The position numbers and the translations under genes are program-made. Source: an uncultured Candidatus Saccharibacteria bacterium (GTDB lineage: Bacteria; Patescibacteriota; UBA1384; XYA2-FULL-43-10; CAINNR01). From it: a stretch of DNA of 64,000 bases. Location: assembly GCA_964626415.1 (NCBI GenBank), contig CAZVFH010000001.1, positions 400-64,399 on the forward strand. The letters are read 5' to 3'. The notes under the pieces are model-generated. The model worked only from the letters and a program-made list of their open reading frames with translations. It did no database searches and was not told where the DNA came from. This document shows, piece by piece, positions 1 through 64,000 of this stretch; position 1 is the first letter of the stretch; each line of letters opens with the position of its first letter.

Positions 1-103
1 GGTCGCCGGACTTGCCAGAACTTATTATGACAAGAAAAACCTAGATAAAATTGAAAAATATTACAAAAAGTTAAAAAAGAAGTTAATAGTTGTCATAGAA
101 TAA
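1..103 (+). CDS. 3' end of an unidentified CDS (partial, runs off the window)
   Basis: Frame 2 is open from the window edge (..GLARTYYDKKNLDKIEKYYKKLKKKLIVVIE*) and ends at TAA 101-103. No recognisable domain. Confidence 0.3.
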   Translation, partial: VAGLARTYYDKKNLDKIEKYYKKLKKKLIVVIE

Positions 104-126
104 AAAAACCTCGATTTCTCGAGGTC
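104..126. terminator. Hairpin ACCTCGA-TTTC-TCGAGGT with an A7 run on its 5' side (stem + T7 when read on the minus strand)
   Basis: Perfect 7-bp stem seen directly. The T-run is only on the minus-strand reading, so it best fits termination of a leftward transcript. It may also stop the upstream + CDS. Confidence 0.4.
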
Positions 127-315
127 AGACAACTTGGTAGTTCGTCTTTCAACAAACTTTCCCACTGGGATTTGTTCCAATTGCCTTGTTATTATTCTTA
201 TCTTATCAAACCCTGCCAAATCTTGTCAATACCCCGATTATTTCATTTCTCTACTGCGCAGCCCGCCTGCCCTGTCTGCCGACAGGCATGTGGCAGGCAG
301 GTATAGAAGTGACAG

Positions 316-404
316 GTGAATCGGCAGTGAATCGGTATATTTTTCACTCGTAAAGTGCTATGATAAAGTCAATGAAAGTGTAAATTCAACAGGGAATAAA
401 TATG
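316..404 (+). promoter_or_regulatory. Repeated promoter/leader module, copy A (upstream of rhuM-like gene)
   Basis: GTGAATCGG..TATATTTTT..AAAGTGCTATGATAAAGTCAATGAAAGTGTAAATTC..GGGAATAAATATG. Contains an extended -10 TGcTATGAT (356-364). A near-identical module recurs at 1790-1907. Confidence 0.45.
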
Positions 405-1427
405 GCTAAAAAAAATAATTTACCTGAGAAAAATCAATTCCTTCTTTACACCACTCCATCCGGCGATGTAAAAATCGGCGTTCTTTATAGAGACGAAACC
501 ATTTGGCTTACTCAGAAAAAAATGGCTGAACTTTTTGGTTGCACGATAGAAAATATTATTCTTCATTTGAAAAATATTTTTAACGAAAATGAATTACTAG
601 AGGCATCAACCACTAAGGATTTCTTAGTAGTTCAAAAAGAAGGAACCAGACAGATAAACCGCACAATTAAGATGTACAATCTCGACGCCATCGTTTCAGT
701 GGGCTACAGAGTTAACTCCGAAAAGGCGACTCATTTCCGAATTTGGGCGACAAAAACTTTACGGGATTTTATCATTAAAGGTTTTATTCTTGATGATGAC
801 CGTCTCAAAAACGGTAGCCATTTTGGCAAAGACTATTTTCGAGAGTTGCTGGAAAGAGTTCACTCGATTAGAGCGAGTGAAAGACGAATTTATCAGCAGA
901 TTACAGATATTTTTGCCGAGTGCAGCATTGATTACAATCCAAGATCCGAAATTACCAAGAATTTTTATGCAATGGTGCAAAATAAATTTCACTATGCCAT
1001 TACCGGACAAACAGCTGCAGAAATAATTTATACCAAGGTCGATAAAAACAAGCCGTTTATAGGGCTCTCGACATGGAAAAATTCACCTAAGGGAAGAATA
1101 TTAAAATCGGACGCACTTGTAGCTAAAAATTATCTTCCGGAAAATAAAATCAAAAAATTAGAAAGAACCGTTTCTGCCTTTTTCGATTACATCGAAAATA
1201 TTATTGAGAACAATCATCTGATGAAAATGGAAGACCTTGCGAAAAGTGTGGATAAATTTCTAAATTTCAACGAATACAAGATTTTAGAAGGCAAAGGGAA
1301 AATATCCCATGAAAAAGCCGAGAAAAAAGCTATCGTTGAATATGACAACTTTAATAAAACCCAAAAAATAGAATCCGATTTTGATCGAGAAATTGTCAGT
1401 AAAATTAAAAAATTAGGAAATAAATAA
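402..1427 (+). CDS. RhuM-family virulence/defence-island protein
   Basis: 341 aa. Has the YNLDAIVSVGYRVNSEKATHFRIWATKTLRDFIIKGF block characteristic of RhuM-family proteins. Confidence 0.75.
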   Translation: MAKKNNLPEKNQFLLYTTPSGDVKIGVLYRDETIWLTQKKMAELFGCTIENIILHLKNIFNENELLEASTTKDFLVVQKEGTRQINRTIKMYNLDAIVSVGYRVNSEKATHFRIWATKTLRDFIIKGFILDDDRLKNGSHFGKDYFRELLERVHSIRASERRIYQQITDIFAECSIDYNPRSEITKNFYAMVQNKFHYAITGQTAAEIIYTKVDKNKPFIGLSTWKNSPKGRILKSDALVAKNYLPENKIKKLERTVSAFFDYIENIIENNHLMKMEDLAKSVDKFLNFNEYKILEGKGKISHEKAEKKAIVEYDNFNKTQKIESDFDREIVSKIKKLGNK

Positions 1428-1435
1428 TTAACTCA

Positions 1436-1465
1436 CCACTTCCATACTTCGAAGTATAGTAGTGG
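1436..1465. repeat. 30-nt imperfect palindrome CCACTTCCATACTTC/GAAGTATAGTAGTGG, directly upstream of the SD of the yerC-like gene
   Basis: Self-complementary with 2 mismatches. AAGGAG SD at 1467-1472 and ATG at 1478. Confidence 0.8.
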
Positions 1466-1477
1466 TAAAGGAGCCAA

Positions 1478-1756
1478 ATGCCAAAAAAGGGAATTGATTT
1501 TGAAGCAAAGAAGTTGTTGATAGAATCTTTAGAAGAACTCAAAAGCGATGAGTTTATTGACTTCATGGAGTCGCTTTTATCGTCAACGGAAATCAAAAAT
1601 ATTTCTCGCCGCATTATGGCGGCAAAATTGCTGCTAGAGAACAACACATACAAAGATGTCGAAGAACTAATGGGAATGTCCCCTGGAACTATCAATAAAA
1701 TTCATTTCAAAACAAAAGGAAGTCCAGCTTTTCGCAAATTATTCAAAAAGGATTAA
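1478..1756 (+). CDS. TrpR-related YerC/YecD-family DNA-binding protein, paralogue 1
   Basis: 92 aa. ..TEIKNISRRIMAAKLLLENNTYKDVEELMGMSPGTINKIHFKTKG.. has the HTH layout of YerC/YecD. Strong SD. Paralogue at 12995. Confidence 0.65.
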   Translation: MPKKGIDFEAKKLLIESLEELKSDEFIDFMESLLSSTEIKNISRRIMAAKLLLENNTYKDVEELMGMSPGTINKIHFKTKGSPAFRKLFKKD

Positions 1757-1761
1757 GTTGT

Positions 1762-1789
1762 CACTTCTATACTTCGAAGTATAGAAGTG
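1762..1789. repeat. 28-nt perfect palindrome CACTTCTATACTTCGAAGTATAGAAGTG, directly downstream of yerC-like gene 1
   Basis: Perfect self-complementarity read directly from the sequence. Confidence 0.9.
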
Positions 1790-1907
1790 GCAAGTGAATC
1801 GGTATTTTGAATAGTTTTCAGATACTTTACCGTTTCGGTATATTTTTAAGGTAAAAAGTGCTATAATGAAGTCAATGAAATTGTAAATTCTCGGGGAAAT
1901 AAATATG
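1790..1907 (+). promoter_or_regulatory. Repeated promoter/leader module, copy B (upstream of radC)
   Basis: Same blocks as 316-404, with extended -10 TGcTATAAT (-10 hexamer 1862-1867). Ends in GGGGAAATAAATATG at 1905. Confidence 0.45.
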
Positions 1908-1938
1908 TCGAACGAGCAAAAAAAAATAACGGAAACAA

Positions 1939-2613
1939 ATGATGAAAATAAAAGACACAGCAAAAGTCGATCGACCGCGGGAAAAATTAGCCAGATATGG
2001 CTCGGAGTTTTTGAAGGATCAGGAACTTTTGGCAATTTTGCTCGGTAGCGGCATCGCCGGTAAAAATGTAATAGAAGTTGCAAAGCAAATCCTCTCTAAA
2101 TTCTCAAAAAAGAAATTACTTGGTCTTTCATTTAACCAATTAAAACAGATAAAAGGCGTCGGTCCAGCCAAAGCTTGCCAAATTTTGGCCGCTTTTGAAC
2201 TTTCCAAAAGGGTGTTAAAAGTTGACGACTCAAACACTTTGACGACTATTCAGACACCAAAAGATATTATTGCTCAAGTTTCGTATCTTAAAAATCACAA
2301 GAAAGAAAATTTTGTTGTCTTATATTTGAATACTCGTAATCAACTAATCAACAAAGAGACAATCTCCATCGGTTCTCTTAATGCAAATATTGTTCACCCG
2401 CGCGAGGTTTTTGAGCCGGCGATAAGTGGATTTGCTTCCAGTGTCGCTTTTGTACATAATCATCCCTCCGGCGATCCGGAGCCGTCTGAAGACGATAAAA
2501 AAATCACCAAACAACTCGTCGAAGCTGGCAAAATTTTAGGCATTGAGGTTTTGGACCACATCATCATCGGACAAGAAAGCTTTGTCAGTTTTAAAGATAA
2601 AGATCTGATTTGA
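1939..2613 (+). CDS. radC: RadC-family JAB/MPN domain protein
   Basis: 224 aa. Has DRPREKLARYGSEFLKDQELLAILLGSG, HhH-like GVGPAKACQILAAFEL and JAB motif HNHPSGDPEPSEDD. Confidence 0.9.
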   Translation: MMKIKDTAKVDRPREKLARYGSEFLKDQELLAILLGSGIAGKNVIEVAKQILSKFSKKKLLGLSFNQLKQIKGVGPAKACQILAAFELSKRVLKVDDSNTLTTIQTPKDIIAQVSYLKNHKKENFVVLYLNTRNQLINKETISIGSLNANIVHPREVFEPAISGFASSVAFVHNHPSGDPEPSEDDKKITKQLVEAGKILGIEVLDHIIIGQESFVSFKDKDLI

Positions 2614-2682
2614 CACTTGTAATGATGTACGCTACTATGGACATATAAAGACTTGCCCCCGATCGCAAGTCGAAGGAGAAAA

Positions 2683-3015
2683 ATGGCTAAAAAAACAATG
2701 ACAATTACCGAAGGTAGAAAAGAACTTTTCAAGATCGCCAAAGAGGTTCAAAAACCAGATACTCAATATGTATTCACCATCGAAGGAAAACCCGGAGTGG
2801 TTTTAATGTCGGCAAATGAATACGATTCCTTAATGGAAACAATGGAGATATTGAGCGATCCAAAAATTATGGAAGATATTAGGAAGGCCGAGGAAGAATA
2901 CGAACGCGGCGAGTATTGTAGCTGGGAAGAGGTTAAAAAGGAACTTGGGTATCGTGAAAAAGAAAGTTTTGTAATAGCCGATAAACCAAACAAGAAATAT
3001 CGGGCTAAGTCATAA
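2683..3015 (+). CDS. Phd/YefM-family type II antitoxin
   Basis: AAGGAG SD at 2673-2678 and ATG at 2683. ..FTIEGKPGVVLMSANEYDSLMETMEILSDP.. is typical of Phd/YefM. Sits 9 nt upstream of the toxin gene. Confidence 0.8.
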   Translation: MAKKTMTITEGRKELFKIAKEVQKPDTQYVFTIEGKPGVVLMSANEYDSLMETMEILSDPKIMEDIRKAEEEYERGEYCSWEEVKKELGYREKESFVIADKPNKKYRAKS

Positions 3016-3024
3016 TAAAGTGAA

Positions 3025-3288
3025 ATGCCAGAAATTTTTGAAGTTGAAACACCCAAATCGATACTAAAGTCGTTAAAAAAAATCCCTCTGCCTTGGCGAG
3101 AAAGAATTCTTGATGCGATGTCAATTTTAGCCAGAAATCCATTTTTAGGCGAAAAAATGAGCGGTGAGCTTCAAGATAAAAGGAAAATTAGGGTTTGGCC
3201 ATACCGGATTATTTATAAAATCAATATAAAACGAAAACATATTATTATTACCGATGTCGGCCATCGCGGAAACATCGGTTATAAATAA
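3025..3288 (+). CDS. RelE/ParE-family type II toxin
   Basis: 87 aa. ..KIRVWPYRIIYKINIKRKHIIITDVGHRGNIY.. is the RelE/ParE C-terminal pattern. Paired with the upstream antitoxin. Confidence 0.75.
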   Translation: MPEIFEVETPKSILKSLKKIPLPWRERILDAMSILARNPFLGEKMSGELQDKRKIRVWPYRIIYKINIKRKHIIITDVGHRGNIGYK

Positions 3289-3349
3289 CACCGCAGCTTA
3301 TCCTGAGCCGTATCGAAGAGCGGGATGTATAAGAAATAAAGGAAATAAT

Positions 3350-3694
3350 ATGAGTATCTTCGATGATTTAAAGTCAATCGCAAAAGTTTTGCAAGAAGCC
3401 GGAAAAATTGAACAGTATAAACAGATTCTGGATGCCCAGAGAGATCTTTTAGAAATGCAAAAGAAAATTAGCGACTTAGAAAAAGAGAATAAGCAACTGA
3501 AAGAAAAACTACAGATTAAAGCCAAAATAATAAAAGATAAGTTTGTATATTATTTAGAGAACGACATTAATAAGGAAAATCCTTTTTGCTCTCGATGTTG
3601 GGAAAAAGATAAAGAATTAATAACATTACAAAAAAATCGTGTTGGTCCTTGGGATTATCTATGTCCAGAGTGTGAAAATAGAGTTGAAATATGA
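3350..3694 (+). CDS. Hypothetical coiled-coil protein with C-terminal 4-Cys zinc ribbon; first gene of the Mod-OLD-Res operon
   Basis: 114 aa from ATG 3350. Has a heptad-rich N-terminus (..LEMQKKISDLEKENKQLKEKLQIK..) and CSRC..x21..CPEC. Its stop overlaps the mod start (ATGA at 3691-3694). Confidence 0.55.
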   Translation: MSIFDDLKSIAKVLQEAGKIEQYKQILDAQRDLLEMQKKISDLEKENKQLKEKLQIKAKIIKDKFVYYLENDINKENPFCSRCWEKDKELITLQKNRVGPWDYLCPECENRVEI

Positions 3695-5448
3695 AAAAAA
3701 ATAATTACCAAAATTGGTCCAAGGAAGATTTAGTTAAAGAAGTCGAAACTCTTAAAAAACGAAAGAAGTATGGTTTGGTGTGGGAGGAAAAGAAAGAAGA
3801 TGTTGTCGAGCAATGCAAAAAAGAATTGCCGGTTTTGAAAGAAGTTAAAGAAAAAGAAATTATTACCGACAAAGATAAGCCGGTAAATTTACTGATCGAG
3901 GGCGATAATTATCATGCCCTTTCAGTTTTAAATTATACGCACAAGGGGAGGGTCGATTTTATCTATCTCGATCCGCCGTATAATACGGGCGCAAGAGACT
4001 GGAAATACGATAATAATTATGTAGATAGCGAAGATGGATTCAGACATAGCAAATGGCTATCGTTTATTGCGAAAAGGCTGAGTTTAGCAAAAAGTTTATT
4101 AAAACCAGATGGAATAATCACCATAACTATTGATGATTATGAGATTGGTCCTCTTCGCTTACTTATGGACGAAATTTATGGTGAAGAAAATAGACTTGGT
4201 CTGATTACTATTGTTCACAACCCGCGAGGTAGAAGTGACGATCTTTATTTTGCAACTTCTCACGAATACGCATTAGTTTATGGTAGAAATTTTAGCAAAA
4301 CATCTACTTATAAATTGAAATTAACGGAAGAACAAGCAGAAAATTTTTTATTAGAAGACGATAAATCTCGTTATAGACTTTTACCCCTTAAACGTACGGG
4401 TTCTAATTCAACACCAAAAGAAAGGCCAAATTTATATTTTTCAATTTATTACAGTTCAAAAAATAACGATATTAGTTTAGATAAAAAAGAGGGTTATGCA
4501 GAGATTGTTCCCTTGGATACTGCTGGTAACAAGAGAGTTTGGAGATGGGGGAAGAAAGCCATTTTGGAAAGAAAAGATTCTGAAATAGTTGTTCGAAAAG
4601 GAAAAGATGGTTTTTATTCTGTTTTTGCAAAAGACAGGATCAAAGAAGGTCGGAAACCAAAAACGGTTTGGGTAGATCCTAAATATGATGCTTCTTCTCA
4701 CGGAACAATGCTAATACAAAAGATATTAGGAGAAAGAAAAATATTTGATTATCCGAAATCAATTTATGCAGTAAAAGATTTATTAGAAGTCGGTTTAAAA
4801 GAAAAAAAACAAGCACTGGTATTAGATTTTTTTGCTGGGTCTGGCACTACTGGCCATGCTATTTTAGAATTAAACAAAGAAGATAGTGGAAATAGAAAAT
4901 TTATATTGTGTACAAATAATGAGTTGAATGGCTTAGAGAAAGAATTACGGAAAAAAAGATTGAGTGAAAATGAGATTAAAAAGTATGGAATTTGTCAAAA
5001 AGTTACCTATCCAAGGTTGGAAAAAGTTATTGTAGGATATAAAAAAAATGGTAATGGTGAAAAGGTTGAAGGTTTGGGTGGAAATTTGAAATATTTTAAA
5101 ACTGAATTTATTGATTTCGATCAACCGACAGATAAGAATAAAATGAAACTAACTAGAGGGGTAGTCGAGATGCTTTGTATAAAACAAGGAACTTTTGAAA
5201 AAGTTTCAGACCAAAAAGATTTTAAGATTTTCAAAGATACCACTCACTACACTGGCATTATTTTTAACCAATTAGCCATTTCAGAATTTAAAAAAGCAAT
5301 TCAAGGAATCAAAGGAAAATTTAGTATTTATATTTTTTCTTTAAGTGATGAAACTTTTGACGAAGAATTCGCAGATGTAAAGCAAAAAGTAAAATTATCC
5401 CCCATCCCCGAAGCAATTTTGAGGATATACAGGAGAATTTTTAAATAG
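3691..5448 (+). CDS. mod: Type III restriction-modification DNA methyltransferase (Mod), N6-A/N4-C class
   Basis: 585 aa. LIEGDNYHALSVL and IYLDPPYNTG (motif IV) precede FFAGSGTTGHA (motif I). This is the beta-class order seen in Type III Mod. Confidence 0.85.
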   Translation: MKKNNYQNWSKEDLVKEVETLKKRKKYGLVWEEKKEDVVEQCKKELPVLKEVKEKEIITDKDKPVNLLIEGDNYHALSVLNYTHKGRVDFIYLDPPYNTGARDWKYDNNYVDSEDGFRHSKWLSFIAKRLSLAKSLLKPDGIITITIDDYEIGPLRLLMDEIYGEENRLGLITIVHNPRGRSDDLYFATSHEYALVYGRNFSKTSTYKLKLTEEQAENFLLEDDKSRYRLLPLKRTGSNSTPKERPNLYFSIYYSSKNNDISLDKKEGYAEIVPLDTAGNKRVWRWGKKAILERKDSEIVVRKGKDGFYSVFAKDRIKEGRKPKTVWVDPKYDASSHGTMLIQKILGERKIFDYPKSIYAVKDLLEVGLKEKKQALVLDFFAGSGTTGHAILELNKEDSGNRKFILCTNNELNGLEKELRKKRLSENEIKKYGICQKVTYPRLEKVIVGYKKNGNGEKVEGLGGNLKYFKTEFIDFDQPTDKNKMKLTRGVVEMLCIKQGTFEKVSDQKDFKIFKDTTHYTGIIFNQLAISEFKKAIQGIKGKFSIYIFSLSDETFDEEFADVKQKVKLSPIPEAILRIYRRIFK

Positions 5449-5452
5449 GATT

Positions 5453-7129
5453 ATGAAAATTAAAACACTTACAATTCACAATTTTCGCAGCGTTAAAGAG
5501 CGATCTTTTGATTTGATAGATTACTCATTATTAGTTGGTGCCAATGATTCTGGAAAATCAAATATTATAGACGCTATAAGAATTTTTTATGATGATTTAA
5601 AATTCAGCGATGAAAAAGATTGGCCTAAATTTACTACTGATGATAATGAAGGTTGGATTGAAGCTAAATTTTTGCTCTCCGATGAAGAATTTAATAATTT
5701 GAAAGATGAATATAAACAAGAAGATGGTGGAAAGAAATTTTTTATTGTTAGAAAATATTTAAAGCACCCAACTAAGATACAAAGCGGATCAAGTAATGTT
5801 TACGGCTATGAGCAAGGCAAACTTTCAGATAATTTCTTTTATGGGTGGAAAAATGTAGCCAAAGGTAAACTTGGCGATATCTTATATATACCGGCAGTAA
5901 GTCAGGTAACTGATTATACGAAACTTAGTGGACCCTCCTATTTAAGAAATATTTTAGATTTTATTTGTAAGAAAATTATTAGCAGCAGTGACTCTTTTAG
6001 TAATTTGAATAAAACATTTGATGAATTTACTAAAAAATTTAAACAAGAGGAAACAAAGGAAGGATTATCTCTGGAGGGATTTGAACAAGATATAAATAAT
6101 GATATTTCAGACAGAAAAGTAAAAATAAATTTAGGCATACGACCTCTCGATGTGGCAGACATCACTAAAAATCTGATAGAACCATATATTAAAGATGAGA
6201 TTTTGGGCGACCATAAGTTACCAATAGAATCTTTTGGAGAAGGATTGCAAAGACGGTTGGTATATACATTGATAAAGTTATCTACAAAATATAAAGAAAA
6301 GAAAAGTGTAAAAGATAAAAAAGAATTTTTCTCTGACTTTTTGTTAATTTTGTTTGAAGAACCAGAGGCATTTTTACATTCTTCTCAGCAAGAAATTTTA
6401 AATCAGAGCTTGGGGGATCTTTCAAATGAAGAAAGTCAACAAGTCTTAATTTCTACTCATTCCGTTCATTTTGTAAGTAGGAATATTGATAACTTACCTT
6501 CAATTTTAAAACTCTATAAACAAAACGGCAAAACCATGATTTTTCAAATAACATATTCGGAACTGAAAAATATTTTAATATCCAATAAAGATTTAAAAAG
6601 GATCTTAGGAGACAAAATTGAAGACAAAGATTTGGATTTAGAGGCAATAAGGTATTCTTTATGGTTGGATCCTGATAGGTGCTGTGCATTTTTTGCTGAC
6701 TTTGTTTTAATTTGTGAAGGAGCCTCTGAAAAAATTCTCATAGAGTATCTAGTAAAAAATGAAGACATTGAATTATTAAATAAGGAAATTTACATTTTAA
6801 ACGCGATGGGCAAAGAAAATATCCATCGCTACATGAATTTGTTTAAAGAATTGGGAATAAAGCATGCTGTTTTATTTGACGGAGATCAGGATAAGGATAA
6901 TCAAGGTCGTCATCAAAAAATAAATGAATTTCTGCAGAATAATAAAAATGAATATACAACCAAAATTGATTATTTTGAAAACAATTTAGAGATATCTTTG
7001 GACATTCCCGAAGAAAATAGACCGGATAAAAAACCTCTTAATGTCATGTGGTATTATAAGAACAATAAGATTCAGGATAATAAACTCAATGATTTTAAAA
7101 ACAAAATAAAAAATTTATTGCCAAATTAA
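5453..7129 (+). CDS. OLD-family nuclease (ABC-type ATPase + C-terminal Toprim)
   Basis: 558 aa. Walker A GANDSGKSN, signature-like FGEGLQRR, Walker B LILFEEPEAFLH, H-loop STHS. Toprim glutamate VLICEGASEK and DxD in VLFDGDQDKD. Confidence 0.8.
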   Translation: MKIKTLTIHNFRSVKERSFDLIDYSLLVGANDSGKSNIIDAIRIFYDDLKFSDEKDWPKFTTDDNEGWIEAKFLLSDEEFNNLKDEYKQEDGGKKFFIVRKYLKHPTKIQSGSSNVYGYEQGKLSDNFFYGWKNVAKGKLGDILYIPAVSQVTDYTKLSGPSYLRNILDFICKKIISSSDSFSNLNKTFDEFTKKFKQEETKEGLSLEGFEQDINNDISDRKVKINLGIRPLDVADITKNLIEPYIKDEILGDHKLPIESFGEGLQRRLVYTLIKLSTKYKEKKSVKDKKEFFSDFLLILFEEPEAFLHSSQQEILNQSLGDLSNEESQQVLISTHSVHFVSRNIDNLPSILKLYKQNGKTMIFQITYSELKNILISNKDLKRILGDKIEDKDLDLEAIRYSLWLDPDRCCAFFADFVLICEGASEKILIEYLVKNEDIELLNKEIYILNAMGKENIHRYMNLFKELGIKHAVLFDGDQDKDNQGRHQKINEFLQNNKNEYTTKIDYFENNLEISLDIPEENRPDKKPLNVMWYYKNNKIQDNKLNDFKNKIKNLLPN

Positions 7130-7131
7130 TT

Positions 7132-9345
7132 ATGCAATTAAAAGATTATCAAGAAGATGCAATCGAAGAATTGTTAGAGGCGACAAAGCAACTTTTGAAT
7201 TATGAAAATCAAAAGTTGGTTTTGAAAGCGCCAACCGGTTCGGGAAAAACCATTATAATGGCCGAATTTTTAAAACAGTTGACAGAAAATCCCGAAATTA
7301 GGCAACCGCTTTCCTTCATTTGGACTGCGCCGAGAAAACTCCACATTCAAAGCAAGGAGAAGCTAGAAAATTATTTTGAAGAAAACTGTGCCTTGAAATG
7401 TTCATTTTTTGAAGATTTAGATGACCGAAAAATAGATGAAAATGAAATTTTGTTTTTCAATTGGGAAAGTATAAATAAAAAGGATAATGTTTATATCCGC
7501 GATAACGAGCAAGAATTTAATCTATCAAAAGTTGTAGAAAGAACAAAAGAGGAGGGACGAGAGATCATATTAATTATTGACGAAAGCCATCACCATGCAA
7601 AAAGCGATATATCACAGGAATTAATAAAGATGATGGGGCCGATATTAACCATTGAGGTTTCGGCAACACCCAAAATGGAGGAGCCAGACGAAATGGTAAA
7701 TGTCCACTTGGAAGATGTTAAAGCAGTGGGCATGATCAAAAAAGCCGTGATTATCAACGATGAGATTGAAAATTTCTTGAAACATAACAAGATAATCTCT
7801 GGGTTAAGAACTGGCTCGGAGGAAAAAGTTTTGGATTTAGCAATTCAAAAAAGAAGAGAATTAGTTAAGGCTTTTAATCAAGAGGATGTTGCGACGATCA
7901 ACCCGTTAATATTGATTCAGCTGCCGGACAGAAAATCTCAAATCGAAGACGAAGTTAAAGAAAGAATAATAAAATATTTAAAAGACAAACATAATATTAG
8001 TGTTGAGAATGGAAAATTAGGGGTTTATCTTTCGGAAAATTACGAAAACCTTGAAAATATAACCAAAAATGAAAGCGAAGTTGAGGTTTTGATATTTAAA
8101 CAGGCGATTACAATAGGCTGGGATTGTCCAAGAGCGCAGATTTTAGTTTTGTTTAGATTTTGGAAAAGTCTAACTTTTTCTATCCAAACCGTAGGCAGAA
8201 TAATGAGGATGCCCGAACTTCATCATTATACAGGTCATCAAATTTTAAATTATGCCCACGTTTATACTAATTTAGAAAATATAGAAATCCAAGAGGACAT
8301 CTCCAAAGATTATATTACAATTTTCACAAGTAAAAGAATTAAAGATTATAAACCAATAAATCTTCTTTCATATTATTCAAAAAGGCAAAGAGAAAGAACA
8401 AGACTCGACCCCCGATTTATAAATATATTTTTAGAAACTGCAAAAAAAGAGAAGATAAAAGATAAAATCAATATTAAAAGTCAAAAATTTAACCAAGATT
8501 TTATCGCAAAGGCCGAGTTAAATAATATTGATGTAAAAGGGAAACTGCCGATTGTTGCCGAAAAAAGAGTAAAATATGTTGTCTCATCTTTAGATTTGCA
8601 AAAACTATTAGATTATTTTGCTAGAGATTCCCTCCCGCCAGAGTTTTATCCAGAAGATCGTTCAATTGCAAGAGTAAAAGAATCAATTTATCACTTATTT
8701 GAAAAAATATTTAATTTGACCTATGAAGACGAAGAAAAGATTGTTTCAATTTTATTGGACGAGAAAAATATCGATTATTTTAAAAACTTAATAAATATTG
8801 CCAAACAAAAGTATCAAGCAGAAGTTGCAAAAAGAGAGAAAGAATTAAGCTTAATTGAAGATTGGAATGTTCGCGAGATAATGAATTTTAATATAAATTA
8901 TTTTAGAAGTGATAAAAAAAGATCTGTTATGCAGCCATTTTACTGTGATAAAAAATGGAAAACAGAAATGGCTTTTATCGATTTTTTGGAGAAACAAAGT
9001 AATGTCGAATGGTGGTTTAAAAATGGAGATCGGGATGCAACATTTCTTGCCGTGCCATACGGCAATGGTGAACCAAAACCGTTTTATGTTGACTTTGTTA
9101 TCAAATTAAAAGATGACAGGATTGGATTATTTGATCCTCACGGTACACATTTAAGCGATTCGAGGACTAAATCAGACGGCTTATTAAGATATATTGACAG
9201 CGAAAATAAAAAAGATAAAAAACTTTTTGGTGGCATTGTCGCTAATACAGACCCGAGAAATTATTCTGGGCGATGGGTCTATTTCAACAAACTAAGTAAA
9301 GGGCTGGAAGATGATTTTAGTAATTGGGAAAATTTAGAATTATAA
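7132..9345 (+). CDS. res: Type III restriction enzyme Res subunit (SF2 DExH helicase-nuclease)
   Basis: 737 aa. Motif I APTGSGKT, motif II LIIDESHHH, motif III VSATP, motif VI QTVGRIMRM. The C-terminal FYVDFVIKLK..LFDPHG resembles a YxPDF nuclease core only weakly. Confidence 0.8.
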   Translation: MQLKDYQEDAIEELLEATKQLLNYENQKLVLKAPTGSGKTIIMAEFLKQLTENPEIRQPLSFIWTAPRKLHIQSKEKLENYFEENCALKCSFFEDLDDRKIDENEILFFNWESINKKDNVYIRDNEQEFNLSKVVERTKEEGREIILIIDESHHHAKSDISQELIKMMGPILTIEVSATPKMEEPDEMVNVHLEDVKAVGMIKKAVIINDEIENFLKHNKIISGLRTGSEEKVLDLAIQKRRELVKAFNQEDVATINPLILIQLPDRKSQIEDEVKERIIKYLKDKHNISVENGKLGVYLSENYENLENITKNESEVEVLIFKQAITIGWDCPRAQILVLFRFWKSLTFSIQTVGRIMRMPELHHYTGHQILNYAHVYTNLENIEIQEDISKDYITIFTSKRIKDYKPINLLSYYSKRQRERTRLDPRFINIFLETAKKEKIKDKINIKSQKFNQDFIAKAELNNIDVKGKLPIVAEKRVKYVVSSLDLQKLLDYFARDSLPPEFYPEDRSIARVKESIYHLFEKIFNLTYEDEEKIVSILLDEKNIDYFKNLINIAKQKYQAEVAKREKELSLIEDWNVREIMNFNINYFRSDKKRSVMQPFYCDKKWKTEMAFIDFLEKQSNVEWWFKNGDRDATFLAVPYGNGEPKPFYVDFVIKLKDDRIGLFDPHGTHLSDSRTKSDGLLRYIDSENKKDKKLFGGIVANTDPRNYSGRWVYFNKLSKGLEDDFSNWENLEL

Positions 9346-9486
9346 AAATTGTCGAAAAGCTTAATGCCGTGCAAAATTACAAAAAATCCCTCCTCTGCCA
9401 AAAATCCCTACTCCAAGAATTATTCGATTCGGTTTTGGATAAATCTATAAACGGAGAATTATCGTAATAATACAGAAAGGAATAAT

Positions 9487-9786
9487 ATGGTCCAGACATC
9501 AAAAGATATGTTAGTGGCAGTTGAAAAACTGGTTGATAAAACCAAAAGAGACTTAGTGGAAGCAAAAGAGGGATTGGAAAATTTAAATAATCAATTAAAA
9601 GTTGATGACATGATGTTTATTGAGCTAGAAGCAAAGAAAGACGAATTGGCAGAAGAACAAAAATATGTTGTTTTGGCAATAAAAGGCGAAATCATGTTAC
9701 AAAATAATAATATTTCAGAGCTGGAAGTTGGTCTTAAATTACTTTATAAAAAGCATGAAATATTAAAACGCGATTGGGATTTCTGA
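9487..9786 (+). CDS. Hypothetical coiled-coil protein
   Basis: 99-aa ORF with a weak SD (AAAGGA). Heptad-like, Glu/Lys-rich sequence with no recognisable domain. Confidence 0.4.
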   Translation: MVQTSKDMLVAVEKLVDKTKRDLVEAKEGLENLNNQLKVDDMMFIELEAKKDELAEEQKYVVLAIKGEIMLQNNNISELEVGLKLLYKKHEILKRDWDF

Positions 9787-9896
9787 GATAAAAATTATCC
9801 ACCTTTTCATATCCCCGTCATAGATTAGAGTGATGTTTATACATTGGCAAAAATGTAAAAATGACAATGAGTCAAATTTAAAATATTTGAGGTAAA

Positions 9897-10015
9897 ATGG
9901 ATAATGAAAATTGGAAAAAATTGAGAAGCTCAAAACCCTCCAGCTCGCCATCGCCGCCGGCCTCAGTAACCTTTCCAAATCAATCCTACACCAAGCATTT
10001 GAAGGAAAATTATAG
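9897..10015 (+). pseudogene. Chimeric remnant: N-terminus of the MDNE-type gene (as at 11775) joined out of frame to a Type I HsdS-like C-terminal tail
   Basis: ATGGATAATGAAAATTGG has one A fewer than the copy at 10724. The shifted frame reads KIEKLKTLQLAIAAGLSNLSKSILHQAFEGKL*, the typical C-terminal tail of restriction S subunits. Confidence 0.5.
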
Positions 10016-10244
10016 AAATCCGATTATACAATACATTATTAGTTTAGCAATAAAGTGATAATCTAATAGTCGAAAAACTTAATGCCATTCAAAATTATCC
10101 CACTTCGCTCTGAAAGCTTCGCGGGACAGGCAAAAAATCCATCCTCCATCGGAAATCTTTATTACAAGAATTATTTTATTCGGTTTTAAATAAACTAATG
10201 ACCCCACTGCGCTCAAAAAGCGGCGCGGGGCAAGAAGGAAAATT

Positions 10245-10631
10245 ATGAAAAAAACACTGACGGTGTTCGGTATAATCATTGCGATACTAGCTGTTTTTTA
10301 TATAATCGCGAGATTATTGCCGTCGAAAACCGTCGAGTCGATAGTCGGCAACGATAACGCAATTTCAAACATCGCTTGTTCTTATCCTGTTAGAGTTTCC
10401 GGCAGTTCAATGCAGGAGTATTTCAAAGAAGGAGAACTTGCGAATTTTGATAAATGTTTTGAGAGTTCAGAGCTTGCTTCGGGCAGGATTATCGTCTTTA
10501 AAGATCGAGATAATAATCGAATCGGAATAATTCAAGAAAGCGTGAACGATACATATAAAGTCAAACAATCAAATAGGAACGAAATATTTACCGTAAACAA
10601 ACAGGATGTTGTCGCCATATACGATAAATGA
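10245..10631 (+). CDS. Membrane-anchored S24/S26 (LexA/signal-peptidase-like) peptidase-fold protein
   Basis: 128 aa. N-terminal TM helix followed by VRVSGSSMQEYFKEGE (GxSM serine motif). No confident general-base Lys identified. Confidence 0.4.
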   Translation: MKKTLTVFGIIIAILAVFYIIARLLPSKTVESIVGNDNAISNIACSYPVRVSGSSMQEYFKEGELANFDKCFESSELASGRIIVFKDRDNNRIGIIQESVNDTYKVKQSNRNEIFTVNKQDVVAIYDK

Positions 10632-10879
10632 AGATAAGGGGAGAATAGGGGGGACTTCACATTTACTCAAATAATTAGTGATAAAAGAGCTATTCAAGAA
10701 AATAATAATCACAGAAGGAAAAAATGGATAATGAAAAATTGGAAAAAATTGAGAAGCGGGTTGAACTGCTTTCGCTGGAAGTTTGTATCATTTATCATAA
10801 TCTATTTCACAATCTAGTTCACATATCATAAACTAACTTACATTGAGCTAATCACATAGATTAGAGTAACATTTAAACA

Positions 10880-10909
10880 TTGGCAAAAATGTGTCAATAT
10901 CTGTATAAT
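10880..10909 (+). promoter_or_regulatory. Sigma70-like promoter TTGGCA-N18-TATAAT. It predicts a leaderless ArsR-like mRNA. Duplicated at 11390-11419
   Basis: The -10 ends at 10909 and the ATG at 10916 is 7 nt downstream. The ACATTT..AAATGT inverted repeat overlaps the -35. Confidence 0.4.
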
Positions 10910-10915
10910 CTAATT

Positions 10916-11194
10916 ATGGAGATTAAACAGATAAAAACTTTAGAGAGAGTGTTTAAGGGAGTTGGAAATCACTACCGAATTAAAACTCTTTTTCTAATTG
11001 ATAAAAGTCCAGAGATATCTTTGGATGAAATAGTCAGAGCATTAAAGGCAAATTATTTCACTATTTCTGAGCATGTAAACCGATTGAGAATTGCCGGCTT
11101 GATATCAAAAAAGTACAAAGGGAAATATGTTATTCATACTCTAACACCTTACGGCAATAAAATAATCACAATTTTAAACAACTTTTTTGATTAG
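10916..11194 (+). CDS. ArsR-family winged-helix transcriptional regulator, copy 1
   Basis: 92 aa from ATG 10916. ..VFKGVGNHYRIKTLFLIDKSPEISLDEIVRALKANYFTISEHVNRLRIAGLISKKYKGKYV.. has the ArsR/SmtB HTH pattern. Confidence 0.65.
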   Translation: MEIKQIKTLERVFKGVGNHYRIKTLFLIDKSPEISLDEIVRALKANYFTISEHVNRLRIAGLISKKYKGKYVIHTLTPYGNKIITILNNFFD

Positions 11195-11425
11195 AGTATT
11201 GTTTATACATTGGCAAAAATGTAAAAATGACAATGAGTTAAACTAAAAATCATCGAGATAAAAAATGGACAATGAAATGCTGGATAAAATTGGGAAACAG
11301 ATTGAACTACTTTCGCTGAAAGTTGATATTATTTATCATAAGCTAACTCACACTGAATCATTCTCATAGATTAGAGTAATGTTTATACATTGGCAAAAAT
11401 GTGCCAATATCTGTATAATCGAATT

Positions 11426-11704
11426 ATGGAAATTAAACAGATAAAAACTTTGGAGAGAGTGTTTAAGGGGGTTGGAAATCACTACCGGATAAAAACTCTT
11501 TTACTGATTGATAAAAGTCCGGAGATATCTTTAGATGAAATAGTCAGAGCATTAAAGGCAAATTATTTTACTATCTCTGAACATGTAAACCGATTAAGAA
11601 TTGCCGGTTTGATATCAAAAAAGTATAAAGGGAAATATGTCATCCACACTTTGACACCTTACGGCAATAAAATAATCACAATTTTAAACAACTTTTTTGA
11701 TTAG
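11426..11704 (+). CDS. ArsR-family winged-helix transcriptional regulator, copy 2 (tandem duplicate)
   Basis: Differs from copy 1 at 2 residues in the track translation (L11R in the spurious 5' extension, F37L). Confidence 0.65.
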   Translation: MEIKQIKTLERVFKGVGNHYRIKTLLLIDKSPEISLDEIVRALKANYFTISEHVNRLRIAGLISKKYKGKYVIHTLTPYGNKIITILNNFFD

Positions 11705-11774
11705 AGTATTGTTTATACATTGGCAAAAATGTAAAAATGACAATGAGTTAAACTAAAAATCATCGAGATAAAAA

Positions 11775-12089
11775 ATGGACAATGAAATGCTGGATAAAAT
11801 TGGGAAACAGATTGAACTACTTTCGCTGAAAGTTGATATCATTTATCATAAGTTAGTGCATAACGAATTGATACAAAATCAAAAACTAGATTGCCGATCA
11901 GAAGATGAGCTTTTTACTGAAGCAAAAATGATCGTCATTAAAGCCGGCGAGGCATCAGCATCTATTTTGCAAAGAAAATTAAAAATTGGCTATGCCCGTG
12001 CAGCGCGCCTTTTAGATCTGTTAGAATCCGAAGGAGTTGTTGGCCCAGCTTATGGCGCAAAGCCCAGAGATGTTTTAATTAAAAAATAA
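11775..12089 (+). CDS. Small FtsK/SpoIIIE gamma-domain (winged-helix, KOPS-reader type) protein
   Basis: 104 aa. The C-terminus ..GEASASILQRKLKIGYARAARLLDLLESEGVVGPAYGAKPRDVL matches the FtsK gamma-domain pattern. There is no motor domain. Confidence 0.7.
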   Translation: MDNEMLDKIGKQIELLSLKVDIIYHKLVHNELIQNQKLDCRSEDELFTEAKMIVIKAGEASASILQRKLKIGYARAARLLDLLESEGVVGPAYGAKPRDVLIKK

Positions 12090-12098
12090 AAAACAGTG

Positions 12099-12479
12099 AT
12101 GAATTCTTATTTAATTTTAGCTAATCTAATTGCCTTATTTCACGGATTCGTAGTTTTACCGATAATAACTTTTGGGCCAATAGTTTTACTTCTCAGCAAA
12201 AAACGAATCAAACGCCTTGAAAAAATTTTCATCTATCTCGGTCTACCAACGGTCTTGTCTTTTGTTTTTAGCGGTGGATGTTTTTTGACTGTTTGGGAAC
12301 AAGAACTTCGAAAAACTTCCGGTGTTTCCGGATATGACGGAGGATTCGTTCGGCACTATCTGGGAGAGATAGGGATTGAATTCCCCGATATTGCTACAAC
12401 TATTATTTTAACTATTCTGCTTAGCGCCGGCTTTGTCAAGCTGATTTGGAATTGGTGGAAGGATAGAAAAAGCATTTAA
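12099..12479 (+). CDS. DUF2784-like integral membrane protein
   Basis: About 126 aa with multiple TM segments. CFLTVWEQELRK..YDGGFVRHYL resembles the DUF2784 signature. Confidence 0.5.
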   Translation: MNSYLILANLIALFHGFVVLPIITFGPIVLLLSKKRIKRLEKIFIYLGLPTVLSFVFSGGCFLTVWEQELRKTSGVSGYDGGFVRHYLGEIGIEFPDIATTIILTILLSAGFVKLIWNWWKDRKSI

Positions 12480-12576
12480 TCCATTCATTCAAGAATTGAA
12501 ATAAAAATCATCAACAAAAAATTTGACTTGATAAATAGTTCAATAATTATCTCACCATAAATATTTGGGGAAATTC

Positions 12577-12614
12577 TTTAACACTACTCAACTACGTAGT
12601 TGAGTAGTGTTAAA
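12577..12614. repeat. 38-nt perfect palindrome TTTAACACTACTCAACTAC/GTAGTTGAGTAGTGTTAAA
   Basis: Perfect self-complementarity read directly. Same core as 12935-12970 and 33063-33090. Confidence 0.9.
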
Positions 12615-12679
12615 GGAGTGAAAATATTTATTATTTCGCAAATGCAAGAGGTCTTAAAAATCATTATTACTAATTAAAT

Positions 12680-12907
12680 ATGTATAAAATTATTGATTTT
12701 TGTCTAGATATGTTTTTTGGGCTTCTTATTTTCGTGATCGGTGTCTTGGTTTTTTATTTCATAATTTCTCAATTCTCTATCCAAACCGATTACCAGATGA
12801 GTTGGGAATTAATTATCAAGTCGGCTACTGTTGCCGGAGCGATTTGGTTCTTTATTGGTCAGATTGGCATAATAATTGATGAAAAAAAACCAGTTAAAAA
12901 AAAATAA
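12680..12907 (+). CDS. Small two-TM membrane protein (hypothetical)
   Basis: 75-aa ORF with two hydrophobic helices and a Lys-rich tail. Confidence 0.4.
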   Translation: MYKIIDFCLDMFFGLLIFVIGVLVFYFIISQFSIQTDYQMSWELIIKSATVAGAIWFFIGQIGIIIDEKKPVKKK

Positions 12908-12934
12908 CTTCAGCAATAGATAATTATGATAATT

Positions 12935-12970
12935 GTATCACTACTCAACTACGTAGTTGGGTAGTGATAC
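12935..12970. repeat. 36-nt palindrome GTATCACTACTCAACTAC/GTAGTTGGGTAGTGATAC (1 mismatch), upstream of yerC-like gene 2
   Basis: Read directly from the sequence. Confidence 0.9.
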
Positions 12971-12994
12971 AAAAAGTATTATAATATAATTAAT

Positions 12995-13273
12995 ATGCCT
13001 AAATTTGGAATAGACAAAGAAGCACGACAGCTTCTATATGACACAATAAAGAGAACCTCATCTGATGAGTTTGTCGAGTTAATTGAGTCATTGATGTCTT
13101 CGGCTGAACTTAAAGATCTTTCACGACGCTTGATGGCGGCAAAATATTTAAAGGAAAACTCAACATACGAAGAAATTGCTGATACAATGGGAATGTCGGA
13201 AAGTACAATAAACAAAATCCACTTTAAAACCAAAGGCAGTCCGATTATTAACAAATTATTTAAAAAGGATTAA
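12995..13273 (+). CDS. TrpR-related YerC/YecD-family DNA-binding protein, paralogue 2
   Basis: 92 aa, collinear with the 1478 gene at roughly 60% identity by eye. Shares the C-terminus STINKIHFKTKGSP..KLFKKD. Confidence 0.65.
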   Translation: MPKFGIDKEARQLLYDTIKRTSSDEFVELIESLMSSAELKDLSRRLMAAKYLKENSTYEEIADTMGMSESTINKIHFKTKGSPIINKLFKKD

Positions 13274-13337
13274 TTCAACACTACTATGCCCACTTATCGC
13301 AACAGGTTGCACAGTATGGTAGAGGAATGGAGGGGAG

Positions 13338-14846
13338 ATGTTTGGCAATTTGTTCACACTAGTTAAAAACAATAAGTTCTTTGTCATTGCCCTAATTTTT
13401 ATTATTTCTACCGGATGCGGACTCCTGCTTTTCATTGATAAAAACTTGGATAGTATTTACTTTATTCCTTCTGAAATTCGGATAAATGATGCGTTAAGGG
13501 AAGCTGGATCCGTAGTTTCGTTTGAGGGGACAGTTGAGGTTCTTTCAAGGGGGATTGGTAACTGGTGGCCAGTGGCTGCCAATCAAATTTTGTATGCCGG
13601 TGATTCCGTACGCACGGTGAATGCTTCGAATGCTGTGCTTCTTGTGGATCTCGAAGTTATAACACTTGGTGCCGAGAGCGAAGTTGAGATAAAAATCGTC
13701 AGTAAATCGAAAATTGTAATTGATCAAAAATATGGAAAAAGTTATAGTGCTGTTGAAAAAAAGGAAGGTCAAATTTATCAAATTAGAAAAGATGATGTAG
13801 AGATTACCGCTTTGGGAACAGAGTTCTTGGTTGATGTGTCGAAAAATGAAAATGTTATAAGTACATACGTGTTCAAAAACAAAGTATTGTGCAAACTTTC
13901 GAAAGGGGAGTTTGAAATTGCTGAATTAAATAAATCCTTGCTAAATACCTCTACTCTTGAAAATGTTAATTCTCCCTTGAGCAATGATGAAAAAGAGTTA
14001 AACAAGCCATACTTGGCACTTATGAAGAAATCTGAACAAATTATTGCCCAGAAAAAACAAGCAATAAAAAACAAAAGTGGATCAGCTACTACAAGTTCCG
14101 CCACCTCAACCAGCTCTTCAACAGCTTCGGGTAGCTCGGGTTCCGCATCAACTGGAAACTCCGGTGGATCTACTGGTGAATCTACGAATATTCAAGGAAG
14201 ATATAGCAACACATCAGTTGAAAGTATTGTAAATTCGTTAGCTTTAATTAAAGATGATGCAACTGGAGATTTTACAGAGCCAGGAGGAGGCGGTCCTCCC
14301 GGAGGCGTTTATCAATATTCTCCGATCGACTTGGATAATCTTTATATAGGAGTCCGTGATGGCAGGTTGTACATAAAATGGGCGCTCGCTGGTACTATAC
14401 CGTCTACTCGTCAAACAATAGATGATAACATTATTAAATCCGTGACATACAATATTAAACTCAGTAATGAAGCCGATCCGAATTCCAGCAATAATTGTGG
14501 TGGCACTACTGCATTTATTCAAATTAATATCCAATATCATGACAACGGACAAATTTGGTACAACCCATGGTTTAACGCGATATGTAATAATTCTGGACCA
14601 TATCAAACTGATGATGATTGGCGTTTTGCTACTACTGGTAACGGACTGGCTCACACTTACAACAGCGGGTTAGGAAAAAATTCAATTGTCTATAGCTACG
14701 CCATGTCTGATATGGGAAATTTCTTCAACGCAGGAGATACCTTAAAAATAGATATTTACAGCGAAGCCGAGAGTAATAATTGGGGACATTATTCATTTGA
14801 AGGCAATCCGCCCCCTTGGTCAAGCGTAGTCATTCCCGGAGTTTGA
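13338..14846 (+). CDS. Membrane-anchored secreted protein with FecR-like N-terminal domain and Ser/Gly/Thr-rich linker
   Basis: 502 aa. N-terminal TM, FecR-like beta-rich block (..ILYAGDSVRTVNASNAVLLVDLEVITLGAESEVEI..), low-complexity SSATSTSSSTASGSSGSAS, unknown C-terminal domain. Confidence 0.4.
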   Translation: MFGNLFTLVKNNKFFVIALIFIISTGCGLLLFIDKNLDSIYFIPSEIRINDALREAGSVVSFEGTVEVLSRGIGNWWPVAANQILYAGDSVRTVNASNAVLLVDLEVITLGAESEVEIKIVSKSKIVIDQKYGKSYSAVEKKEGQIYQIRKDDVEITALGTEFLVDVSKNENVISTYVFKNKVLCKLSKGEFEIAELNKSLLNTSTLENVNSPLSNDEKELNKPYLALMKKSEQIIAQKKQAIKNKSGSATTSSATSTSSSTASGSSGSASTGNSGGSTGESTNIQGRYSNTSVESIVNSLALIKDDATGDFTEPGGGGPPGGVYQYSPIDLDNLYIGVRDGRLYIKWALAGTIPSTRQTIDDNIIKSVTYNIKLSNEADPNSSNNCGGTTAFIQINIQYHDNGQIWYNPWFNAICNNSGPYQTDDDWRFATTGNGLAHTYNSGLGKNSIVYSYAMSDMGNFFNAGDTLKIDIYSEAESNNWGHYSFEGNPPPWSSVVIPGV

Positions 14847-14914
14847 AATCAAATATTTAGAGGGTACAAAGAATCATCGGAGATATTATTTATGGATTTA
14901 AAAAAATAAAATTA

Positions 14915-15208
14915 ATGATGAAAAAAAATTTAAATAAGCCATACGATAATTTCTCAAAAAATGACTTAATTTTACGTGATCATCTGGCGGCGGATAGGAC
15001 AATTTTGGCTTGCGAACGCACGCTTCTGGCTTACATTCGAACCACTCTAACAGCATTTATCGCAGGATTAACTATTATAAAATTCTTTGAGGGTATATAT
15101 TATAAGTATCTAGGGTTTGCATTTGTCGTGGTTGGGGTGATTGTAACGATTTATGGAATAAAAAGTTACCTCAAACTTAAACTAAAAATAGAAAAATTTA
15201 CAAAGTAA
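14915..15208 (+). CDS. DUF202 (YidH-like) membrane protein
   Basis: RDHLAADRTILACERTLLAYIRTTL is the DUF202 signature. Followed by 2 TM helices. Confidence 0.7.
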   Translation: MMKKNLNKPYDNFSKNDLILRDHLAADRTILACERTLLAYIRTTLTAFIAGLTIIKFFEGIYYKYLGFAFVVVGVIVTIYGIKSYLKLKLKIEKFTK

Positions 15209-15222
15209 ATATAGGAGGAATT

Positions 15223-15384
15223 ATGGCAATCGTCGAAGAATCGGAGTTTAAAGGCAACAAAATGATTGTTCTGAAAAATGATGAGGAGGATAAATATCCT
15301 TTTCAATTTGGTTTAAAAAAAGCAAAACTCGTTGTTGAGAATATTGATGAGATCAAAAAGTTCGTCGAAAAATATGATAAATAA
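15223..15384 (+). CDS. Small hypothetical protein (53 aa), below the ORF-track length cut-off
   Basis: AGGAGG at 15213-15218, 4 nt before the ATG. MAIVEESEFKGNKMIVLKNDEEDKYPFQFGLKKAKLVVENIDEIKKFVEKYDK*. Confidence 0.5.
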   Translation: MAIVEESEFKGNKMIVLKNDEEDKYPFQFGLKKAKLVVENIDEIKKFVEKYDK

Positions 15385-15394
15385 TTTATGTTTA

Positions 15395-16642
15395 TCAGAC
15401 AAAAGTTAATGCTTGGCCGGATTTTGAACCGCGGCCGGTTCTGCCGATGCGGTGAATATAGTCATTATAGGTTTGTGGGATTGTATAATTGATAACATGC
15501 GAAATATCGCCAATATCAAGTCCGCGGGCAGCGACATCGGTTGCTACTAATATATTGCAGTGGTCATTTCGAAAAGCAGTGAGCGACCTTGCTCTTTGGC
15601 TTTGGCGTTTATTCCCATGAATTGATTCGGCGCGGTGACCGTTTTTACTTAAATCATCGGCTAATTTTTCTACATCGCGCTTGGTTTCAGAAAAGATTAA
15701 AACTTTTTTAAGTTCCGGTTGGTTTAGCAAGTTAGTTAATTTTGAAAATTTTTCTTCATGGGAGCTAACCCTAACAACATCTTGCAAAACATTGGCGGCT
15801 GTGTCGCCAGTTTTAACTGCAACTGTTATAGGGCTTACAAGAAATTTATTTACTAAGTTTCTGATTTTCTCCGGAATCGTTGCCGAGAAAAATAACGCCT
15901 GTTTTTTTTCTGGCAGAGTATTTAAAATTAAAGATATCTCTTCGACAAACCCCATATCAAGCATTCGATCAACTTCGTCAAGAACAATATTTTGAAATAT
16001 ATTAAATTTCAAAAGTCCGCGACATGAAAGATCCCTCAATCGTCCCGGTGTTCCGATAACAAAATTTGGATTTTGTCTAAGGGCTTGAATTTGTCTTCCG
16101 ATCGGCATTCCGCCAACGCAAACAGCGGAGTAAATTCTCATACCAGATGAAAACGCGCGAAGTTCATTATCTATTTGAATTGCCAGTTCTCTTGTCGGGG
16201 CAATAATTAATACTTTTTCATACTTTGTATGATAAATTTTATTGATAAGCGGCAATAAAAATGCTGCTGTTTTTCCACTTCCGGTGTCTGCAAGGCCAAT
16301 TAAATCCTTGCCATTCATAATCGGTAAAATCGCCTGGTCCTGAACTGGCGTTGGTTTTTGATAATTTCTTTTGTCTAAATTGAATTGTAATTCTTTGCAA
16401 AATCTAAAATCAGCAAAATTATGAGAAATTTTGTTGTTTTCTGTTGAGTCCATTGAGATTGATCTTTTAACGAATTTTGAAATATCGATCTGTTCTCCGC
16501 GGGATCGTCGCGAAGATCTATTAAATGATCTACCAACTGTCGCGGAAAATCTTCCTCGGCTTTTAAATGAACTATTTCCTGAACCAAAACGATTCCTGCT
16601 CGAACGAAAACTCGAATTTCTGCTGAAACTTGTATTTTTCAT
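15395..16642 (-). CDS. DEAD-box ATP-dependent RNA helicase with Arg/Ser-rich N-terminal extension
   Basis: Q motif ..PTPVQDQAI, motif I ADTGSGKT, motif II LDEVDRML, SAT, motif VI HRIGRTGRG. Confidence 0.9.
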   Translation of the reverse strand: MKNTSFSRNSSFRSSRNRFGSGNSSFKSRGRFSATVGRSFNRSSRRSRGEQIDISKFVKRSISMDSTENNKISHNFADFRFCKELQFNLDKRNYQKPTPVQDQAILPIMNGKDLIGLADTGSGKTAAFLLPLINKIYHTKYEKVLIIAPTRELAIQIDNELRAFSSGMRIYSAVCVGGMPIGRQIQALRQNPNFVIGTPGRLRDLSCRGLLKFNIFQNIVLDEVDRMLDMGFVEEISLILNTLPEKKQALFFSATIPEKIRNLVNKFLVSPITVAVKTGDTAANVLQDVVRVSSHEEKFSKLTNLLNQPELKKVLIFSETKRDVEKLADDLSKNGHRAESIHGNKRQSQRARSLTAFRNDHCNILVATDVAARGLDIGDISHVINYTIPQTYNDYIHRIGRTGRGSKSGQALTFV

Positions 16643-16820
16643 ACCATCTTTCTTTTTGCAACGAGAAAAATATCCCGATTGCTTTTAATTAATATTTCGA
16701 TTGCCCCAAATGGGAATTGCCGTATAGAACTTCGAAATATTTCACAACTTTCGCGATTCCATAGAACAATTTGTAACAACTATTTAACTATAGCAGATAT
16801 TAAATAATAATGCAAGACAT

Positions 16821-16848
16821 AAAAAAAAGTGGCCACATTGCTGTGGCC
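16821..16848 (-). terminator. Intrinsic terminator of the GC-rich pilin-like gene
   Basis: On the minus strand GGCCACA-GCAA-TGTGGCC is followed by T8 (plus-strand A8 at 16821-16828). Confidence 0.65.
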
Positions 16849-16880
16849 GTAAGGCGTTGAGGCAGAGGCAGAGGTGTAGG

Positions 16881-17588
16881 TTATGGGACCTTGACGACGC
16901 GCCAGTCGTTGAACGGCTCTGTCGCCGTCAATGCCGCGTTGTTCGCGTAGGTGCCATTCCGGCGCGCCCACTTGACATGACCGTCGCAGTATGACAGGTT
17001 GTTCCCACCGTTGTGCGAGGGAATCCCCCTGCAGCTCGTGGTACCGGGCCACTCGCCCGATGCCGAGTGCCGTGCGACGATGCAGAAGCTGTCGGTCAGC
17101 TGCACGGTGGTGGCCGGTTGCTGGATTGCGCTGTCCTTCTGATCGCCCGGGCCGGGGTCCGCCGGGTAGGCGACTCCTTGGAAGTTGCAGGCGCTGTGTC
17201 CCCAGTTGATGCCGTAGCCGCCGACATACCGCGCGCGTGGCGGCTGGTCACAGACCCAGCCCGGCGCACCGCAGAAGTTCGCATCGCAGCGGTAGCTCGG
17301 GCAGTTCAGGATCTGCAGGTTCTTCAGGTACGGCTCAATCAGCACCATCCACCAGTAGCCGTTGCCCCCCGTCGTTGAGTTCCAGCGCGCAACCGGCACG
17401 TTCCGCTCGTCGTAGTCCGAGGCGTACATCCGGCATGCCAGCGCCAGTTGCTTCAGATTGCTCTGGCAACTCGCCTGCCGCGCCTTCTCCCGTGCCCTGG
17501 CGAACACCGGGAACAGGATCGCCGCCAGAATCGCAATGATCGCGATCACAACCAACAGCTCAATCAGCGTGAATCCCTGTCGTTTCAT
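16881..17588 (-). CDS. Prepilin-type N-terminal cleavage/methylation domain protein of the DUF1559 / H-X9-DG family
   Basis: Start [29 protein letters not shown] (G/FTLIE prepilin motif) with SD AAGGTGG. C-terminal [12 protein letters not shown] fits H-X9-DG. Strongly GC-rich, unlike all flanking DNA. Confidence 0.8.
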
Positions 17589-17690
17589 GATATGCACCAC
17601 CTTTAGTGGCAGCATTTCCGCCGAAGCGGTTAGACAGCTATATGATATCCTGTTAAATTTCAAAAGTCAATACTTTTTAAAAATAAATGT

Positions 17691-17720
17691 TTGACATATT
17701 TAAATCATTTATGATATAAA
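17691..17720 (+). promoter_or_regulatory. Candidate promoter of the fusA-tuf-S10 cluster: TTGACA-N18-(TGa)TATAAA
   Basis: Consensus -35 at 17691-17696 and extended -10 at 17712-17720. Lies about 280 nt upstream of fusA. Confidence 0.4.
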
Positions 17721-17803
17721 TGATGATGCAAGGGGAAATTTTTGTTTTAGCAGGAGCTAAAATCCCTACTAAATTACCAATAATATCCCGTAATTACTTA
17801 ATT

Positions 17804-17946
17804 ACCTTGAATCACAAAATACATTTTTCTGTCATCCCGAACTTGTTTCGGGATCTCAGCAGTCGATTACTGAGATGCTGAAACCCTCCATAGGCGGGCA
17901 GGCAAGTTCAGCATGACAACTATTTATCAATTTCGTAATTCAAGGA
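17804..17946. repeat. MITE/REP-like nested-palindrome element, copy 1 (TIR CCTTGAAT(C/T)AC(A/G)AAA)
   Basis: Terminal inverted repeats enclose hairpins ATCCCGAA..TTCGGGAT, CTCAG..CTGAG and GCTGAA..TTCAGC, bracketed by GTCAT..ATGAC. Confidence 0.75.
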
Positions 17947-17999
17947 TAATAGCTATTCCATAATTTTGCATTTTGATTTTTGAATTTTGAATTATTATT

Positions 18000-20072
18000 A
18001 TGCGTGACTATCCTTTAGAAAAAGTTAGAAACATCGGCATCGCCGCTCATATTGATGCCGGAAAAACGACCGTTACCGAACGGGTGCTTTATTATACCGG
18101 CAAAAAACATAAAATTGGTGAAGTGCACGAAGGCGCAGCCGAAATGGACTGGATGGAGCAGGAAAAGGAGCGGGGAATTACAATCACTTCGGCGGCGACA
18201 ACCTGTTTTTGGAATGATACTCGAATAAATATAATTGATACTCCTGGACATGTTGATTTTACCGTTGAAGTTGAACGCTCGCTTCGAGTTCTTGACGGCG
18301 CTATTGTTGTGTTTGACGGTAAAAATGGAGTTGAGCCGCAATCCGAGACCGTTTGGCGCCAAGCGGAAAAATATAAAGTTCCGCGAATCTGTTTTATTAA
18401 TAAATTAGACGCAATTGCCGGTGATTTTTATATGAGTTTTTTCTCAATTTGCCAGAAACTTCGCGCCAATGCTGTTGCAATGCAGCTTCCAATTGGTGTT
18501 GAAAGTAACTTTTCCGGTGTTGCTGACCTACTTTTGCGCAAGGCCTATATTTGGAGCTCTGATGATCTTGGAAAGACATATAAAACATCTGATATCCCAG
18601 AAAATTTGAAAGATGAAGTTGAAAAATGGCGCGCCGATTTGATTGAAAAAATTGTCGAAACCAATGATGAATTATTGGAAAAATACCTCGCTGGCGTTGA
18701 ACCAAGTATTGAAGAGTTAAAATCTGCCATCCGCAAAGCAACAATTTCAGGTAAAATCTATCCGGTTTTTGCCGGCACTGCTCTGAAAAACAAAGGAATT
18801 CAGACACTTCTTGACGCCGTTGTCGAATATCTGCCCTCGCCGCTAGAGATTCCTGCTCCAAAGGCAAAAGTTGCCGGCAGTGATGAAGAAATTGAACTAA
18901 ATCCTTCAGATGATGGACCATTTTGTGCTCTTGCATTTAAGATTGCTGCCGACCCATTTGTTGGCAAATTAACATTTTTCCGAGTTTACTCTGGCAAGTT
19001 ATCTTCTGGTTCATACATTTTAAACACCAGGTCCGGCGAAAAAGAACGAATCGGTCGAATTTTGCGTATGCATGCTAACCATCGCGAAGAAGTTTCCGAA
19101 GTTTACTCCGGTGAAATTGCCGCCGCTGTTGGGCTTAAAGCAACTGTTACCGGCGATACACTTTGTGATCCAAGCAAGAAATTTATACTCGAAGAGATAA
19201 CCTTTCCACAGCCGGTTATTTCAATTGCAATTGAACCAAAAACCAAAGCTGATCAGGAAAAGATGGGTATTGCTCTTGCTCGCCTTGCTGAGGAGGATCC
19301 AACTTTTCGTGTTCATACCGATCTTGATTCCGGCCAGACAATTATTGAAGGTATGGGTGAACTTCATCTTGAAATTATTGTTGATCGGATGAAGCGTGAG
19401 TTTAAAGTTGAAGCCAATGTTGGCAAACCGCAAGTCGCTTACAAGGAAACACTTAGGTCAACTGTTGAGCAGGAAGGAAAGTATATTCGTCAATCAGGCG
19501 GTCGCGGCCAATACGGCCATGTTTATCTTAAACTTGAGCCAAACGAAGAAGGCGCCGGCTTTGAATTTATCAACAAAATTGTCGGCGGCACGATTCCTAA
19601 AGAATTTATCTCTCCCTCTGAAGATGGAGCGCGTGAAGCGGCCGGGAAGGGCGTTATTGCCGGCTATCCGGTTGTTGATGTCAAAGTTACTTTGTACGAC
19701 GGTTCATTTCACGATGTCGACTCCTCTGAAATGGCGTTTAAAATCGCCGCTTCTTTTGCATTTCAAGAAGGTTTTAAAAAAGCAAATCCGGTAATTCTGG
19801 AGCCAATAATGAAAGTTGAAACTGCAGTTCCGGAAGAATACACCGGTGATGTTGTTGGGGACTTAAATTCAAAACGCGGTCAAATAGAAGAGATGTCCGA
19901 TAGATCGGGGGCAAAAGTTATTGATTCGCTAGTTCCGTTGGCCTCAATGTTTGGTTATGCGACAACTTTGCGCAGTATGACACAAGGCAGAGGAAATTAT
20001 ACTATGGAATTTGATCATTATGCCGAAGTTCCAAGAAATATCGCCGAGGAAATTATTGGGGGAAAACAATAA
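18000..20072 (+). CDS. fusA: Elongation factor G
   Basis: 690 aa. [21 protein letters not shown], and full-length EF-G domain order. Confidence 0.97.
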
Positions 20073-20075
20073 GAA

Positions 20076-20206
20076 AATTCGAAGCACGAAATCCGAAATT
20101 CGAAACAATATCGAAATTCAAATATAAAAATCCGAAATAGTTTTGAGTTTTGAATTTTCTTAATTCGAATTTGTTTCGAATTTCGATATTCGATATTCGG
20201 ATTTGA
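20076..20206. repeat. About 130-nt tract of self-complementary TTCGAAAT/ATTTCGAA-type units between fusA and tuf
   Basis: Left arm AAATCCGAAATTCGAAACAATATCGAAATTC and right arm GAATTTGTTTCGAATTTCGATATTCGATATTCGGATTT form extensive imperfect pairing. Confidence 0.7.
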
Positions 20207-20294
20207 TTATAAATTGGAAATTTGTTGACTTTTGTTTTAGAATTTGTTAATCTACAATTAGATATTAAAAAAAATAATCAAATAAGGAGAAGAG

Positions 20295-21473
20295 ATGGCT
20301 GCTGAAAAATTTGAAAGAACAAAACCACATGTAAATGTTGGTACAATTGGTCATGTTGATCACGGGAAAACCACTTTGACGGCCGCTATTACCACAGTGC
20401 TGGCAAAAGAAGGTAAAGCAGAGGCAAGAAAATTTGATGATATTGACAACGCTCCAGAAGAAAAGGAACGCGGCATTACAATTGCAACATCTCATCAAGA
20501 GTATGAGTCGGATAAGCGTCACTACGCTCATGTTGACTGCCCCGGCCACGCTGACTATGTCAAAAATATGATCACCGGCGCGGCTCAAATGGACGGCGCA
20601 ATTTTGGTTGTTTCCGCTGCAGATGGTCCAATGCCACAAACACGCGAGCATATTCTGCTTGCAAAACAGGTTGGTGTTCCTAAGGTCGTCGTTTTCTTGA
20701 ATAAAATTGATATGGTTGATGATCTTGAACTTATTGATCTTGTTGAAATGGAAATCCGCGAGCTTTTAACAAAATATGAATTTGATGGCGATGATACTCC
20801 AATTATCAGAGGCAGTGCGCTCAAAGCGCTCGAGGGTGATGCCGAAGGTGAAAAATCAATCAAAGAGTTAATTTCCGCAATTGACTCTTGGATTCCAGAG
20901 CCGACACGCGAAATTGACAAGCCGTTTTTGATGCCGATTGAAGATGTTTTTTCAATTAAAGGACGAGGAACAGTTGCAACCGGCCGCGTAACCCGCGGAA
21001 TTGTCAAAGTTAACGAAGAAGTTGAAATTGTTGGAATCAGAAAAACAGTTAAAGTTGTCGTTACCGGCGTTGAAATGTTTAGAAAAATGCTTGATCAAGG
21101 TCAAGCCGGTGATAATATTGGCGTCCTTCTCCGAGGAATCGAACGCGAAGATATCGAACGCGGACAAGTGCTTGCCAAGCCGGGCTCTGTTACCCCTCAC
21201 ACTGAATTTGAAGCTCAAGTTTATGTTTTAACCAAAGAGGAAGGTGGCCGACACACCCCATTTACCAAAGGATACAAACCGCAATTTTACATCGGTACAA
21301 CTGATGTTACCGGCGAAGTCGAATTTGAAGGCGAAATGGTTATGCCTGGCGATGAAGTAAATATCAAAGTTAAGCTCATTGTTCCGATCGCTCTTGAAGA
21401 AAACCTTCGTTTTGCAATCCGTGAAGGTGGAAAAACCGTTGGTGCCGGAGTTGTCACAAAGATTGTTAAATAA
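20295..21473 (+). CDS. tuf: Elongation factor Tu
   Basis: 392 aa. [22 protein letters not shown]. Confidence 0.98.
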
Positions 21474-21487
21474 AAGTTGTAAATTAT

Positions 21488-21823
21488 ATGGCTGCATCCA
21501 AAGTTCAAAAAGAGGCAATTAAACAAAAAATTCGAATTAAGCTCAAAGCTTACGATTACCGTATTATCGATAAATCGGCAAAAGAGATTATCGAAACGGC
21601 AATTCGCTCTGGCGCCAAAGTAAACGGTCCAATTCCGCTGCCAACAGAAATTTCAAAAACAACCGTTATCAAGTCACCAAACGTCTTCAAAAACAGCCGA
21701 GAACAATTCGAAATGCGGGTTCACAAACGTTTAATTGATGTTATTAATCCGACTTCCAAAACAATAGATCAGCTTATGGGACTTGATCTTCCCGCCGGTA
21801 TCGATATCGAAATAAAAATGTAG
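21488..21823 (+). CDS. rpsJ: 30S ribosomal protein S10
   Basis: [31 protein letters not shown]. Position after tuf. Confidence 0.95.
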
Positions 21824-21901
21824 CTTTATATCTAAAAATATTAAAAGCCAAGGACAACATCGTAAAATTACGGTAGTTCCGGGCTATTTAGTTTTGATCT
21901 G

Positions 21902-22456
21902 ATGAAAATATTAATTGCTCAAAAACTTAGAATGACCAGGATTTTCAACGCCGAAGGCGAAGAGATTGCTGTCACAGCGCTAAAGTCAAAATTGACCGAG
22001 GTTTTTAAGTTAAAAAACTCGGAATCTGACGGTTATGAAGCGATAAAAGTTAAAGTTGCAAACCGAAAAATAAATAAATTTACTGAATTTGTTGGCACTT
22101 CTGATCTTTATACTAATATTTCTTCCCTTGTTGATGTTGATAAATTCTCTATCGGTGATGAAATCAAAATCATCGGAACTTCCAAAGGTAAAGGTTTTTC
22201 CGGCACGATTAAAAGATATCACTTCGCACAGGGTCCAAAATCACACGGCTCAAATCAGCAACGCCGACTTGGCTCAATAGGCGCCGGTTATCCGCAAAGA
22301 GTTCAAAAGGATCAAAAAATGCCCGGAAGAATGGGCGGCAAACAAGTTACGGTCAAGAATCTAAAGATTATCGATATTGACAAAGAAAAGCAAATAATTT
22401 TAGTTTCCGGCGCTGTTCCCGGTCCGGTTGGCAGTCAAGTTAAAGTAATAGGATAA
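21902..22456 (+). CDS. rplC: 50S ribosomal protein L3 (short form, 184 aa)
   Basis: GKGFSGTIKRYHFAQGPKSHGS, plus operon position. Confidence 0.9.
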   Translation: MKILIAQKLRMTRIFNAEGEEIAVTALKSKLTEVFKLKNSESDGYEAIKVKVANRKINKFTEFVGTSDLYTNISSLVDVDKFSIGDEIKIIGTSKGKGFSGTIKRYHFAQGPKSHGSNQQRRLGSIGAGYPQRVQKDQKMPGRMGGKQVTVKNLKIIDIDKEKQIILVSGAVPGPVGSQVKVIG

Positions 22457-22473
22457 TTTAATAAAAGGAAAAT

Positions 22474-22573
22474 TCTAACATTGACTTTGCAACACTGACT
22501 TTTCATTGACAAATGAAATCGGAATTAGTCAGTGCCCAGTCAGTGTAGTCGAGTCAGTGTTAGAATTTACATT
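22474..22573. repeat. Nested inverted repeat built from CACTGAC/GTCAGTG words (rplC-rplD spacer)
   Basis: AATTCTAACATTGAC..CAACACTGAC..TTTCATTGACAAATGAAA..GTCAGTG..GTCAGTGTTAGAATT. Confidence 0.75.
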
Positions 22574-22584
22574 ATATATTAATT

Positions 22585-23256
22585 ATGAAGATTGATTTTT
22601 ACAAATTAAACGGCGAAAGAGCAGAGACGGTTGAGTTTCCAAAATCACTTGAAGTTGAGGTGTCAGATTCAAGGGTTTTAGAGTATGTCAGATATGTTAG
22701 AAATTCAATCAGGATTCCCTCTGCCTCCACTAAAGATAGAAGTGAAGTGTCGGGAAGCGGCAAAAAGCCATGGAAACAAAAAGGAACCGGCAGAGCAAGA
22801 CATGGATCAAAGCGTTCACCTATCTGGGTTGGGGGCGGTGTTGCATTTGGTCCAACAAATAAGAAAAATTATTCAGAAAAAATTAATAAACGCCAAAGAT
22901 CACAAATTATCTCAGCAATAATTTTTTCTGCAGTCAAAAACAAAATTACTGCTGGAATAATTAATCCTGACTTTCCAGAGGCAAAAACTAAAATTGCTTT
23001 TGATTTTTTAAATAAGCTCCCAATTAGCGGCAAAATGATGGTATTTACTACAGGTGACAATGATAATTTTCTGAAATCATTTCAGAATATTGCCGCCGTC
23101 ACATTGGCCACACCAGACAATATCGATATAATCACTCTAATTTCCGCTGATGGTTTGATTTTTACAAAAGAGGTTTTAGCTGATTTAGCATTACGTTTTG
23201 AAAGAGTTAAAAAAACTGCTGAAAAAGTTTTAACAAAAGCCAAGGAGAGTAAATGA
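22585..23256 (+). CDS. rplD: 50S ribosomal protein L4
   Basis: [30 protein letters not shown]. Confidence 0.95.
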
Positions 23257-23588
23257 AATCAGTAGTCTTGGCACCAATTATAACGGAAAAAGGAGTATCG
23301 CTCTCTTCAAATAATGTTTATGCTTTTCTCGTCTCTCCTTCCGCCAACAAACATTTGGTCTCTTGTGAGATCAAGCAAATTTTTAAAGTTGATGTTGTAA
23401 GCGTGAACATAATCAATATTCCGGGAAAAATAAAGCGTTCGGGAAAAAAATTTGGCAAGAGAAGTGATATTAAAAAAGCCTATGTTCGGATAAAATCAGG
23501 TCAAAAGATTGCGGTATTTGAATCAGAGGAAGAAAAAAAAGATAAAAAAGTAAAATCCAAAGATAACAAGGATAAGAAAGCAGAGTAA
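23253..23588 (+). CDS. rplW: 50S ribosomal protein L23 (Lys-rich C-terminal tail)
   Basis: [41 protein letters not shown]. Overlaps the rplD stop. Confidence 0.9.
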
Positions 23589-23590
23589 AT

Positions 23591-24415
23591 ATGGCAATAA
23601 AAAGAAACAACCCAACAACACCAGCAAGAAGAGGTTCAAGCTATCTTGATTTTTCAGGCCTTACTAAAAGTCGTGGGAAATCGGCTTTGAAAAAGATAAC
23701 TAAAAAAGGATCCGGCAGGAATAATACGGGCAGAATTACAGTTGCTCATCGAGGCGGTGGAAGCAAGCGCTTTTACCGAATAGTAAATTTTGGCACTTTT
23801 AAAGAAGAGAAAGCAAAAGTTGTTGGAATCGAATACGATCCGAACAGAAGTTCATTTATTGCAAAAATAGAGTATTCAAGCGGTAAATTCGATTATATCA
23901 TCGCTCCGCATAAACTCTCTGTTGGTGGTTCGATAAGCTGCGGTGAAAAAGTTGGAATAAAGATTGGCAATCGAATGATGATCAAGAATATTCCTACCGG
24001 CACTCAAGTTTATAATCTTGAGCTTAAGCCAAAGACAAAAGGTATTCTTTGCAGAAGTGCTGGCAATTTAGCTACAATCCTATCATATGATGGAGGAATT
24101 GCGACTATAAAACTCCCTAGCAGCGAAGTTAGAATAATAAGTGGGGAGTGTTACGCATCTGTCGGCATGGTTGGGAATACTGACAATATGAATCAAAATA
24201 TTGGTTCAGCCGGCAGAAAGCGCCGAATGGGAATCCGTCCGACAGTTCGCGGAAAGGCAAAAAATGCCGTTGACCATCCGCACGGTGGTGGTGAGGGTGG
24301 AACTTCGATCGGAATGCCTGGACCAAAAACTCCTTGGGGCATGCCGGCACTTGGGCATCGAACAAGAAGTAGAAGTAAAAATCAAAAAAGTATTATAAAA
24401 CGCAGGAGCAAATAA
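23591..24415 (+). CDS. rplB: 50S ribosomal protein L2
   Basis: [22 protein letters not shown] and HPHGGGEG. Confidence 0.97.
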
Positions 24416-24723
24416 TGTCGAGATCGCTTAAAAAAGGTCCATTTATTGATCAGAAACTGCTGAAAAAAATTTCAGTAAATAAAAATTCATCTTCAAAAAA
24501 CCCAATTAAAACCTGGTCAAGAGACACGGTTATCTCTCCAGAAATGGTCGGCGTAACTTTTGCTGTCCATAACGGTAAAGATTTTATCCCGGTATTTGTT
24601 GTTGAGGATATGATCGGTCATTGTCTCGGTGAATTTTCCCCGACAAGAAAATTCAGAAGACATGGTGGCAAGATGGCAAAAGAACAAGAATCTGGGGATA
24701 AACAAGCAAAATCCGATAAATAA
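24415..24723 (+). CDS. rpsS: 30S ribosomal protein S19
   Basis: [24 protein letters not shown]. Confidence 0.95.
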
Positions 24724-24728
24724 ACATC

Positions 24729-25082
24729 ATGGAAATTTCAGTCAAAAGTAAATATTTGAAAATTTCAGCCAGAAAACTTCGCCCGGTAGTTAATTTGGTT
24801 CGTGGAAAAACTGCCACATGGGCAATTACAAATCTGAAATTTATTCCAAATAAAGGCGCAAAATTTGTCTCTGATCTCATTTTAAACGCTGTTTCTATCG
24901 CAAAGTCCGAAGAGCTTGGAGTGGACAAATTAGTAGTTTTTATGATAAGCTGTAGTGACGGATCGCGTTTGAAACGAGGAGTACCGTCGTCAAAAGGCAG
25001 TATGATGCCAATCAGCAAAAGAACGAGTCATCTTTATTTAACGCTCAAAGATGATGAAATAAAGAAAGAAAAAAGTAGTTAA
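24729..25082 (+). CDS. rplV: 50S ribosomal protein L22
   Basis: KYLKISARKLRPVVNLVRGK, plus operon position. Confidence 0.9.
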   Translation: MEISVKSKYLKISARKLRPVVNLVRGKTATWAITNLKFIPNKGAKFVSDLILNAVSIAKSEELGVDKLVVFMISCSDGSRLKRGVPSSKGSMMPISKRTSHLYLTLKDDEIKKEKSS

Positions 25083-25083
25083 T

Positions 25084-25728
25084 ATGGGACAAAAAGTAAA
25101 TCCAATTAGCTGGAGAATCAAAGTCAACGGCGAGTGGCGATCAAAATGGTTTGGTCGCCGAAAGTTTTCCGATCTTTTAATTGAGGATTTTCGAATCAGA
25201 AAATATATTTCCGAGGAATTTAAAGTTGCCGGAATTGCCAATGTTTTGATCGATCGCGATGCAAATAAAATCACAGTGACAATAAAATCTGCCCGCCCAG
25301 GTGTTATTATTGGAAAAAGCGGAATTGGAGCGATAAAAATAAAAGACGGTGTTGAAAAGATTATTAAAAACTCTAAGGTTAAAATTAATATCGAAGAGGT
25401 TAAAAATCCTGACACGGTCGCAAGCATCATCGCCCAAAATATTGCTCTTCAGCTGGAAAAAAGAATGCCTTTTCGCAGAGCGATGAAGCAAGCAGTGGAA
25501 AAAGCTCAGCAATCAGGAATTTCCGGAATCAAAATTTCAATCAGTGGCCGCCTTAATGGAGCAGAAATTGCAAGGCAAGAAAAAGTTACCTTCGGCCTTG
25601 TCCCGCTTTCAACAATTAAAGCCGTAATTGATTACGCTTACTCAATAGCAAAAACCACCTACGGAGTAATTGGAATCAAGGTCTGGGTTTACAAGGGAAT
25701 AAATAAAACCAATCCGCTTTCTGAATAA
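25084..25728 (+). CDS. rpsC: 30S ribosomal protein S3
   Basis: MGQKVNPISWRI.. with KH domain. Confidence 0.95.
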   Translation: MGQKVNPISWRIKVNGEWRSKWFGRRKFSDLLIEDFRIRKYISEEFKVAGIANVLIDRDANKITVTIKSARPGVIIGKSGIGAIKIKDGVEKIIKNSKVKINIEEVKNPDTVASIIAQNIALQLEKRMPFRRAMKQAVEKAQQSGISGIKISISGRLNGAEIARQEKVTFGLVPLSTIKAVIDYAYSIAKTTYGVIGIKVWVYKGINKTNPLSE

Positions 25729-25743
25729 TTAAGAAGAGTAATT

Positions 25744-26148
25744 ATGTTGTTGCCAAAAAAAATGAAGCATCGAAAACATCATAGAGGGAAATTGCCAGGG
25801 GTTGCAACTCGTGGTTTTGAGCTTAACTTTGGTTCATTTGGCTTAAAGTCGCTAGCCGGCGGTTGGCTAACTGCCAGAGAGATTGAATCAGCCAGACGAG
25901 CAATGACCAGATATATCAAACGCGGCGGACAAATCTGGATTAGGATTTTTCCCGACAAACCAGTGACATTATCTTCTGCAGAAACACCAATGGGATCAGG
26001 AAAAGGTGCGGTTGACCACTTCGTCGCCTGCGTAAAACCGGGAACTGTCCTCTTTGAAATGGACGGTGTTCCGCTCGCAGATGCCAAAGAAGCAATGCGT
26101 CTTGCAATGTATAAACTGTCACTTAAAACAAAATTTATTTCAAAGTAA
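25744..26148 (+). CDS. rplP: 50S ribosomal protein L16
   Basis: [28 protein letters not shown]. Confidence 0.95.
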
Positions 26149-26160
26149 TTTTATCAAACA

Positions 26161-26376
26161 ATGAAAGATGAAAGCAGTAAAAATTTAAAGAATTTATCAA
26201 AAGATGATCTTATAAAGTCACTTCGCGACACAAGATCAAAGGTTTTTCAAATTCGTGTTGAGATTGCAAATAGAAATTTCAAGAATATTGCAAATATCTC
26301 AAAATATAAAAAAAATATTGCCAGAGCAATGACGCTATTAAATCAAAATAAGAGCACAACAGATGAAAGAAAATAA
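26161..26376 (+). CDS. rpmC: 50S ribosomal protein L29
   Basis: 71 aa. Assigned by position and helical L29-like sequence (..LRDTRSKVFQIRVE..). Confidence 0.8.
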   Translation: MKDESSKNLKNLSKDDLIKSLRDTRSKVFQIRVEIANRNFKNIANISKYKKNIARAMTLLNQNKSTTDERK

Positions 26377-26611
26377 TAAAAAATTCATTACCGGCCTGGT
26401 TATAAGTACCGCAATGAGAGATGCGCTGGTTGTTTCAGTTGAGCGAAAAAAAATGAATTCAATTTACAAAAAAAGCTTTAGAGTCAACAAGAAAATTAAA
26501 GCAGTTGCCGGTGATTTTGATCTTTCTGTTGGTGATATTGTCAAAATTTCTGAAATCAGACCAATGTCAAAGGATATTCACTTCAAAGTTATTTCCAAGG
26601 AGGGGAAATGA
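26363..26611 (+). CDS. rpsQ: 30S ribosomal protein S17
   Basis: GLVISTAMRDALVVSVERKKMNSIYKKSFRVNKK. Confidence 0.9.
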   Translation: MKENNKKFITGLVISTAMRDALVVSVERKKMNSIYKKSFRVNKKIKAVAGDFDLSVGDIVKISEIRPMSKDIHFKVISKEGK

Positions 26612-26973
26612 TCCAACCGGGAACACAACTTATCGTTGCCGACAACTGCGGTGCAAGAATTATCGAGTGTATTGCAACCCTTCATTCCGCTAAAAGAGAT
26701 GCTGCTCACATTGGTGAAATAATTTCTGCATCAGTTAAAATCGCTACTCCCCGCGCAACTGTCAAAAAGAAAGAAGTGGTTCGAGCAGTAATTGTTCGCC
26801 AACGAGCACCATATAAACGCAAGGACGGTTCACTTGTCAAATTTTCCGATAATGCTGCTGTCATCATTGATAAGGACGGCAATATTCGAGGTACTCGAGT
26901 TTTTGGACCAATCCCAAGAGAAATTCGTGATAATTTTATTAAAATAATTTCCCTTGCCTCAGAGGTGGTTTAA
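26608..26973 (+). CDS. rplN: 50S ribosomal protein L14
   Basis: MIQPGTQLIVADNCGAR. Confidence 0.97.
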   Translation: MIQPGTQLIVADNCGARIIECIATLHSAKRDAAHIGEIISASVKIATPRATVKKKEVVRAVIVRQRAPYKRKDGSLVKFSDNAAVIIDKDGNIRGTRVFGPIPREIRDNFIKIISLASEVV

Positions 26974-27294
26974 ATGAAAATCAAAAAAAATGACAATGTG
27001 CTTGTAATATCAGGAAGAGAGCGCGGTAAAACCGGAGCTGTTTCCTCGGTATTTCTCAGCGAAAACAAAATAACCATCACTGGCCTTAACATTGTCAAAA
27101 AATCACTAAAGCCGACAAAAAAAGCTCCAAAGGGTGGAATAATCGAAATAAATGCCAAAATTCCGTCAAGCAATGTCATGATCATTTGCCCAGGTTGCTC
27201 CAAGGCAACCAGAGCTAAATATCAGATAAAGGATAAGAGAAAAACCCGAGTTTGTAAAAAATGTCGTGCAGCAATGGATAATATTGTAAAATAA
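26974..27294 (+). CDS. rplX: 50S ribosomal protein L24
   Basis: MKIKKNDNVLVISGRERGKTG (KOW motif). Confidence 0.9.
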   Translation: MKIKKNDNVLVISGRERGKTGAVSSVFLSENKITITGLNIVKKSLKPTKKAPKGGIIEINAKIPSSNVMIICPGCSKATRAKYQIKDKRKTRVCKKCRAAMDNIVK

Positions 27295-27301
27295 TCTTAA
27301 A

Positions 27302-27856
27302 ATGAGTAGTTTTTTAAACCATTACAATTCAGAGATCAAAGATCAACTTATGTCGGAATTTGGATATAAGAATATTTTTGAAATTCCAAAAGTTGACAAA
27401 ATTTCAGTCAATATTGGTGTTGGCCGAATTAATGATTCAAAAGAACTTATGGAGCAAGCAAAAAAGTCACTTGCAAGAATCACCGGGCAGATTCCAGGCT
27501 TTAACAAGGCGAAAAAATCCATCTCCGGATTTAAATTAAGAGAGGGTCAAATTGTCGGTTTTTCAACCACTCTCCGCGGTAAAAGGATGTATGATTTTCT
27601 TGAGCGACTGATAACAATTTCACTTCCGAGAATTCGAGATTTCCGTGGCATAAGCAGTAAAAGCTTTGATAAGCAAGGAAATTTATCAATTGGAATTTCA
27701 GAAATCGGAATTTTTCCAGAAATTAATTTTGAAAACCAAAAAGAAAATATATCACTGGAAGTGAATATTAACATCTTAGCAAAAAATCAAGCAGAAGCAA
27801 GACATCTCCTCGAACTTTTTGGAGTTCCATTTACTAAAGAAAGCACAAAGGAATAA
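27302..27856 (+). CDS. rplE: 50S ribosomal protein L5
   Basis: Position plus ..[35 protein letters not shown]. Confidence 0.93.
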
Positions 27857-27857
27857 T

Positions 27858-28043
27858 ATGGCAAAAAAATCACAAGTTGTAAAATCAGAGAGTAAACCGA
27901 AGTTTTCGAGCAGAATTGTAAGACGCTGTCGCGTTTGCGGTCGAAGACGCGCTTTCCTGAGAAAATTTGGTCTTTGCCGTATCTGCTTCCGCGAGTTTGC
28001 TTCACGCGGTGACATTCCTGGTGTTGTTAAGTCCAGCTGGTAA
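27858..28043 (+). CDS. rpsN: 30S ribosomal protein S14, zinc-binding type Z (61 aa)
   Basis: [33 protein letters not shown] with two CxxC pairs. The upstream part of the track ORF overlaps rplE and is not used. Confidence 0.92.
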
Positions 28044-28187
28044 TAAAATAATTCAAAATGCAAAATGCAAAGTTCAAAATTGAGGTAGTCAGATTTTCTT
28101 GTCAGAATAAACATGTCAACAATGTTACGAAAAACCATGCACGGAATACTTATAACGATTTAAAAATTGATTTTTAAATTTTTTATC

Positions 28188-28565
28188 ATGGATCCGATCG
28201 CAAATTTACTGACTTCAATTAGAAACGGAATTGCCTCTGGCTGTGACTCTATTTCAGTTGCCGACTCAAAAATCAAAGTTGCAATTTGTGCAATTTTGAG
28301 GAGTAAGGGAGTTATCTCTAATTTTGAAATTAAAGAAGAAGCAGGAAAAAAGTTTTTACATATCGACATCTGCTCTGTTTCCAAAAAATTCCACTTAAAA
28401 AGAATTAGCAAACCAAGCAGAAAAGTATACATTAAATCAAAAAATTTAAAATCACCACTTTCTGGATTTGGATTTTACATACTTTCAACTCCAAAAGGAA
28501 TAATTACCGACAGGGAGGCACGAAAGATTGGTGTTGGCGGTGAATTAATTTGTGAAATTTGGTAA
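28188..28565 (+). CDS. rpsH: 30S ribosomal protein S8
   Basis: MDPIANLLTSIRNG. Confidence 0.93.
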   Translation: MDPIANLLTSIRNGIASGCDSISVADSKIKVAICAILRSKGVISNFEIKEEAGKKFLHIDICSVSKKFHLKRISKPSRKVYIKSKNLKSPLSGFGFYILSTPKGIITDREARKIGVGGELICEIW

Positions 28566-28571
28566 ATTATT

Positions 28572-29111
28572 ATGAGCAGAATAGGAAAAAAATTAATAAA
28601 TATCCCGGAAGGAATCTCTGTCAGTGAAAATGCTGGCCTAGTTTTAGTAAAGAAAGCTGAAATCGAAAAAAAGTTCCTTCTTCCAGAGAAAATTTCTCTC
28701 GATATATCTGATTCTGGAATTTTAGTCAAAAGAAGTGATGATAGTAAAATTGCCCGATCACTTCATGGCACGGCAAACAGAATAATTGCTAACATGATTC
28801 AAGGAATTGAACATGGTTTTGAAAAAAAACTTTCATATAAAGGCGTTGGTTTTACAGTTGCGGTAAACGATAATCGACTCAGTATGCGCCTCGGTTATTC
28901 TCATCTTGTCGAAATTGAAATTCCAAAAAATATTAATCTGAAAATCGAGAAAAATATTATCAGAATCTTCGGAAGCGATAAAAACGCCGTTGGTGATTTT
29001 GCCGCTGATGTCCGCGATCTTAAAAAACCGGAGGTTTATAAAGGAAAAGGAATTAAATATTCTGATGAAGTTATCCGGAAGAAAGCCGGCAAAACCGCTC
29101 AATCAGCGTAA
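28572..29111 (+). CDS. rplF: 50S ribosomal protein L6
   Basis: MSRIGKKLINIPEGISV. Confidence 0.93.
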   Translation: MSRIGKKLINIPEGISVSENAGLVLVKKAEIEKKFLLPEKISLDISDSGILVKRSDDSKIARSLHGTANRIIANMIQGIEHGFEKKLSYKGVGFTVAVNDNRLSMRLGYSHLVEIEIPKNINLKIEKNIIRIFGSDKNAVGDFAADVRDLKKPEVYKGKGIKYSDEVIRKKAGKTAQSA

Positions 29112-29120
29112 GACAATATC

Positions 29121-29432
29121 ATGACAAATTTAAAACAAAGCAAAAAGAATACTAGCAAGATTTCAAGAGATCGTCTTTTGGTATATTCTTCCAATACCAA
29201 CTTTTTCGCCCAAATTTTAGCTCTTGATGGTAAAGTGCTTGTATCCGCAAATAGCTTAAAATTAAAGGCTAAATCAAAAAGCGAAAAGGCGACTTTGGTT
29301 GGCAATGAAATTGCAAAGATCGCCAAAGTGAAAAAAATCTTCTATGTATTTCTTGATCGAAATGGAAAAAAATATCACGGCATAATCAAGGCCTTTGCCG
29401 AAGCCGCAAGAAGCGGTGGATTAAAATTTTAA
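29121..29432 (+). CDS. rplR: 50S ribosomal protein L18
   Basis: Position plus ..RLLVYSSNTNFFAQIL..DRNGKKYHGIIKAFAEAARSGGLKF. Confidence 0.88.
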   Translation: MTNLKQSKKNTSKISRDRLLVYSSNTNFFAQILALDGKVLVSANSLKLKAKSKSEKATLVGNEIAKIAKVKKIFYVFLDRNGKKYHGIIKAFAEAARSGGLKF

Positions 29433-29436
29433 TATT

Positions 29437-30042
29437 ATGGATAAAAACAGAGAAAAAATTGAAGGAAAGCAAAAAAATTCAGAGTTTGATGAAAAGGTTT
29501 TAGATATTGCCCGCGTCTCCAGAGTGGTAAAAGGCGGACGCAGAATGCGTTTTCGGGCGCTTGTTGTCATTGGAAATAGAAATGGAAAAATCGGTTATGG
29601 ACTTGCTAAGGCAGGCGAAATTTCTGTCGCCGTAAAAAAAGCAGTAACAAGAGCAAAAAAACAGCTGATTGTCGTGCCGATAATTAACGGAACAATCCCG
29701 TATCAAGTTTATACCGAACTTGGAAGCGCGAAGGTATTTTTGAAACCGGCAAAAGAGGGGACATCCATTGTTGCCGGTGGAGTTGTTAGAGCTATCGCTG
29801 AACTTGCTGGTATTAAAAACCTGGTTTCCAAGGTTATGGGTACTCCGAATAAAACCAATAATACTGCAGCCACATTTCAGGCTTTATCAAATTTTGATCA
29901 AGGAATTGTAAAAAAATTGGAAGATCGGGCTAAAAACCGGGCTGAAAAAAAACCTCAGGCAGATAATGTAAATATAATTCAAAATAAATCGCTAGACAAA
30001 AAGGCTAAAAATGAAACTCCACGAACTGAAAAAGTCAAATAA
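29437..30042 (+). CDS. rpsE: 30S ribosomal protein S5 (C-terminal extension)
   Basis: [33 protein letters not shown]. Confidence 0.93.
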
Positions 30043-30469
30043 AACCAAAGATAAAAAACGAGTTGGGCGCGGAATTTCTGCCGGTGGCGGGAAAACTGCC
30101 GGACGCGGAACAAAAGGTCAAAAATCCAGATCTGGCTTTAATTTGCCAAGAAAATTTGAAGGTGGGCAAACCCCGATTATTATGCGCCTGCCTAAACTTA
30201 AAGGCTTTAAATCAACTTCAAACAAAGTTACTCTAACTTTTTCTGATATAAATCGAAATTTCAAAGATGATGATTCGCTTTCAAGAGAATCATTAATCGC
30301 AAAAAATCTAATTAAAAAAACAGATAAAGTCAAGATCGTTGCCACTGGAGAATTAACTGTAAAAATTAAATTGATTGACATTCCGGCTTCGAAAAAAGCA
30401 AAAGAAATAATTGAAAAGTTTTTGATTAGAGAAAATAAAAGTAAGAAACTGTTTAATAACTACTCTTGA
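30011..30469 (+). CDS. rplO: 50S ribosomal protein L15 (follows S5 directly; no L30 gene)
   Basis: [34 protein letters not shown]. Confidence 0.92.
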
Positions 30470-30473
30470 AGGT

Positions 30474-30600
30474 AGAAACGAGAGCATTTTGAGCGAAAAA
30501 TGAAAAGTTTAAGGAAAAGTAGTTTTAACTACTTTGACGAGAAATTTTCATTTTGCAGCCCTGCCTGCCGGCAGGCAGGCAAAATGAATCGTTTCTAACT
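30474..30600. repeat. Nested hairpin element with a 20-nt GC-rich perfect palindrome core (CCTGCCTGCC/GGCAGGCAGG, 30560-30579)
   Basis: Outer arms AGAAACGAGAGCATTTTG / CAAAATGAATCGTTTCT. Inner arms CATTTTG / CAAAATG around the GC core. Confidence 0.7.
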
Positions 30601-30643
30601 ATCAGATGTAGTTATTAAATAGTTTCTAAGGTGAAAAAAGAAG

Positions 30644-31912
30644 ATGCTTGAAAAAATTTGGCAATACAAGGATTTAAGATATAAAATTATTGTTGTTTTT
30701 GCCCTATTGGTTGTTTCACGGATTATCGCTCACATACCGCTTCCGGGAGTTGATCTTCTGGCGCTCCGTAATTTCTTCGGACAAAACCAGATTTTTGGAC
30801 TTCTCAATATGTTTTCCGGGGGGACATTGAGTAATTTTTCCATCGCCCTTATGGGTGTCGGACCATACATTACCGCTTCGATCGTTTTCCAACTTCTCGG
30901 TATGATCTGGCCTAAAATCGAAGAGTTGCAAAAAGAGGGCGAGTCCGGTCGGCGAAAAATCAATCAATATACCCGTCTTTTAACCGTTCCACTAGCGATT
31001 ATTCAGGGATATTCAATGTTATTTCTTTTAAAATCTCAGGGAATTTTGCAGTCGTGGACAATTTATCAACTTATCATTATGCTAATTTCCATCACCGCCG
31101 GCAGTTTAATTCTGATGTGGATCGGTGAAATTATCACTGAAAAAGGGATCGGAAATGGCGTCTCCTTAATTATTTCAATTGGCATTCTTTCCGGTCTTCC
31201 GACGCAAATTAGAAATACCGCTTCATTGATATCAGTCGGTGATGTCGGGAAAATTATTAGCTTAATTGCCTTTATCTTAATTACGATTTTAGTAGTTGCC
31301 GTCATCGTCCTTATCACTGAGGGTCAGCGGAACATTCCGGTTTCTTATGCCCGAAGATCGCGCGGAATTAAATCATATTCTAATGTTGAAACATTCCTGC
31401 CGGTGCGTGTTAATACTGCCGGCGTTATTCCGATTATTTTTGCCATGAGTTTAATGGTAATTCCCGGAGTTTTGGCTAAATTTTTGACCAGTTCAAAAAC
31501 CGTCTGGATTGTTTCCTCGGCAGAATTTACCGATAAACTTTTTAAAAACAACTTGTTTTATGGAATTTTTTACTTCTTTTTGGTTGTCGCTTTCACCTAC
31601 TTTTACACTTCGGTTGTTTTTAAACCCGACCAAGTCGCTGAAAATCTGCAGAAACAGGGCGGATTTATTCCAGGGATTCGGCCGGGGTCAGAGACGATAA
31701 AATTTTTAGCTAATACCGTTATTCGAATTACTTTAACTTCCTCAATATTCCTTGGACTTATCGCCGTTTTGCCATTTATTGTTCAGGCAATAACTAAGGT
31801 AAATACTCTTGTCATTGGCGGCACCGGCATCTTAATCGTTGTTTCCGTTGTCATCGAGACCTACTCGCAACTTATGGCCCAACTCTCGACTCACACATAC
31901 GAGAACTATTAA
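30644..31912 (+). CDS. secY: Preprotein translocase subunit SecY
   Basis: 422 aa, 10-TM pattern. ..IPLPGVD..FSGGTLSNFSIALMGVGPYITASIVFQLL.. Confidence 0.95.
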   Translation: MLEKIWQYKDLRYKIIVVFALLVVSRIIAHIPLPGVDLLALRNFFGQNQIFGLLNMFSGGTLSNFSIALMGVGPYITASIVFQLLGMIWPKIEELQKEGESGRRKINQYTRLLTVPLAIIQGYSMLFLLKSQGILQSWTIYQLIIMLISITAGSLILMWIGEIITEKGIGNGVSLIISIGILSGLPTQIRNTASLISVGDVGKIISLIAFILITILVVAVIVLITEGQRNIPVSYARRSRGIKSYSNVETFLPVRVNTAGVIPIIFAMSLMVIPGVLAKFLTSSKTVWIVSSAEFTDKLFKNNLFYGIFYFFLVVAFTYFYTSVVFKPDQVAENLQKQGGFIPGIRPGSETIKFLANTVIRITLTSSIFLGLIAVLPFIVQAITKVNTLVIGGTGILIVVSVVIETYSQLMAQLSTHTYENY

Positions 31913-31948
31913 AAAATGCCAACATAAACTGCTAGCATTGATTTATCA

Positions 31949-32350
31949 CTAATGAATATTTGGATCGGTATATTCAGCCATCCCATCTTGCCACGATGAC
32001 GGAAAAAGTCGAACCCAGACCCAATAACGTATACTAATTCTTTCTGAATTTGCCATCTGCCATACAAGGCCTTTTAATTCCTCAAAGATTTTTTTTCTTC
32101 GTTCGTTGAGATTTGTCATTCTTGAATTGTAATAATCAGCATCAACGACAAATTCCAAATCATACCCTTGATGTTGCTCATACTTGCATTGTGGTTTCAG
32201 TGTGTATTCGACATCTTTTGCCACAAGTTGGCCATCTGCTTCATCACAACTAAGTTCTTTTGCAACAATAAACGGAATATCATGGAATCGAACGCGATGT
32301 TTTCTGGGGTGAATTTTTCCAGGGTTGTATATTATCGTTACTAGCGGCAT
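31949..32350 (-). CDS. Hypothetical protein on the opposite strand between secY and adk
   Basis: 133 aa. Strong SD (AAGGAGGTGG) and own promoter. The N-terminus MPLVTIIY (Pro after the initiator Met) hints at the tautomerase superfamily, but this is unverified. Confidence 0.55.
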   Translation of the reverse strand: MPLVTIIYNPGKIHPRKHRVRFHDIPFIVAKELSCDEADGQLVAKDVEYTLKPQCKYEQHQGYDLEFVVDADYYNSRMTNLNERRKKIFEELKGLVWQMANSERISIRYWVWVRLFPSSWQDGMAEYTDPNIH

Positions 32351-32374
32351 ACAACCACCTCCTTGGATGTTTAG

Positions 32375-32403
32375 AATATATCAAACTTTTAAATCATTGT
32401 CAA
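32375..32403 (-). promoter_or_regulatory. Promoter TTGACA-N17-TATATT for the 31949-32350 gene
   Basis: Read on the minus strand: TTGACAatgatttaaaagtttgaTATATT. Confidence 0.45.
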
Positions 32404-32495
32404 TAGTGATTTTTTGGTTTTAATCTGGTAAAGTAATGATATCTGATGAGCGATTTTATCTTTCTTTTGGATAATCAATAATATGGGGAGGTTTT

Positions 32496-32660
32496 ATGAC
32501 AAAAAAGCGAGCAAATTTAATTACAAATGCCGATAATGAATTGATTGAAGTTAACTCTTTTTTACACACCGATGAAGAGCATAAGGATTGGTACAAGCCC
32601 AATGTTATGGGCAAACAACTCGGCAAGCCAAAATACGACCTAAGGGAAACAAAGAAGTAG
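32496..32660 (+). CDS. Small hypothetical protein (54 aa)
   Basis: GGGGAGG SD 5 nt upstream. MTKKRANLITNADNELIEVNSFLHTDEEHKDWYKPNVMGKQLGKPKYDLRETKK*. Confidence 0.4.
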   Translation: MTKKRANLITNADNELIEVNSFLHTDEEHKDWYKPNVMGKQLGKPKYDLRETKK

Positions 32661-32701
32661 AAAAAATAATAATCATATCATAGAACTATAAAATAGTTAT
32701 A

Positions 32702-32834
32702 TCCTTGAATTACGAAATTGATTATATTGTCCGTCATCCCCGACCTGATCGGGGATCCGCTAATAGTAAAACTCAACTATGAGTGGATTCCCGCCTTCGC
32801 GGGAATGACAGAAGCTGAAGTTCGTAATTCAAGG
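32702..32834. repeat. MITE/REP-like nested-palindrome element, copy 2
   Basis: TIRs ATCCTTGAATTACGAAAT / AGTTCGTAATTCAAGGTAAT. Inner hairpins GTCATCCCCGA..TCGGGGATC and GGATTCCCGC..GCGGGAATGAC. Confidence 0.75.
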
Positions 32835-32860
32835 TAATTAAGAACAACAAGAGGAGGAAT

Positions 32861-33040
32861 ATGAGTAAACGTGACATTATTAAAATCGGCAAAAAAAGTC
32901 ATTATGCTGTCAGAGACAAAGAAGGTAAATTTGTCGATATTGTAAATATCGGCAAATCGATTGACGAAGATAAAAAAGTGAAGTCAAAAAAAACCGTCAA
33001 GCCCGGCCATGGTCACGAAGGTGATTTAAAGAAGAAATAA
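32861..33040 (+). CDS. Small basic hypothetical protein (59 aa)
   Basis: GAGGAGG SD 3 nt upstream. MSKRDIIKIGKKSHYAVRDKEGKFVDIVNIGKSIDEDKKVKSKKTVKPGHGHEGDLKKK*. Confidence 0.45.
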   Translation: MSKRDIIKIGKKSHYAVRDKEGKFVDIVNIGKSIDEDKKVKSKKTVKPGHGHEGDLKKK

Positions 33041-33062
33041 TTTTTATTCTTGACCTTTATAT

Positions 33063-33090
33063 CACTACTTAACTACGTAGTTGAGTAGTG
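33063..33090. repeat. 28-nt palindrome CACTACTTAACTAC/GTAGTTGAGTAGTG (1 mismatch), upstream of adk
   Basis: Same family as 12577-12614 and 12935-12970. Confidence 0.9.
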
Positions 33091-33153
33091 AAAATTGATT
33101 CTTTTTGCCTTAGTCGTAGTGATTTTTATCGTCTGATTTGTTAAAGTAAAATT

Positions 33154-33795
33154 ATGGGAAAAAGAAAAACATTTGTTGTGCTTGGGCTTCCGGCTTCGGG
33201 GAAGGGAACGCAAGCGGAAATTTTGGCAGAAAAAGTCGGCGCCGAGATTATTGGTGTCGGCAATTTAGTGCGGGTGGAAATTGAACAAGGTAATTCACAA
33301 AGTCGGCGCTTTAAAAAAATCAAAGAAAATTATGACAAAGGCATTCCCCAAGAAGATGAATTGACAGAAGAGCTTTTTGACCAAGCAGTGGCAAAATCAA
33401 AAGGTAATTTGATTTTTGATAACTACCCCTTCTCTGCTAATCAATTTCTTTTTTTTCAAGAGTTATTAAAAAAATATAATTTTGAATTGCCAAAAATAAT
33501 ATATATTAAAATTGATCCCGAGTCAGCAATAAGCAGAATTAAGACCCGCTTGGTCTGTGACAGATGCAAATTTGTCTATTTAAGCGGTAATGTCGGCGAT
33601 AATTGTCAAAAATGTAGCGGTAAGTTAATTAAAAGATCAGATGATATGCCAAAGATTATGCAAGAGCGGGTAAATTTTGCTCAGCCAAGAATCGATTTAG
33701 TGATTGAAAAATTCAAAAGTATCGGGCAGGTTTTTGAAATTGACGGCGAGAAACCGATCCCCGATGTTTCCGCTCAAATTGATAAAGTAATATAA
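33154..33795 (+). CDS. adk: Adenylate kinase (zinc-lid type)
   Basis: GLPASGKGTQAEILAEK P-loop. Lid with CDRC..x14..CQKC. Confidence 0.92.
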   Translation: MGKRKTFVVLGLPASGKGTQAEILAEKVGAEIIGVGNLVRVEIEQGNSQSRRFKKIKENYDKGIPQEDELTEELFDQAVAKSKGNLIFDNYPFSANQFLFFQELLKKYNFELPKIIYIKIDPESAISRIKTRLVCDRCKFVYLSGNVGDNCQKCSGKLIKRSDDMPKIMQERVNFAQPRIDLVIEKFKSIGQVFEIDGEKPIPDVSAQIDKVI

Positions 33796-33801
33796 ATTAA
33801 T

Positions 33802-34566
33802 ATGCCAGCAGTTCTTTCGTCTGACGAAATCACAAAACTTAGGAGATCAGGCAAAATTTTAGCAGCGGCTCTGGAAGAGACCGTTTCTTTTGTAAAAGCC
33901 GGAATTTCCACAGAGGCTTTAAATGATATAGCTGAAAAAGCTCTTCGCCGAGAGGGAGCGACGCCATCTTTTAAAAATTATTTTATCAAAGGTTCAGGCC
34001 GTTTTCCATCGGCTTTGTGCGTTTCAATAAACTCTGAACTTGTTCACGGGATTCCGAGTAGTAAAAGAGTGCTAAAACAAGGAGATATTGTCTCGCTTGA
34101 TCTTGGAGCAAACTATCAAGGAATTTTTAGCGATATGGCAAAAACCGTAGCTGTGATGAAGGCAACTGCCGAAGATCAAAAAATGATTTTCGTCACAAAC
34201 AAAGCTTTGAATTTGGCAGTTTCCTCAATTAATCCCGCAAGAACCACCGGCGACATTGGCAATATTATTGAAAAATATGTAGCGTCTGAAGGTTTTGTTG
34301 TAATCAAAAACCTTGTTGGACATGGCATTGGCAAAGCCCCACATGAAGATCCACAAATCCCTAATTTTGGCAAACCAGGCGAAGGAGTGAAATTTCAAGA
34401 AAATTGCGCTTATGCAATTGAGCCGATGGTTGCAATCAAAAATAACAAGATAATTACCGCACCGGACCACTGGACAATCAAAATGAAAAATGGCGGAAAT
34501 TGTGCTCATTTTGAACAGACAATTTTGGTAACTAATGATGGCGCCGAACTTATTAGCAAAATTTAA
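33802..34566 (+). CDS. map: Methionine aminopeptidase, type I
   Basis: 254 aa. ..GDIVSLDLGA..GHGIG..EPMV.. metal-ligand pattern. Position after adk. Confidence 0.93.
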   Translation: MPAVLSSDEITKLRRSGKILAAALEETVSFVKAGISTEALNDIAEKALRREGATPSFKNYFIKGSGRFPSALCVSINSELVHGIPSSKRVLKQGDIVSLDLGANYQGIFSDMAKTVAVMKATAEDQKMIFVTNKALNLAVSSINPARTTGDIGNIIEKYVASEGFVVIKNLVGHGIGKAPHEDPQIPNFGKPGEGVKFQENCAYAIEPMVAIKNNKIITAPDHWTIKMKNGGNCAHFEQTILVTNDGAELISKI

Positions 34567-34692
34567 TCTGAATATTTACCTAGATATACTTTTCTAAAAA
34601 CATTAAATGCAAAATTTATCTTGTTCTGGACTAGATAAATCAATACTTTAATTATTGACATTTAATTAGTTTTTTGCTACAATTACATCTGT

Positions 34693-34917
34693 ATGACAGA
34701 TAAAAATGTAATCCTAGTTGAAGGCACGGTCGAAGAGTCATTGCCTAATTCTTCTTTTTATGTTATTATAACTTCTGGTCAAAAAGTTTTGGCTTTTCTT
34801 TCTGGCAGAATGAGACAAAATCACATTAAAGTTATGCCCGGGGACAAAGTTAAAATCGAATTGACGCCTTATGATTTAACAAAAGGGAGAATTATCACTA
34901 GAGAAAAAACCTTCTAA
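34693..34917 (+). CDS. infA: Translation initiation factor IF-1
   Basis: 74 aa with S1-like fold: ..VEGTVEESLPNSSFYV..GRMRQNHIKVMPGDKVKIELTPYDLTKGRIITR. Confidence 0.93.
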   Translation: MTDKNVILVEGTVEESLPNSSFYVIITSGQKVLAFLSGRMRQNHIKVMPGDKVKIELTPYDLTKGRIITREKTF

Positions 34918-34961
34918 AAAAATAATTTCAAGATGTCTTTTTTTTATTTATATAGTAAATA

Positions 34962-35109
34962 CATGAAAGTTAGACCATCGGTAAAAAAAATCTGCAGCAA
35001 GTGCAAAATCATCAGCCGAAGAAAGAAGGGATCATCAACCAGTCCAACATTTCATCGGACGGTTTTGAATATCTGCCCGAATCCAAAGCATAAGCAAAGG
35101 CAAGGATAA
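34962..35109 (+). pseudogene. rpmJ: 50S ribosomal protein L36 gene, out of frame as assembled (1-nt excess in the A8 run at 34983-34990)
   Basis: ATG frame gives MKVRPSGKKNLQQ.. and stops at 35091-35093. The +1 frame gives ..[42 protein letters not shown], ending 35107-35109. Removing one A gives MKVRPSGKKICSKC.. Confidence 0.75.
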
Positions 35110-35111
35110 AT

Positions 35112-35495
35112 ATGGCAAGAATTGCTGGAATTGAAATTCCAAACAATAAACGAATCGAAATTGGCCTGACATATATTTTTGGCGTCGGACTTTCAACTAG
35201 TAAAAAAATCTTAAAAAATGCAAAGATTGATTCCAACACTTTGGTTTCAAAATTGTCTCCAGTGGAAATTGAAACGATACGCAGGGAAATTGCAAAATAC
35301 CGAATCGAAGGTGATTTAAGAACGGAAATAAATCAAAATATCAAACGATTAAAAGAAATTGGCACATATCGCGGCCATAGACATTCACGATCACTGCCTG
35401 TTCGAGGACAACGAACAAAAACCAATGCCAGAACCAAAAGAGGCAAAAAAGTCACAGTCGGTAGCGGACGAAAGAAAGCAGCCGAAAAAACCTAA
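35112..35495 (+). CDS. rpsM: 30S ribosomal protein S13
   Basis: [26 protein letters not shown]. Confidence 0.96.
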
Positions 35496-35497
35496 AC

Positions 35498-35618
35498 CAC
35501 GCTGATCTTTCACGCTGATGGAACGCTGATACGTTTCATCAGCGAAAATCCGTGTTAAAAATCAGTGTAAGAATATTCCATTATCAATATTAAGTCAGTG
35601 TTAAAAAGTCAGTGTTAG
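35498..35618. repeat. Array of ACGCTGAT / ATCAGCG / (A/G)TCAGTG heptamer words (rpsM-rpsK spacer)
   Basis: 3 x ACGCTGAT, then ATCAGCG, ATCAGTG and 2 x GTCAGTGTTA. Confidence 0.7.
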
Positions 35619-35621
35619 TAT

Positions 35622-36008
35622 ATGGCAACAAAACAAACCAAAAAGAAAAAAAATCTAACCCCGGTCTATTCCGGTTTAGTTTATATTCAATCATCATTCA
35701 ACAACACTATTGTCACCATAGCCGATGAAACTGGAAATGTTATTGCTTGGGCTTCCTCTGGCTCAATTGGGTTCAAGGGCTCAAAGAAATCAACTCCATA
35801 TGCCGCTTCTCTTGCAACTTCGGCTGCTATTGAGAAGGCAAAAATTAGAGGCCTTAAAAAAGTTCAAATTTTCATTTCCGGTGTCGGTAGCGGCCGTGAT
35901 TCTGCCGTCAGGGCCTTTCAAAACGCTAATATTGATGTCGAAATAATTAAAGATATAACACCTGTTCCACACAATGGTTGCAGAAGGAAAAAAGTCCGCA
36001 GAGTGTAA
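35622..36008 (+). CDS. rpsK: 30S ribosomal protein S11
   Basis: ..SSFNNTIVTIADETGNVIAWASSGSIGFKGSKKSTPYAA.. Confidence 0.95.
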   Translation: MATKQTKKKKNLTPVYSGLVYIQSSFNNTIVTIADETGNVIAWASSGSIGFKGSKKSTPYAASLATSAAIEKAKIRGLKKVQIFISGVGSGRDSAVRAFQNANIDVEIIKDITPVPHNGCRRKKVRRV

Positions 36009-36018
36009 TAATAAACTT

Positions 36019-36609
36019 ATGGAAAAAAAATGTCGAAAATGTCGAAAAGAGGGCATTAAGCTAATGTTGAAAGGCGAACGTTGTTCTTCGCCTAAATGTG
36101 CCATTGTTAACAGAAATTATAAGCCGGGCCAGCATGGTCCCGGTGGTTTTTCCAAACTTTCTGAATATGGCAAGCAGCTAAGAGAGAAACAAAAACTTAA
36201 AAGAATATATGGCATTTCGGAAACGCAACTTAAGAATTACTACGCCCTAGCAAATAAAAAAAATGGAAGCACAAGTGAGAATCTAATAATTTTCCTTGAA
36301 ACCAGGCTCGATAGTATTATATACGGACTAGGAATTGGAAAATCACGAAGATCTGCAAGACAAATTGTTAATCACAAGTTTTTAAAACAAAATGGCAAAA
36401 ATATAAACATACCCTCCGCCCGAGTGTCCCAAAATGACAAGATTACTGTCAGTAATGTTAATTTTTTAAAAGATATTAGTGAAAATAGTTTGAACTGGGT
36501 ATCATTTGATAAAAAAACCAGAGAAATCTGGATCAAAAAAATGCCAAGTATTGAAGATATTGATCTTCCTTGTGATATAAATTTAATAATTGAGTATTAT
36601 TCGCGCTAA
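36019..36609 (+). CDS. rpsD: 30S ribosomal protein S4 (Zn-ribbon N-terminus)
   Basis: MEKKCRKCRKEG..CSSPKC..; ..SEYGKQLREKQKLKRIYG. S4 domain present. Confidence 0.93.
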   Translation: MEKKCRKCRKEGIKLMLKGERCSSPKCAIVNRNYKPGQHGPGGFSKLSEYGKQLREKQKLKRIYGISETQLKNYYALANKKNGSTSENLIIFLETRLDSIIYGLGIGKSRRSARQIVNHKFLKQNGKNINIPSARVSQNDKITVSNVNFLKDISENSLNWVSFDKKTREIWIKKMPSIEDIDLPCDINLIIEYYSR

Positions 36610-36624
36610 AAAGAAGGAGAAAAA

Positions 36625-37569
36625 ATGATTAATGAAAATGAAATCCCAAAAGTTATCGAAGACAAAATTTCCGACAACTGCTCAAAATTTGTCATTGAGC
36701 CGCTTTACCCCGGTTACGGTTCAACTATTGGAAACGCCCTGCGGCGCGTTCTTTTGTCCTCTCTTTCAGGGGTCGCGATTACTTATGTCAAGCTTGATGA
36801 AGTAACTCATGAATTTTCCACCATTCCCCATGTTAAGGAAGATATGATGGAGATTATTATGAATTTGCGTCAAATTGTTTTTAAATCTCAGACAAAAGAG
36901 CCGGTAACCATAGAACTTACAGCAAAAGGGGCAAAAAATATTACCGCCGCAGATTTCAAGCCAAACTCAAAGATTGAGATACTAAACCCTGATCAGAAAA
37001 TCGCAACACTTGACAACAAGGCGACATTTAATCTTGAAGTTACCATTGAAAACGGCAGGGGGTTTCAGCCATCTGAAGATAAATCCGTAGACAATTTATC
37101 AATAGGAAAAATTGCTATCGATTCAGTTTTTTCACCGGTAAAACTTGTAAATTTTCATATAGACCGAGCCCGTGTTGGAAAAATGACTAACTATGATAAA
37201 ATTGAGCTTGAAATCAGAACAAATGGTACTGTAACGCCAAAAGAGGCTTTAACTTTTGCTGGAAAAATTCTTGTCGAGTACTTCAGTTTTATCGGAAGCG
37301 GTAAGTCATACGATTTTAATTCTGAACCAGAAATATCAGAACTAATCGGAACAAACACTCAAAGCTCGCAGATTGAAGATATTTCTTGTATTGATCCAAA
37401 AACCAAAATTGAAGAAATCAATCTCTCTGCAAGAACTGTAAATTCATTAGTTAATTCTGGAATTCGAACCATCGCTGGACTCAAACGACTTTCTGATCTT
37501 AAAATATCTGAAATCAAAGGACTTGGGAAAAAAGGATTTCTGGAAATTAAAGAGCTCTTGGGAAGATAA
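36625..37569 (+). CDS. rpoA: DNA-directed RNA polymerase subunit alpha
   Basis: 314 aa. ..FVIEPLYPGYGSTIGNALRRVLLSSL.. and C-terminal HhH ..LSARTVNSLVNSGIRTIAGL. Confidence 0.95.
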   Translation: MINENEIPKVIEDKISDNCSKFVIEPLYPGYGSTIGNALRRVLLSSLSGVAITYVKLDEVTHEFSTIPHVKEDMMEIIMNLRQIVFKSQTKEPVTIELTAKGAKNITAADFKPNSKIEILNPDQKIATLDNKATFNLEVTIENGRGFQPSEDKSVDNLSIGKIAIDSVFSPVKLVNFHIDRARVGKMTNYDKIELEIRTNGTVTPKEALTFAGKILVEYFSFIGSGKSYDFNSEPEISELIGTNTQSSQIEDISCIDPKTKIEEINLSARTVNSLVNSGIRTIAGLKRLSDLKISEIKGLGKKGFLEIKELLGR

Positions 37570-37571
37570 TT

Positions 37572-38096
37572 ATGACAACAAAACTTGGAAGAAAAATTGG
37601 ACACCGAAGATCGTTGTTAAGAAATCTAGCAACTTCATTAGTATTGTACGAAAAAGTTGATACTACTCTGGCTAAGGCAAAAGCCGTAAAACCAATAATC
37701 GATCGAATGATCACTTTATCCAAGTCCAATAGTTTATCTTCATATCGCCATAATCTTTCCTTCTTTTTCGATATAAACGTTTCAAAGAAAATTCGAGACG
37801 AACTTACAAAACGCTATGAAAAAAGAATGAGTGGATTTACAAAAATTTACCACACAGGTAACCGGCTTGGTGACAATGCAAAAATGGCCCGAATCGAACT
37901 AGTTGACAGAAAAGTATTTTCTCTAAAACCGCAAAAAACAACAGCTGACGACAAAGAAAAAGAAATCAAAAAAACGCCTTTGGAAAAAATTTCCAAAAAA
38001 TTTAATAAATTTGAAGATCAGGCAAAAACGGAAATTAAAAAAGGTGTTGTAACTAAAATTAGAACCAATACCAGACAAAAGATAGGTGACAAATGA
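37572..38096 (+). CDS. rplQ: 50S ribosomal protein L17 (long C-terminal extension)
   Basis: GRKIGHRRSLLRNLATSLVLYEKVDTTLAKAKAVKP. Confidence 0.92.
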   Translation: MTTKLGRKIGHRRSLLRNLATSLVLYEKVDTTLAKAKAVKPIIDRMITLSKSNSLSSYRHNLSFFFDINVSKKIRDELTKRYEKRMSGFTKIYHTGNRLGDNAKMARIELVDRKVFSLKPQKTTADDKEKEIKKTPLEKISKKFNKFEDQAKTEIKKGVVTKIRTNTRQKIGDK

Positions 38097-38485
38097 CAAA
38101 AATCAGCAACAATATTTATCTGTTTGACGCAAGCGAAAAACCGCTTGGGCGCTTTGCGAGTAAAGCGGCTGGAATTTTGCGGGGAAAAAATTTAGTTGAT
38201 TTTGCTCCAAACCATGTTCCTGATAATATCGTAGTAATCATTAACGCCAATAAGGTTTTTTTAACTGGTCGTAAAGAAGAATCAAAGCAATACTTTCATC
38301 ATACGAATCACCCTGGGGGGATAAAATCGAGAAGTTTTTCCGTACTTAAGAAAAATTCACCGGAGGAGATTATCAAATTAGCAATAAGGCGAATGTTGCC
38401 AAACAATCGCTTAACTTCGGATCTGATGAAAAACTTAAAAATCTTCTCCGGAGTTGATCATCCTTACAAAGAAATAAATAAATAA
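38093..38485 (+). CDS. rplM: 50S ribosomal protein L13
   Basis: ..DASEKPLGRFASKAAGILRGKN..VVIINA..HHTNHPGG. Confidence 0.92.
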   Translation: MTKISNNIYLFDASEKPLGRFASKAAGILRGKNLVDFAPNHVPDNIVVIINANKVFLTGRKEESKQYFHHTNHPGGIKSRSFSVLKKNSPEEIIKLAIRRMLPNNRLTSDLMKNLKIFSGVDHPYKEINK

Positions 38486-38492
38486 TATCCAA

Positions 38493-38879
38493 ATGATTGA
38501 AAAAGAACCAAAAGTAAAATATTTCTATGGCACCGGACGACGCAAAACCTCTGTTGCGCGAGTCCGGGTTTTTCCAGGCAGTGGAAATATTATGCTTAAT
38601 TCTAAAAAAGTCGAACTTTCAAAAACAACACTGATGCCGCTGTCGCTTGTTAGTAAATTGGAATCAATAGACCTCTCAATAGTAACTTCTGGCGGAGGAA
38701 AAACCGGGCAAGAGATCGCAATGCGACATGGTATTTCAAGAGCACTTGTTGTAATGAACCCAGAATATCGCCCGACTTTAAAAAAAGCCGGATTCCTCAC
38801 TCGCGACCCGAGAGAAGTCGAAAGAAAGAAACCAGGACTGAAAAAAGCACGTCGCGCTCCACAGTGGTCGAAACGTTAA
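38493..38879 (+). CDS. rpsI: 30S ribosomal protein S9
   Basis: YGTGRRKTSVARVRV ... RKKPGLKKARRAPQWSKR*. Confidence 0.95.
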   Translation: MIEKEPKVKYFYGTGRRKTSVARVRVFPGSGNIMLNSKKVELSKTTLMPLSLVSKLESIDLSIVTSGGGKTGQEIAMRHGISRALVVMNPEYRPTLKKAGFLTRDPREVERKKPGLKKARRAPQWSKR

Positions 38880-38881
38880 AT

Positions 38882-39018
38882 TAACACTGATTTTTTTTCA
38901 CTGACTTAACACTGACGATTGTAAAATATTGAAGTAAAAACTTCCACAGATCTATTTTCACCGATAAACACAGATGATTCTATCAGTGACGATCTGTGAC
39001 GATAGATCAGTGAGAGTT
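38882..39018. repeat. Array of CACTGA(T/C) and CACAGAT words followed by their complements ATCAGTG / ATCTGTG (rpsI-rbfA spacer)
   Basis: 3 x CACTGA, 2 x CACAGAT, then ATCAGTGAC, ATCTGTGAC, ATCAGTGAG. Confidence 0.7.
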
Positions 39019-39059
39019 TATACTTCCTTGTTTTATATCAGTAATTTCGTAGGTGAACT

Positions 39060-39332
39060 ATGTCCCGGAGAATAGAAAAAATTAACGAGCTAATTTTACA
39101 CAATCTTTCCGAGATTCTTTTTTTTGAGTATCCGGGAAATATGATTACTATTCTTTCAGTTTTCACTTCTCCTGATCTTTCAAGTGCAAAGATTTTTGTT
39201 AACCTATCCGATTCAATCTTAAAATTCGAAACATTAAACGCAAACACAAAGCATCTGCGCTATATTCTGGCACAAAAAATTTCTCTCCGCAAAACCCCAG
39301 AGTTAATATTTATTGATTGTAGTGAAAAATAA
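39060..39332 (+). CDS. rbfA: Ribosome-binding factor A (short)
   Basis: MSRRIEKINELILHNLSEIL..ITILSVFTSPDLSSAKIFV..LRKTPELIF. Confidence 0.8.
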   Translation: MSRRIEKINELILHNLSEILFFEYPGNMITILSVFTSPDLSSAKIFVNLSDSILKFETLNANTKHLRYILAQKISLRKTPELIFIDCSEK

Positions 39333-39408
39333 ATAGTTATTGATTTGCAATTTAGCAACAATAAATGTATATTTACAGCAGGATCGGCGAAAACAATTAA
39401 AAAGTTTT

Positions 39409-40182
39409 ATGGAAGAATTTGATAAAAAAATTTACAACCGAAGAGCGATGAGTTCTGAGAAAGCCAGTGAAGTAAAAAGGGAGGGTCACGCCGCTGAATC
39501 AGAATTTGCCAAAATTATTGACGGAAAAATTTACTCCAGCGGTAGAAAAAAAGACGTTGTTGATAAAAAAGGTGATCTTCACTCCGTAAAAAGCGGCGAT
39601 CAAAAATGGCAGATTTTTTTATTTGGCGGTGCTAGGTTTCAAAAAGAAATTGATTTTCAAGCATCTGATTTATTGCTTGAATGCATAAAATGTTTTCCAA
39701 TAAAACGGGAAGATTATTTAAAAAATAAAGTGATATTCAAAAAGCGCCTCAGCAAAAAAATGAATGCGCTGAAAAAATATCTTTGCTCGGGACGTAATAA
39801 ATTAATATTTTTCAAAAAATCTTTTCTCAATAACGGCGAAGTGGACTATATTACTGTCAAAGAAGGTCGGATATTTCATGTATTTGACGGAGAAGAAGTA
39901 ATAAATTTACTCGATCATGCGACAGAAGTTGTAAATTCTACTGCTAGAAGAATCGATCAATTTGACAACCAAAAAGTTGTTTTTAAATTAAAAGGTGCTG
40001 AAACATTAGGTGAAGTTGAAATGAGAAATGATAGCGATATCCATTACAGGGAATTAAAATTTTGGGTCAGTCGACCAAAAATGTTGTCTCTTCTTATAGA
40101 AAATATTTTTCCATTAAAAAAGTGTTTTAATAATAGAATCTTTGTTTACGGTAAAGCAACAAAAAAATTTAAAGAACTATAA
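39409..40182 (+). CDS. Putative type II restriction endonuclease (PD-(D/E)xK-like), partner of the convergent LexA-Dam gene
   Basis: 257 aa from ATG 39409 (the track ORF opens at 39340). Has ..EGHAAESEFAKII.. then ..DVVDKKGDLHSVKSGDQKWQIFLFGG.. (D..D..SVK nuclease-like core). The 3' ends of the two genes overlap by 6 nt. Function is inferred mainly from context. Confidence 0.4.
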   Translation: MEEFDKKIYNRRAMSSEKASEVKREGHAAESEFAKIIDGKIYSSGRKKDVVDKKGDLHSVKSGDQKWQIFLFGGARFQKEIDFQASDLLLECIKCFPIKREDYLKNKVIFKKRLSKKMNALKKYLCSGRNKLIFFKKSFLNNGEVDYITVKEGRIFHVFDGEEVINLLDHATEVVNSTARRIDQFDNQKVVFKLKGAETLGEVEMRNDSDIHYRELKFWVSRPKMLSLLIENIFPLKKCFNNRIFVYGKATKKFKEL

Positions 40183-41712
40183 TTTTGGCGGACAATAAAT
40201 GATCAATTCATGGGACTCTTTTATGTGATTGTCTCCGTTTTTAATCCTGTTTTTGCCTATCCTTGTTTCACCTTGGCCCATTGTATACTGCCAAGTCGGG
40301 AAAAAATGGTCATAATCTTTATAGTAATCTAGTATTGTCGGGCAATTATTGTAAGATAATATAAATCCGCCTTTATGCTTTTTTAAAATATCTCTCAATT
40401 CTTCATGCGGAAAACCGTCGTGATGAACAGGAATATTTCTCATCGGATAAATTCCCCTAAACATTTTTGAGTCCGAACCGATATAATATGGCGGATCGCA
40501 ATACAAGAAATCGTTTTGGTGCTTTTTAAGAATATCTCTAAAATCAGCACATTTGACTTTTAAATTTCCCGGCTGAAAATCCCTAATTTTTTCAATCATT
40601 TTGATATATTTTTTTTGGTCTAAATAAATATCTGATGACCAACCCATAAACCCCGGGCCATATGATAAGTTAAAATTATAAACATAATATACGGCCAAAG
40701 TCAGAGGGTCGAGCTTTCTCTCGCCTCTCCAGACCTGATTCAAAATTTTGCGAATTTCCTCAAATTGTTTTTTGTTTGGTTTTAATAATTTTAATTTTTC
40801 GCAAAGTAATTGCGGATTTTCTATCTGGAAATTCCAATAGTTACATAAAATATCAAAAATATCATATCCGATAACTTCCAACCCCAAATATTTACTCATT
40901 GCAATTTCTATAGACCCGCCACCAAAAAATGGCGAGACAACTTTTTTGACTGACTCAGGTAAAAGTTCAATTACATGACCGACTGCCAAACTTTTTCCGC
41001 CGGCATATCTTATCGGTGAAAGTGCGACTCTTTTATATTTATTTTGACTTTCCGGATTTTTGCTTTTAATTTTTTCTAAAAATTCTTGTTTTCTTGTAGA
41101 TAATAAATTTTTATTACTATATTCTAAATTTCTGATAATTTTTACAACAACTCCTCTGATTTCAATTTCTTTAAAAAATAAAGGAAGCGTATTTTGATTG
41201 GCGGGCTGAAGTTTGATTAGATTTTTTTCCCGATAAAATTTTTTCAAAGTTGCTTCGTTTTCATTGACAATTGCAACAACGGTTTCTCCATTATCTGCAT
41301 ATGCTTGATTTTTTATCACGACAATATCTCCATTAAAAATTCCTTCCTCAATCATGCTGTCGCCTTTTACGCGGAGTGCGTAATAATTTGATGATGATGA
41401 AAGATCTTTTTGCGAAACAGCGACTGAAAATTCTTTTGTTTCAATTGCTTCAATCGGGAATCCAGCGGCAATAGTTCCGGAAATTGGGATATTGATAACA
41501 TTTTCTTGGTGAGTGGCATTTATTGCTCGCGGTTTATTTTCTTCTTTGTCAAGAAGTCCCATATTCTGCAAATTTGAAATATGAAAATGGGCGGTAGAAA
41601 CCGAAGAAAATTTAAATTTATTTTTTATTTCTTCCAAAGAAGGCGCGTAGTCGTGTTTATTTTGAAAAAAAATAATAAAATCAAGTATTTCTTTTTGTCG
41701 TTTTGAGATCAT
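40177..41712 (-). CDS. Fusion protein: full-length LexA (wHTH + S24 autopeptidase) joined to a Dam-class (alpha, D12) N6-adenine DNA methyltransferase
   Basis: 511 aa from MISKRQKEIL (GGAGGG SD). LexA cleavage site IAAGFPI, Ser motif VKGDSM, Lys motif EATLKKF. Then SPIRYAGGKS, SPFFGGGSIE (motif I) and LYCDPPYY (motif IV), all in one uninterrupted ORF. Confidence 0.8.
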   Translation of the reverse strand: MISKRQKEILDFIIFFQNKHDYAPSLEEIKNKFKFSSVSTAHFHISNLQNMGLLDKEENKPRAINATHQENVINIPISGTIAAGFPIEAIETKEFSVAVSQKDLSSSSNYYALRVKGDSMIEEGIFNGDIVVIKNQAYADNGETVVAIVNENEATLKKFYREKNLIKLQPANQNTLPLFFKEIEIRGVVVKIIRNLEYSNKNLLSTRKQEFLEKIKSKNPESQNKYKRVALSPIRYAGGKSLAVGHVIELLPESVKKVVSPFFGGGSIEIAMSKYLGLEVIGYDIFDILCNYWNFQIENPQLLCEKLKLLKPNKKQFEEIRKILNQVWRGERKLDPLTLAVYYVYNFNLSYGPGFMGWSSDIYLDQKKYIKMIEKIRDFQPGNLKVKCADFRDILKKHQNDFLYCDPPYYIGSDSKMFRGIYPMRNIPVHHDGFPHEELRDILKKHKGGFILSYNNCPTILDYYKDYDHFFPTWQYTMGQGETRIGKNRIKNGDNHIKESHELIIYCPPKL

Positions 41713-42049
41713 AATTTCCCTCCATTTATTTTCCATTTTAACTAATTATATCACAACAACTGGAAAATAAATAGAAAATAACAAGTTATATATTTTGTCA
41801 GTTCGGTATTGAATAATTTCTTATTCTAATTCAAATGATATTGACAAAAAGAATTAAATTATAATACAATATGAATGCCAGTAAAGGCAGGAAGGTTTGA
41901 TCAACCTTCGACTAAACTCGATTCCATCGTGTTAAATGGTCGACACAACTGCGTAATAAAGGATAGTGTCTAATAGGTGTTTTGCAAGCTATAAGTCCAA
42001 TTCCTTCCGGAGAAGTTGGCCCGCTGAACAGAGCCCGAAAAAGCACTAG

Positions 42050-42078
42050 AAAAACCCTTCGCGCGCGGAGGGTTTTTC
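42050..42078 (+). terminator. Strong intrinsic terminator inside the rmuC leader (ACCCTTCG-CGCG-CGGAGGGT + T5)
   Basis: 8-bp GC-rich stem, 4-nt loop and a T-run at 42073-42077. Lies 36 nt upstream of the rmuC ATG. Confidence 0.65.
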
Positions 42079-42113
42079 GTGAGGTTAATATAAATTATAA
42101 CATGGAGGAAATC

Positions 42114-43232
42114 ATGAACACATTATTAATAATAATCGTTGTTGTGTTGTTGTTTATCGCGCTTTATTTGTGGCAAAAAAATCAAAAGCCGGATATAAAA
42201 AATGAAATTGAAGACAAAATCGCGAAAGTTGCCAGTGAAGCTTTAAAAAGTAATTCGGAACAATTTATAACCTTGGCTAAAGAAATCCTGGGGTCAGAAA
42301 AAAAAGAAATCAAAACAGAATTGGAGGGAAAAAAATTATTGATAAATGAATTAGTAAAAGAGATCCGTGAAGATATTAGAAAAAATGAGAATAGAGTGCG
42401 ACAAAGTGATGATGATAGAATTAAATCCTACTCCTCCTTAAAACAAGAATTGGAAAGTTACAAACAAGTAACTGGCGAATTAAAATTAAGTACCGAAAAG
42501 TTAAAAAGTCTTCTTTCAAATAATCAATTGAGGGGCGCATTTGGGGAACAAATTGCAGAAAATTTGCTTAAAATGTCAGGGTTTGTTATTGGACAGGATT
42601 ATTTTAAAAATACCTCACAATCCGATGAAGGAACTCGTCCGGATTTTACGATTTTACTTCCAGATAAAACAAAAATTAATGTTGACGCAAAGTTCCCGTA
42701 TGCGTCTCTTGTAAAATCGATTGAAGCCCAAGATACCGAAGAAAAGAAAAAACATTTTACTAACTTTAAACAAGATGTGAAAGAAAAAATCAAACAAGTT
42801 TGCACCAGAAATTATATTAATCCTGAAGAAAAAACCGTTGATTTTGTTATCCTTTTTATTCCAAATGAAATGATTTTCAGTTACATTTATGAAAACATGA
42901 ACGAAATTTGGGAAGAGGGTATGAGGAAAAAAGTTATACTCACTGGACCATTTAGCTTCACGGCTATTCTTAGAATGGTTAGACAAGCGCACACCAACTT
43001 TAGATACCAGGAAAATTTACACCATATAGTTGGTCTAGTCCAAAAATTTGATGAGGAGTACCAAAAGTATTCTGGAGCTGTAGATGTTTTGGGTGATAGA
43101 ATTATTTCGGCTCAAAAACAATTTGATCACGTATCCAACACTAGGAGTCGGCAATTGACAACCGTAGTAGATAAAATAAAAAACCAAAGTTTAATCGAAG
43201 AGAAAAAGCCTGAAAAACTCATAGAGGACTAA
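42114..43232 (+). CDS. rmuC: DNA recombination protein RmuC
   Basis: Start MNTLLIIIVVVLLF (GGAGGA SD). N-terminal TM, long coiled coil, and nuclease-like core ..RPDFTILLPDKTKINVDAKFPYASL.. Confidence 0.85.
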   Translation: MNTLLIIIVVVLLFIALYLWQKNQKPDIKNEIEDKIAKVASEALKSNSEQFITLAKEILGSEKKEIKTELEGKKLLINELVKEIREDIRKNENRVRQSDDDRIKSYSSLKQELESYKQVTGELKLSTEKLKSLLSNNQLRGAFGEQIAENLLKMSGFVIGQDYFKNTSQSDEGTRPDFTILLPDKTKINVDAKFPYASLVKSIEAQDTEEKKKHFTNFKQDVKEKIKQVCTRNYINPEEKTVDFVILFIPNEMIFSYIYENMNEIWEEGMRKKVILTGPFSFTAILRMVRQAHTNFRYQENLHHIVGLVQKFDEEYQKYSGAVDVLGDRIISAQKQFDHVSNTRSRQLTTVVDKIKNQSLIEEKKPEKLIED

Positions 43233-43342
43233 TTTGTAAAATTATCAGAAATTATGTCTGAAAAAATTGTCATTTCACTCTGACAACGGCATTTTTGCCT
43301 TTTTCTTTAATTTTGCAACTATTTCTGCTACAATTACAATGT

Positions 43343-43732
43343 ATGGTAAAATTGAAAGCCAAACTATTTTTTATCTCAACGATCTTTCTTTTTTCGTTGG
43401 CTTCTTTAATTTTAGCAATTTTTAACTATAATCCGTTTACTGCTGATAAAAGCGTTTTCTATTTATTTTATACCTCATTTTACTTAACCATTACCGGTAT
43501 AATATTTTTTATTCTGATTTTTATCAGATCACGGCTATCCTCCGGATTAAATACTATCATGATTGTTCCGATTTTAAGAATATCCGCATTGATTGGAATC
43601 TGCGCTACATTACTTTTATTGCTTTCAGGCCTAAAGGTTTTAGATATTTGGGTTGCAGTTCCAATTGTATTCGCAATTTTACTCCTTGAATTCTTTTTTA
43701 GATCAAATAAAACAAAAAAATATGAAAAATAA
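43343..43732 (+). CDS. Hypothetical multi-pass membrane protein
   Basis: About 129 aa with 4 hydrophobic helices. Overlaps the pheS start by 11 nt. Confidence 0.45.
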   Translation: MVKLKAKLFFISTIFLFSLASLILAIFNYNPFTADKSVFYLFYTSFYLTITGIIFFILIFIRSRLSSGLNTIMIVPILRISALIGICATLLLLLSGLKVLDIWVAVPIVFAILLLEFFFRSNKTKKYEK

Positions 43733-44405
43733 AGGATCATACCATCCAATTACGAAATTTTTACGCAAATCAATAGAATTTTTTATTGATCTTGGTTTTG
43801 ATGTTTATGAGGGAGTCGAAATCGACAGTGAAAAATATAATTTTGATCTTTTAAACGTTCCTGCTGACCATCCCTCGCGCGATGTCCAAGACACTTTTTG
43901 GCTCACGGATGGCCGTCTTTTGCGCACTCAAACATCAAATGCCCAAGTTCGTTACGGTGAGAATCACAAACCACCAATTAAAGTTGTTTCACCCGGTGTT
44001 TGCTATCGAAACGAAGCAACTGATGCCGGTCATGAAACAACTTTTGTTCAGCTCGAGGGCCTTTATATTGATAAAAATGTTTCACTTGCCCAACTTTACT
44101 GGATTTTAAATCAATTTTATAAACATATTTATGGCAATGATGTCGAAATACGTTTTCGACCTCATCACTTTCCGTATACTGAACCAAGCATAGAATTTGA
44201 AATGAAATTTAACGATCACTGGTTTGAGCTTGGTGGTGCCGGAATGGTTCACCCAAAAGTTATCAAGAATATGGGGATTGATCCAGAAAAGTATTCCGGT
44301 TTTGCCTTTGGGCCGGGAATAGAGCGACCAATAATGATCAAATATGGAATTTCCGACATTAGAATTATGCGCTGTGGTGATCTTAGATTTTTGAAACAAT
44401 TCTAA
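43722..44405 (+). CDS. pheS: Phenylalanine--tRNA ligase alpha subunit (short form, catalytic core only)
   Basis: MKNKGSYHPITKF..DLLNVPADHPSRDVQDTFWL..FRPHHFPYTEPS..GAGMVHP. About 227 aa, lacking the N-terminal coiled-coil arm. Confidence 0.9.
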   Translation: MKNKGSYHPITKFLRKSIEFFIDLGFDVYEGVEIDSEKYNFDLLNVPADHPSRDVQDTFWLTDGRLLRTQTSNAQVRYGENHKPPIKVVSPGVCYRNEATDAGHETTFVQLEGLYIDKNVSLAQLYWILNQFYKHIYGNDVEIRFRPHHFPYTEPSIEFEMKFNDHWFELGGAGMVHPKVIKNMGIDPEKYSGFAFGPGIERPIMIKYGISDIRIMRCGDLRFLKQF

Positions 44406-44470
44406 CTACGCTTTCAACTACACTGATTTTAAGCACTGATTAGACGCTGATAAATACATAAAAATACAAT

Positions 44471-46729
44471 ATGAATATTAAGATTTCTAAAAATTGGCTG
44501 GAAGATTTTATTAGAATTCCATATTCCGACGACGAACTGGCGGAACGGCTTTCTCTTTCCGGAACATTAGTTGAAAAAATTGAAAACCCGTTTAACAACA
44601 TTGTGGTTTCTAAAATCAAAAAAATTTCACTGCACCCCAATGCCGACAAGCTTTCTGTTGTTTCGGTTTTTGATGGACACAAAGAAAGAGTTATTGTTTG
44701 TGGCGCAAAGAATATCGAGGTTGGTCAGATTGTTCCGCTTGCATTACCGGGAGCAATAATTTGCGGAAATGAGATCAAAGAAACAGAAATTAGGGGAGTT
44801 AACTCCTCTGGAATGCTTTGTTCGGCGTATGAACTTGGTATCAGCAACGATCAAAGTGGAATTTTAATTTTAGACGATAGTACTAAAATCGGCGAAAAAT
44901 TATCAAAATATCTCGATGCTGACACGATTTTTGATTTAGAAATTACACCAAACCGCGGTGATTGCTTGTCGCACCTAGGAGTCGCTCGAGAAATTTCCGC
45001 CCTTTTAAAAACTAATTTGAGTAGGAAGCCAATTAACCTTAAAATGACAGGTAAAAAAATCCAATCAATTTTAGATTTAGAGGTCAAGGATGCCGCACTA
45101 TGCCCGACATACGTTGCTAGAGCATTGGAAAATGTCAAAATTTCCGATTCTCCTGAGTGGCTTAAGAAACGCTTAATCTCCTGCGGTATTGAACCAATTA
45201 ACAATGTCGTTGATGTTACAAATTATATTTTACTTGATCTTGGTCAGCCAATGCACGCTTTTGATCTTGAAAAAATTAAAGGTAAAAGAATTATTGTCAG
45301 ATGTGCTAAAAAAAGCGAAAAGATCAGATCTTTTGATGGTACAAATTTAAGACTTGAAAAAAATGATTTGATAATTGCTGACGGCGAAAAACCAATTGCC
45401 ATTGCCGGCATAGTCGGCGGGATTGATTCCGGGATTTCCGAATCAACTACATCAATTGTTTTGGAGGCCGCATCATTTTCTCCAAAATCAGTCAGAGCAA
45501 CATCCAAACGACTTGGAATCAAAACCGATGCTTCGATGAGATTCGAGCGCGGAGTTGACCCAAATCTTGCTCTTTATGCAATAGATAAAGCGGCAAAAAT
45601 GATTTCTGAAATTTCTGGCGCAATTATATTTTCTGGCGTTTTAAAACATAAAGTCGACTCCTCAGAGACAAAAATTAGATTTGAATATGACAAAATTAAC
45701 AACTTACTCGGAACCAAAATTTCTGAAAGTGAAATGATTGAAATTCTGAAACGACTTAATTTCAAGATTGAAAAGAATTTTGTAATTGTCCCTAGCTTTC
45801 GACCCGATGTTACAATCTGGCAGGATTTAGCTGAGGAAATTATTCGATTGCATGGAATCAACAATCTAAAATCTCTAGCGGTTGAAAAAACTAAAACCAC
45901 AAACAACACGGAATATTTTTACAAAGAAATTATTAAAGATATATTCGTCGAATTTGGTTTTTCTGAAAGCTACAATTACTCCTTTATATCTGACAACGAT
46001 TGCGAAATTTTCAATATTGATAAAAAGAATTTAGTTAAAGTAGCAAACCCTTTGGTTCCGGAAAATCACTTTATGCGAAATTCTCTTCTTTTCGGACTTC
46101 TGAAAAATATAGCTAAAAATCCTTCATTTAACAATATTATGATTTTTGAAATTGGAAAAGTATTCAACAAAGCCGGAGAAAAATTTTATTTAGGAGCTAT
46201 TGTTAGCGGCAAAGATGCAACAGAAAACTTAAAAAAAACTGTTGCACAACTAGAAAACCAATTTTCTTTTGAGAAAAAAATTATTGAAATTAATTCTTCA
46301 GATCTTTTGAAATATAAAATTAAAAGAAACAGTATTTCATATTTAGAAATTGATTTGTCTCTCGTTGCAAAATCCTTTGTCGGAAATGCTAATAGCCTTA
46401 AAATTAAAAAAGCAAATTTTGATATTGTCTATCGTGATATTTCAAAATTTCCTTCCGTAGTCCGCGATCTTGCTTTTATTGTCTCGGAAAAGATAAAGTC
46501 AGAGGATGTTGAAAGTGAAATTAAAAAAAATTCAAAATATGTAATAATTTCCGAGCCGTTTGATGAATTTAAATCAGATAAATTTGGAGTAGGCAAAAAG
46601 AATTTAGCTTATCATATTCACTTGCAAGCCGAAGACCGAACTCTAAAAGATACGGAAGCAGAAACCGAGATTAGAAATATCATAAAAAATATTGAAAAAA
46701 TGTTTAATGCAAAATTAAGAAATTATTAG
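44471..46729 (+). CDS. pheT: Phenylalanine--tRNA ligase beta subunit
   Basis: 752 aa. MNIKISKNWLEDFI.. (tRNA-binding OB), B3/4 and B5 regions, and C-terminal anticodon-binding-like domain. Confidence 0.92.
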   Translation: MNIKISKNWLEDFIRIPYSDDELAERLSLSGTLVEKIENPFNNIVVSKIKKISLHPNADKLSVVSVFDGHKERVIVCGAKNIEVGQIVPLALPGAIICGNEIKETEIRGVNSSGMLCSAYELGISNDQSGILILDDSTKIGEKLSKYLDADTIFDLEITPNRGDCLSHLGVAREISALLKTNLSRKPINLKMTGKKIQSILDLEVKDAALCPTYVARALENVKISDSPEWLKKRLISCGIEPINNVVDVTNYILLDLGQPMHAFDLEKIKGKRIIVRCAKKSEKIRSFDGTNLRLEKNDLIIADGEKPIAIAGIVGGIDSGISESTTSIVLEAASFSPKSVRATSKRLGIKTDASMRFERGVDPNLALYAIDKAAKMISEISGAIIFSGVLKHKVDSSETKIRFEYDKINNLLGTKISESEMIEILKRLNFKIEKNFVIVPSFRPDVTIWQDLAEEIIRLHGINNLKSLAVEKTKTTNNTEYFYKEIIKDIFVEFGFSESYNYSFISDNDCEIFNIDKKNLVKVANPLVPENHFMRNSLLFGLLKNIAKNPSFNNIMIFEIGKVFNKAGEKFYLGAIVSGKDATENLKKTVAQLENQFSFEKKIIEINSSDLLKYKIKRNSISYLEIDLSLVAKSFVGNANSLKIKKANFDIVYRDISKFPSVVRDLAFIVSEKIKSEDVESEIKKNSKYVIISEPFDEFKSDKFGVGKKNLAYHIHLQAEDRTLKDTEAETEIRNIIKNIEKMFNAKLRNY

Positions 46730-46737
46730 AGGTAACT

Positions 46738-48171
46738 ATGGAAAGAGTAATGTCTGTCAAAACTAAAGAATTCGTCGGAAAGAAAATTTCCGTATCCGGC
46801 TGGATTCACACCAGACGAGATCACGGAAAATTGATATTTTTTGATTTGCGTGATCGATCTGGACTTTTGCAAATTGTTGTTTTGCCAAATTCGAATTGTT
46901 ATGAAGTTGCTCAAAAATTGCGTCCGGAATGGGTGGTTGAAATTACAGGCGCAATTTCCAAGCGTCCGGAAAAATTAATAAATAAAAATCTCGAAAGCGG
47001 CGAGGTTGAACTTTGCGCCGATGAAATTGTTGTTTTAAACGAAGCAAAAACTCCGCCATTTGAAATTGATAAAAATACAAAAAATGTTGAGGAAGAACTT
47101 CGGCTAAAGTATCGTTATTTGGATTTACGGTCGGAAAGAATGGCAAAAAACATAACTTTGCGCCATGAAATTGTTAAATTTATTCGTGAATTTTTATATG
47201 CCCGCGATTTTCGAGAAATTGAAACGCCGTATTTAACAAAATCAACACCTGAAGGCGCACGCGAGTATATTGTGCCATCGCGCCTTTACCCCGGCGACTT
47301 TTATGTCCTACCTCAAAGCCCGCAACAATTCAAACAACTTCTGATGGTCGGCGGAATTGAAAGATATTTTCAAATTGCCCGCTGTTTTCGCGACGAGGAT
47401 CAAAGAGGCGATCGCCAGCCGGAATTTACTCAACTTGACTTGGAAATGTCTTTTGTTGAACAAGAAGATATTTTATCACTTGTTGAAGAGATGATGATTG
47501 GACTGGTAAAAAATTGCACACCAGAAAATAAAATTACATCAACTCCATTTCCACGAATAAAATTTGCTGACTCAATAGATAAATATCAAACGGACAAACC
47601 AGACCTTCGAAAAAACAAAAATGACAAAAACGAATTGTCTTTTTGCTGGATTATTGATCCGCCACTTTTCAAATATTCAAAATCGGAAAAGAAATTAGTT
47701 TCAACTCATCATCCTTTTACTTTTCCAAACTTGGAGGACATGATAAATTTAGACAAAGAACCAGATAAAGTTCGAGCTCTTGGGTATGATTTAGTTTTAA
47801 ATGGATTTGAAATTGCTGGTGGCTCAATCAGAATTCACATTCGAGAATTACAAGATAAGATTTTTAACCTACTTGGTGTTTCAGAAGATGAAAAACATCG
47901 TCGTTTTGGACATATGCTTGAAGCATTTGAATATGGTGCTCCGCCCCATGGCGGAATCGCCCCGGGAATTGACCGAATTGCAGCGATTTTAGCCGGTGAA
48001 GATGTGATTCGCGAAGCAATCGCTTTTCCGAAAACCGGTGATGCCAGAGATGTGATGATGGGAGCGCCATCTGCCGTTTCCGAAAAACAACTTTCTGATG
48101 TCCACATTAAACTTACCGATGACGCAAAAGGTAAAGCACTAAAAGAGACAGAAACCCAAACAAATGAATAA
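46738..48171 (+). CDS. aspS: Aspartate--tRNA ligase, bacterial-type sequence lacking the GAD insertion domain
   Basis: 477 aa. ..GWIHTRRDHGKLIFFDLRD.., motif 2 FRDEDQRGDRQPEFTQLD, ..DKPDLRKNKNDKNELSFCWIIDPPLF.., motif 3 GIAPGIDR. Confidence 0.9.
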   Translation: MERVMSVKTKEFVGKKISVSGWIHTRRDHGKLIFFDLRDRSGLLQIVVLPNSNCYEVAQKLRPEWVVEITGAISKRPEKLINKNLESGEVELCADEIVVLNEAKTPPFEIDKNTKNVEEELRLKYRYLDLRSERMAKNITLRHEIVKFIREFLYARDFREIETPYLTKSTPEGAREYIVPSRLYPGDFYVLPQSPQQFKQLLMVGGIERYFQIARCFRDEDQRGDRQPEFTQLDLEMSFVEQEDILSLVEEMMIGLVKNCTPENKITSTPFPRIKFADSIDKYQTDKPDLRKNKNDKNELSFCWIIDPPLFKYSKSEKKLVSTHHPFTFPNLEDMINLDKEPDKVRALGYDLVLNGFEIAGGSIRIHIRELQDKIFNLLGVSEDEKHRRFGHMLEAFEYGAPPHGGIAPGIDRIAAILAGEDVIREAIAFPKTGDARDVMMGAPSAVSEKQLSDVHIKLTDDAKGKALKETETQTNE

Positions 48172-48862
48172 GATACGTCTTAATAAATATCTTTCCTCTG
48201 CCGGAATTTCATCACGGAGAAAAGCTGATGATCTTATTGTAAGTGGAAGAGTTTTAGTCAATAATTGTGTTGCAAAAGTCGGCGAGGTTATAAATTCTGA
48301 CATTGATGAAATTTTAGTTGATAGAAAAAAAATTACTGCTAATGTCAAAAAACATTATTTTGCTTTTTACAAACCAAAAGGGATTATTACTTCACTAACC
48401 GACAAACAGGGAATTGGGATCAAAAAATTTCTGCCAAAAAATTTGTCGATTTTTCCGGTTGGCCGCTTGGATAAATATTCCGAAGGGCTTTTAATCCTGA
48501 CTGATGATGGCGATTTTGCGCAAGAAATTTCAGATCCGAAAAAAGAAAAAGAGAAGATTTATCATTTGACTTTTTCCGGAAAACCAAATCGGATTGGCAA
48601 AGAGGGGATAATTAGGATTTTTCAAAATGGTATTCGACATCGCGGAGAAATCTACAAAGCTAAGTCAGTAAAATTTATTGAAAACAATTTAATCGAGATT
48701 ATCTTAACTGAAGGGAAAAACCGGCAGATTCGAATCATCACTGGCAAAATCGGCCTTTCAATTGAAAAATTAATACGGGTAAAAATTGGTAAATTAAGTT
48801 TGTTCGATTTAAAATTGTCTCCCGGAAAAATTGTCAAAATTAATAAATCAGATATTATATGA
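48164..48862 (+). CDS. Pseudouridine synthase, RsuA/RluB/RluF family
   Basis: S4 domain LNKYLSSAGISSRRKADDLI and catalytic GRLDKYSEGLLILTDDG. Confidence 0.88.
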   Translation: MNKIRLNKYLSSAGISSRRKADDLIVSGRVLVNNCVAKVGEVINSDIDEILVDRKKITANVKKHYFAFYKPKGIITSLTDKQGIGIKKFLPKNLSIFPVGRLDKYSEGLLILTDDGDFAQEISDPKKEKEKIYHLTFSGKPNRIGKEGIIRIFQNGIRHRGEIYKAKSVKFIENNLIEIILTEGKNRQIRIITGKIGLSIEKLIRVKIGKLSLFDLKLSPGKIVKINKSDII

Positions 48863-49812
48863 TTGAAAAACCACTTATTATTGTTTCTCTTGTTACGTCA
48901 TTTTTTGGTTTTTCGGCCGAAAATTACAACCAAAAAATTGCCGACTTTTATAACCGTGACAGCTACTCTAAGGCCGAAGCCGAGTCGATTGGTCCCGCTC
49001 CGCCTGAATTACAAAATTTACCAATTGTTTCATCTGCAACAAAACCGGCAATAAATGCTAAATTCTATGCTCTAATTGACTACGAGACAGGAGCAGCGTT
49101 GATAGAAAAGAAATCAACTGAAAAAACTCCCATTGCTTCAACGACAAAAATTATGACGGCAATTGTTGCACTTGAAAATTATAATTTAGATGATGTTGTG
49201 ACAATTTCGGAAAAAGCAGCGTATCAACCTGGCGCCGATGCTTATTTGCGCGTCGGAGAAAAAATTACCGTTTCAGAGCTCCTACATTGTATGTTAATTA
49301 AGTCAGGCAATGATTCTGCTTATGCGCTGGCCGAGTTTATGGATAAATCGGACATACCAACAATCGAATCATTTGTTGATAAGATGAACATAAAAGCCGA
49401 AGAGTTTGGCCTTTCTAACAGCAATTTTCGTGATCCGGCAGGCCTTGATGTTTCTGGTTATTCAACTGCCGCAGATATGGCGCAAATCACTCGTTATGCT
49501 TTACAAAACGCAACTTTTCGTAAAATTGTTAGCACCTCTGACTACGTTGCCACAAGTGTTGACAAAACAGCATATCATCAGTTACATAACTCAAATCGTC
49601 TTGTAGCCGAATATCAATATCCCGGAGCAATCGGCGTCAAAACCGGCTTTATGCCCGAAGCAAGCCACTCTTTGGTTGGTGCCGCCACAAGGAATGGTCA
49701 CACATTAATTGCCGCGGTATATTACACTTATGCCGACACAGCAACCGCCTCCGCCGACGAAACAAAAAAACTCCTCGATTGGGGATTTGAATACACAAAA
49801 TGGGATGATTAA
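48859..49812 (+). CDS. D-alanyl-D-alanine carboxypeptidase (S11, PBP5/6-like)
   Basis: SxxK in IASTTKIMTA, SxN in KSGNDSA, and KTG in GVKTGF. Confidence 0.85.
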   Translation: MIEKPLIIVSLVTSFFGFSAENYNQKIADFYNRDSYSKAEAESIGPAPPELQNLPIVSSATKPAINAKFYALIDYETGAALIEKKSTEKTPIASTTKIMTAIVALENYNLDDVVTISEKAAYQPGADAYLRVGEKITVSELLHCMLIKSGNDSAYALAEFMDKSDIPTIESFVDKMNIKAEEFGLSNSNFRDPAGLDVSGYSTAADMAQITRYALQNATFRKIVSTSDYVATSVDKTAYHQLHNSNRLVAEYQYPGAIGVKTGFMPEASHSLVGAATRNGHTLIAAVYYTYADTATASADETKKLLDWGFEYTKWDD

Positions 49813-49835
49813 TTTATTATCTATCATAATATTCA

Positions 49836-49871
49836 GACATAGATTATCGTCGATCGACGCAAATCTATGTC
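49836..49871. terminator. Hairpin between the convergent dac-like and rnc genes (GACATAGATT..AATCTATGTC with inner palindrome CGTCGATCGACG)
   Basis: 10-bp outer stem plus a 12-nt perfect inner palindrome, read directly. No clear T-run. Confidence 0.45.
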
Positions 49872-49904
49872 AAAATGTGAGTATTTACTGTTTTTAGAGT
49901 TTTG

Positions 49905-50597
49905 TCAATCTGTTTCGATAACTTTCAACGCCTCAGCGGCGGCGGCGATTTGCGCCCGCTGTTTTGAATTCCCTTCGCCTTCGGCGATTTTTTTCTCGCC
50001 AATGAGAACACAAACAACAAATTTTTTATTGTGGTCCGGACCGGTTTCGGAAATTGTTTCATAGGCCGGAGTAACGGAAAACTTTTCTTGAACTAATTCC
50101 TGAAAGCGGCTTTTGGCATCAATGTGATTTTCGCCATCTAGAACATCAGAAAGTTTATAAATAATATGATCCTCGACAAATTTTTTTGCAGTATCATATC
50201 CTTGATCTAAATAAATTGCCCCAATTAAGGCCTCGAAAGTGTTGGCAAGAATTAAATCCCGGGCTTTACCGGTATTTTTTGCCTCGCCCCGACTAACGCA
50301 AAGGTATTCTTCTATCCCAATTCTTTTCGCTTCAGCTGACAATGATTCGCCTTTGACAAGAGCACTGCGCCAAGAAGTCATTTCGCCCTCGGGGCGGTCG
50401 AAATTGTTATATAGATTCTCAGTAACAGCAAGTTCAAGAACAGCATCACCCAAAAATTCCAGGCGTTCATTTTGTTCAAGGCCGGAGTTGCGATGTTCGT
50501 TAATATAAGAACGATGAATAAAAACCTGTTCTAAAAGTTTTTCGTCAACAAATTCTAGATCATTATCTTTGGCAAATTTTTTAAAATCATTAGACAT
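49905..50597 (-). CDS. rnc: Ribonuclease III
   Basis: NERLEFLGDAVLEL signature and C-terminal dsRBD. Confidence 0.95.
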   Translation of the reverse strand: MSNDFKKFAKDNDLEFVDEKLLEQVFIHRSYINEHRNSGLEQNERLEFLGDAVLELAVTENLYNNFDRPEGEMTSWRSALVKGESLSAEAKRIGIEEYLCVSRGEAKNTGKARDLILANTFEALIGAIYLDQGYDTAKKFVEDHIIYKLSDVLDGENHIDAKSRFQELVQEKFSVTPAYETISETGPDHNKKFVVCVLIGEKKIAEGEGNSKQRAQIAAAAEALKVIETD

Positions 50598-50602
50598 TTT
50601 TT

Positions 50603-51022
50603 TTATTTCTTTAATATTTCTTTTTCATGATTGTCATAAATAGTTCCAAGCACACCATTAATAAATTTTGAGGAGTTATCATTACCGAACTGCTTTGCCA
50701 GTTCTACCGCCTCATTGATCGCAACTTTCGGCGGAATTTCACCTTGGAATAATAGTTCATATATTGCAACTTCCAATATTGATTTATCAATAAAAGAGAT
50801 TTGTTCAATTGGCCACTCCGAAGCAGCATCGGCAATTTCTTTATCCAGCATTTCTTGTTTTTCAACAATGCCTTTTATTGATGAAATTATATAATCTTTA
50901 TCAACATCGTTGGCAAACTCAGCAACTGACCTTTCAATTACTTCCGAGAGATCGGAATCAGGGCGAAAGTTGATTTCAAAAATCGCTTGCATTGTTACCA
51001 TTCGAGAAAGATGACGGTTCAT
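50603..51022 (-). CDS. nusB: Transcription antitermination factor NusB
   Basis: 139 aa. [16 protein letters not shown].. ..[23 protein letters not shown]. Confidence 0.88.
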
Positions 51023-51068
51023 GGCAAGTTAAAAGTTAAAAGTAAAAAGTGAAAAGTTCAAGGAATAT

Positions 51069-51287
51069 TTATTCGGATTTATTATCCGCTAATTCCGCGA
51101 CTGGTTTTTCATCAGAAAGTGTTAGGACTTTTTTCCCTCGGTATTCGCCGCAATTTTTGCAAACATTGTGTCGCAAAACCGCTTCGTGACATTTTGGACA
51201 ATAAATAAAATTAGGCACATCTATTTTAATTTGATGCCTTCTTCTTCTGGTTCTGCTTTTTGATAATTTCTTTTTTGGTTCGGCCAT
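51069..51287 (-). CDS. rpmF: 50S ribosomal protein L32
   Basis: MAEPKKKLSKSRTRRRR.. with CPKC..CKNC zinc ribbon. Confidence 0.9.
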   Translation of the reverse strand: MAEPKKKLSKSRTRRRRHQIKIDVPNFIYCPKCHEAVLRHNVCKNCGEYRGKKVLTLSDEKPVAELADNKSE

Positions 51288-51373
51288 TTTGAAAATTTAA
51301 AGTTTAAAAATCAAAATTAAAAATTATGGAATTTACTATTATAGTTTCTCACAAATTTCGATATAAATCAAGT

Positions 51374-53746
51374 TCAAACGACGATGCTAATGATTTTATT
51401 TTTGACATAAATTACTTTTTTTGGGACTGACCCTGCTAAATTTGCTTTAATTTTTTTCGCTTCCAATGCCAGTTTTTTTACCTCGTCATCAGTCAAATCC
51501 GATGAAATATAAATTCGATCGCGAACTTTACCATTTATCTGAATCGGGATTTCAATTTTTTCGATTGATAAATATTTATCATCAGCTACCGGCCAGCAAT
51601 TGATTAAAATTTTAAGCTTTGAGGAGATTTTATCAGTGACAATTGGCGCGAAAGGGGAGAGCAAAGATAAAAATTTTTCGGTAGACAGTTTGCTCCAGCT
51701 ATTTTTATCGATTGCAGAAAAACATTCAATCATCGATGAAATAGCAGTATTGAAGTTAAACGATTCGATATCCTCGGTGACTTTTTTAATCGTTTTATTG
51801 ATTATCGAAAGCGAGACATTGTCATCATCGCCAAATTTTATTGTTGAAAATTCTTTTTCAACTTTGGTTAAAAACCGATGCATGCCAACAATTCCGTTTT
51901 GGTTCCACTTTGCCATTTGCGAAAAAGGGCCAATATAGAGTTCGTACATTTTAAAAGCATCGGAGCCGTATTTGGAAATTAACAAATCGGGACTAATAAC
52001 ATTGCCACGCGATTTTGACATCTTTTGTCCATCAATTCCAAGAATTGTGCCGACAGATATTAATTTTTGAAATGGCTCTTTTGATGCAACCATTTTCTCA
52101 TCATAAAGAACCTTGTGCCAAAATCTGGCATAAAGTAGATGAAGTACTGCGTGCTCGGCGCCACCGACATAAAGATCGACCGGAAGCCATTGATCAATGC
52201 TCGCTTTATCCCATTGATACTTATTCCCATTTTTCATTAAATAGGCGATGTAGTACCAACAAGAGCCGGCCCATTGCGGCATGGTGTTTGTCTCCCGTTT
52301 GCCGATTTCGCCACATTTTGGACAGGGTGAGTAAAGCCACTTCTTTATTCCCGAGTCGGACTCATTTGCAAGGGGAGAGTTTCCATCACCAGTTGGTTCG
52401 TAATTTTTCACATATGGCAGAATAACCGGCAGATCTTTTTCTGGAACAGGAACAATTCCCTGCCCTGATGGCTCTCGAAGGGCACATTTAGGACAGTGAA
52501 TTATTGGAATTGGTTCGCCCCAATACCTTTGCCTTGAAAAAATCCAATCACGAAGTTTATAATTGATTGCAAAATCTCCGGCATTTTCTGATTTCAATTT
52601 TTCAGTGATTTTTTTCATCGCTGTTTTCGAATCAAGTCCATCAAATTCACTCGAATTAATCAGATATCCATAATCGGTAAACGCATTTTCTAAATTTTTG
52701 AATTTTGAATTGTCATTTTGATTTTTGCATTTTGATTTTTGAATTACTTCTATAATTTCGATCTCATATTTTTTTGCAAATTCAAAATCACGCTCATCGT
52801 GGGCCGGTACAGCCATTACTGCGCCAGTGCCGTAATTTGCTAGAACATAATCAGCAACCCAAACCGAAACTTCTTTGCCATTTATTGGATTTATTGCTTT
52901 AACACCTTTAAGTTCGACACCGGTTTTCTCTTTTTGAATTTTCGTTCGCTCGAGGTCTGATTTTTTCTTCGAATTATTGATATATTTTTCAACTTCGCCT
53001 AAATTAGAAATTGAATTTTTTATTTCATCCATGTATTTGCTATCGGGTGCAATGACCAAGTATGTACAACCAAACAATGTATCAGCCCGAGTGGTAAAAA
53101 CATTTATACATAATTCTGTATTCTTTATTCGAAATTCTATTTCTGACCCTTCCGACCGCCCGATCCAATTTTTCTGCATTTCTTTGATTGGTTCTGGCCA
53201 ATCGAGACCATCAAGATCAGAAAGTAGGCGATCGGCATAGTCAGTTATTTTTAAAACCCACTGGCGAATTTTTTTTCGTTCGATTTCAGTTCCACAACGC
53301 TCACATTTTCCCGCGACTACTTCCTCATTTGCAAGCCCAGTTTTACACGAAGGACAAAAATTAATCGGGGTATTGGATTCATAAGCAAGGCCTCGTTTGA
53401 AAAGTTTTAAAAAGATAAGTTGGGTAAATTTGTAGTAATTTGGATCAGTGGTATTAATTTCCTTATCCCAATCATAAGAAAAATCAAAACTTTCGAGTTG
53501 CTTTTTGAATTTAGTGATATTTTCTTTGACGATTTCTTGCGGATGAGTTTTATTTAAAATAGCATAATTTTCCGCCGGTAAGCCAAAAGCATCCCAACCC
53601 ATCGGGTGAAGGACTTCAAAACCATTTAGTCGTTTATACCTAGAATAAACATCGGTTGCAGTGTAGCCGCGGGGATGACCGACATGCAAACCGGCTCCCG
53701 ACGGGTAAGGGAACATATCAAGACAATAAAATTTTTTCTTTTCCAT
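51374..53746 (-). CDS. leuS: Leucine--tRNA ligase
   Basis: 790 aa. HVGH (HIGH) in PYPSGAGLHVGHPRGY, CP1 editing domain, and KMSKS in QKMSKSRGN. Confidence 0.97.
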   Translation of the reverse strand: MEKKKFYCLDMFPYPSGAGLHVGHPRGYTATDVYSRYKRLNGFEVLHPMGWDAFGLPAENYAILNKTHPQEIVKENITKFKKQLESFDFSYDWDKEINTTDPNYYKFTQLIFLKLFKRGLAYESNTPINFCPSCKTGLANEEVVAGKCERCGTEIERKKIRQWVLKITDYADRLLSDLDGLDWPEPIKEMQKNWIGRSEGSEIEFRIKNTELCINVFTTRADTLFGCTYLVIAPDSKYMDEIKNSISNLGEVEKYINNSKKKSDLERTKIQKEKTGVELKGVKAINPINGKEVSVWVADYVLANYGTGAVMAVPAHDERDFEFAKKYEIEIIEVIQKSKCKNQNDNSKFKNLENAFTDYGYLINSSEFDGLDSKTAMKKITEKLKSENAGDFAINYKLRDWIFSRQRYWGEPIPIIHCPKCALREPSGQGIVPVPEKDLPVILPYVKNYEPTGDGNSPLANESDSGIKKWLYSPCPKCGEIGKRETNTMPQWAGSCWYYIAYLMKNGNKYQWDKASIDQWLPVDLYVGGAEHAVLHLLYARFWHKVLYDEKMVASKEPFQKLISVGTILGIDGQKMSKSRGNVISPDLLISKYGSDAFKMYELYIGPFSQMAKWNQNGIVGMHRFLTKVEKEFSTIKFGDDDNVSLSIINKTIKKVTEDIESFNFNTAISSMIECFSAIDKNSWSKLSTEKFLSLLSPFAPIVTDKISSKLKILINCWPVADDKYLSIEKIEIPIQINGKVRDRIYISSDLTDDEVKKLALEAKKIKANLAGSVPKKVIYVKNKIISIVV

Positions 53747-53855
53747 GCTTTAATATTAACAAAAAAAACCTGCAATCGCAAGAATAAATAATGTAAAAAA
53801 CAAAACACACTAAAATATACGGGATGTTTTTTAGAACAAGCGATTAATCTTTCTA

Positions 53856-54227
53856 TTATTTTTCAAATGGTTTTTTGACAATATCTTTTGCTTCTTCCAA
53901 TCCTTTCTTTGCTGCTTCTCCAACTGCTTCGGCACCTTCTTCGCCAACACTTCCAATCGCCCTTTCTGCGTGTAATGTGACTTCTCCAGCGGCATCTTCC
54001 GTGGTTTTGCCACTTTCTTCTAAGGCCTTGACTGCACCAACATAAACCTCTTTTACACCGGTTTCAACATCAATTACTCCTTCTTTCCCAAGCTCAATTA
54101 CCGCACCGAACAATTCGCCAATGTCATGGGTTCCCTCCTTAACGACATCAGTTACCAAGCTCATAATCCCAGTCGTTACATCGTCAGTACCCTCGATCGC
54201 ACTCCTCAAAAGTTCTTTTGCCGACAT
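53856..54227 (-). CDS. Hypothetical acidic Gly/Val/Glu-rich protein
   Basis: 123-aa ORF. GC visibly higher than flanking DNA. Degenerate internal repeats (..GVIDVETGVKEVYVGAVKALEE..). No known motif. Confidence 0.45.
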   Translation of the reverse strand: MSAKELLRSAIEGTDDVTTGIMSLVTDVVKEGTHDIGELFGAVIELGKEGVIDVETGVKEVYVGAVKALEESGKTTEDAAGEVTLHAERAIGSVGEEGAEAVGEAAKKGLEEAKDIVKKPFEK

Positions 54228-54555
54228 TTCTCCTCCTCAATATATTATTAATTATATTTTATAAATTTAGTAAGTAGTTTTTTTATCTATAATAATTATA
54301 TTATATCAATGCAAATAATGAAATATCAAGTATCTCCTAGTAACAAAATTATTGAAAATATTGTAACAAGATATGAGATATTAAGTTGATGATTATTTAA
54401 AAAAGTCATATTTGGTGGTCTATTATAGAAATAGTTCGAACGCATTTTGACCCGAAAAATTTGGGCGAAAAATGGCTCGAAAATTCCCGGCTGTCCGCCT
54501 CTGGAGGAACTGAATTCTGAACTTTGACAATTTCAAGTTTTTCTTTGACGGCTTA

Positions 54556-55206
54556 TCACAATTCTGGTTCAGGTTTTTCCAAGAGCCACGATGGAAGCTC
54601 TGGCTGCTCAATCGGATCCGCGCCGCCACGACGTACATCTCTTTGTCCTACGTCCCATTGTTGATTAAATAAATTACAAAACGTTTGCCGAGGATCATCG
54701 GCAATAATTATTTCCTGTATTTCTTGATTAGGAACATATGGAGATTCGTGATTTTCCCTTTCAAATAGCTCTGAATCAACGTACCGAATATGATGTTGTA
54801 AAAACCTGAAGAATTCACGATTTTCATCTGCAATTACATCTTCCGGAGAAACCCCCGAAACCATCTGCTTATAATATCTTCGATAACGCGATTCGAGAGA
54901 CTCTGGGTCATCCATTGCTTCTAAATATCTTTTCTGTTCATCTCCTGGCAGTTCCAGCGCATGCATTTTTTTACTAATTCTTGATGCTTCTAGCTCTGCC
55001 CAAATGCACATCTGTACCAACCGATTTCTTGAATACTCCAATAATCTCGTCGCATAAGGCAGATCTTCATAACCGCGCGGAGATTCGTCTAAGTGTCTAT
55101 CTAAATCGAGAGGTTCTTCGGGAAATTCAGCTGTGATTTGGTCCTGATTTTTTTCAGGCAAGGGGTTATCAGGTTCGGGTTGGAACCCTGGTCTTGTTTC
55201 GTCCAT
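54556..55206 (-). CDS. Hypothetical acidic protein, flanked by inverted repeats of about 90 nt
   Basis: 216-aa ORF with no recognisable motif. See the finding on the inverted-repeat arms at 54436-54527 and 55297-55366. Confidence 0.5.
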   Translation of the reverse strand: MDETRPGFQPEPDNPLPEKNQDQITAEFPEEPLDLDRHLDESPRGYEDLPYATRLLEYSRNRLVQMCIWAELEASRISKKMHALELPGDEQKRYLEAMDDPESLESRYRRYYKQMVSGVSPEDVIADENREFFRFLQHHIRYVDSELFERENHESPYVPNQEIQEIIIADDPRQTFCNLFNQQWDVGQRDVRRGGADPIEQPELPSWLLEKPEPEL

Positions 55207-55366
55207 AGTTATCCCTTATTACAAAATTATAAAAATTTTCTTTTACAAATGATGATTCGAGCCGATATTTTTGAAACAGGTTTCTTTGGCAGTTTTGAAA
55301 GTTCAGAATTTCAGTCGGGAATTTTCGGGGGTATTTTCACGCCGCCTTCGGCGGCGAAATGCGTTA

Positions 55367-55443
55367 TGGTGGACCTGAGCGGACTCGAACCGCTGACCTT
55401 CTCGATGCCATCGAGACATTCTAGCCAACTGAACTACAGGCCC
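55367..55443 (-). tRNA. tRNA-Ala (anticodon GGC), CCA encoded
   Basis: Minus strand: GGGCCTG TA GTTC AGTTGGCTA GAAT G TCTCG ATGGCAT CGAGA AGGTC AGCGG TTCGAGT CCGCT CAGGTCC A CCA. Has the G3:U70 Ala identity pair and a canonical T-loop. Confidence 0.92.
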
Positions 55444-55483
55444 GCAAAATAGATAATATCAAATAACCGGAAAATGAACAACA

Positions 55484-55567
55484 CTATTCGGGCTTTGATG
55501 TTTTGTAAGCCCAGAAAATCATTAAAATGACGATCAAAAAGGTGACGAGCCACAAGTACCAAGCCAT
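55484..55567 (-). CDS. 27-aa hydrophobic peptide (MAWYLWLVTFLIVILMIFWAYKTSKPE)
   Basis: GGAGG 5 nt upstream of the ATG. Single TM helix. Too short to validate from sequence alone. Confidence 0.3.
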   Translation of the reverse strand: MAWYLWLVTFLIVILMIFWAYKTSKPE

Positions 55568-55594
55568 AGAATCCTCCATTAAAAATTCATAATA

Positions 55595-55727
55595 TCCTTG
55601 AATTACGAAATACAATTCCGAATATCATCCCGAATTTATTTCGGGATCTCAGTAATCGGACGATTGATTGCTGGGATGCTGAAATAAATTCAGCATGACA
55701 TCTATTTATCAATTTCTTAATTCAAGG
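55595..55727. repeat. MITE/REP-like nested-palindrome element, copy 3
   Basis: TIRs ATCCTTGAATTACGAAAT / ATTTCTTAATTCAAGGTAAT. Inner hairpins ATCCCGAA..TTCGGGAT and GCTGAA..TTCAGCATGAC, as in copy 1. Confidence 0.75.
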
Positions 55728-55753
55728 TAATATCTAATGTCTAAAAAATTAAA

Positions 55754-56575
55754 TCAACGTTTCTCAACTCTTATTGCACTATCGGGGCAAAAACGGAAGC
55801 AATTTCCACAAGCAATACATTTTTGCAAGTCAACTTTTGGGGTCGGTTTGCCGAAAACACCAATTGTATCGCCCCAGCTTATTGCTCGAACAGGACACTT
55901 TAAAATACAAATTCCACAACTTTTACACAATGCTGGAATTGTAGTTGCCAAACGTTCAGAATTTTTTTTAATAATGATATCATTGTCAACATCGAATTCC
56001 GCTCGAGAAAAATTGTGTTCTTCAATTTTCAGATCATAAGAAAAATCCAGTGCTGATTTCGCCAGAATTTTTTGTTTAGGATTTTTGACAAATTTTTTCT
56101 TTAATACTTCTTCGATCGCAAGCCATAGAATATTTTTAGAAAGAGCTAAATAGAATTTTGAAAATAGAGCCAGTGCAATAATGTTATGGCCATAATCAGA
56201 AAACTGAACTTTTGCAATTCTTGTAATTGGAGCTCCAAAAACCTTCGAACTGTTTTGGGAAATTATTTTTCGAGGTATTGTAGATGAATCAAAAACTATC
56301 AATGTATCTTTGCCAATAAAAGGAGCGATTTGTTGATAAGCGCGTTTGCGCATTATTAATATTGCGTCAGCTGTTTCAAATCGCGGATAATTAATTTTGT
56401 CATCAGAGAGTTGTATAAACACAACAGATGGTGTTCCGCGCTGCTCCGGGCCAAATTGAGGGATAATTGAAATATTTTTTTCGCTTTTTGAAAGTGCATT
56501 AAAAAGAATCTTTCCGATTGTTTGAATCCCTTGACCACCTTCACCGGTTAAAATAATTTTAAGATTTTTTTTCAT
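55754..56575 (-). CDS. 2-oxoacid:ferredoxin oxidoreductase gamma subunit fused to a 2x[4Fe-4S] delta/ferredoxin domain
   Basis: N-terminus IILTGEGGQGIQTIGKIL..GPEQRG. C-terminus CKSCGICILKCP and CIACGNCFRFCP. Confidence 0.85.
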   Translation of the reverse strand: MKKNLKIILTGEGGQGIQTIGKILFNALSKSEKNISIIPQFGPEQRGTPSVVFIQLSDDKINYPRFETADAILIMRKRAYQQIAPFIGKDTLIVFDSSTIPRKIISQNSSKVFGAPITRIAKVQFSDYGHNIIALALFSKFYLALSKNILWLAIEEVLKKKFVKNPKQKILAKSALDFSYDLKIEEHNFSRAEFDVDNDIIIKKNSERLATTIPALCKSCGICILKCPVRAISWGDTIGVFGKPTPKVDLQKCIACGNCFRFCPDSAIRVEKR

Positions 56576-57308
56576 TTATTTTTATTTCTCCAATCCTATA
56601 AACTTTTTCCATTTGAGTTAAGAAATCGAAACTTTCCTTTGCATCTTTTTTCCAATTTGTCGGGCAAAGTGATAAAACTTCTAACATCGAGAAGTTGTCA
56701 TCACATTGAGATTTGATAGTTTTCTCGATCATTTGGTCTAGTAAAACAATATTTGAAACGGAGGAGCGGGCGATAAATGAGTTTTTGTTTGAAAGATTCT
56801 TAATTAGCTCTGGTCCGAGAAAAGCAGCGCCAAATATATCTTTATTTTTGCCGGCTGGAGAAGTTGTAGTAATTTCATTCGGAATAGTAGTTGGTGCCAT
56901 CTGTCCGCCAGTCATTGAATACTCGGTGTTGTTTAAAACAAAAGCTGAAATCGGATTGTTTCGGAATGCGGCATGAATTAACGATTGCAAACCGATAGCA
57001 TAGGCGCCGCCATCACCCATCATCGCGATTACAATTCGACGCGGGTTTGCCATTTTATATCCGACAGCAAGTGGGACAGATCGTCCGTGATGAGATTGGA
57101 CAGTATCGATATTGTAATAATTCCAAGCAAGCAGTGAGCAACCGATATCGGTAACGATTGTCACATTTTTTGCAACTTTAAGTTCATCGATAACAAAACC
57201 AAAACGGCGCAAAAAAATGCTTTGGCCACATCCAGGACAAAATAAACTTGGCTTAGAATTTTGGTTCAAGCATTTTGGAGATAAAATTGATTGATTTTTT
57301 TCAGTCAT
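56559..57308 (-). CDS. 2-oxoacid:ferredoxin oxidoreductase beta subunit (TPP-binding)
   Basis: FCPGCGQSI.., ..MGDGGAYAIGLQ... Start taken at MTEKNQS, which overlaps the alpha stop by 8 nt. Confidence 0.85.
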   Translation of the reverse strand: MTEKNQSILSPKCLNQNSKPSLFCPGCGQSIFLRRFGFVIDELKVAKNVTIVTDIGCSLLAWNYYNIDTVQSHHGRSVPLAVGYKMANPRRIVIAMMGDGGAYAIGLQSLIHAAFRNNPISAFVLNNTEYSMTGGQMAPTTIPNEITTTSPAGKNKDIFGAAFLGPELIKNLSNKNSFIARSSVSNIVLLDQMIEKTIKSQCDDNFSMLEVLSLCPTNWKKDAKESFDFLTQMEKVYRIGEIKINEKKS

Positions 57309-58347
57309 TAATTTTTTCGATAAATATTTTTTCAATCTCTTCTGGGGCAAAACCAACGGCTGGTTTGTAAACTTTGATGACCTTCGGGGCAATTTCCGGA
57401 ATTTGATTGATTATTATTTTTGAAAATTGTTCGTAAGCAGATTCGAAAATAACAATATGTTTGAGTTTTTTTGTTAATCGAAGAATAGTTTGCGAATCTA
57501 GCGGCCGAAGAGTTATTGGTCTAATTAATCCAACCTTTTTGCCAGACAATCGCAGATTATCAACTGCCGTTTTTGCTGCCGCGGCAACACTTCCGTGAGC
57601 AATTACTGCAGAATTAGCGTCAGAAATTTTGTATAATTCGACTTCGGCAACTTTTGAAAGTAATAACTTGTAATCAGATATATTACGAATTAATACTTTT
57701 GAAAATTCTAGCTCTGATCCGTAACAATTTCGGATCTGAGTTGGAGATTTTGCTGATTCTTTAAGTATTTTTTTTGCCGGAAAATTTTTTAATAATGGCG
57801 GAAGCTCAGTAATAGTTTTTGATTTTGCAAGATAGCCATCGGACAGCAAAATAGTTGGGAAATTGTATTTCCATGCCGTTGAAAATATTTTAGCTCCTAA
57901 TGTGTAGCACTCTTCGATTGAAGACGCCGAGTAGACAATTCGCAAGCCATCGCCATTACCTCCAAGCATGGCTAAATTAACTTCCTGTTGAGAATAAATT
58001 ACCGTCCCGGTTGACGGTCCGCCACGTTGAGTGATTACCGCAACAAATGGCAAGCGCTCATTTTCCGCCATTGAAATTGGGTCTTGCATTAAAACATGAC
58101 CGACACCAGCAGTTGCGGTGAAGGCCTTTTTGCCAGCAAGTATTGCTCCGATAACGCCAAAACCGGCAGAAATTTCGTCCTCGGTTTGCAGATATTTTAG
58201 ATTCTTATTTTTTTCCGCTTCGGCGATCCAACCTTCTAAAATCTCCGTTGCTGGAGTAATCGGATAACCAAAGAAAAATTCAGCACCAGCTTCGATGGCA
58301 CCCTTGACAACTGCCTGATTTCCGGTAATTGATATTTTAGTTCCCAA
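57301..58347 (-). CDS. 2-oxoacid:ferredoxin oxidoreductase alpha subunit
   Basis: ITGNQAVVKGAIEAGAEFFFGYPITPATEILE. Confidence 0.85.
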   Translation of the reverse strand: MGTKISITGNQAVVKGAIEAGAEFFFGYPITPATEILEGWIAEAEKNKNLKYLQTEDEISAGFGVIGAILAGKKAFTATAGVGHVLMQDPISMAENERLPFVAVITQRGGPSTGTVIYSQQEVNLAMLGGNGDGLRIVYSASSIEECYTLGAKIFSTAWKYNFPTILLSDGYLAKSKTITELPPLLKNFPAKKILKESAKSPTQIRNCYGSELEFSKVLIRNISDYKLLLSKVAEVELYKISDANSAVIAHGSVAAAAKTAVDNLRLSGKKVGLIRPITLRPLDSQTILRLTKKLKHIVIFESAYEQFSKIIINQIPEIAPKVIKVYKPAVGFAPEEIEKIFIEKIND

Positions 58348-58393
58348 TTTTTCCCTCCGATTACAGAAATATTATATCTCACGTACTATGAAT

Positions 58394-59437
58394 TTACAAT
58401 TTTTTTGCGATTGCCAACTCTTCATCTGGTTTTATAGTTTTGATTTTAAAATCAAGAAAAGAAAGTCCGGAAGTGATTTTTTTTCTAATAACTTCGGAGC
58501 CAAAACCGATTTCACCGGAGAAAATAACTTCATCGACTCCGCCAAGTTCAGCGACATAGGCCCCAATATATTTTTTAACTTTTTGGCAAAAAATTTCAAT
58601 TGCTTGCTTCGCAAGATCCGGATGAATTTTTTCTAATTGATAACTAATTTCACCAGTTATTTCTTCGCCAGCATTTTTCAAAATTGAGAGCATGTCGCCG
58701 GAGGAATCAGTTAATCCGGCCAGGCCTGAATTATTTTCGATCAATTCTTTTGCTTGTCGTAGCCCTAGTTTTTCGACAAGAAATAAAACCAATCCTGGAT
58801 CAAGATCACCTGACCTGGTTTGCATTACTAGACCTTCAAGTGGCGTAAAGCCCATAGAGGTATCAATCGGTTTTCCACAATTAATTGCCGAAATACTGCA
58901 ACCGGCACCAAGATGAATTGTAATAATTTTCTTCTCTTTTAAGGGATCAACCTCCTCCATCATAAATTGATGAGAAATTCCATGAAAACCATAGCGGCGA
59001 ATTTCCAGTTCTTCTGACAGGCGAAAATCAATTGGGTAAATTTTAGAAACTTCCGGCAAATCGACAAAAAAAGCATTATCAAAGGCAACAAAATGCTCCG
59101 CAATTGGGATAATGTTTAGAACTTTTCTGATCACTCTTAATGCTTGCGGATTATGGCTTGGGGCAAATTGAGAAAAACTTTCGATTGTTTTTATAAGCGG
59201 GAGTGTTACCGGTTCAATTTCCAAAACTTTGTCACCTCCGTGGACAACACGGAAGGCAATTTTTATTATCTGATTTTTTTCGGCAAAAATTTCTTTCATT
59301 ATCAAATCTACTGCCGCTTCATGACTACGAATTTTCCCGGGAATATGGGAAAAACTCTTCGACTTTACTTCTTTTAGTTCTTTGTCGAAAAGTTTATATT
59401 TTAGTGATGATGAGCCGGGATTAATGATTAGATACAT
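58394..59437 (-). CDS. ackA: Acetate kinase (short form)
   Basis: LIINPGSSSLKYKLF, RVVHGG, APSHNP, RRYGFHGISH, DTSMGFTPLEGLVMQTRSGDLDP. Confidence 0.88.
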   Translation of the reverse strand: MYLIINPGSSSLKYKLFDKELKEVKSKSFSHIPGKIRSHEAAVDLIMKEIFAEKNQIIKIAFRVVHGGDKVLEIEPVTLPLIKTIESFSQFAPSHNPQALRVIRKVLNIIPIAEHFVAFDNAFFVDLPEVSKIYPIDFRLSEELEIRRYGFHGISHQFMMEEVDPLKEKKIITIHLGAGCSISAINCGKPIDTSMGFTPLEGLVMQTRSGDLDPGLVLFLVEKLGLRQAKELIENNSGLAGLTDSSGDMLSILKNAGEEITGEISYQLEKIHPDLAKQAIEIFCQKVKKYIGAYVAELGGVDEVIFSGEIGFGSEVIRKKITSGLSFLDFKIKTIKPDEELAIAKKL

Positions 59438-59511
59438 AATTATATATTGAAATTCTAACACTGACTTAATTACACTGATTTAACACTGATAAAGGAATAT
59501 TTAAACACGAA

Positions 59512-60072
59512 TCAAGAGATTGTCAAATTTCCAACTGTTTCCTTATTGATTCCGGCGGCATTGCCTTCGTCGGTGTCGAGATGAACTGCCAATGTGTAGT
59601 GATTAGCAATTTTGGCAGTAACATTTTCAAAGATGATTTTTCCGCGATCGGTTTCAATTTCGACTTTAACTTGTTCATGATTTTCAATTTTCAAATTTTC
59701 AGCGTCGCAAGGTGATAAATGCAGGTGTCGTTTGGCAACAATTAATGCTGAAACTTCGATCTCTCCTGCGTCTCCTTTGATCTTTACCTTTGACGAAGTT
59801 TCTTCCGATGAAATTGCATAAGGTGCCGAAACACCAATTGTGATACAATCAGAAAGCGACAATTCAACTTGTGATTTTTTTCGAAAAGGAATTAAAACTC
59901 GCGCCGGAAGTTCGCCTTTTTTACCGACAATTTTAATAACTTTATTTGTCGCCCAGTCATCTTGGCTTAAATGCTGTTCTTTTTTCGGCTCATCACTAGC
60001 AAAAAGTGAAGAATAATCATTCTCGGACAAATGAACATGTCGAGCTGAGACCTCAATTTTGACTTTTTCCAT
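59512..60072 (-). CDS. pduL: PduL-type phosphate acyltransferase
   Basis: Duplicated motif SARHVHLS .. KRHLHLS, about 186 aa, adjacent to ackA. Confidence 0.8.
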   Translation of the reverse strand: MEKVKIEVSARHVHLSENDYSSLFASDEPKKEQHLSQDDWATNKVIKIVGKKGELPARVLIPFRKKSQVELSLSDCITIGVSAPYAISSEETSSKVKIKGDAGEIEVSALIVAKRHLHLSPCDAENLKIENHEQVKVEIETDRGKIIFENVTAKIANHYTLAVHLDTDEGNAAGINKETVGNLTIS

Positions 60073-60146
60073 ATTGACTCCTTGTTATTATTGTAAGCAA
60101 GTTAATGATTTGATTTCTAATTATGAATAAAACTTTAGAGGAAAAA

Positions 60147-61562
60147 TCACTTTAGCAAGCTTTTCCCCTTCATCTGTTTTGGAATTATAAGATTAAACAA
60201 ATCAATAATAGTCGGCGCGATATCGACGGTTGATTTGTCGACAGAAATAAACGGAGTAGGGGCAAAATCCATTTTTTTTGAAGATTTTTTTTGATTATTA
60301 TTGATTAAAATAAATGGCACCGCACTTGGTAAATTTCGATTAATTAGTTTTTCTGCTCCGGAATATGGTGATGTGATGATAAGATTTGTTTTCTCTAAAA
60401 TTGCTATCTCGGCAATTTTCAAAAGACAATCATCAATCTCGATTACTCTTTCAGCTATTTCGTTAATATCGCTATTCTCATCAATTTCCGCCAGAAGCGG
60501 CAAAGAGGCGAATACAATATCCTTGCTTCGACTTTTAAGAGATCTGATTATTTGCGAGGTTATCTCTTTATAATTTGTTTGTTCATCTACTATTATTCTT
60601 GTTTCTGCTGGAAATATTTTCGAAAGGCATCCATTAAAATAATAGCAGAAATCGAGTTCTTTTGCTTTGGGAAATATTTTGCATTGACTAATACCAGCCG
60701 AAGATAAAATATTTGACAGGGAACTTTCGAAAATATCATCAGGAAATATCGGGGTAATTTTTTTTTCGAGCGCAAGTGGCAAGTGTTGTGGGTAGAGAAC
60801 CATGATTGATAAATTGTAGGGATAATTATTATATGTTGCAAATCGATGGTGGCCGGAAACCAATAATGAAAACTCTCTCATTAAAGACCGCTCTTTATTT
60901 AAAATTATAATGCTGTCGTTGTCTGCAACACTTACCGCTATTTTCAAGTGATCATAATTTTCTCCAAAATTGAAATTTTCACTTTTTGGATGTTTGGAAA
61001 ATAAAACAGACAAAAATAACTTTTCCGCTTTATCAAAGTCCATGGAAGCGTCAGAGAAACTTCGATCATAAAAAGACAGAAGTTGACCGATGCCCGTTGT
61101 GCGAATGATATTTTTAAAACTATCCAACGTTTGCTTATCAGGTATTATTATATGGAAATATATTTTTTCAATTTGTTCGGCTTTAAAATATTGCAACAAT
61201 GCTTTGCAGATTTCCAAATTTTTAGAATCAACGAAGTCGGCAACAATATGTATTGCAGAATTATAACTGGTTATATTCCTAACAAGAGGAAAAAGCCCAG
61301 AATTATTCAAGAACTCGGCGTTTTTAATTTTTTTTAGAACTTTATCCTCGCGACTCTCGATTATCTGGCCACAACCTAGTGAATAGTAATAATCAGACGA
61401 GATTAATGATTGGTCTTTTTTTTCTCTAGTTTTTAACAACACTCCTTGATAATCATTAAAAAAGGAATTAAAATTTTTTGGATTCGCAGTAGATATTGCG
61501 TTACCCTTCCAAGAGGAGGAAATTCCCCAACCGTCTAAGAATAATGCTACGATTTTATTCAT
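60147..61562 (-). CDS. Degenerate paralogue of cofactor-independent phosphoglycerate mutase (probable pseudoenzyme)
   Basis: N-terminus VALFLDGWGISSSWKGNAIS is collinear with GpmI. GpmI metal-ligand motifs are replaced: ADMVGH->LPLLAEI, ADHGN->SPYSGAE, HT..PVPF->PSAVPF. Confidence 0.6.
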   Translation of the reverse strand: MNKIVALFLDGWGISSSWKGNAISTANPKNFNSFFNDYQGVLLKTREKKDQSLISSDYYYSLGCGQIIESREDKVLKKIKNAEFLNNSGLFPLVRNITSYNSAIHIVADFVDSKNLEICKALLQYFKAEQIEKIYFHIIIPDKQTLDSFKNIIRTTGIGQLLSFYDRSFSDASMDFDKAEKLFLSVLFSKHPKSENFNFGENYDHLKIAVSVADNDSIIILNKERSLMREFSLLVSGHHRFATYNNYPYNLSIMVLYPQHLPLALEKKITPIFPDDIFESSLSNILSSAGISQCKIFPKAKELDFCYYFNGCLSKIFPAETRIIVDEQTNYKEITSQIIRSLKSRSKDIVFASLPLLAEIDENSDINEIAERVIEIDDCLLKIAEIAILEKTNLIITSPYSGAEKLINRNLPSAVPFILINNNQKKSSKKMDFAPTPFISVDKSTVDIAPTIIDLFNLIIPKQMKGKSLLK

Positions 61563-63112
61563 ACTTTGCTCTTGTAAAATAATGATTTTTCTGTCATCAC
61601 ACTCGGACAGCTAATTCCCATGATCTCTAGAATGGTCGGTGCGACATTGCCCAAAATCCCTTGCGAATAAAGCTTGGATCTTAAAAGCTCCATTTTCTTG
61701 GAGACAAGGATGAAAGGAACCGGGTTTATCGTGTGTTCGGTATGAGGATGTTTGGTTGTTTTATTAACCATCTCCTCGGCATTTCCATGATCTGCAGTAA
61801 TACAGATTGTATAATTGTAATGAAATAAATTTTCAACTAGTTTTTTAAGCTCAGAGTCAACCGCCTCAATTGCTTGGACTGCAGAGTAAAAATTACCACA
61901 ATGACCAACCATATCAGCATTGGCATAATTCACAACGATAAAATCAAAATTATTGTCTATGACTGAAAGAATTTTAGCGCTAATAAGGGGAGCGCTCATC
62001 TCCGGTTTTAAGTTATAAGTCCGAACTTTTGGAGAGGGGATTACAATTTGAGTTTCTCCCGGGAATGGTTTTTCCCGTCCACCATTTAAAAAATAGCTAA
62101 CATGGGCATATTTTTCGGTTTCGGCAATATGAAGTTGTTTTAAGTTATTTTTAGATATTATTTCCGCTAATGGCTGTTCAACATGGCGCTCGGGGAAAGC
62201 GGCAATACCAATTGGGCGTGGATCATGAATGGCGAAAGTTAAAAAATATAGATTTGTTAATATTTTTCTATCAGGCATATCGGGAATCTTTTGGTCGGAA
62301 AAAACGCTTGAAATCTGCTTCGCTCTGTCAGGTCGAAAATTAAAGAAAATTAACGCATCATTATCAAAAACAGGAATAGGAGCTTCATTGACCCCTATTA
62401 GTGCTGGTTCAATAAACTCATCACTAATTCCTTTGGAATAGGCATTTGAAATTGCTTCACTTGCGCTTGAAAACACTTCTGCTTCGCCCCTTGTTAAAGC
62501 ATTAAAGGCACGTGAAGTTCTGCCCCAATTATGATCGCGATCCATTGCAAAAAATCGGCCGCAAACACTTGATATTTTTCCAACACCGATCCGTTTTATT
62601 TTTCGCTCAATTTCTCCAATTATACCAAGAGCTGAATTCGGATCGGAATCGCGACCATCAAGAAACAAATCAAGATAAACATTTTTTAAATCATTTTTTT
62701 TTGCGATTTGCAGAAGATAAAAAAGATGATTGATATCAGAATGAACAAAACCGTTTCCGACTAAGCCCATCAAATGCAGATTTGAATTGTTTTTTTTAAC
62801 ATGAGACATTGCTCCGAGAATTTTTTCGTTATTAAAAAATTCGCCGCTTTTAATCATCGAATTAATGTAAGGTAAATCCTCAATCACAATCCGACCGGCA
62901 CCGATATTAATGTGTCCGGTTTCAGAGTTGCCTGCGACTCCTTTTGGCAAACCAACACTCTCGCCAGAAGCCGATAATATTGAATGTGGATAACTTCGCC
63001 AGAGCCGATCAAAAAAAGGAGTGCGGGCAGAAGTTATCGCATTGCCACCCCAAGAAGGAGCTATACCCCAGCCGTCAAGAATAATTAAGGCCGCTTTCTC
63101 TTTTATCTTCAT
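61559..63112 (-). CDS. gpmI: 2,3-bisphosphoglycerate-independent phosphoglycerate mutase
   Basis: LIILDGWG, GNSETGH (Ser nucleophile), NADMVGH, ITADHGNAEEM. Confidence 0.93.
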   Translation of the reverse strand: MKIKEKAALIILDGWGIAPSWGGNAITSARTPFFDRLWRSYPHSILSASGESVGLPKGVAGNSETGHINIGAGRIVIEDLPYINSMIKSGEFFNNEKILGAMSHVKKNNSNLHLMGLVGNGFVHSDINHLFYLLQIAKKNDLKNVYLDLFLDGRDSDPNSALGIIGEIERKIKRIGVGKISSVCGRFFAMDRDHNWGRTSRAFNALTRGEAEVFSSASEAISNAYSKGISDEFIEPALIGVNEAPIPVFDNDALIFFNFRPDRAKQISSVFSDQKIPDMPDRKILTNLYFLTFAIHDPRPIGIAAFPERHVEQPLAEIISKNNLKQLHIAETEKYAHVSYFLNGGREKPFPGETQIVIPSPKVRTYNLKPEMSAPLISAKILSVIDNNFDFIVVNYANADMVGHCGNFYSAVQAIEAVDSELKKLVENLFHYNYTICITADHGNAEEMVNKTTKHPHTEHTINPVPFILVSKKMELLRSKLYSQGILGNVAPTILEIMGISCPSVMTEKSLFYKSKV

Positions 63113-64000
63113 TTTGTACCGCCAAGCTCTTTTTTTATTGCCAGTACTGTGTCTGCTGATAATGGATCGACTTGATTTAGAAAAGCCAGATATGTAGCAA
63201 AATATTCAGAAAATGTAACAAACTCAGCAATCTCGGAAAATTTATCGCAAGGCGGAAAATCCAAGCGAAAATATGAAATTTTTTTGCTGCTCAAAAACTT
63301 CGCAAGGAGATTAAATCTGTTTTTTATCTCTGGGCGATATTTTGGGGATTCAACAAGTATCACAAATAATAGAGAGGGGAGATTACGAGGATTTTCAAAT
63401 CCGGCAATTAAATTATGATTTAATTCGGGAATATCGGCAAAAAACGAAAGATTTTTCCCGTTTTCATTTATTGTTTGTGAAAGACGAACTCCGACAGAAG
63501 TCAGGTGCGTGGATGAGATAACTAAAATTGTTTTTCCAAAAGAGCTGACAGCTAGGTCTTTAGCTGGATTGACTGCAAGGGGAGACGAATTTGAAATTTT
63601 GTTTTCGAGGCGATTGAGAAGAATAATGGTTTTTTCAACATCAATTTTCTCGTCACCAAGCAAGAAAAGACGAGAAAGAATTGAAAGAGAGATAGCAAAT
63701 AAATAAAAAAATGCAAGTTTCGGCTCCGAGTTAAATTCATATTTAATCAAACCAGCATTATATTTCTTGCATAGATTCTCAAGTTGTCCACCGGTTGTAA
63801 TCGCCAAAAGTTTGGCTTTTTTTAAATATGCGGAGGCAAAAGCAAAAAGTGTTTCCTCAGTGTTTCCTGAATGACTGATGGCAATTATTAGCGTTTCGGA
63901 GTCGACCCAACCCGGTAAGTCGTAACCGGAAACAGAGTGAAAAATTACTGATGACTGGGAAAATAAATCGCAAATAATTCTTCCAACAATTCCTGAAGCT
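63109..64000 (-). CDS. SIS-domain bifunctional phosphoglucose/phosphomannose isomerase-type protein (5' end beyond window)
   Basis: The minus frame stays open to the window end and reads ..IAISHSGNTEETLFAFASAYLKKAKLLAITTGGQL.. (SIS SxSGxTxE motif). Confidence 0.7.
   Translation of the reverse strand, partial: ASGIVGRIICDLFSQSSVIFHSVSGYDLPGWVDSETLIIAISHSGNTEETLFAFASAYLKKAKLLAITTGGQLENLCKKYNAGLIKYEFNSEPKLAFFYLFAISLSILSRLFLLGDEKIDVEKTIILLNRLENKISNSSPLAVNPAKDLAVSSFGKTILVISSTHLTSVGVRLSQTINENGKNLSFFADIPELNHNLIAGFENPRNLPSLLFVILVESPKYRPEIKNRFNLLAKFLSSKKISYFRLDFPPCDKFSEIAEFVTFSEYFATYLAFLNQVDPLSADTVLAIKKELGGTK

Follow-up and report, generated by a model that had tools for sequence, protein, structure and literature searches.

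An OLD-family nuclease gene in the mod/res junction of a Type III-like restriction-modification operon: a probable second-line effector

The window analysed here (the whole stretch of 64,000 nucleotides) contains a gene for an OLD-family ATPase-nuclease lying between the mod and res genes of a Type III-like restriction-modification (R-M) operon. The question raised by this locus is whether these proteins form a single machine or whether OLD is a separate effector carried by the operon.

Gene order and domain content of the locus

Four closely packed ORFs, all on the + strand, were confirmed from their coordinates in the window: a small coiled-coil protein with a four-Cys Zn-ribbon (ZnR, 3350..3694, 114 aa, or 146 aa from an alternative start at 3254), Mod (3691..5448, 585 aa), OLD (5453..7129, 558 aa) and Res (7132..9345, 737 aa). 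The junctions were read directly in the sequence. ZnR and Mod share the stop/start overlap ATGA (3691-3694); the Mod TAG (5446-5448) is followed by 4 nt (gatt) and the OLD ATG at 5453, and the OLD TAA (7127-7129) by 2 nt (tt) and the Res ATG at 7132. The packing was as the initial annotation had described it, and the domains assigned there to Mod, OLD and Res were all matched by profile HMMs with strong statistics. Since the OLD gene lies on the same strand, with gaps of 2-4 nt and no space for a promoter of its own, it would be co-transcribed with the operon.

Mod is a Type III-like beta-class N6/N4 DNA methyltransferase, with DPPY before FxGxG and matches to Pfam N6_N4_Mtase (2e-26) and, strongly, to PADLOC MTase_III (3e-83). 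By this enzyme, by a Res formed by an SF2 (DEAH-type) helicase followed by a PD-(D/E)xK-type domain, and by the mod-res gene order, the locus resembles the Type III R-M systems of EcoP15I type (Mod2Res). It differs from them in several aspects. No T3RM_EcoP15I_C match was obtained for Mod in the Pfam scan, whereas a canonical EcoP15I-like locus among those compared (L169) has one. Res matched ResIII (2.4e-24), Helicase_C (5e-5) and PADLOC REase_III at just 3e-13, and no match was found to Pfam RE_endonuc or, even with a profile, to the sequences of PDB chains; the proteins of its family have ~740 aa, against 966 aa for the canonical Res of L169. In addition, a RadC gene often stands in front of the operons of the window family. 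The Res family, with 7610 homologues across phyla, many of them ~60% identical, is very large and conserved, and the window locus is a typical representative of the very widespread (RadC)-Mod-Res Type III-like family, not a new four-protein machine; we agree with the earlier reading that no named four-gene system corresponds to it.

The OLD protein matched AAA_15 (8.5e-28) and OLD-like_TOPRIM (7.5e-19), and its best PADLOC model, 'Old' (7.5e-57), covered residues 1-526. As in the Class 1 OLD nucleases (P2 Old; Thermus scotoductus OLD, PDB 6P74), a single polypeptide bears the ABC ATPase and the Toprim domain, without a helicase, an RT or a split partner dedicated to it; the identity with P2 Old is 25% (tblastn, E 6e-14). 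However, Class 1 OLD nucleases are defined as single genes away from other defence genes (PMC10568477), and the window OLD is nested inside an R-M operon; its sequence similarity to the solved OLD and GajA structures is also low (E 6e-11 to 2e-5). With Gabija (the OLD nuclease GajA and the UvrD-like SF1 helicase GajB) the locus shares an OLD-type ATPase-Toprim protein adjoining a helicase gene, and GajA HMMs match the window OLD at 1e-32 to 1e-18. Nevertheless, the 'Old' model scores far above every GajA model, and the neighbouring helicase is of the SF2 ResIII/DEAH type and is a component of the R-M system that occurs whether OLD is there or not; for the window Res PADLOC reported REase_III models only, and no GajB model. 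Among 23 homologues of OLD, Walker A G34-K35, Q266 in the signature region, E302/E303, H336, Toprim E422-G423 and D476 were invariant, and D478 was kept in at least 90%. Considering that these catalytic residues are invariant and that identities of 50-84% are kept within the clade from bacteria to archaea, we take OLD to be under selection in every context.

Contents of the mod/res junction

About 170 related loci were compared, the metagenome and genome samples being the best 80 matches per scan and hence non-random. The census from the Res side comprised 67 complete Mod->Res loci, in which the two genes were taken as adjacent when the gap was at most 20 nt. They were adjacent in 40 loci and more than 300 nt apart in 27, and a same-strand ORF was found inside 26 of these 27 gaps. 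OLD of the window type occupied the junction in two of the 67 loci only (L097 and L101), and 25 had other contents. Among the other cargo of this junction there were a second OLD class (in L103, scanned, and L135, by clustering), an ABC ATPase with a 175-aa gene, Hypoth_Ymh/HEPN, RelA_SpoT, Schlafen AlbA_2, PHP, TPR and Bro-N proteins, and many proteins without a family match.

The closest relative of the window locus, L161, has a Res 85% identical and a Mod 64% identical to those of the window, in the order RadC-Phd-ParE-ZnR-Mod-[283 aa]-Res. The 283-aa gene, which belongs to no family and is unrelated to OLD, is located at the exact position of OLD. By blastn, the homology between both loci covers window positions 1961-5443 and 7122-9284 and is broken precisely around the OLD ORF; as it ends at 5443 and restarts at 7122, OLD alone was replaced. 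In the neighbour-joining tree of Res, OLD-bearing loci fell in at least five separate places, each of them beside loci with other or no cargo, and OLD is not co-inherited with Res. The conserved unit is (RadC)-Mod-Res, and the mod/res junction is a cargo slot. A hybrid of a Gabija-like nuclease with a Res motor and a methyltransferase, as originally suggested, is opposed by the variability of the slot, the swap in L161 and the scatter in the tree: OLD was inserted sporadically and is not conserved together with mod and res.

The C-terminal domain of Res and the partners of OLD

A key aspect is whether Res has a nuclease of its own. Its C-terminal domain (8917..9342) contains E612, PFYVD654F and D668-P-H670, and the observation in the initial annotation of 'LFDPHG' where ExK was expected was correct: the D-P-H is unusual, most of the family having D-T-K. 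The AlphaFold model of the domain (pLDDT 82.8) presents an alpha-beta-beta-beta-alpha-beta core; the top matches of Foldseek in the PDB were PD-(D/E)xK nucleases, with weak scores (best E 0.016), and hhalign against canonical Type III Res endonuclease domains gave a probability of 76% and E 2e-5, with E/D/(D/E)xK aligned. The C-terminus of Res is of the PD-(D/E)xK type, although the initial annotation had found its nuclease core only weakly recognisable.

It could be argued that the His in place of the Lys of (D/E)xK means that the Res nuclease was lost, and that the OLD Toprim domain cleaves on behalf of a Mod/Res translocase in an obligate enzyme of three or four proteins. The weak REase_III match, the lack of RE_endonuc and the packing of the genes as though translationally coupled are consistent with it. 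Against it, D-P-H was present in 19 of the 67 loci (~30%, a further difference from the D-x-K of EcoP15I-type enzymes), 13 of which have mod and res directly adjacent and no cargo, and cargo occupancy was similar for D-T-K (16/39) and D-P-H (6/19). Seven OLD-bearing loci had a readable motif; five of them (L002, L004, L097, L101 and L026) carry a Lys-containing D-x-K, and only the window and L003 carry D-P-H. The variant does not correlate with the presence of OLD. The fact that D-P-H-G-x-x-L/F is itself conserved argues for a functional alternative rather than decay. Moreover, OLD relatives also accompany canonical Res proteins with RE_endonuc and intact PDF...ExKG motifs, and L161 retains the operon with an unrelated gene in the place of OLD. 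We consider such an enzyme highly improbable, and the earlier proposal that OLD may supply cleavage for an impaired Res is not supported.

Outside the slot, an 80%-identical OLD was found 243 nt downstream of the canonical Mod-Res of L169, whose Res carries RE_endonuc, and relatives 40-57% identical adjoin Type I (HsdM/S/R) and Type IIG genes, or are part of or flank Type III operons with a different gene order. The 86 close same-strand neighbours of OLD included 15 N6_N4_Mtase, 13 ResIII, 4 Eco57I, 3 N6_Mtase and 2 Methylase_S, and about one third of the wider clade adjoins R-M genes. Judging from these sequence contexts, the OLD gene seems to move between systems. Homologues at least 60% identical and of known context are nearly all in the mod/res slot (window, L001-L005, L009, L026, L097, L101, L167 and L168), L169 being the exception, so this subclade has long been resident in the R-M family. 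Such residence may be a functional adaptation and not only a matter of shared flanking homology, and the vicinity of the clade to R-M genes could mean that the two truly act in synergy, instead of the operon being a neutral 'genomic sink'.

The enrichment of the clade beside R-M genes of several types and the nearly constant position of this subclade could also be explained by a guard of PrrC type, in which the Mod/Res complex physically holds OLD inactive until the R-M enzyme is put out of action by an anti-restriction factor of the phage, whereupon OLD is released; the embedding would then be the mark of a specific circuit between proteins, beyond co-expression. PrrC-EcoprrI-Stp is the precedent, and the anti-restriction protein Ocr triggers PARIS and Gabija. 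However, OLD proteins of this clade (40-80% identity) have unrelated partners (the 740-aa Res family, EcoP15I-like Res, Type I HsdMSR and Type IIG), in varied gene orders, and R-M genes are often missing from their vicinity; a partner-specific interface is hard to square with this. Many unrelated cargo proteins share the slot as well. We regard a guard of this kind as unlikely.

OLD as a candidate second-line effector

The window OLD is probably a co-transcribed, self-contained second-line effector inside a widespread (RadC)-Mod-Res Type III-like R-M operon; a second effector had been the alternative in the initial annotation, and it is the one favoured by the evidence. The mod/res junction and, to a lesser degree, the RadC/mod junction serve as slots for interchangeable cargo of one or a few genes; in the window, the first holds OLD, and the second a Phd/ParE pair and the small Zn-ribbon gene. 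The conserved 3′ end of mod and 5′ end of res would provide the flanks for homologous recombination, by which cassettes would pass from one operon to another. From its characterised relatives we infer that OLD acts autonomously and is probably abortive: an infection cue detected by its ABC ATPase would set the Toprim nuclease free to attack DNA or tRNA, as a backup to the R-M system once a phage escapes or inhibits restriction.

Effectors embedded in R-M operons are a known phenomenon. Defence genes embedded in Type I R-M, BREX, DISARM and Hma loci have the same orientation in 96.7% of cases, and PrrC in the EcoprrI Type Ic operon is the prototype of 'guilt by embedding' (Payne et al., bioRxiv 10.1101/2024.01.29.577857). 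As in those cases, a nuclease gene linked to an ABC ATPase is found between core genes of an operon for methylation-based defence, is read in their direction and is transcribed with them; homologous operons differ in occupancy, and most of the cargo is made up of known or suspected defence domains. On the other hand, the host operon here is Type III-like (mod/res), a type not quantified by Payne et al., and the effector is a Toprim instead of the HEPN of PrrC. OLD-ABC/TOPRIM modules that BREX and BREX-related loci have recruited are described as 'backup suicidal effectors' and are proposed to act upon inhibition of the first line (PMC12839542). These modules and PARIS (AriA/AriB) share with the window an OLD-family ABC sensor and a Toprim nuclease within a methylation-based first-line operon; the host system differs from BREX in being Type III-like R-M, and OLD is fused, whereas AriA/AriB is split.

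The high variability of the cargo and the toxin-antitoxin pair in the neighbouring junction would also fit a selfish OLD which, like Phd/ParE, persists by linkage to a selected R-M system (spread or addiction), with little or no defence benefit to the host, and both the 'genomic sink' and selfish linkage have been discussed for embedded systems (bioRxiv 10.1101/2024.01.29.577857). Nevertheless, the catalytic residues of OLD are strictly conserved and its sequence is highly conserved across phyla and domains, and the characterised OLD-family proteins (P2 Old, GajA, the retron Eco8 effector and HEC-04) defend against phages, and we find this explanation very hard to credit.

Regarding the genes upstream of mod, RadC frequently opens the operons of the RadC-Mod-Res family, and in many related loci it is directly 5′ of Mod, with gaps of 4-12 nt. 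The window protein, a RadC-like JAB protein (1939..2613, + strand, 224 aa; Pfam RadC 4e-43, UPF0758_N 6e-26), is 80% identical to that of L161. The RadC/Mod junction contains, on the + strand, a Phd/YefM antitoxin (2653-3015; PhdYeFM_antitox 2e-11) and a ParE toxin (3025-3288; ParE_toxin 6e-9); the pair is at the equivalent position in L161/L162 and L083 and upstream of Mod in L111, and is absent from most other loci compared. ZnR, for which Pfam, NCBIfam and PADLOC gave no family, occupies the same junction only occasionally. It had been suggested as a possible controller or sensor leading the operon, but homologues precede Mod in few such operons (L005, L139 and L161/L162) and also stand alone among housekeeping genes (L163-L166). 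In its 67 homologues C80, C83, C105 and C108 are invariant, after a conserved helical N-terminus.

Architecture of the operon and assignment of the OLD protein

The operon has the composition (RadC)-Mod-Res, with an exchangeable gene between mod and res; in the window this position is occupied by an intact OLD gene with spacers of 2-4 nt. Going by the source names of identical proteins, the window comes from a Candidatus Berkelbacteria MAG. Four packed ORFs follow one another on the + strand, as already described in the initial annotation: a Zn-ribbon protein of no family (ZnR, 114 aa, 3350-3694), the methyltransferase Mod (585 aa, 3691-5448), OLD (558 aa, 5453-7129) and the helicase Res (737 aa, 7132-9345). 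Reading the junctions directly, the ZnR stop overlaps the mod start in ATGA at 3691-3694, the mod TAG (5446-5448) is followed by gatt and the OLD ATG at 5453, and the OLD TAA (7127-7129) is followed by tt and the res ATG at 7132. OLD is nested between the core genes mod and res in the same orientation, which corresponds to embedding sensu Payne et al. 2024, and it would be co-transcribed with the operon. The terminator scan gave no convincing + strand terminator inside the operon, the promoter scan gave no signal above background, and repeats flanking the OLD gene that would suggest a site-specific insertion were not found.

The domain calls made previously for Mod, OLD and Res were backed by profile searches. 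Mod matched N6_N4_Mtase (2e-26) and eleven PADLOC MTase_III models (3e-83 to 2e-37), with DPPY located before FxGxG, and Res matched ResIII (2.4e-24), Helicase_C (5e-5) and, weakly, PADLOC REase_III (3e-13). The helicase motifs PTGSGKT, DE(S/A)HH, SAT and QTVGRIMR are kept throughout the Res family, so that two features of a Type III system are present, namely a beta-class N6/N4 methyltransferase in Mod and the SF2 motifs I, II (DEAH), III and VI in Res. In OLD, the ATPase half was detected by AAA_15 (8.5e-28), AAA_21 (5e-16) and the N-terminus of SMC_N, and the Toprim by OLD-like_TOPRIM (7.5e-19, residues 413-478, the full model being covered). In an alignment of 23 homologues, G34-K35 (Walker A), Q266 (signature), E302/E303 (Walker B) and H336 (H-loop) are invariant, as are E422-G423 and D476 of the Toprim, while D478 is kept in at least 90%. 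By homology, the 558-aa protein is thus assigned to the OLD-family nucleases, of which it has both domains, an ABC ATPase and a C-terminal Toprim. By analogy with P2 Old, TsOLD, GajA and HEC-04, it is predicted to be an ATP-modulated nuclease that serves in phage defence.

Its best PADLOC model was Old (7.5e-57, nearly the whole length), with GajA models at 1e-32 to 1e-18. The initial annotation had proposed a Gabija-like nuclease coupled to the Res motor and to Mod. Membership in Gabija (Class 2 OLD) was rejected, considering that no GajB SF1 helicase is adjacent and that the Old HMM stands far above any GajA HMM; the helicase downstream of OLD differs from that of Gabija in being a ResIII/DEAD SF2 enzyme whose PADLOC hits are to REase_III only. 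The Res helicase is also present without OLD in most sampled loci. PARIS (Class 4) and AbiL-type split systems were discarded because the ATPase and Toprim are fused in one 558-aa ORF, as against an ATPase and a Toprim/DUF4435 protein from separate genes. For the retron-associated OLDs (Class 3), there was no RT among the neighbouring ORFs and no retron RNA in the window by Rfam, and the NCBIfam retron Eco8 effector model matched only the N-terminal 62 residues of OLD, far below its cut-off. Membership in MADS was likewise dismissed, the NCBIfam MAD3 match being confined to the N-terminus of the ATPase and far below cut-off. We found no named system for the order ZnR-Mod-OLD-Res, as had been stated before.

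Among the best 80 genome loci no dedicated partner gene of OLD (UvrD-like helicase, RT/ncRNA or split Toprim) was conserved, and the neighbours vary. In lacking such a partner the OLD of the window is like the Class 1 proteins, which are defined as single genes away from other defence genes (PMC10568477); it differs from them in its place between mod and res and downstream of RhuM/PDC-S05, RadC and Phd/ParE. Searches of phage and plasmid collections brought up distant relatives only, with no more than 39% identity on plasmids and 25% for P2 old, and thus gave no sign that this particular gene is carried by a known mobile element.

Probable exchange of genes at the mod-res junction

Metagenomes were scanned with the Res profile and the best 80 loci were analysed. 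In the 67 complete Mod-Res pairs, the two genes are adjacent in 40 (gap of at most 20 nt) and more than 300 nt apart in 27, and in 26 of these 27 a same-strand ORF with very short spacers fills the gap. By its contents, the junction is empty in 40 loci, holds an OLD of the window type in only two (L097 and L101) and has other contents in 25. A second class of OLD is found there in L103 (AAA_15 and OLD-like_TOPRIM), joined by L135 on clustering, and L151 carries an ABC ATPase with a 175-aa partner. Further cargo includes Hypoth_Ymh/HEPN, RelA_SpoT, Schlafen AlbA_2, an 894-aa PHP protein, TPR and Bro-N. About a dozen of the proteins have no Pfam match. Family-less occupants of the junction are, for example, those at L084 3772-4617, L161 10543-11394, L095 2850-3491, L098 1877-2800, L100 4181-5293, L112 2780-3925 and L120 884-1957; by their position they are candidate defence genes. 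Two family-less groups recur, one of ~283 aa (L084, L085, L161) and one of ~307 aa (L098, L111, L160).

The nearest relative of the window, L161, has the order RadC-Phd-ParE-ZnR-Mod-Res with a 283-aa protein of no family between Mod and Res, a gene that occupies the same junction in L084 and L085. Protein identity to the window is 80% for RadC, 76% for Phd, 55% for ParE, 52% for ZnR, 64% for Mod and 85% for Res. DNA homology spans positions 1961-5443 and 7122-9284 of the window; it ends at the end of mod and restarts 10 nt before res, and therefore it is exactly the OLD ORF that is replaced. Taking into account this locus and the two occurrences in 67 junctions, a conserved association of OLD with mod and res is not borne out. 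A neighbour-joining tree of 80 Res sequences scatters the loci with OLD over five or more positions, always beside loci with other or no cargo (window/L161, L003/L111, L026/L084, L097/L105-L103 and L002/L092), and only L004 and L101 pair together. This scatter is the pattern that would be expected from repeated cassette exchange and not from co-inheritance. Homologous recombination in the conserved flanks is the probable route by which the cassettes spread.

From the side of OLD, one genome per species was scanned and the best 80 loci were taken, calling the ORFs and then searching them with the window proteins. The clade is well conserved (50-84% identity), although its members come from bacteria and archaea that differ widely. 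Mod-OLD-Res, often with RadC first, is found in the closest relatives (L001-L005, L009 and L026, the latter with a truncated OLD), all of at least 61% identity; more distant OLDs (40-57% identity) occur in many other settings. These are OLD-Mod-Res with a canonical Res (L064, L074, L076), Res-OLD-Mod (L020, and L008, whose Res-like c9 protein gave no Pfam match), Type I HsdM/S/R genes (L011, L014, L022, L030, L031, L035), Type IIG Eco57I/MmeI-like enzymes (L019, L063), and DUF2130, nSTAND3-Mrr, AIPR or housekeeping genes. The 86 close same-strand neighbours of OLD in 60 loci include N6_N4_Mtase (15), ResIII (13), Eco57I (4), N6_Mtase (3) and Methylase_S (2). About a third of the sampled clade members adjoin R-M genes, and the context-based definition of Class 1 OLDs as isolated genes has to be qualified to that extent. 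Three further loci were inspected: L167 is RadC-Mod-OLD-Res (OLD 82% identical), L168 is RadC-Fic-Mod-OLD-Res after AbiEi-AbiEii (OLD 63% identical), and in L169 (1160-7674) a canonical EcoP15I-like Mod-Res pair, the Mod with T3RM_EcoP15I_C and the 966-aa Res with RE_endonuc, is followed after 243 nt by an 80%-identical OLD. Considering these varied contexts, the comparison of sequences indicates that the same OLD gene moves between unrelated R-M systems.

L040 has a pair of OLD paralogues, both of them next to Type III-like genes, and in several loci OLD is split over two ORFs, which are likely pseudogenes or frameshifts; paralogues and split OLDs (L017, L025, L029, L040, L077) suggest turnover of the gene.

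Embedding in R-M, BREX, DISARM and Hma operons is documented, with cargo in the same orientation, ABC-ATPase/nuclease cargo and the precedent of PrrC (bioRxiv 10.1101/2024.01.29.577857). A guard arrangement of this kind, in which OLD would be tied to the R-M enzyme as PrrC is, seems less likely here because the OLD clade is found with varied R-M partners and gene orders. By analogy with P2 Old, GajA, HEC-04, PARIS and Gabija, OLD would act instead as an autonomous second-line effector. P2 Old, GajA and HEC-04 require ATPase as well as Toprim residues. A recent report describes P2 Old as a tRNase that hairpins of phage replication origins activate, and Ocr, an anti-restriction protein, elicits a response from both PARIS and Gabija. 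Of the role first attributed to OLD, that of a second effector is plausible, and the integrated hybrid is unsupported, since the four genes are not a conserved unit in the comparative data. We consider it rather unlikely that (RadC)-Mod-Res is a dedicated cassette-exchange platform, whose mod-res (about 40% occupied) and RadC-mod junctions shuffle second-line effectors and whose cargo, including a slot-adapted OLD subclade, is functionally wired to the Type III enzyme. Were this so, the cargo could be activated, for example, when Res/Mod is inhibited or stalled on DNA, the locus would be the Type III equivalent of the guard circuit formed by PrrC and EcoprrI, and the family-less cargo (the 283-aa family and proteins of 213-381 aa) would be new defence effectors.

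As in the embedded cassettes of Payne et al. 2024, homologous operons exist with the junction empty or otherwise filled. HEPN-type cargo in R-M operons has already been described, and so has, for BREX loci, a role of OLD-ABC/TOPRIM modules as backup effectors (PMC12839542); the case of the window is therefore one more instance, with a host system that differs slightly, and it reveals neither a new type of system nor a new enzyme architecture. In the literature searched, embedding is quantified for Type I R-M, BREX, DISARM and Hma, and no such figures were found for Type III systems. Our data extend it to a very abundant Type III-like family of mostly uncultivated lineages, with a sharply defined slot that is occupied in ~40% of sampled loci and whose many family-less proteins offer candidate defence genes at low cost.

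The putative C-terminal nuclease domain of Res

The Res family (~740 aa) gave 7610 homologue matches, many near 60% identity. Its C-terminus is strongly conserved, with E612, PFYVD654F, K and G-L-F-D668, followed in most members by T-K; in a minority, the window among them, P-H recurs at this place. Pfam RE_endonuc did not match the Res of the window, and searches against the PDB by sequence and by profile gave no match, which makes a direct comparison with EcoP15I impossible. The full-length structure model was too poor (pLDDT 58) and the C-terminal domain was modelled instead; residues 596-737 form an alpha-beta-beta-beta-alpha-beta core (pLDDT 82.8). Nearly all of its best PDB matches were PD-(D/E)xK nucleases (BstEII, R.BspD6I, TnsA, the Cas4-family ACE1, NucS/EndoMS, Hjc), none individually significant (best E 0.016). 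The profile of the domain was also compared with a profile of canonical Type III endonuclease domains, from Res proteins encoded in the neighbourhood of OLD genes; the E, PD and (D/E)xK elements align (probability 76%, E 2e-5). Fold model and motif alignment with canonical Res together support a putative PD-(D/E)xK domain of restriction-endonuclease type in Res, in which the window has a His at the Lys position (D668-P-H670).

Two forms of the motif occur at residues 668-670 (window 9133-9141): of the 67 loci, 39 have D-T-K and 19 have D-P-H-G-x-x-L/F. Sixteen of the 39 T-K loci carry cargo, as do 6 of the 19 P-H loci; in the other 13 P-H loci mod and res are adjacent. The OLD-bearing loci have T-K in L002, L004, L097 and L101 and S-K in L026, and P-H only in the window and L003. 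As the variants correlate neither with OLD nor with any cargo, the idea that OLD supplies cleavage for a nuclease-dead Res is not supported. On the Res tree the two variants are patchy, the window having P-H and its 85%-identical relative L161 T-K, which points to a short segment at the C-terminus that has recombined or switched repeatedly.

Genes and repeats around the operon

A RadC-like JAB protein is often the first gene, 4-12 nt from mod, in a RadC-Mod-Res unit (window 1939-2613, +; L001, L002, L005, about 25 loci between L083 and L158, L161, L167, L168); it immediately precedes Mod in about 25 loci of the Res scan, and OLD in L011 and L014, both of them Type I-like contexts. A description of RadC as an R-M component was not found in the literature searched. 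ZnR keeps C80, C83, C105, C108 and a helical N-terminus in its homologues, and profile searches gave neither a family match nor an HTH. In the window, L005, L139 and L161/L162 it precedes Mod, most operons of the Res family lack it, and lone homologues stand amid housekeeping genes, in L163 between glmS and rpmE and in L165 among genes for amino-acid biosynthesis; on these grounds the suggested role of ZnR as a conserved leader or controller is not supported. The RadC-mod junction holds Phd/ParE and ZnR in the window (2653-3694) and L161 (7839-8827), Fic in L168 (3082-4218) and ZnR alone in L005 and L139, and it is empty in most loci; these contents suggest a second variable position.

Upstream on the + strand lie RhuM (402-1427; Pfam 6e-105; PADLOC candidate system PDC-S05, 7e-147), a small TrpR/YerC-like ORF, RadC and the Phd/ParE toxin-antitoxin pair (2653-3288), and with the R-M and OLD genes the region ~400-9345 looks like a small defence island. 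RhuM also occurs in L064, where mod and res enclose it, and close to Res in L118/L119. An Rfam match to DUF3800-II RNA (71.8 bits, gathering score 43.2) lies a short way before the RhuM region, at 123-192 on the - strand. Directly before the start codons of RhuM and RadC there is a 78-nt direct repeat (332-409 and 1835-1912, 79% identical) with a TGCTATAAT-like element, which may be a promoter or leader common to both genes. Two paralogous TrpR/YerC-like ORFs of 92 aa (1478-1756 and 12995-13273), ~11.5 kb apart with one on each side of the defence-gene region, are flanked by near-perfect palindromes of 34-47 nt (1422-1468, 1747-1793, 12579-12612, 12936-12969), which could serve as operators, terminators or sites of recombination. 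Further downstream, a tandem duplication (10824-11123 and 11334-11633, 91% identical) contains 104-aa HTH-like ORFs (10880-11194 and 11390-11704), and a 75-nt element upstream of them is repeated at 9823, 11189, 11369 and 11699. The G+C content rises sharply at ~16500-18000, where Rfam detected no rRNA or other RNA family; with 0.51-0.55 as compared with 0.30-0.40 around it, this may be a foreign or unusual segment.

What the first reader, a model, noticed from the sequence alone, without database searches (positions are those of the whole stretch)
39409..41789. Complete LexA repressor fused in one ORF to a Dam-class adenine methyltransferase, convergent with a putative restriction nuclease
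Seen: one uninterrupted 511-aa minus-strand ORF. The N-terminal ~200 aa carry every LexA hallmark: a wHTH (..SLEEIKNKFKFSSVSTAHFHISNLQNMGLL..), the Ala-Gly cleavage site (IAAGFPI), the Ser nucleophile (KGDSM) and the Lys (EATLKKF). After a ~35-aa linker comes a Dam/D12 methyltransferase (RYAGGKS, FFGGGSIE, CDPPYY). A 257-aa ORF with a D..D..SVK nuclease-like core converges on it, with 6 nt of 3' overlap. That is the classic layout of a type II R-M pair. Established: some MTases carry short N-terminal HTHs for autoregulation, and C-proteins control R-M timing. LexA self-cleaves on RecA* filaments. Inference: a self-cleavable SOS repressor covalently tethered to the methylase would link R-M control, or MTase targeting and stability, to DNA damage. 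Cleavage would separate the DNA-binding domain from the S24-CTD-Dam moiety. I am not aware of a described LexA-MTase fusion. A 12-bp palindrome ATAACAAGTTAT (41778-41789) sits upstream of a TATAAT-like -10 and could be its operator.
Basis: partly seen in the sequence, partly recalled or inferred. Interest (0 to 1): 0.8.

Follow-up and report, generated by a model that had tools for sequence, protein, structure and literature searches.

The report
Self-cleaving LexA repressor fused to restriction-system methylase
A candidate-phyla-radiation bacterium carries a restriction-modification system whose protective DNA methylase is fused to a complete, apparently cleavable LexA (DNA-damage) repressor that sits on its own promoter, and this turns out to be one member of a large, seemingly undescribed clade of LexA repressors dedicated to restriction systems.

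Summary
Window 40177-41712 (-) is one uninterrupted 511-aa gene. It holds a full LexA (wHTH plus S24; Ala83-Gly84, Ser119 and Lys157 present) joined directly to a complete D12-class adenine methyltransferase. More than 120 sequence clusters share this architecture, so it is not an assembly artefact.

The convergent 257-aa ORF has no recognisable nuclease fold. Its homologues always sit beside this methyltransferase family, fused to LexA or not, which marks it as the restriction partner.

The case is not a one-off. In Patescibacteria, one LexA clade is fused to, or lies in an operon with, at least five unrelated methyltransferase families. The convergent partners include TaqI-, BglII-, BsoBI-, MvaI-, MamI-, Bsp6I- and HinfI-family endonucleases.

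It is an 11-bp-period direct repeat (TTTCTAT-N4-TTTCTAT), found upstream of 91 of 106 such genes and of none of 53 partner genes. The window has two copies bracketing the -10.

My best model, which is inferred, is an autorepressed methylase promoter that RecA-stimulated self-cleavage opens. This would boost methylase and give antisense read-through of the nuclease gene. I found no description in the searchable literature. I rate it a new variant of R-M control, interest about 0.7.

The parts
40177..41712 (-). LexA-methyltransferase fusion gene (511 aa plus stop). An upstream in-frame ATG at 41736 would give 519 aa.
   Evidence: ORF list; SD GGAGG 6 nt before ATG 41712; homologue lengths 508-524 aa.
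41524..41706 (-). LexA winged-HTH DNA-binding domain (residues 3-63 of the 511-aa protein).
   Evidence: PF01726, 3.7e-13; TIGR00498 above cut-off; T. maritima LexA 3K2Z, E=2e-33 over residues 3-196.
41461..41466 (-). Ala83-Gly84 scissile bond codons (GCT GGA).
   Evidence: Read from sequence. Aligns with E. coli Ala84-Gly85. Both residues are invariant in 86/86 fusions of all classes. Within the D12-fusion family, Gly84 is invariant; Ala83 is invariant in one 16-sequence set and >=90% in another 40-sequence set.
41143..41487 (-). S24 peptidase / dimerisation domain (residues 76-190) with Ser119 (41356-41358) and Lys157 (41242-41244).
   Evidence: PF00717, 1.4e-27; residues read from sequence; conservation of Ser and Lys across fusions.
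40180..41100 (-). Complete D12-class N6-adenine DNA methyltransferase (residues ~205-511). Includes the family's own N-terminal extension, motif I FFGGGS (40912-40929) and motif IV DPPY (40486-40497).
   Evidence: PF02086, 7.6e-31; PADLOC MTase_II PDLC03281, 1.3e-106 over 213-513; 55% identity over 300 aa to the stand-alone 331-aa Caldimicrobium enzyme; 72-77% identity to stand-alone SAR11 enzymes.
39409..40182 (+). Convergent 257-aa putative restriction endonuclease (244 aa if it starts at Met14, 39448). It overlaps the methylase gene by 6 nt.
   Evidence: 197 homologues without Pfam domains. In 4 of 4 non-fusion contexts the homologue is adjacent to a stand-alone D12 methyltransferase of this family. 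AF2 model pLDDT 92, but no significant PDB fold match.
41759..41778 (-). LexA box A (TTTTCTATTTATTTTCCAGT). Direct repeat TTTC-N7-TTTC over the -35 position of the fusion gene's promoter.
   Evidence: The only PWM hit >=17 bits in the 64-kb window: 19.7 bits, 0.17 expected. The motif is present upstream of 91/106 related LexA genes. 88 of 90 strong hits in 785 kb lie upstream of a LexA gene.
41718..41737 (+). LexA box B (CCCTCCATTTATTTTCCATT). A weaker copy in inverted orientation, between the -10 and the start codon, overlapping the SD.
   Evidence: 11.8 bits. Forms an 18-nt, 89% inverted repeat with box A. The same reverse-orientation box (TCGAAAATAAATCGAAAG) lies downstream of the -10 in many loci.
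41745..41753 (-). Predicted extended -10 (TGaTATAAT) of the fusion gene, between boxes A and B.
   Evidence: Read from sequence. In related loci the box abuts a TATAAT/TATACT element. Inferred, not mapped.
41778..41789 (.).
   Evidence: Not significantly enriched. Not among the conserved or enriched elements in related upstream regions.

Best explanation
This is a type II restriction-modification system. It has a D12-class adenine methylase and a convergent 257-aa nuclease of an uncharacterised family. The methylase carries at its N-terminus a complete LexA-type repressor that serves as the system's controller.

Shown:
- The fusion is intact and conserved.
- Its LexA part belongs to a clade of patescibacterial LexAs that are almost always fused to, or sit in an operon with, R-M methyltransferases of many classes.
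- Nearly all genes of this clade carry an 11-bp-period direct-repeat box (TTTCTAT-N4-TTTCTAT) in their promoter.
- The partner nuclease genes carry no such box.

Inferred:
- The protein dimerises through its S24 domain and binds boxes A and B, which bracket its own -10. This keeps methylase transcription at a low, self-limited level.
- When RecA filaments form on single-stranded DNA, the conserved Ser119/Lys157 dyad cuts the Ala83-Gly84 bond. Such filaments could arise from ordinary damage or from the system's own nuclease cutting under-methylated chromosome.
- The DNA-binding domain is released, and an intact S24-methylase fragment remains.
- The promoter opens. More methylase is made, and transcription runs on into the tail-to-tail nuclease gene as antisense, which lowers nuclease output.
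- The net effect is damage-triggered restriction alleviation, or an autoimmunity feedback. The same circuit would give a 'methylase first, nuclease later' order when the system enters a naive cell.
For: - Domain assignments and the equivalog-level LexA score.
- Catalytic and cleavage-site residues: Ala-Gly and Lys in 86/86 fusions of all classes and in 25/25 unfused LexAs, Ser in 84/86 fusions. They are also conserved across 120 same-family fusions.
- The fusion recurs with N6_N4, C5, gamma-N6/TaqI_C and two D12 methyltransferase families.
- A tail-to-tail ORF abuts nearly every fusion.
- Eight partners hit curated endonuclease families: MvaI/BcnI, BsoBI, MamI, Bsp6I (x2), TaqI, BglII and HinfI.
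- The closest unfused 196-aa LexAs are the first genes of R-M operons, in 3 of 3 looked up plus 4 loci.
- A rough NJ tree puts all fused and operonic LexAs in one clade. All 16 complete LexAs outside the clade are not methyltransferase-linked.
- Box statistics: 91/106 upstream regions; 88/90 strong hits in 785 kb lie at LexA gene starts; 0/53 partner genes have a box; stand-alone M genes of the same D12 family have none (one weak 14.8-bit match ~350 nt upstream in L147).
- The window's box A is the single best hit in 64 kb.
- No terminator-like site lies at the M/R junction. Minus-strand terminator-like sites lie just beyond the 5' end of the nuclease gene, at 39237-39302.
- Direct-repeat LexA boxes (GTTC-N7-GTTC) are established for Alphaproteobacteria (PMC8565304).
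Against: - Nothing was measured: no binding, no cleavage, no transcript data.
- RecA dependence is assumed from residue conservation.
- The promoter and the antisense read-through are predictions. The consensus promoter scan did not list this -10, because the -35 is poor.
- In the operon form (L230: lexA-M-R, co-directional), derepression would raise the nuclease as well as the methylase. The antisense element therefore cannot be general.
- The 257-aa protein has no demonstrable nuclease fold (best hit HhaI, E=0.04, TM 0.21).
- I could not establish whether the same genome also has a housekeeping lexA.
- The tree is NJ without bootstrap support.
- One clade member (L111) is followed by a glycosyltransferase, not a methyltransferase.
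Confidence: 0.6

Rival explanations
1. The LexA module is only a borrowed dimeric DNA-binding domain. It would act as a C-protein or M.SsoII-like autorepressor that sets the methylase level and the timing of nuclease expression, with no response to DNA damage.
For: The box lies at the M promoter only. N-terminal autoregulatory HTH domains on methyltransferases are established (M.SsoII, M.EcoRII, M.MspI; my own knowledge). The S24 domain is LexA's dimerisation domain, so it would be retained even without cleavage.
Against: Ala-Gly and Lys are invariant, and Ser is present in 84/86 fusions, across five methyltransferase classes and about 50% sequence divergence. Residues needed only for catalysis would be expected to drift in at least some lineages if cleavage were not selected.
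Confidence: 0.2
2. The fusion protein is the cell's ordinary, global SOS repressor. An R-M cassette has simply landed at the 3' end of lexA, and the methylase is a passenger, or a selfish element that hitch-hikes on an important gene.
For: The LexA half scores as a lexA equivalog. No second lexA is in the 64-kb window. LexA and methyltransferase modules are shuffled relative to each other.
Against: Some contigs carry two LexA-methyltransferase fusions (L089, L101). All 16 complete LexAs outside the clade are unlinked to methyltransferases and have different boxes, including a Berkelbacteria one (L046). No synteny with the window's neighbours was found. In 785 kb of flanks the box occurs almost only at LexA gene starts, but SOS genes were hardly sampled.
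Confidence: 0.1
3. Damage-triggered suicide. Cleavage exposes degrons and the methylase fragment is destroyed, so the stable nuclease kills the damaged or phage-infected cell. This would be an abortive-infection or toxin-antitoxin logic.
For: R-M systems behave as addiction modules (established). E. coli LexA fragments are degraded by ClpXP and Lon after cleavage (my own knowledge). The new C-terminus here would be ...Ile-Ala-Ala.
Against: Cleavage also derepresses the promoter, which replaces the methylase. Existing methylation persists without replication. The ...AA degron sits on the small N-terminal fragment, not on the methylase fragment. There is no direct evidence.
Confidence: 0.07
4. 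Assembly or frameshift artefact that joins separate lexA and dam genes.
For: None beyond prior suspicion. A few relatives do have lexA and the methyltransferase as separate adjacent genes.
Against: More than 120 independent clusters from four data sources have the same uninterrupted 508-524-aa protein. 19 further loci were fetched. The junction region is conserved.
Confidence: 0.01

Closest known systems
Type II methyltransferases with an N-terminal autoregulatory HTH (M.SsoII, M.EcoRII, M.MspI, M.ScrFIA)
   Same: A DNA-binding domain fused to the N-terminus of the R-M methylase binds the methylase's own promoter and represses it. This couples the methylase level to R-M gene control.
   Different: Here the domain is a whole LexA: a wHTH plus a self-cleaving S24 protease/dimerisation domain with intact catalytic residues. 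The operator is a direct repeat rather than a palindrome. The nuclease gene is convergent and has no operator. The comparison rests on my knowledge of those systems, not on a test here.
Controller (C) proteins of R-M systems (C.PvuII, C.AhdI, C.Esp1396I)
   Same: A dedicated small repressor/activator encoded with the R-M genes binds an operator in the system's promoter and times methylase against nuclease expression. The unfused lexA-M-R operons (L230) have the same gene order as C-led operons.
   Different: C proteins are Xre-type HTH dimers with no protease domain and no known damage input. They usually control the nuclease gene, whereas here the box lies in front of lexA/M only (0/53 partner genes).
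Canonical LexA / SOS repressor (E. coli, T. maritima 3K2Z, alphaproteobacterial GTTC-N7-GTTC type)
   Same: Same domain pair, cleavage site and Ser/Lys dyad. It has an autoregulatory box in its own promoter, and the direct-repeat box resembles the alphaproteobacterial one.
   Different: It is covalently joined to, or in an operon with, a DNA methyltransferase. It forms a separate clade from methyltransferase-unlinked LexAs. Regulation of repair genes was not observed.
Restriction alleviation of type I systems (ClpXP degradation of HsdR after DNA damage)
   Same: The proposed outcome is the same: after damage or repair creates unmodified sites, restriction of self-DNA is temporarily relieved.
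   Different: The mechanism there is proteolysis of the nuclease subunit. Here it would be transcriptional, through a self-cleaving repressor on the methylase, and it applies to type II systems.
Competence-induced methylase DpnA of the DpnII system (S. pneumoniae)
   Same: A stress or developmental regulon switches on an R-M methylase to protect DNA that would otherwise be restricted.
   Different: The regulator there is the ComX sigma factor, acting in trans on a separate gene. There is no fusion and no self-cleavage.

Membership tests
LexA repressor (TIGR00498 / PF01726+PF00717) | N-terminal winged-HTH LexA DNA-binding domain | tested here: met
   PF01726 scores 49.5 bits against a cut-off of 23.7. 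The AF2 model shows three helices plus a beta hairpin at residues 4-66.
LexA repressor (TIGR00498 / PF01726+PF00717) | S24 domain with a Ser-Lys dyad and an Ala-Gly scissile bond | tested here: met
   PF00717 scores 96 bits. Ala83-Gly84, Ser119 and Lys157 align with E. coli A84-G85, S119 and K156.
LexA repressor (TIGR00498 / PF01726+PF00717) | Full-length equivalog score | tested here: met
   TIGR00498 scores 171.8 bits against a cut-off of 110.95, covering model positions 4-202 of 203.
LexA repressor (TIGR00498 / PF01726+PF00717) | Operator in its own promoter (autoregulation) | tested here: met
   A conserved direct-repeat box is found in 91/106 related promoters. The window's box A scores 19.7 bits and is unique in 64 kb. 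Binding itself was not tested.
LexA repressor (TIGR00498 / PF01726+PF00717) | RecA*-stimulated autocleavage and control of DNA-repair genes | not testable with these tools
   This needs biochemistry and whole genomes. There is no recA and no second box in the window.
Dam (GATC) methyltransferase, TIGR00571 | Subfamily-level score implying Dam orthology and GATC specificity | tested here: not met
   54.4 bits against a cut-off of 114.85. GATC is not depleted in the window (ratio 0.90). It is D12-class, but not demonstrably Dam.
D12-class N6-adenine DNA methyltransferase (PF02086) | AdoMet motif I (FxGxG) and catalytic motif IV (DPPY) in the D12 order | tested here: met
   PF02086 scores 108 bits. 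FFGGGS and DPPY are invariant in 40 homologues. PADLOC MTase_II gives 1.3e-106.
Type II restriction-modification system | Methyltransferase gene adjacent to a cognate endonuclease gene | tested here: inconclusive
   The 257-aa family is adjacent to this methyltransferase family in 4/4 unfused contexts and in fused ones. Sister fusions pair with curated REase families. For this family there is no Pfam hit and no significant fold match.
Type II restriction-modification system | Shared recognition sequence; nuclease blocked by the methylation | not testable with these tools
   K-mer depletion in 64 kb is uninformative.
R-M controller (C) proteins | Xre-type HTH, ~80-100 aa, C-box palindromes upstream of C/R | tested here: not met
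   The regulator is LexA-type. The operator is a direct repeat at the M promoter, with none at R. It works like a controller but is not a member of that family.

The most novel reading that the evidence does not exclude
A whole clade of LexA repressors in Patescibacteria has been recruited as damage-sensing controllers of type II R-M systems. Self-restriction or other DNA damage would produce RecA filaments. These trigger cleavage of the LexA-methylase, which gives a burst of methylase and antisense silencing of the convergent nuclease. The loop would sense autoimmunity and repair it, and it is portable between unrelated methyltransferases.
Probability: 0.4. Interest if true: 0.85.

Novelty: new variant of a known kind. 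Interest (0 to 1): 0.7.

Why it matters
How type II R-M systems avoid killing their own host after DNA damage, repair or methylase shortfall is poorly understood. Type I systems have ClpXP-based alleviation, but no general equivalent is known for type II. A self-cleaving SOS repressor built into the methylase would be a direct molecular link between DNA-damage sensing and R-M control. It would also be a new class of R-M controller besides C proteins and SsoII-like HTH domains.

It is also a caution for SOS-regulon studies in the candidate phyla radiation. Most of the 'LexA' genes retrieved there by homology belong to R-M modules, and their box may not report the housekeeping SOS network.

The proteins are small and soluble-looking, and their operator is defined here. 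Binding, autocleavage and methylation can therefore be tested in E. coli without culturing the organism.

Tried and rejected
- **TATACT-N3-AGTATA.** It first looked like a dyad operator. It is the -10 region that abuts the real direct-repeat box, and it has no significant match in the window.
- **Fold of the 257-aa partner.** The AF2 model is confident (pLDDT 92), but Foldseek against PDB gives nothing significant. Pfam, NCBIfam, PADLOC and PDB sequence searches were all empty.
- **Recognition sequence from k-mer avoidance.** No informative depletion in 64 kb.
- **Specificity from SAR11 methylomes.** The papers describe a GANTC/GAWTC (CcrM-type) enzyme, not this D12 enzyme.
- **Synteny test.** I asked whether the fusion is the native lexA with an inserted cassette. 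The window's neighbours were not found beside LexA genes elsewhere.
- **Phage origin.** Only one close hit in IMG/VR.
- **Compositional island.** GC of the cassette is 0.30-0.34 against 0.33-0.39 in the flanks, which is not decisive.
- **Literature.** Four searches found no LexA-methyltransferase description. The one dedicated paper on the patescibacterial SOS network (Sanchez-Osuna, Barbe, Erill 2017, Environ Microbiol 19:3465) is not held, so prior mention there cannot be excluded.
Full report
**1. The observation.**
The minus strand of the window carries an open frame at 40177..41736 (519 aa). The second ATG, at 41712, is preceded at 6 nt by GGAGG (41719-41723), and homologues are 508-524 aa.

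Pfam finds three domains, all well above their gathering scores (519-aa numbering):
- LexA_DNA_bind, residues 11-71
- Peptidase_S24, residues 84-198
- MethyltransfD12, residues 244-486

NCBIfam's lexA equivalog model scores 171.8 bits against a cut-off of 110.95, over model positions 4-202 of 203. The closest solved structure is full-length Thermotoga maritima LexA (3K2Z, E=2e-33).

The codons of Ala83-Gly84 (41461-41466), Ser119 (41356-41358), Lys157 (41242-41244), FFGGGS (40912-40929) and DPPY (40486-40497) can be read directly. The convergent ORF 39409..40182 (+) is 257 aa and overlaps the fusion gene by 6 nt. A full-length AlphaFold model (pLDDT 76.7) shows a helical wHTH, a beta-rich S24 domain and a Rossmann-type methyltransferase.

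**2. Not an artefact.**
A search of 5.8 billion proteins returned at least 120 clusters with the same three-domain architecture. They are 508-524 aa and 66-75% identical, from NCBI, JGI, ENA and Logan assemblies. The named ones are Berkelbacteria, Wolfebacteria and 'Patescibacteria group'.

Across these 120 the Ala-Gly, GxSM and TLKK motifs and the methyltransferase motifs are conserved.

The '35-aa linker' is not a linker. Stand-alone relatives have the same N-terminal extension. These are a 331-aa enzyme of Caldimicrobium thiodismutans (55% identity over 300 aa) and ~320-aa enzymes of Pelagibacteraceae (72-77% identity). LexA therefore runs to its natural C-terminus and is followed at once by a complete methyltransferase.

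The methyltransferase is D12-class but fails the Dam subfamily cut-off (54 bits against 115), so GATC specificity should not be assumed.

**3. The partner gene.**
The 257-aa protein has 197 homologues and no Pfam, NCBIfam, PADLOC or PDB sequence match. Its AlphaFold model is confident (pLDDT 92.3), but Foldseek against the PDB gives nothing significant. The best hit is R.HhaI at E=0.04, TM 0.21. The nuclease fold is therefore unproven.

Context is strong. In four of four contexts outside the fusion, the homologue lies directly beside a stand-alone 315-331-aa D12 methyltransferase of this same family. The contexts are Caldimicrobium, two metagenome lineages and one Patescibacteria MAG.

Other members of the D12-fusion family instead carry an unrelated convergent 179-aa ORF. 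This is the usual picture of isospecific methylases paired with different nucleases.

**4. The wider pattern.**
Together they gave 115 LexA-bearing ORFs. Most are 480-830 aa.

Their C-terminal parts fall into unrelated groups:

| C-terminal group | Loci |
|---|---|
| N6_N4_Mtase | 46 |
| This D12 family | 19 |
| C5 DNA_methylase | 12 |
| N6_Mtase/Eco57I/TaqI_C | 5 |
| A second D12 family | 3 |
| Singletons | a few |

Two contigs carry two different LexA-methyltransferase fusions (L089, L101).

Nearly every fusion has a tail-to-tail ORF of 150-350 aa that abuts or overlaps its 3' end. Of twenty downstream neighbours tested, seven hit curated type II endonuclease families: MvaI/BcnI, BsoBI, MamI, Bsp6I twice, TaqI and BglII.

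The closest 'stand-alone' 196-aa LexAs (55-61% identical) are not free-standing either. All three looked up are the first gene of an R-M operon. One of these has the order lexA, N6_N4 methyltransferase, HinfI-family endonuclease. Four further loci show the same arrangement.

In a rough NJ tree, all fused and operonic LexAs form one clade. All sixteen complete LexAs outside it are not methyltransferase-linked. Inside the clade the methyltransferase classes are interleaved. The window's LexA half is as similar to LexAs fused to other classes (up to 67%) as to those of its own class (up to 63%). The modules have therefore been shuffled.

One clade member (L111) is followed by a glycosyltransferase, so the association is not absolute.

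**5. The operator.**

Printing 111 upstream regions showed instead a direct repeat with an 11-bp period. Its consensus is CTTTCTATTTATTTTCTATT, with variants TTTCGGT and TTTCGAT. It lies immediately 5' of a TATAAT/TATACT element, or in reverse orientation (TCGAAAATAAATCGAAAG) just 3' of it.

Statistics for a PWM built from these sites:
- It finds the box in 91 of 106 non-redundant promoters.
- In 785 kb of fetched loci, 88 of 90 hits >=17 bits lie right upstream of a LexA gene.
- It is present before the operonic lexA genes. It is absent before stand-alone M genes of the same D12 family; one of these has a weak 14.8-bit match ~350 nt upstream.
- It is absent upstream of all 53 convergent partner genes.

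More distant, methyltransferase-unlinked LexAs have GTTC-N7-GTTC-like repeats. That is the direct-repeat type known from Alphaproteobacteria (PMC8565304).

In the window, box A (41759-41778, minus strand, 19.7 bits) is the only hit >=17 bits in 64 kb, against 0.17 expected. It covers the -35 position of an extended -10, TGaTATAAT (41745-41753). Box B (41718-41737, 11.8 bits) is an inverted copy between the -10 and the start codon and overlaps the SD.

**6. Mechanism.**
Shown:
- It is an R-M methylase with an intact LexA at its N-terminus.
- It is a member of an R-M-associated LexA clade.
- There is a LexA-type box at the M promoter and none at the R gene.

Inferred:
- The S24 domain dimerises the protein, and the dimer occupies boxes A and B. 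This autorepresses the methylase.
- RecA filaments trigger cleavage at Ala83-Gly84. The filaments could come from external damage or from self-restriction when methylation is short.
- Cleavage releases the DNA-binding domain and leaves an S24-methylase fragment with a complete catalytic domain.
- The derepressed promoter makes more methylase. No terminator-like site lies at the M/R junction, and minus-strand terminator-like sites lie only beyond the 5' end of the R gene. Transcription would therefore cross the R gene as antisense.
- The same wiring gives methylase-first expression on entry into a naive cell.

The strict conservation of residues needed only for cleavage is the main argument that the damage input is real.

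Weak points:
- There are no experimental data.
- The promoter and read-through are predicted, not mapped.
- The co-directional operon form would raise the nuclease as well.
- It is unknown whether a housekeeping lexA coexists in the same genome.

**7. Rivals.**
- *Pure C-protein-like autorepressor with no damage input:* plausible, but it does not explain the conserved catalytic residues.
- *The cell's global LexA with a passenger methylase:* disfavoured by contigs with two fusions, by the separate clade of unlinked LexAs and by the confinement of the box to LexA genes. It is not excluded, because whole genomes could not be scanned.
- *Damage-triggered suicide through loss of the methylase:* possible but unsupported.
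- *Assembly artefact:* refuted.

**8. Comparison and novelty.**
Functionally the nearest systems are methyltransferases with N-terminal autoregulatory HTH domains (M.SsoII type) and C-protein controllers. The nearest family by sequence is LexA itself.

The new features are:
- the use of a complete self-cleaving SOS repressor as the R-M controller;
- its portability across at least five methyltransferase families;
- its direct-repeat operator.

Four literature searches found no description. The one paper devoted to the patescibacterial SOS network could not be read. Database records merely call these proteins 'LexA' or 'DNA adenine methylase'.

I rate it a new variant of a known kind (regulated type II R-M), with interest 0.7.

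Noticed in passing
L001-L029, L045 (e.g. L003 5944-6966 +): The methyltransferase half, including its N-terminal extension, is 72-77% identical to a stand-alone ~320-340-aa enzyme found in about 30 Pelagibacteraceae (SAR11) species representatives. In L003 it lies between typA/bipA and groEL, with no nuclease gene beside it. It looks like an orphan methylase. The identity to CPR proteins is strikingly high, which suggests either horizontal transfer or very strong constraint. Published SAR11 methylomes discuss only the GANTC/GAWTC CcrM-type enzyme.
   Followed up: partly
upstream regions of L030-L144; absent from window 41713-41912: A perfect DnaA-box-like 9-mer (TGTGGATAA, the reverse complement of TTATCCACA) occurs within 200 nt upstream of 57 of 106 LexA or LexA-methyltransferase genes. 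Shuffles give 0.6. It is mostly in one orientation, with a median position 78 nt before the start codon, just 5' of the LexA box. This could reflect DnaA co-regulation or a lineage-specific promoter element. It is unexplained.
   Followed up: partly
window ~41877-42080 (+), between the fusion gene and rmuC: Candidate ~200-nt small RNA, divergent from the fusion gene. It has a near-consensus promoter, TTGACA-18-TACAAT (41841-41870, 11/12 matches). It has a strong terminator hairpin (42049-42078) followed by a T-run. The fold z-score is -2.67. There is no Rfam match, even at E<=1. The long 'ORF' 41982..43232 probably starts only at about 42102 (MEEIMN...), as RmuC.
   Followed up: partly
window 123-192 (-): Rfam DUF3800-II RNA motif, 71.8 bits against a gathering score of 43.2.
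   Followed up: no
L060 6534-7073 (-), L062 6542-7081 (-), and six more D12-fusion loci: Most other members of the D12 LexA-methyltransferase family pair with an unrelated, conserved convergent 179-aa ORF (RIYIITQDGIIKKIGGS..., reminiscent of GIY-YIG) instead of the 257-aa family. It has no Pfam hit. It is probably an alternative nuclease for the same methylase.
   Followed up: partly
L093 3835-4893 (+), L123, L143 2129-2935 (+): Some LexA-methyltransferase fusions are followed co-directionally by a second D12 methyltransferase rather than a convergent nuclease. This resembles two-methylase systems such as DpnII.
   Followed up: no
L065 663-682 (-): One of only two strong LexA-box hits (19.7 bits) that is not at a LexA gene. 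It lies 95 nt upstream of a 134-aa ORF (164-568, -) with no Pfam match. This is a possible additional regulon member.
   Followed up: partly
window 35600-46700: The R-M cassette sits among core housekeeping genes: rpsK-rpsD-rpoA-rplQ-rplM-rpsI-rbfA on one side and rmuC-pheS-pheT on the other. There is no mobile-element gene nearby and only a slight GC dip.
   Followed up: partly
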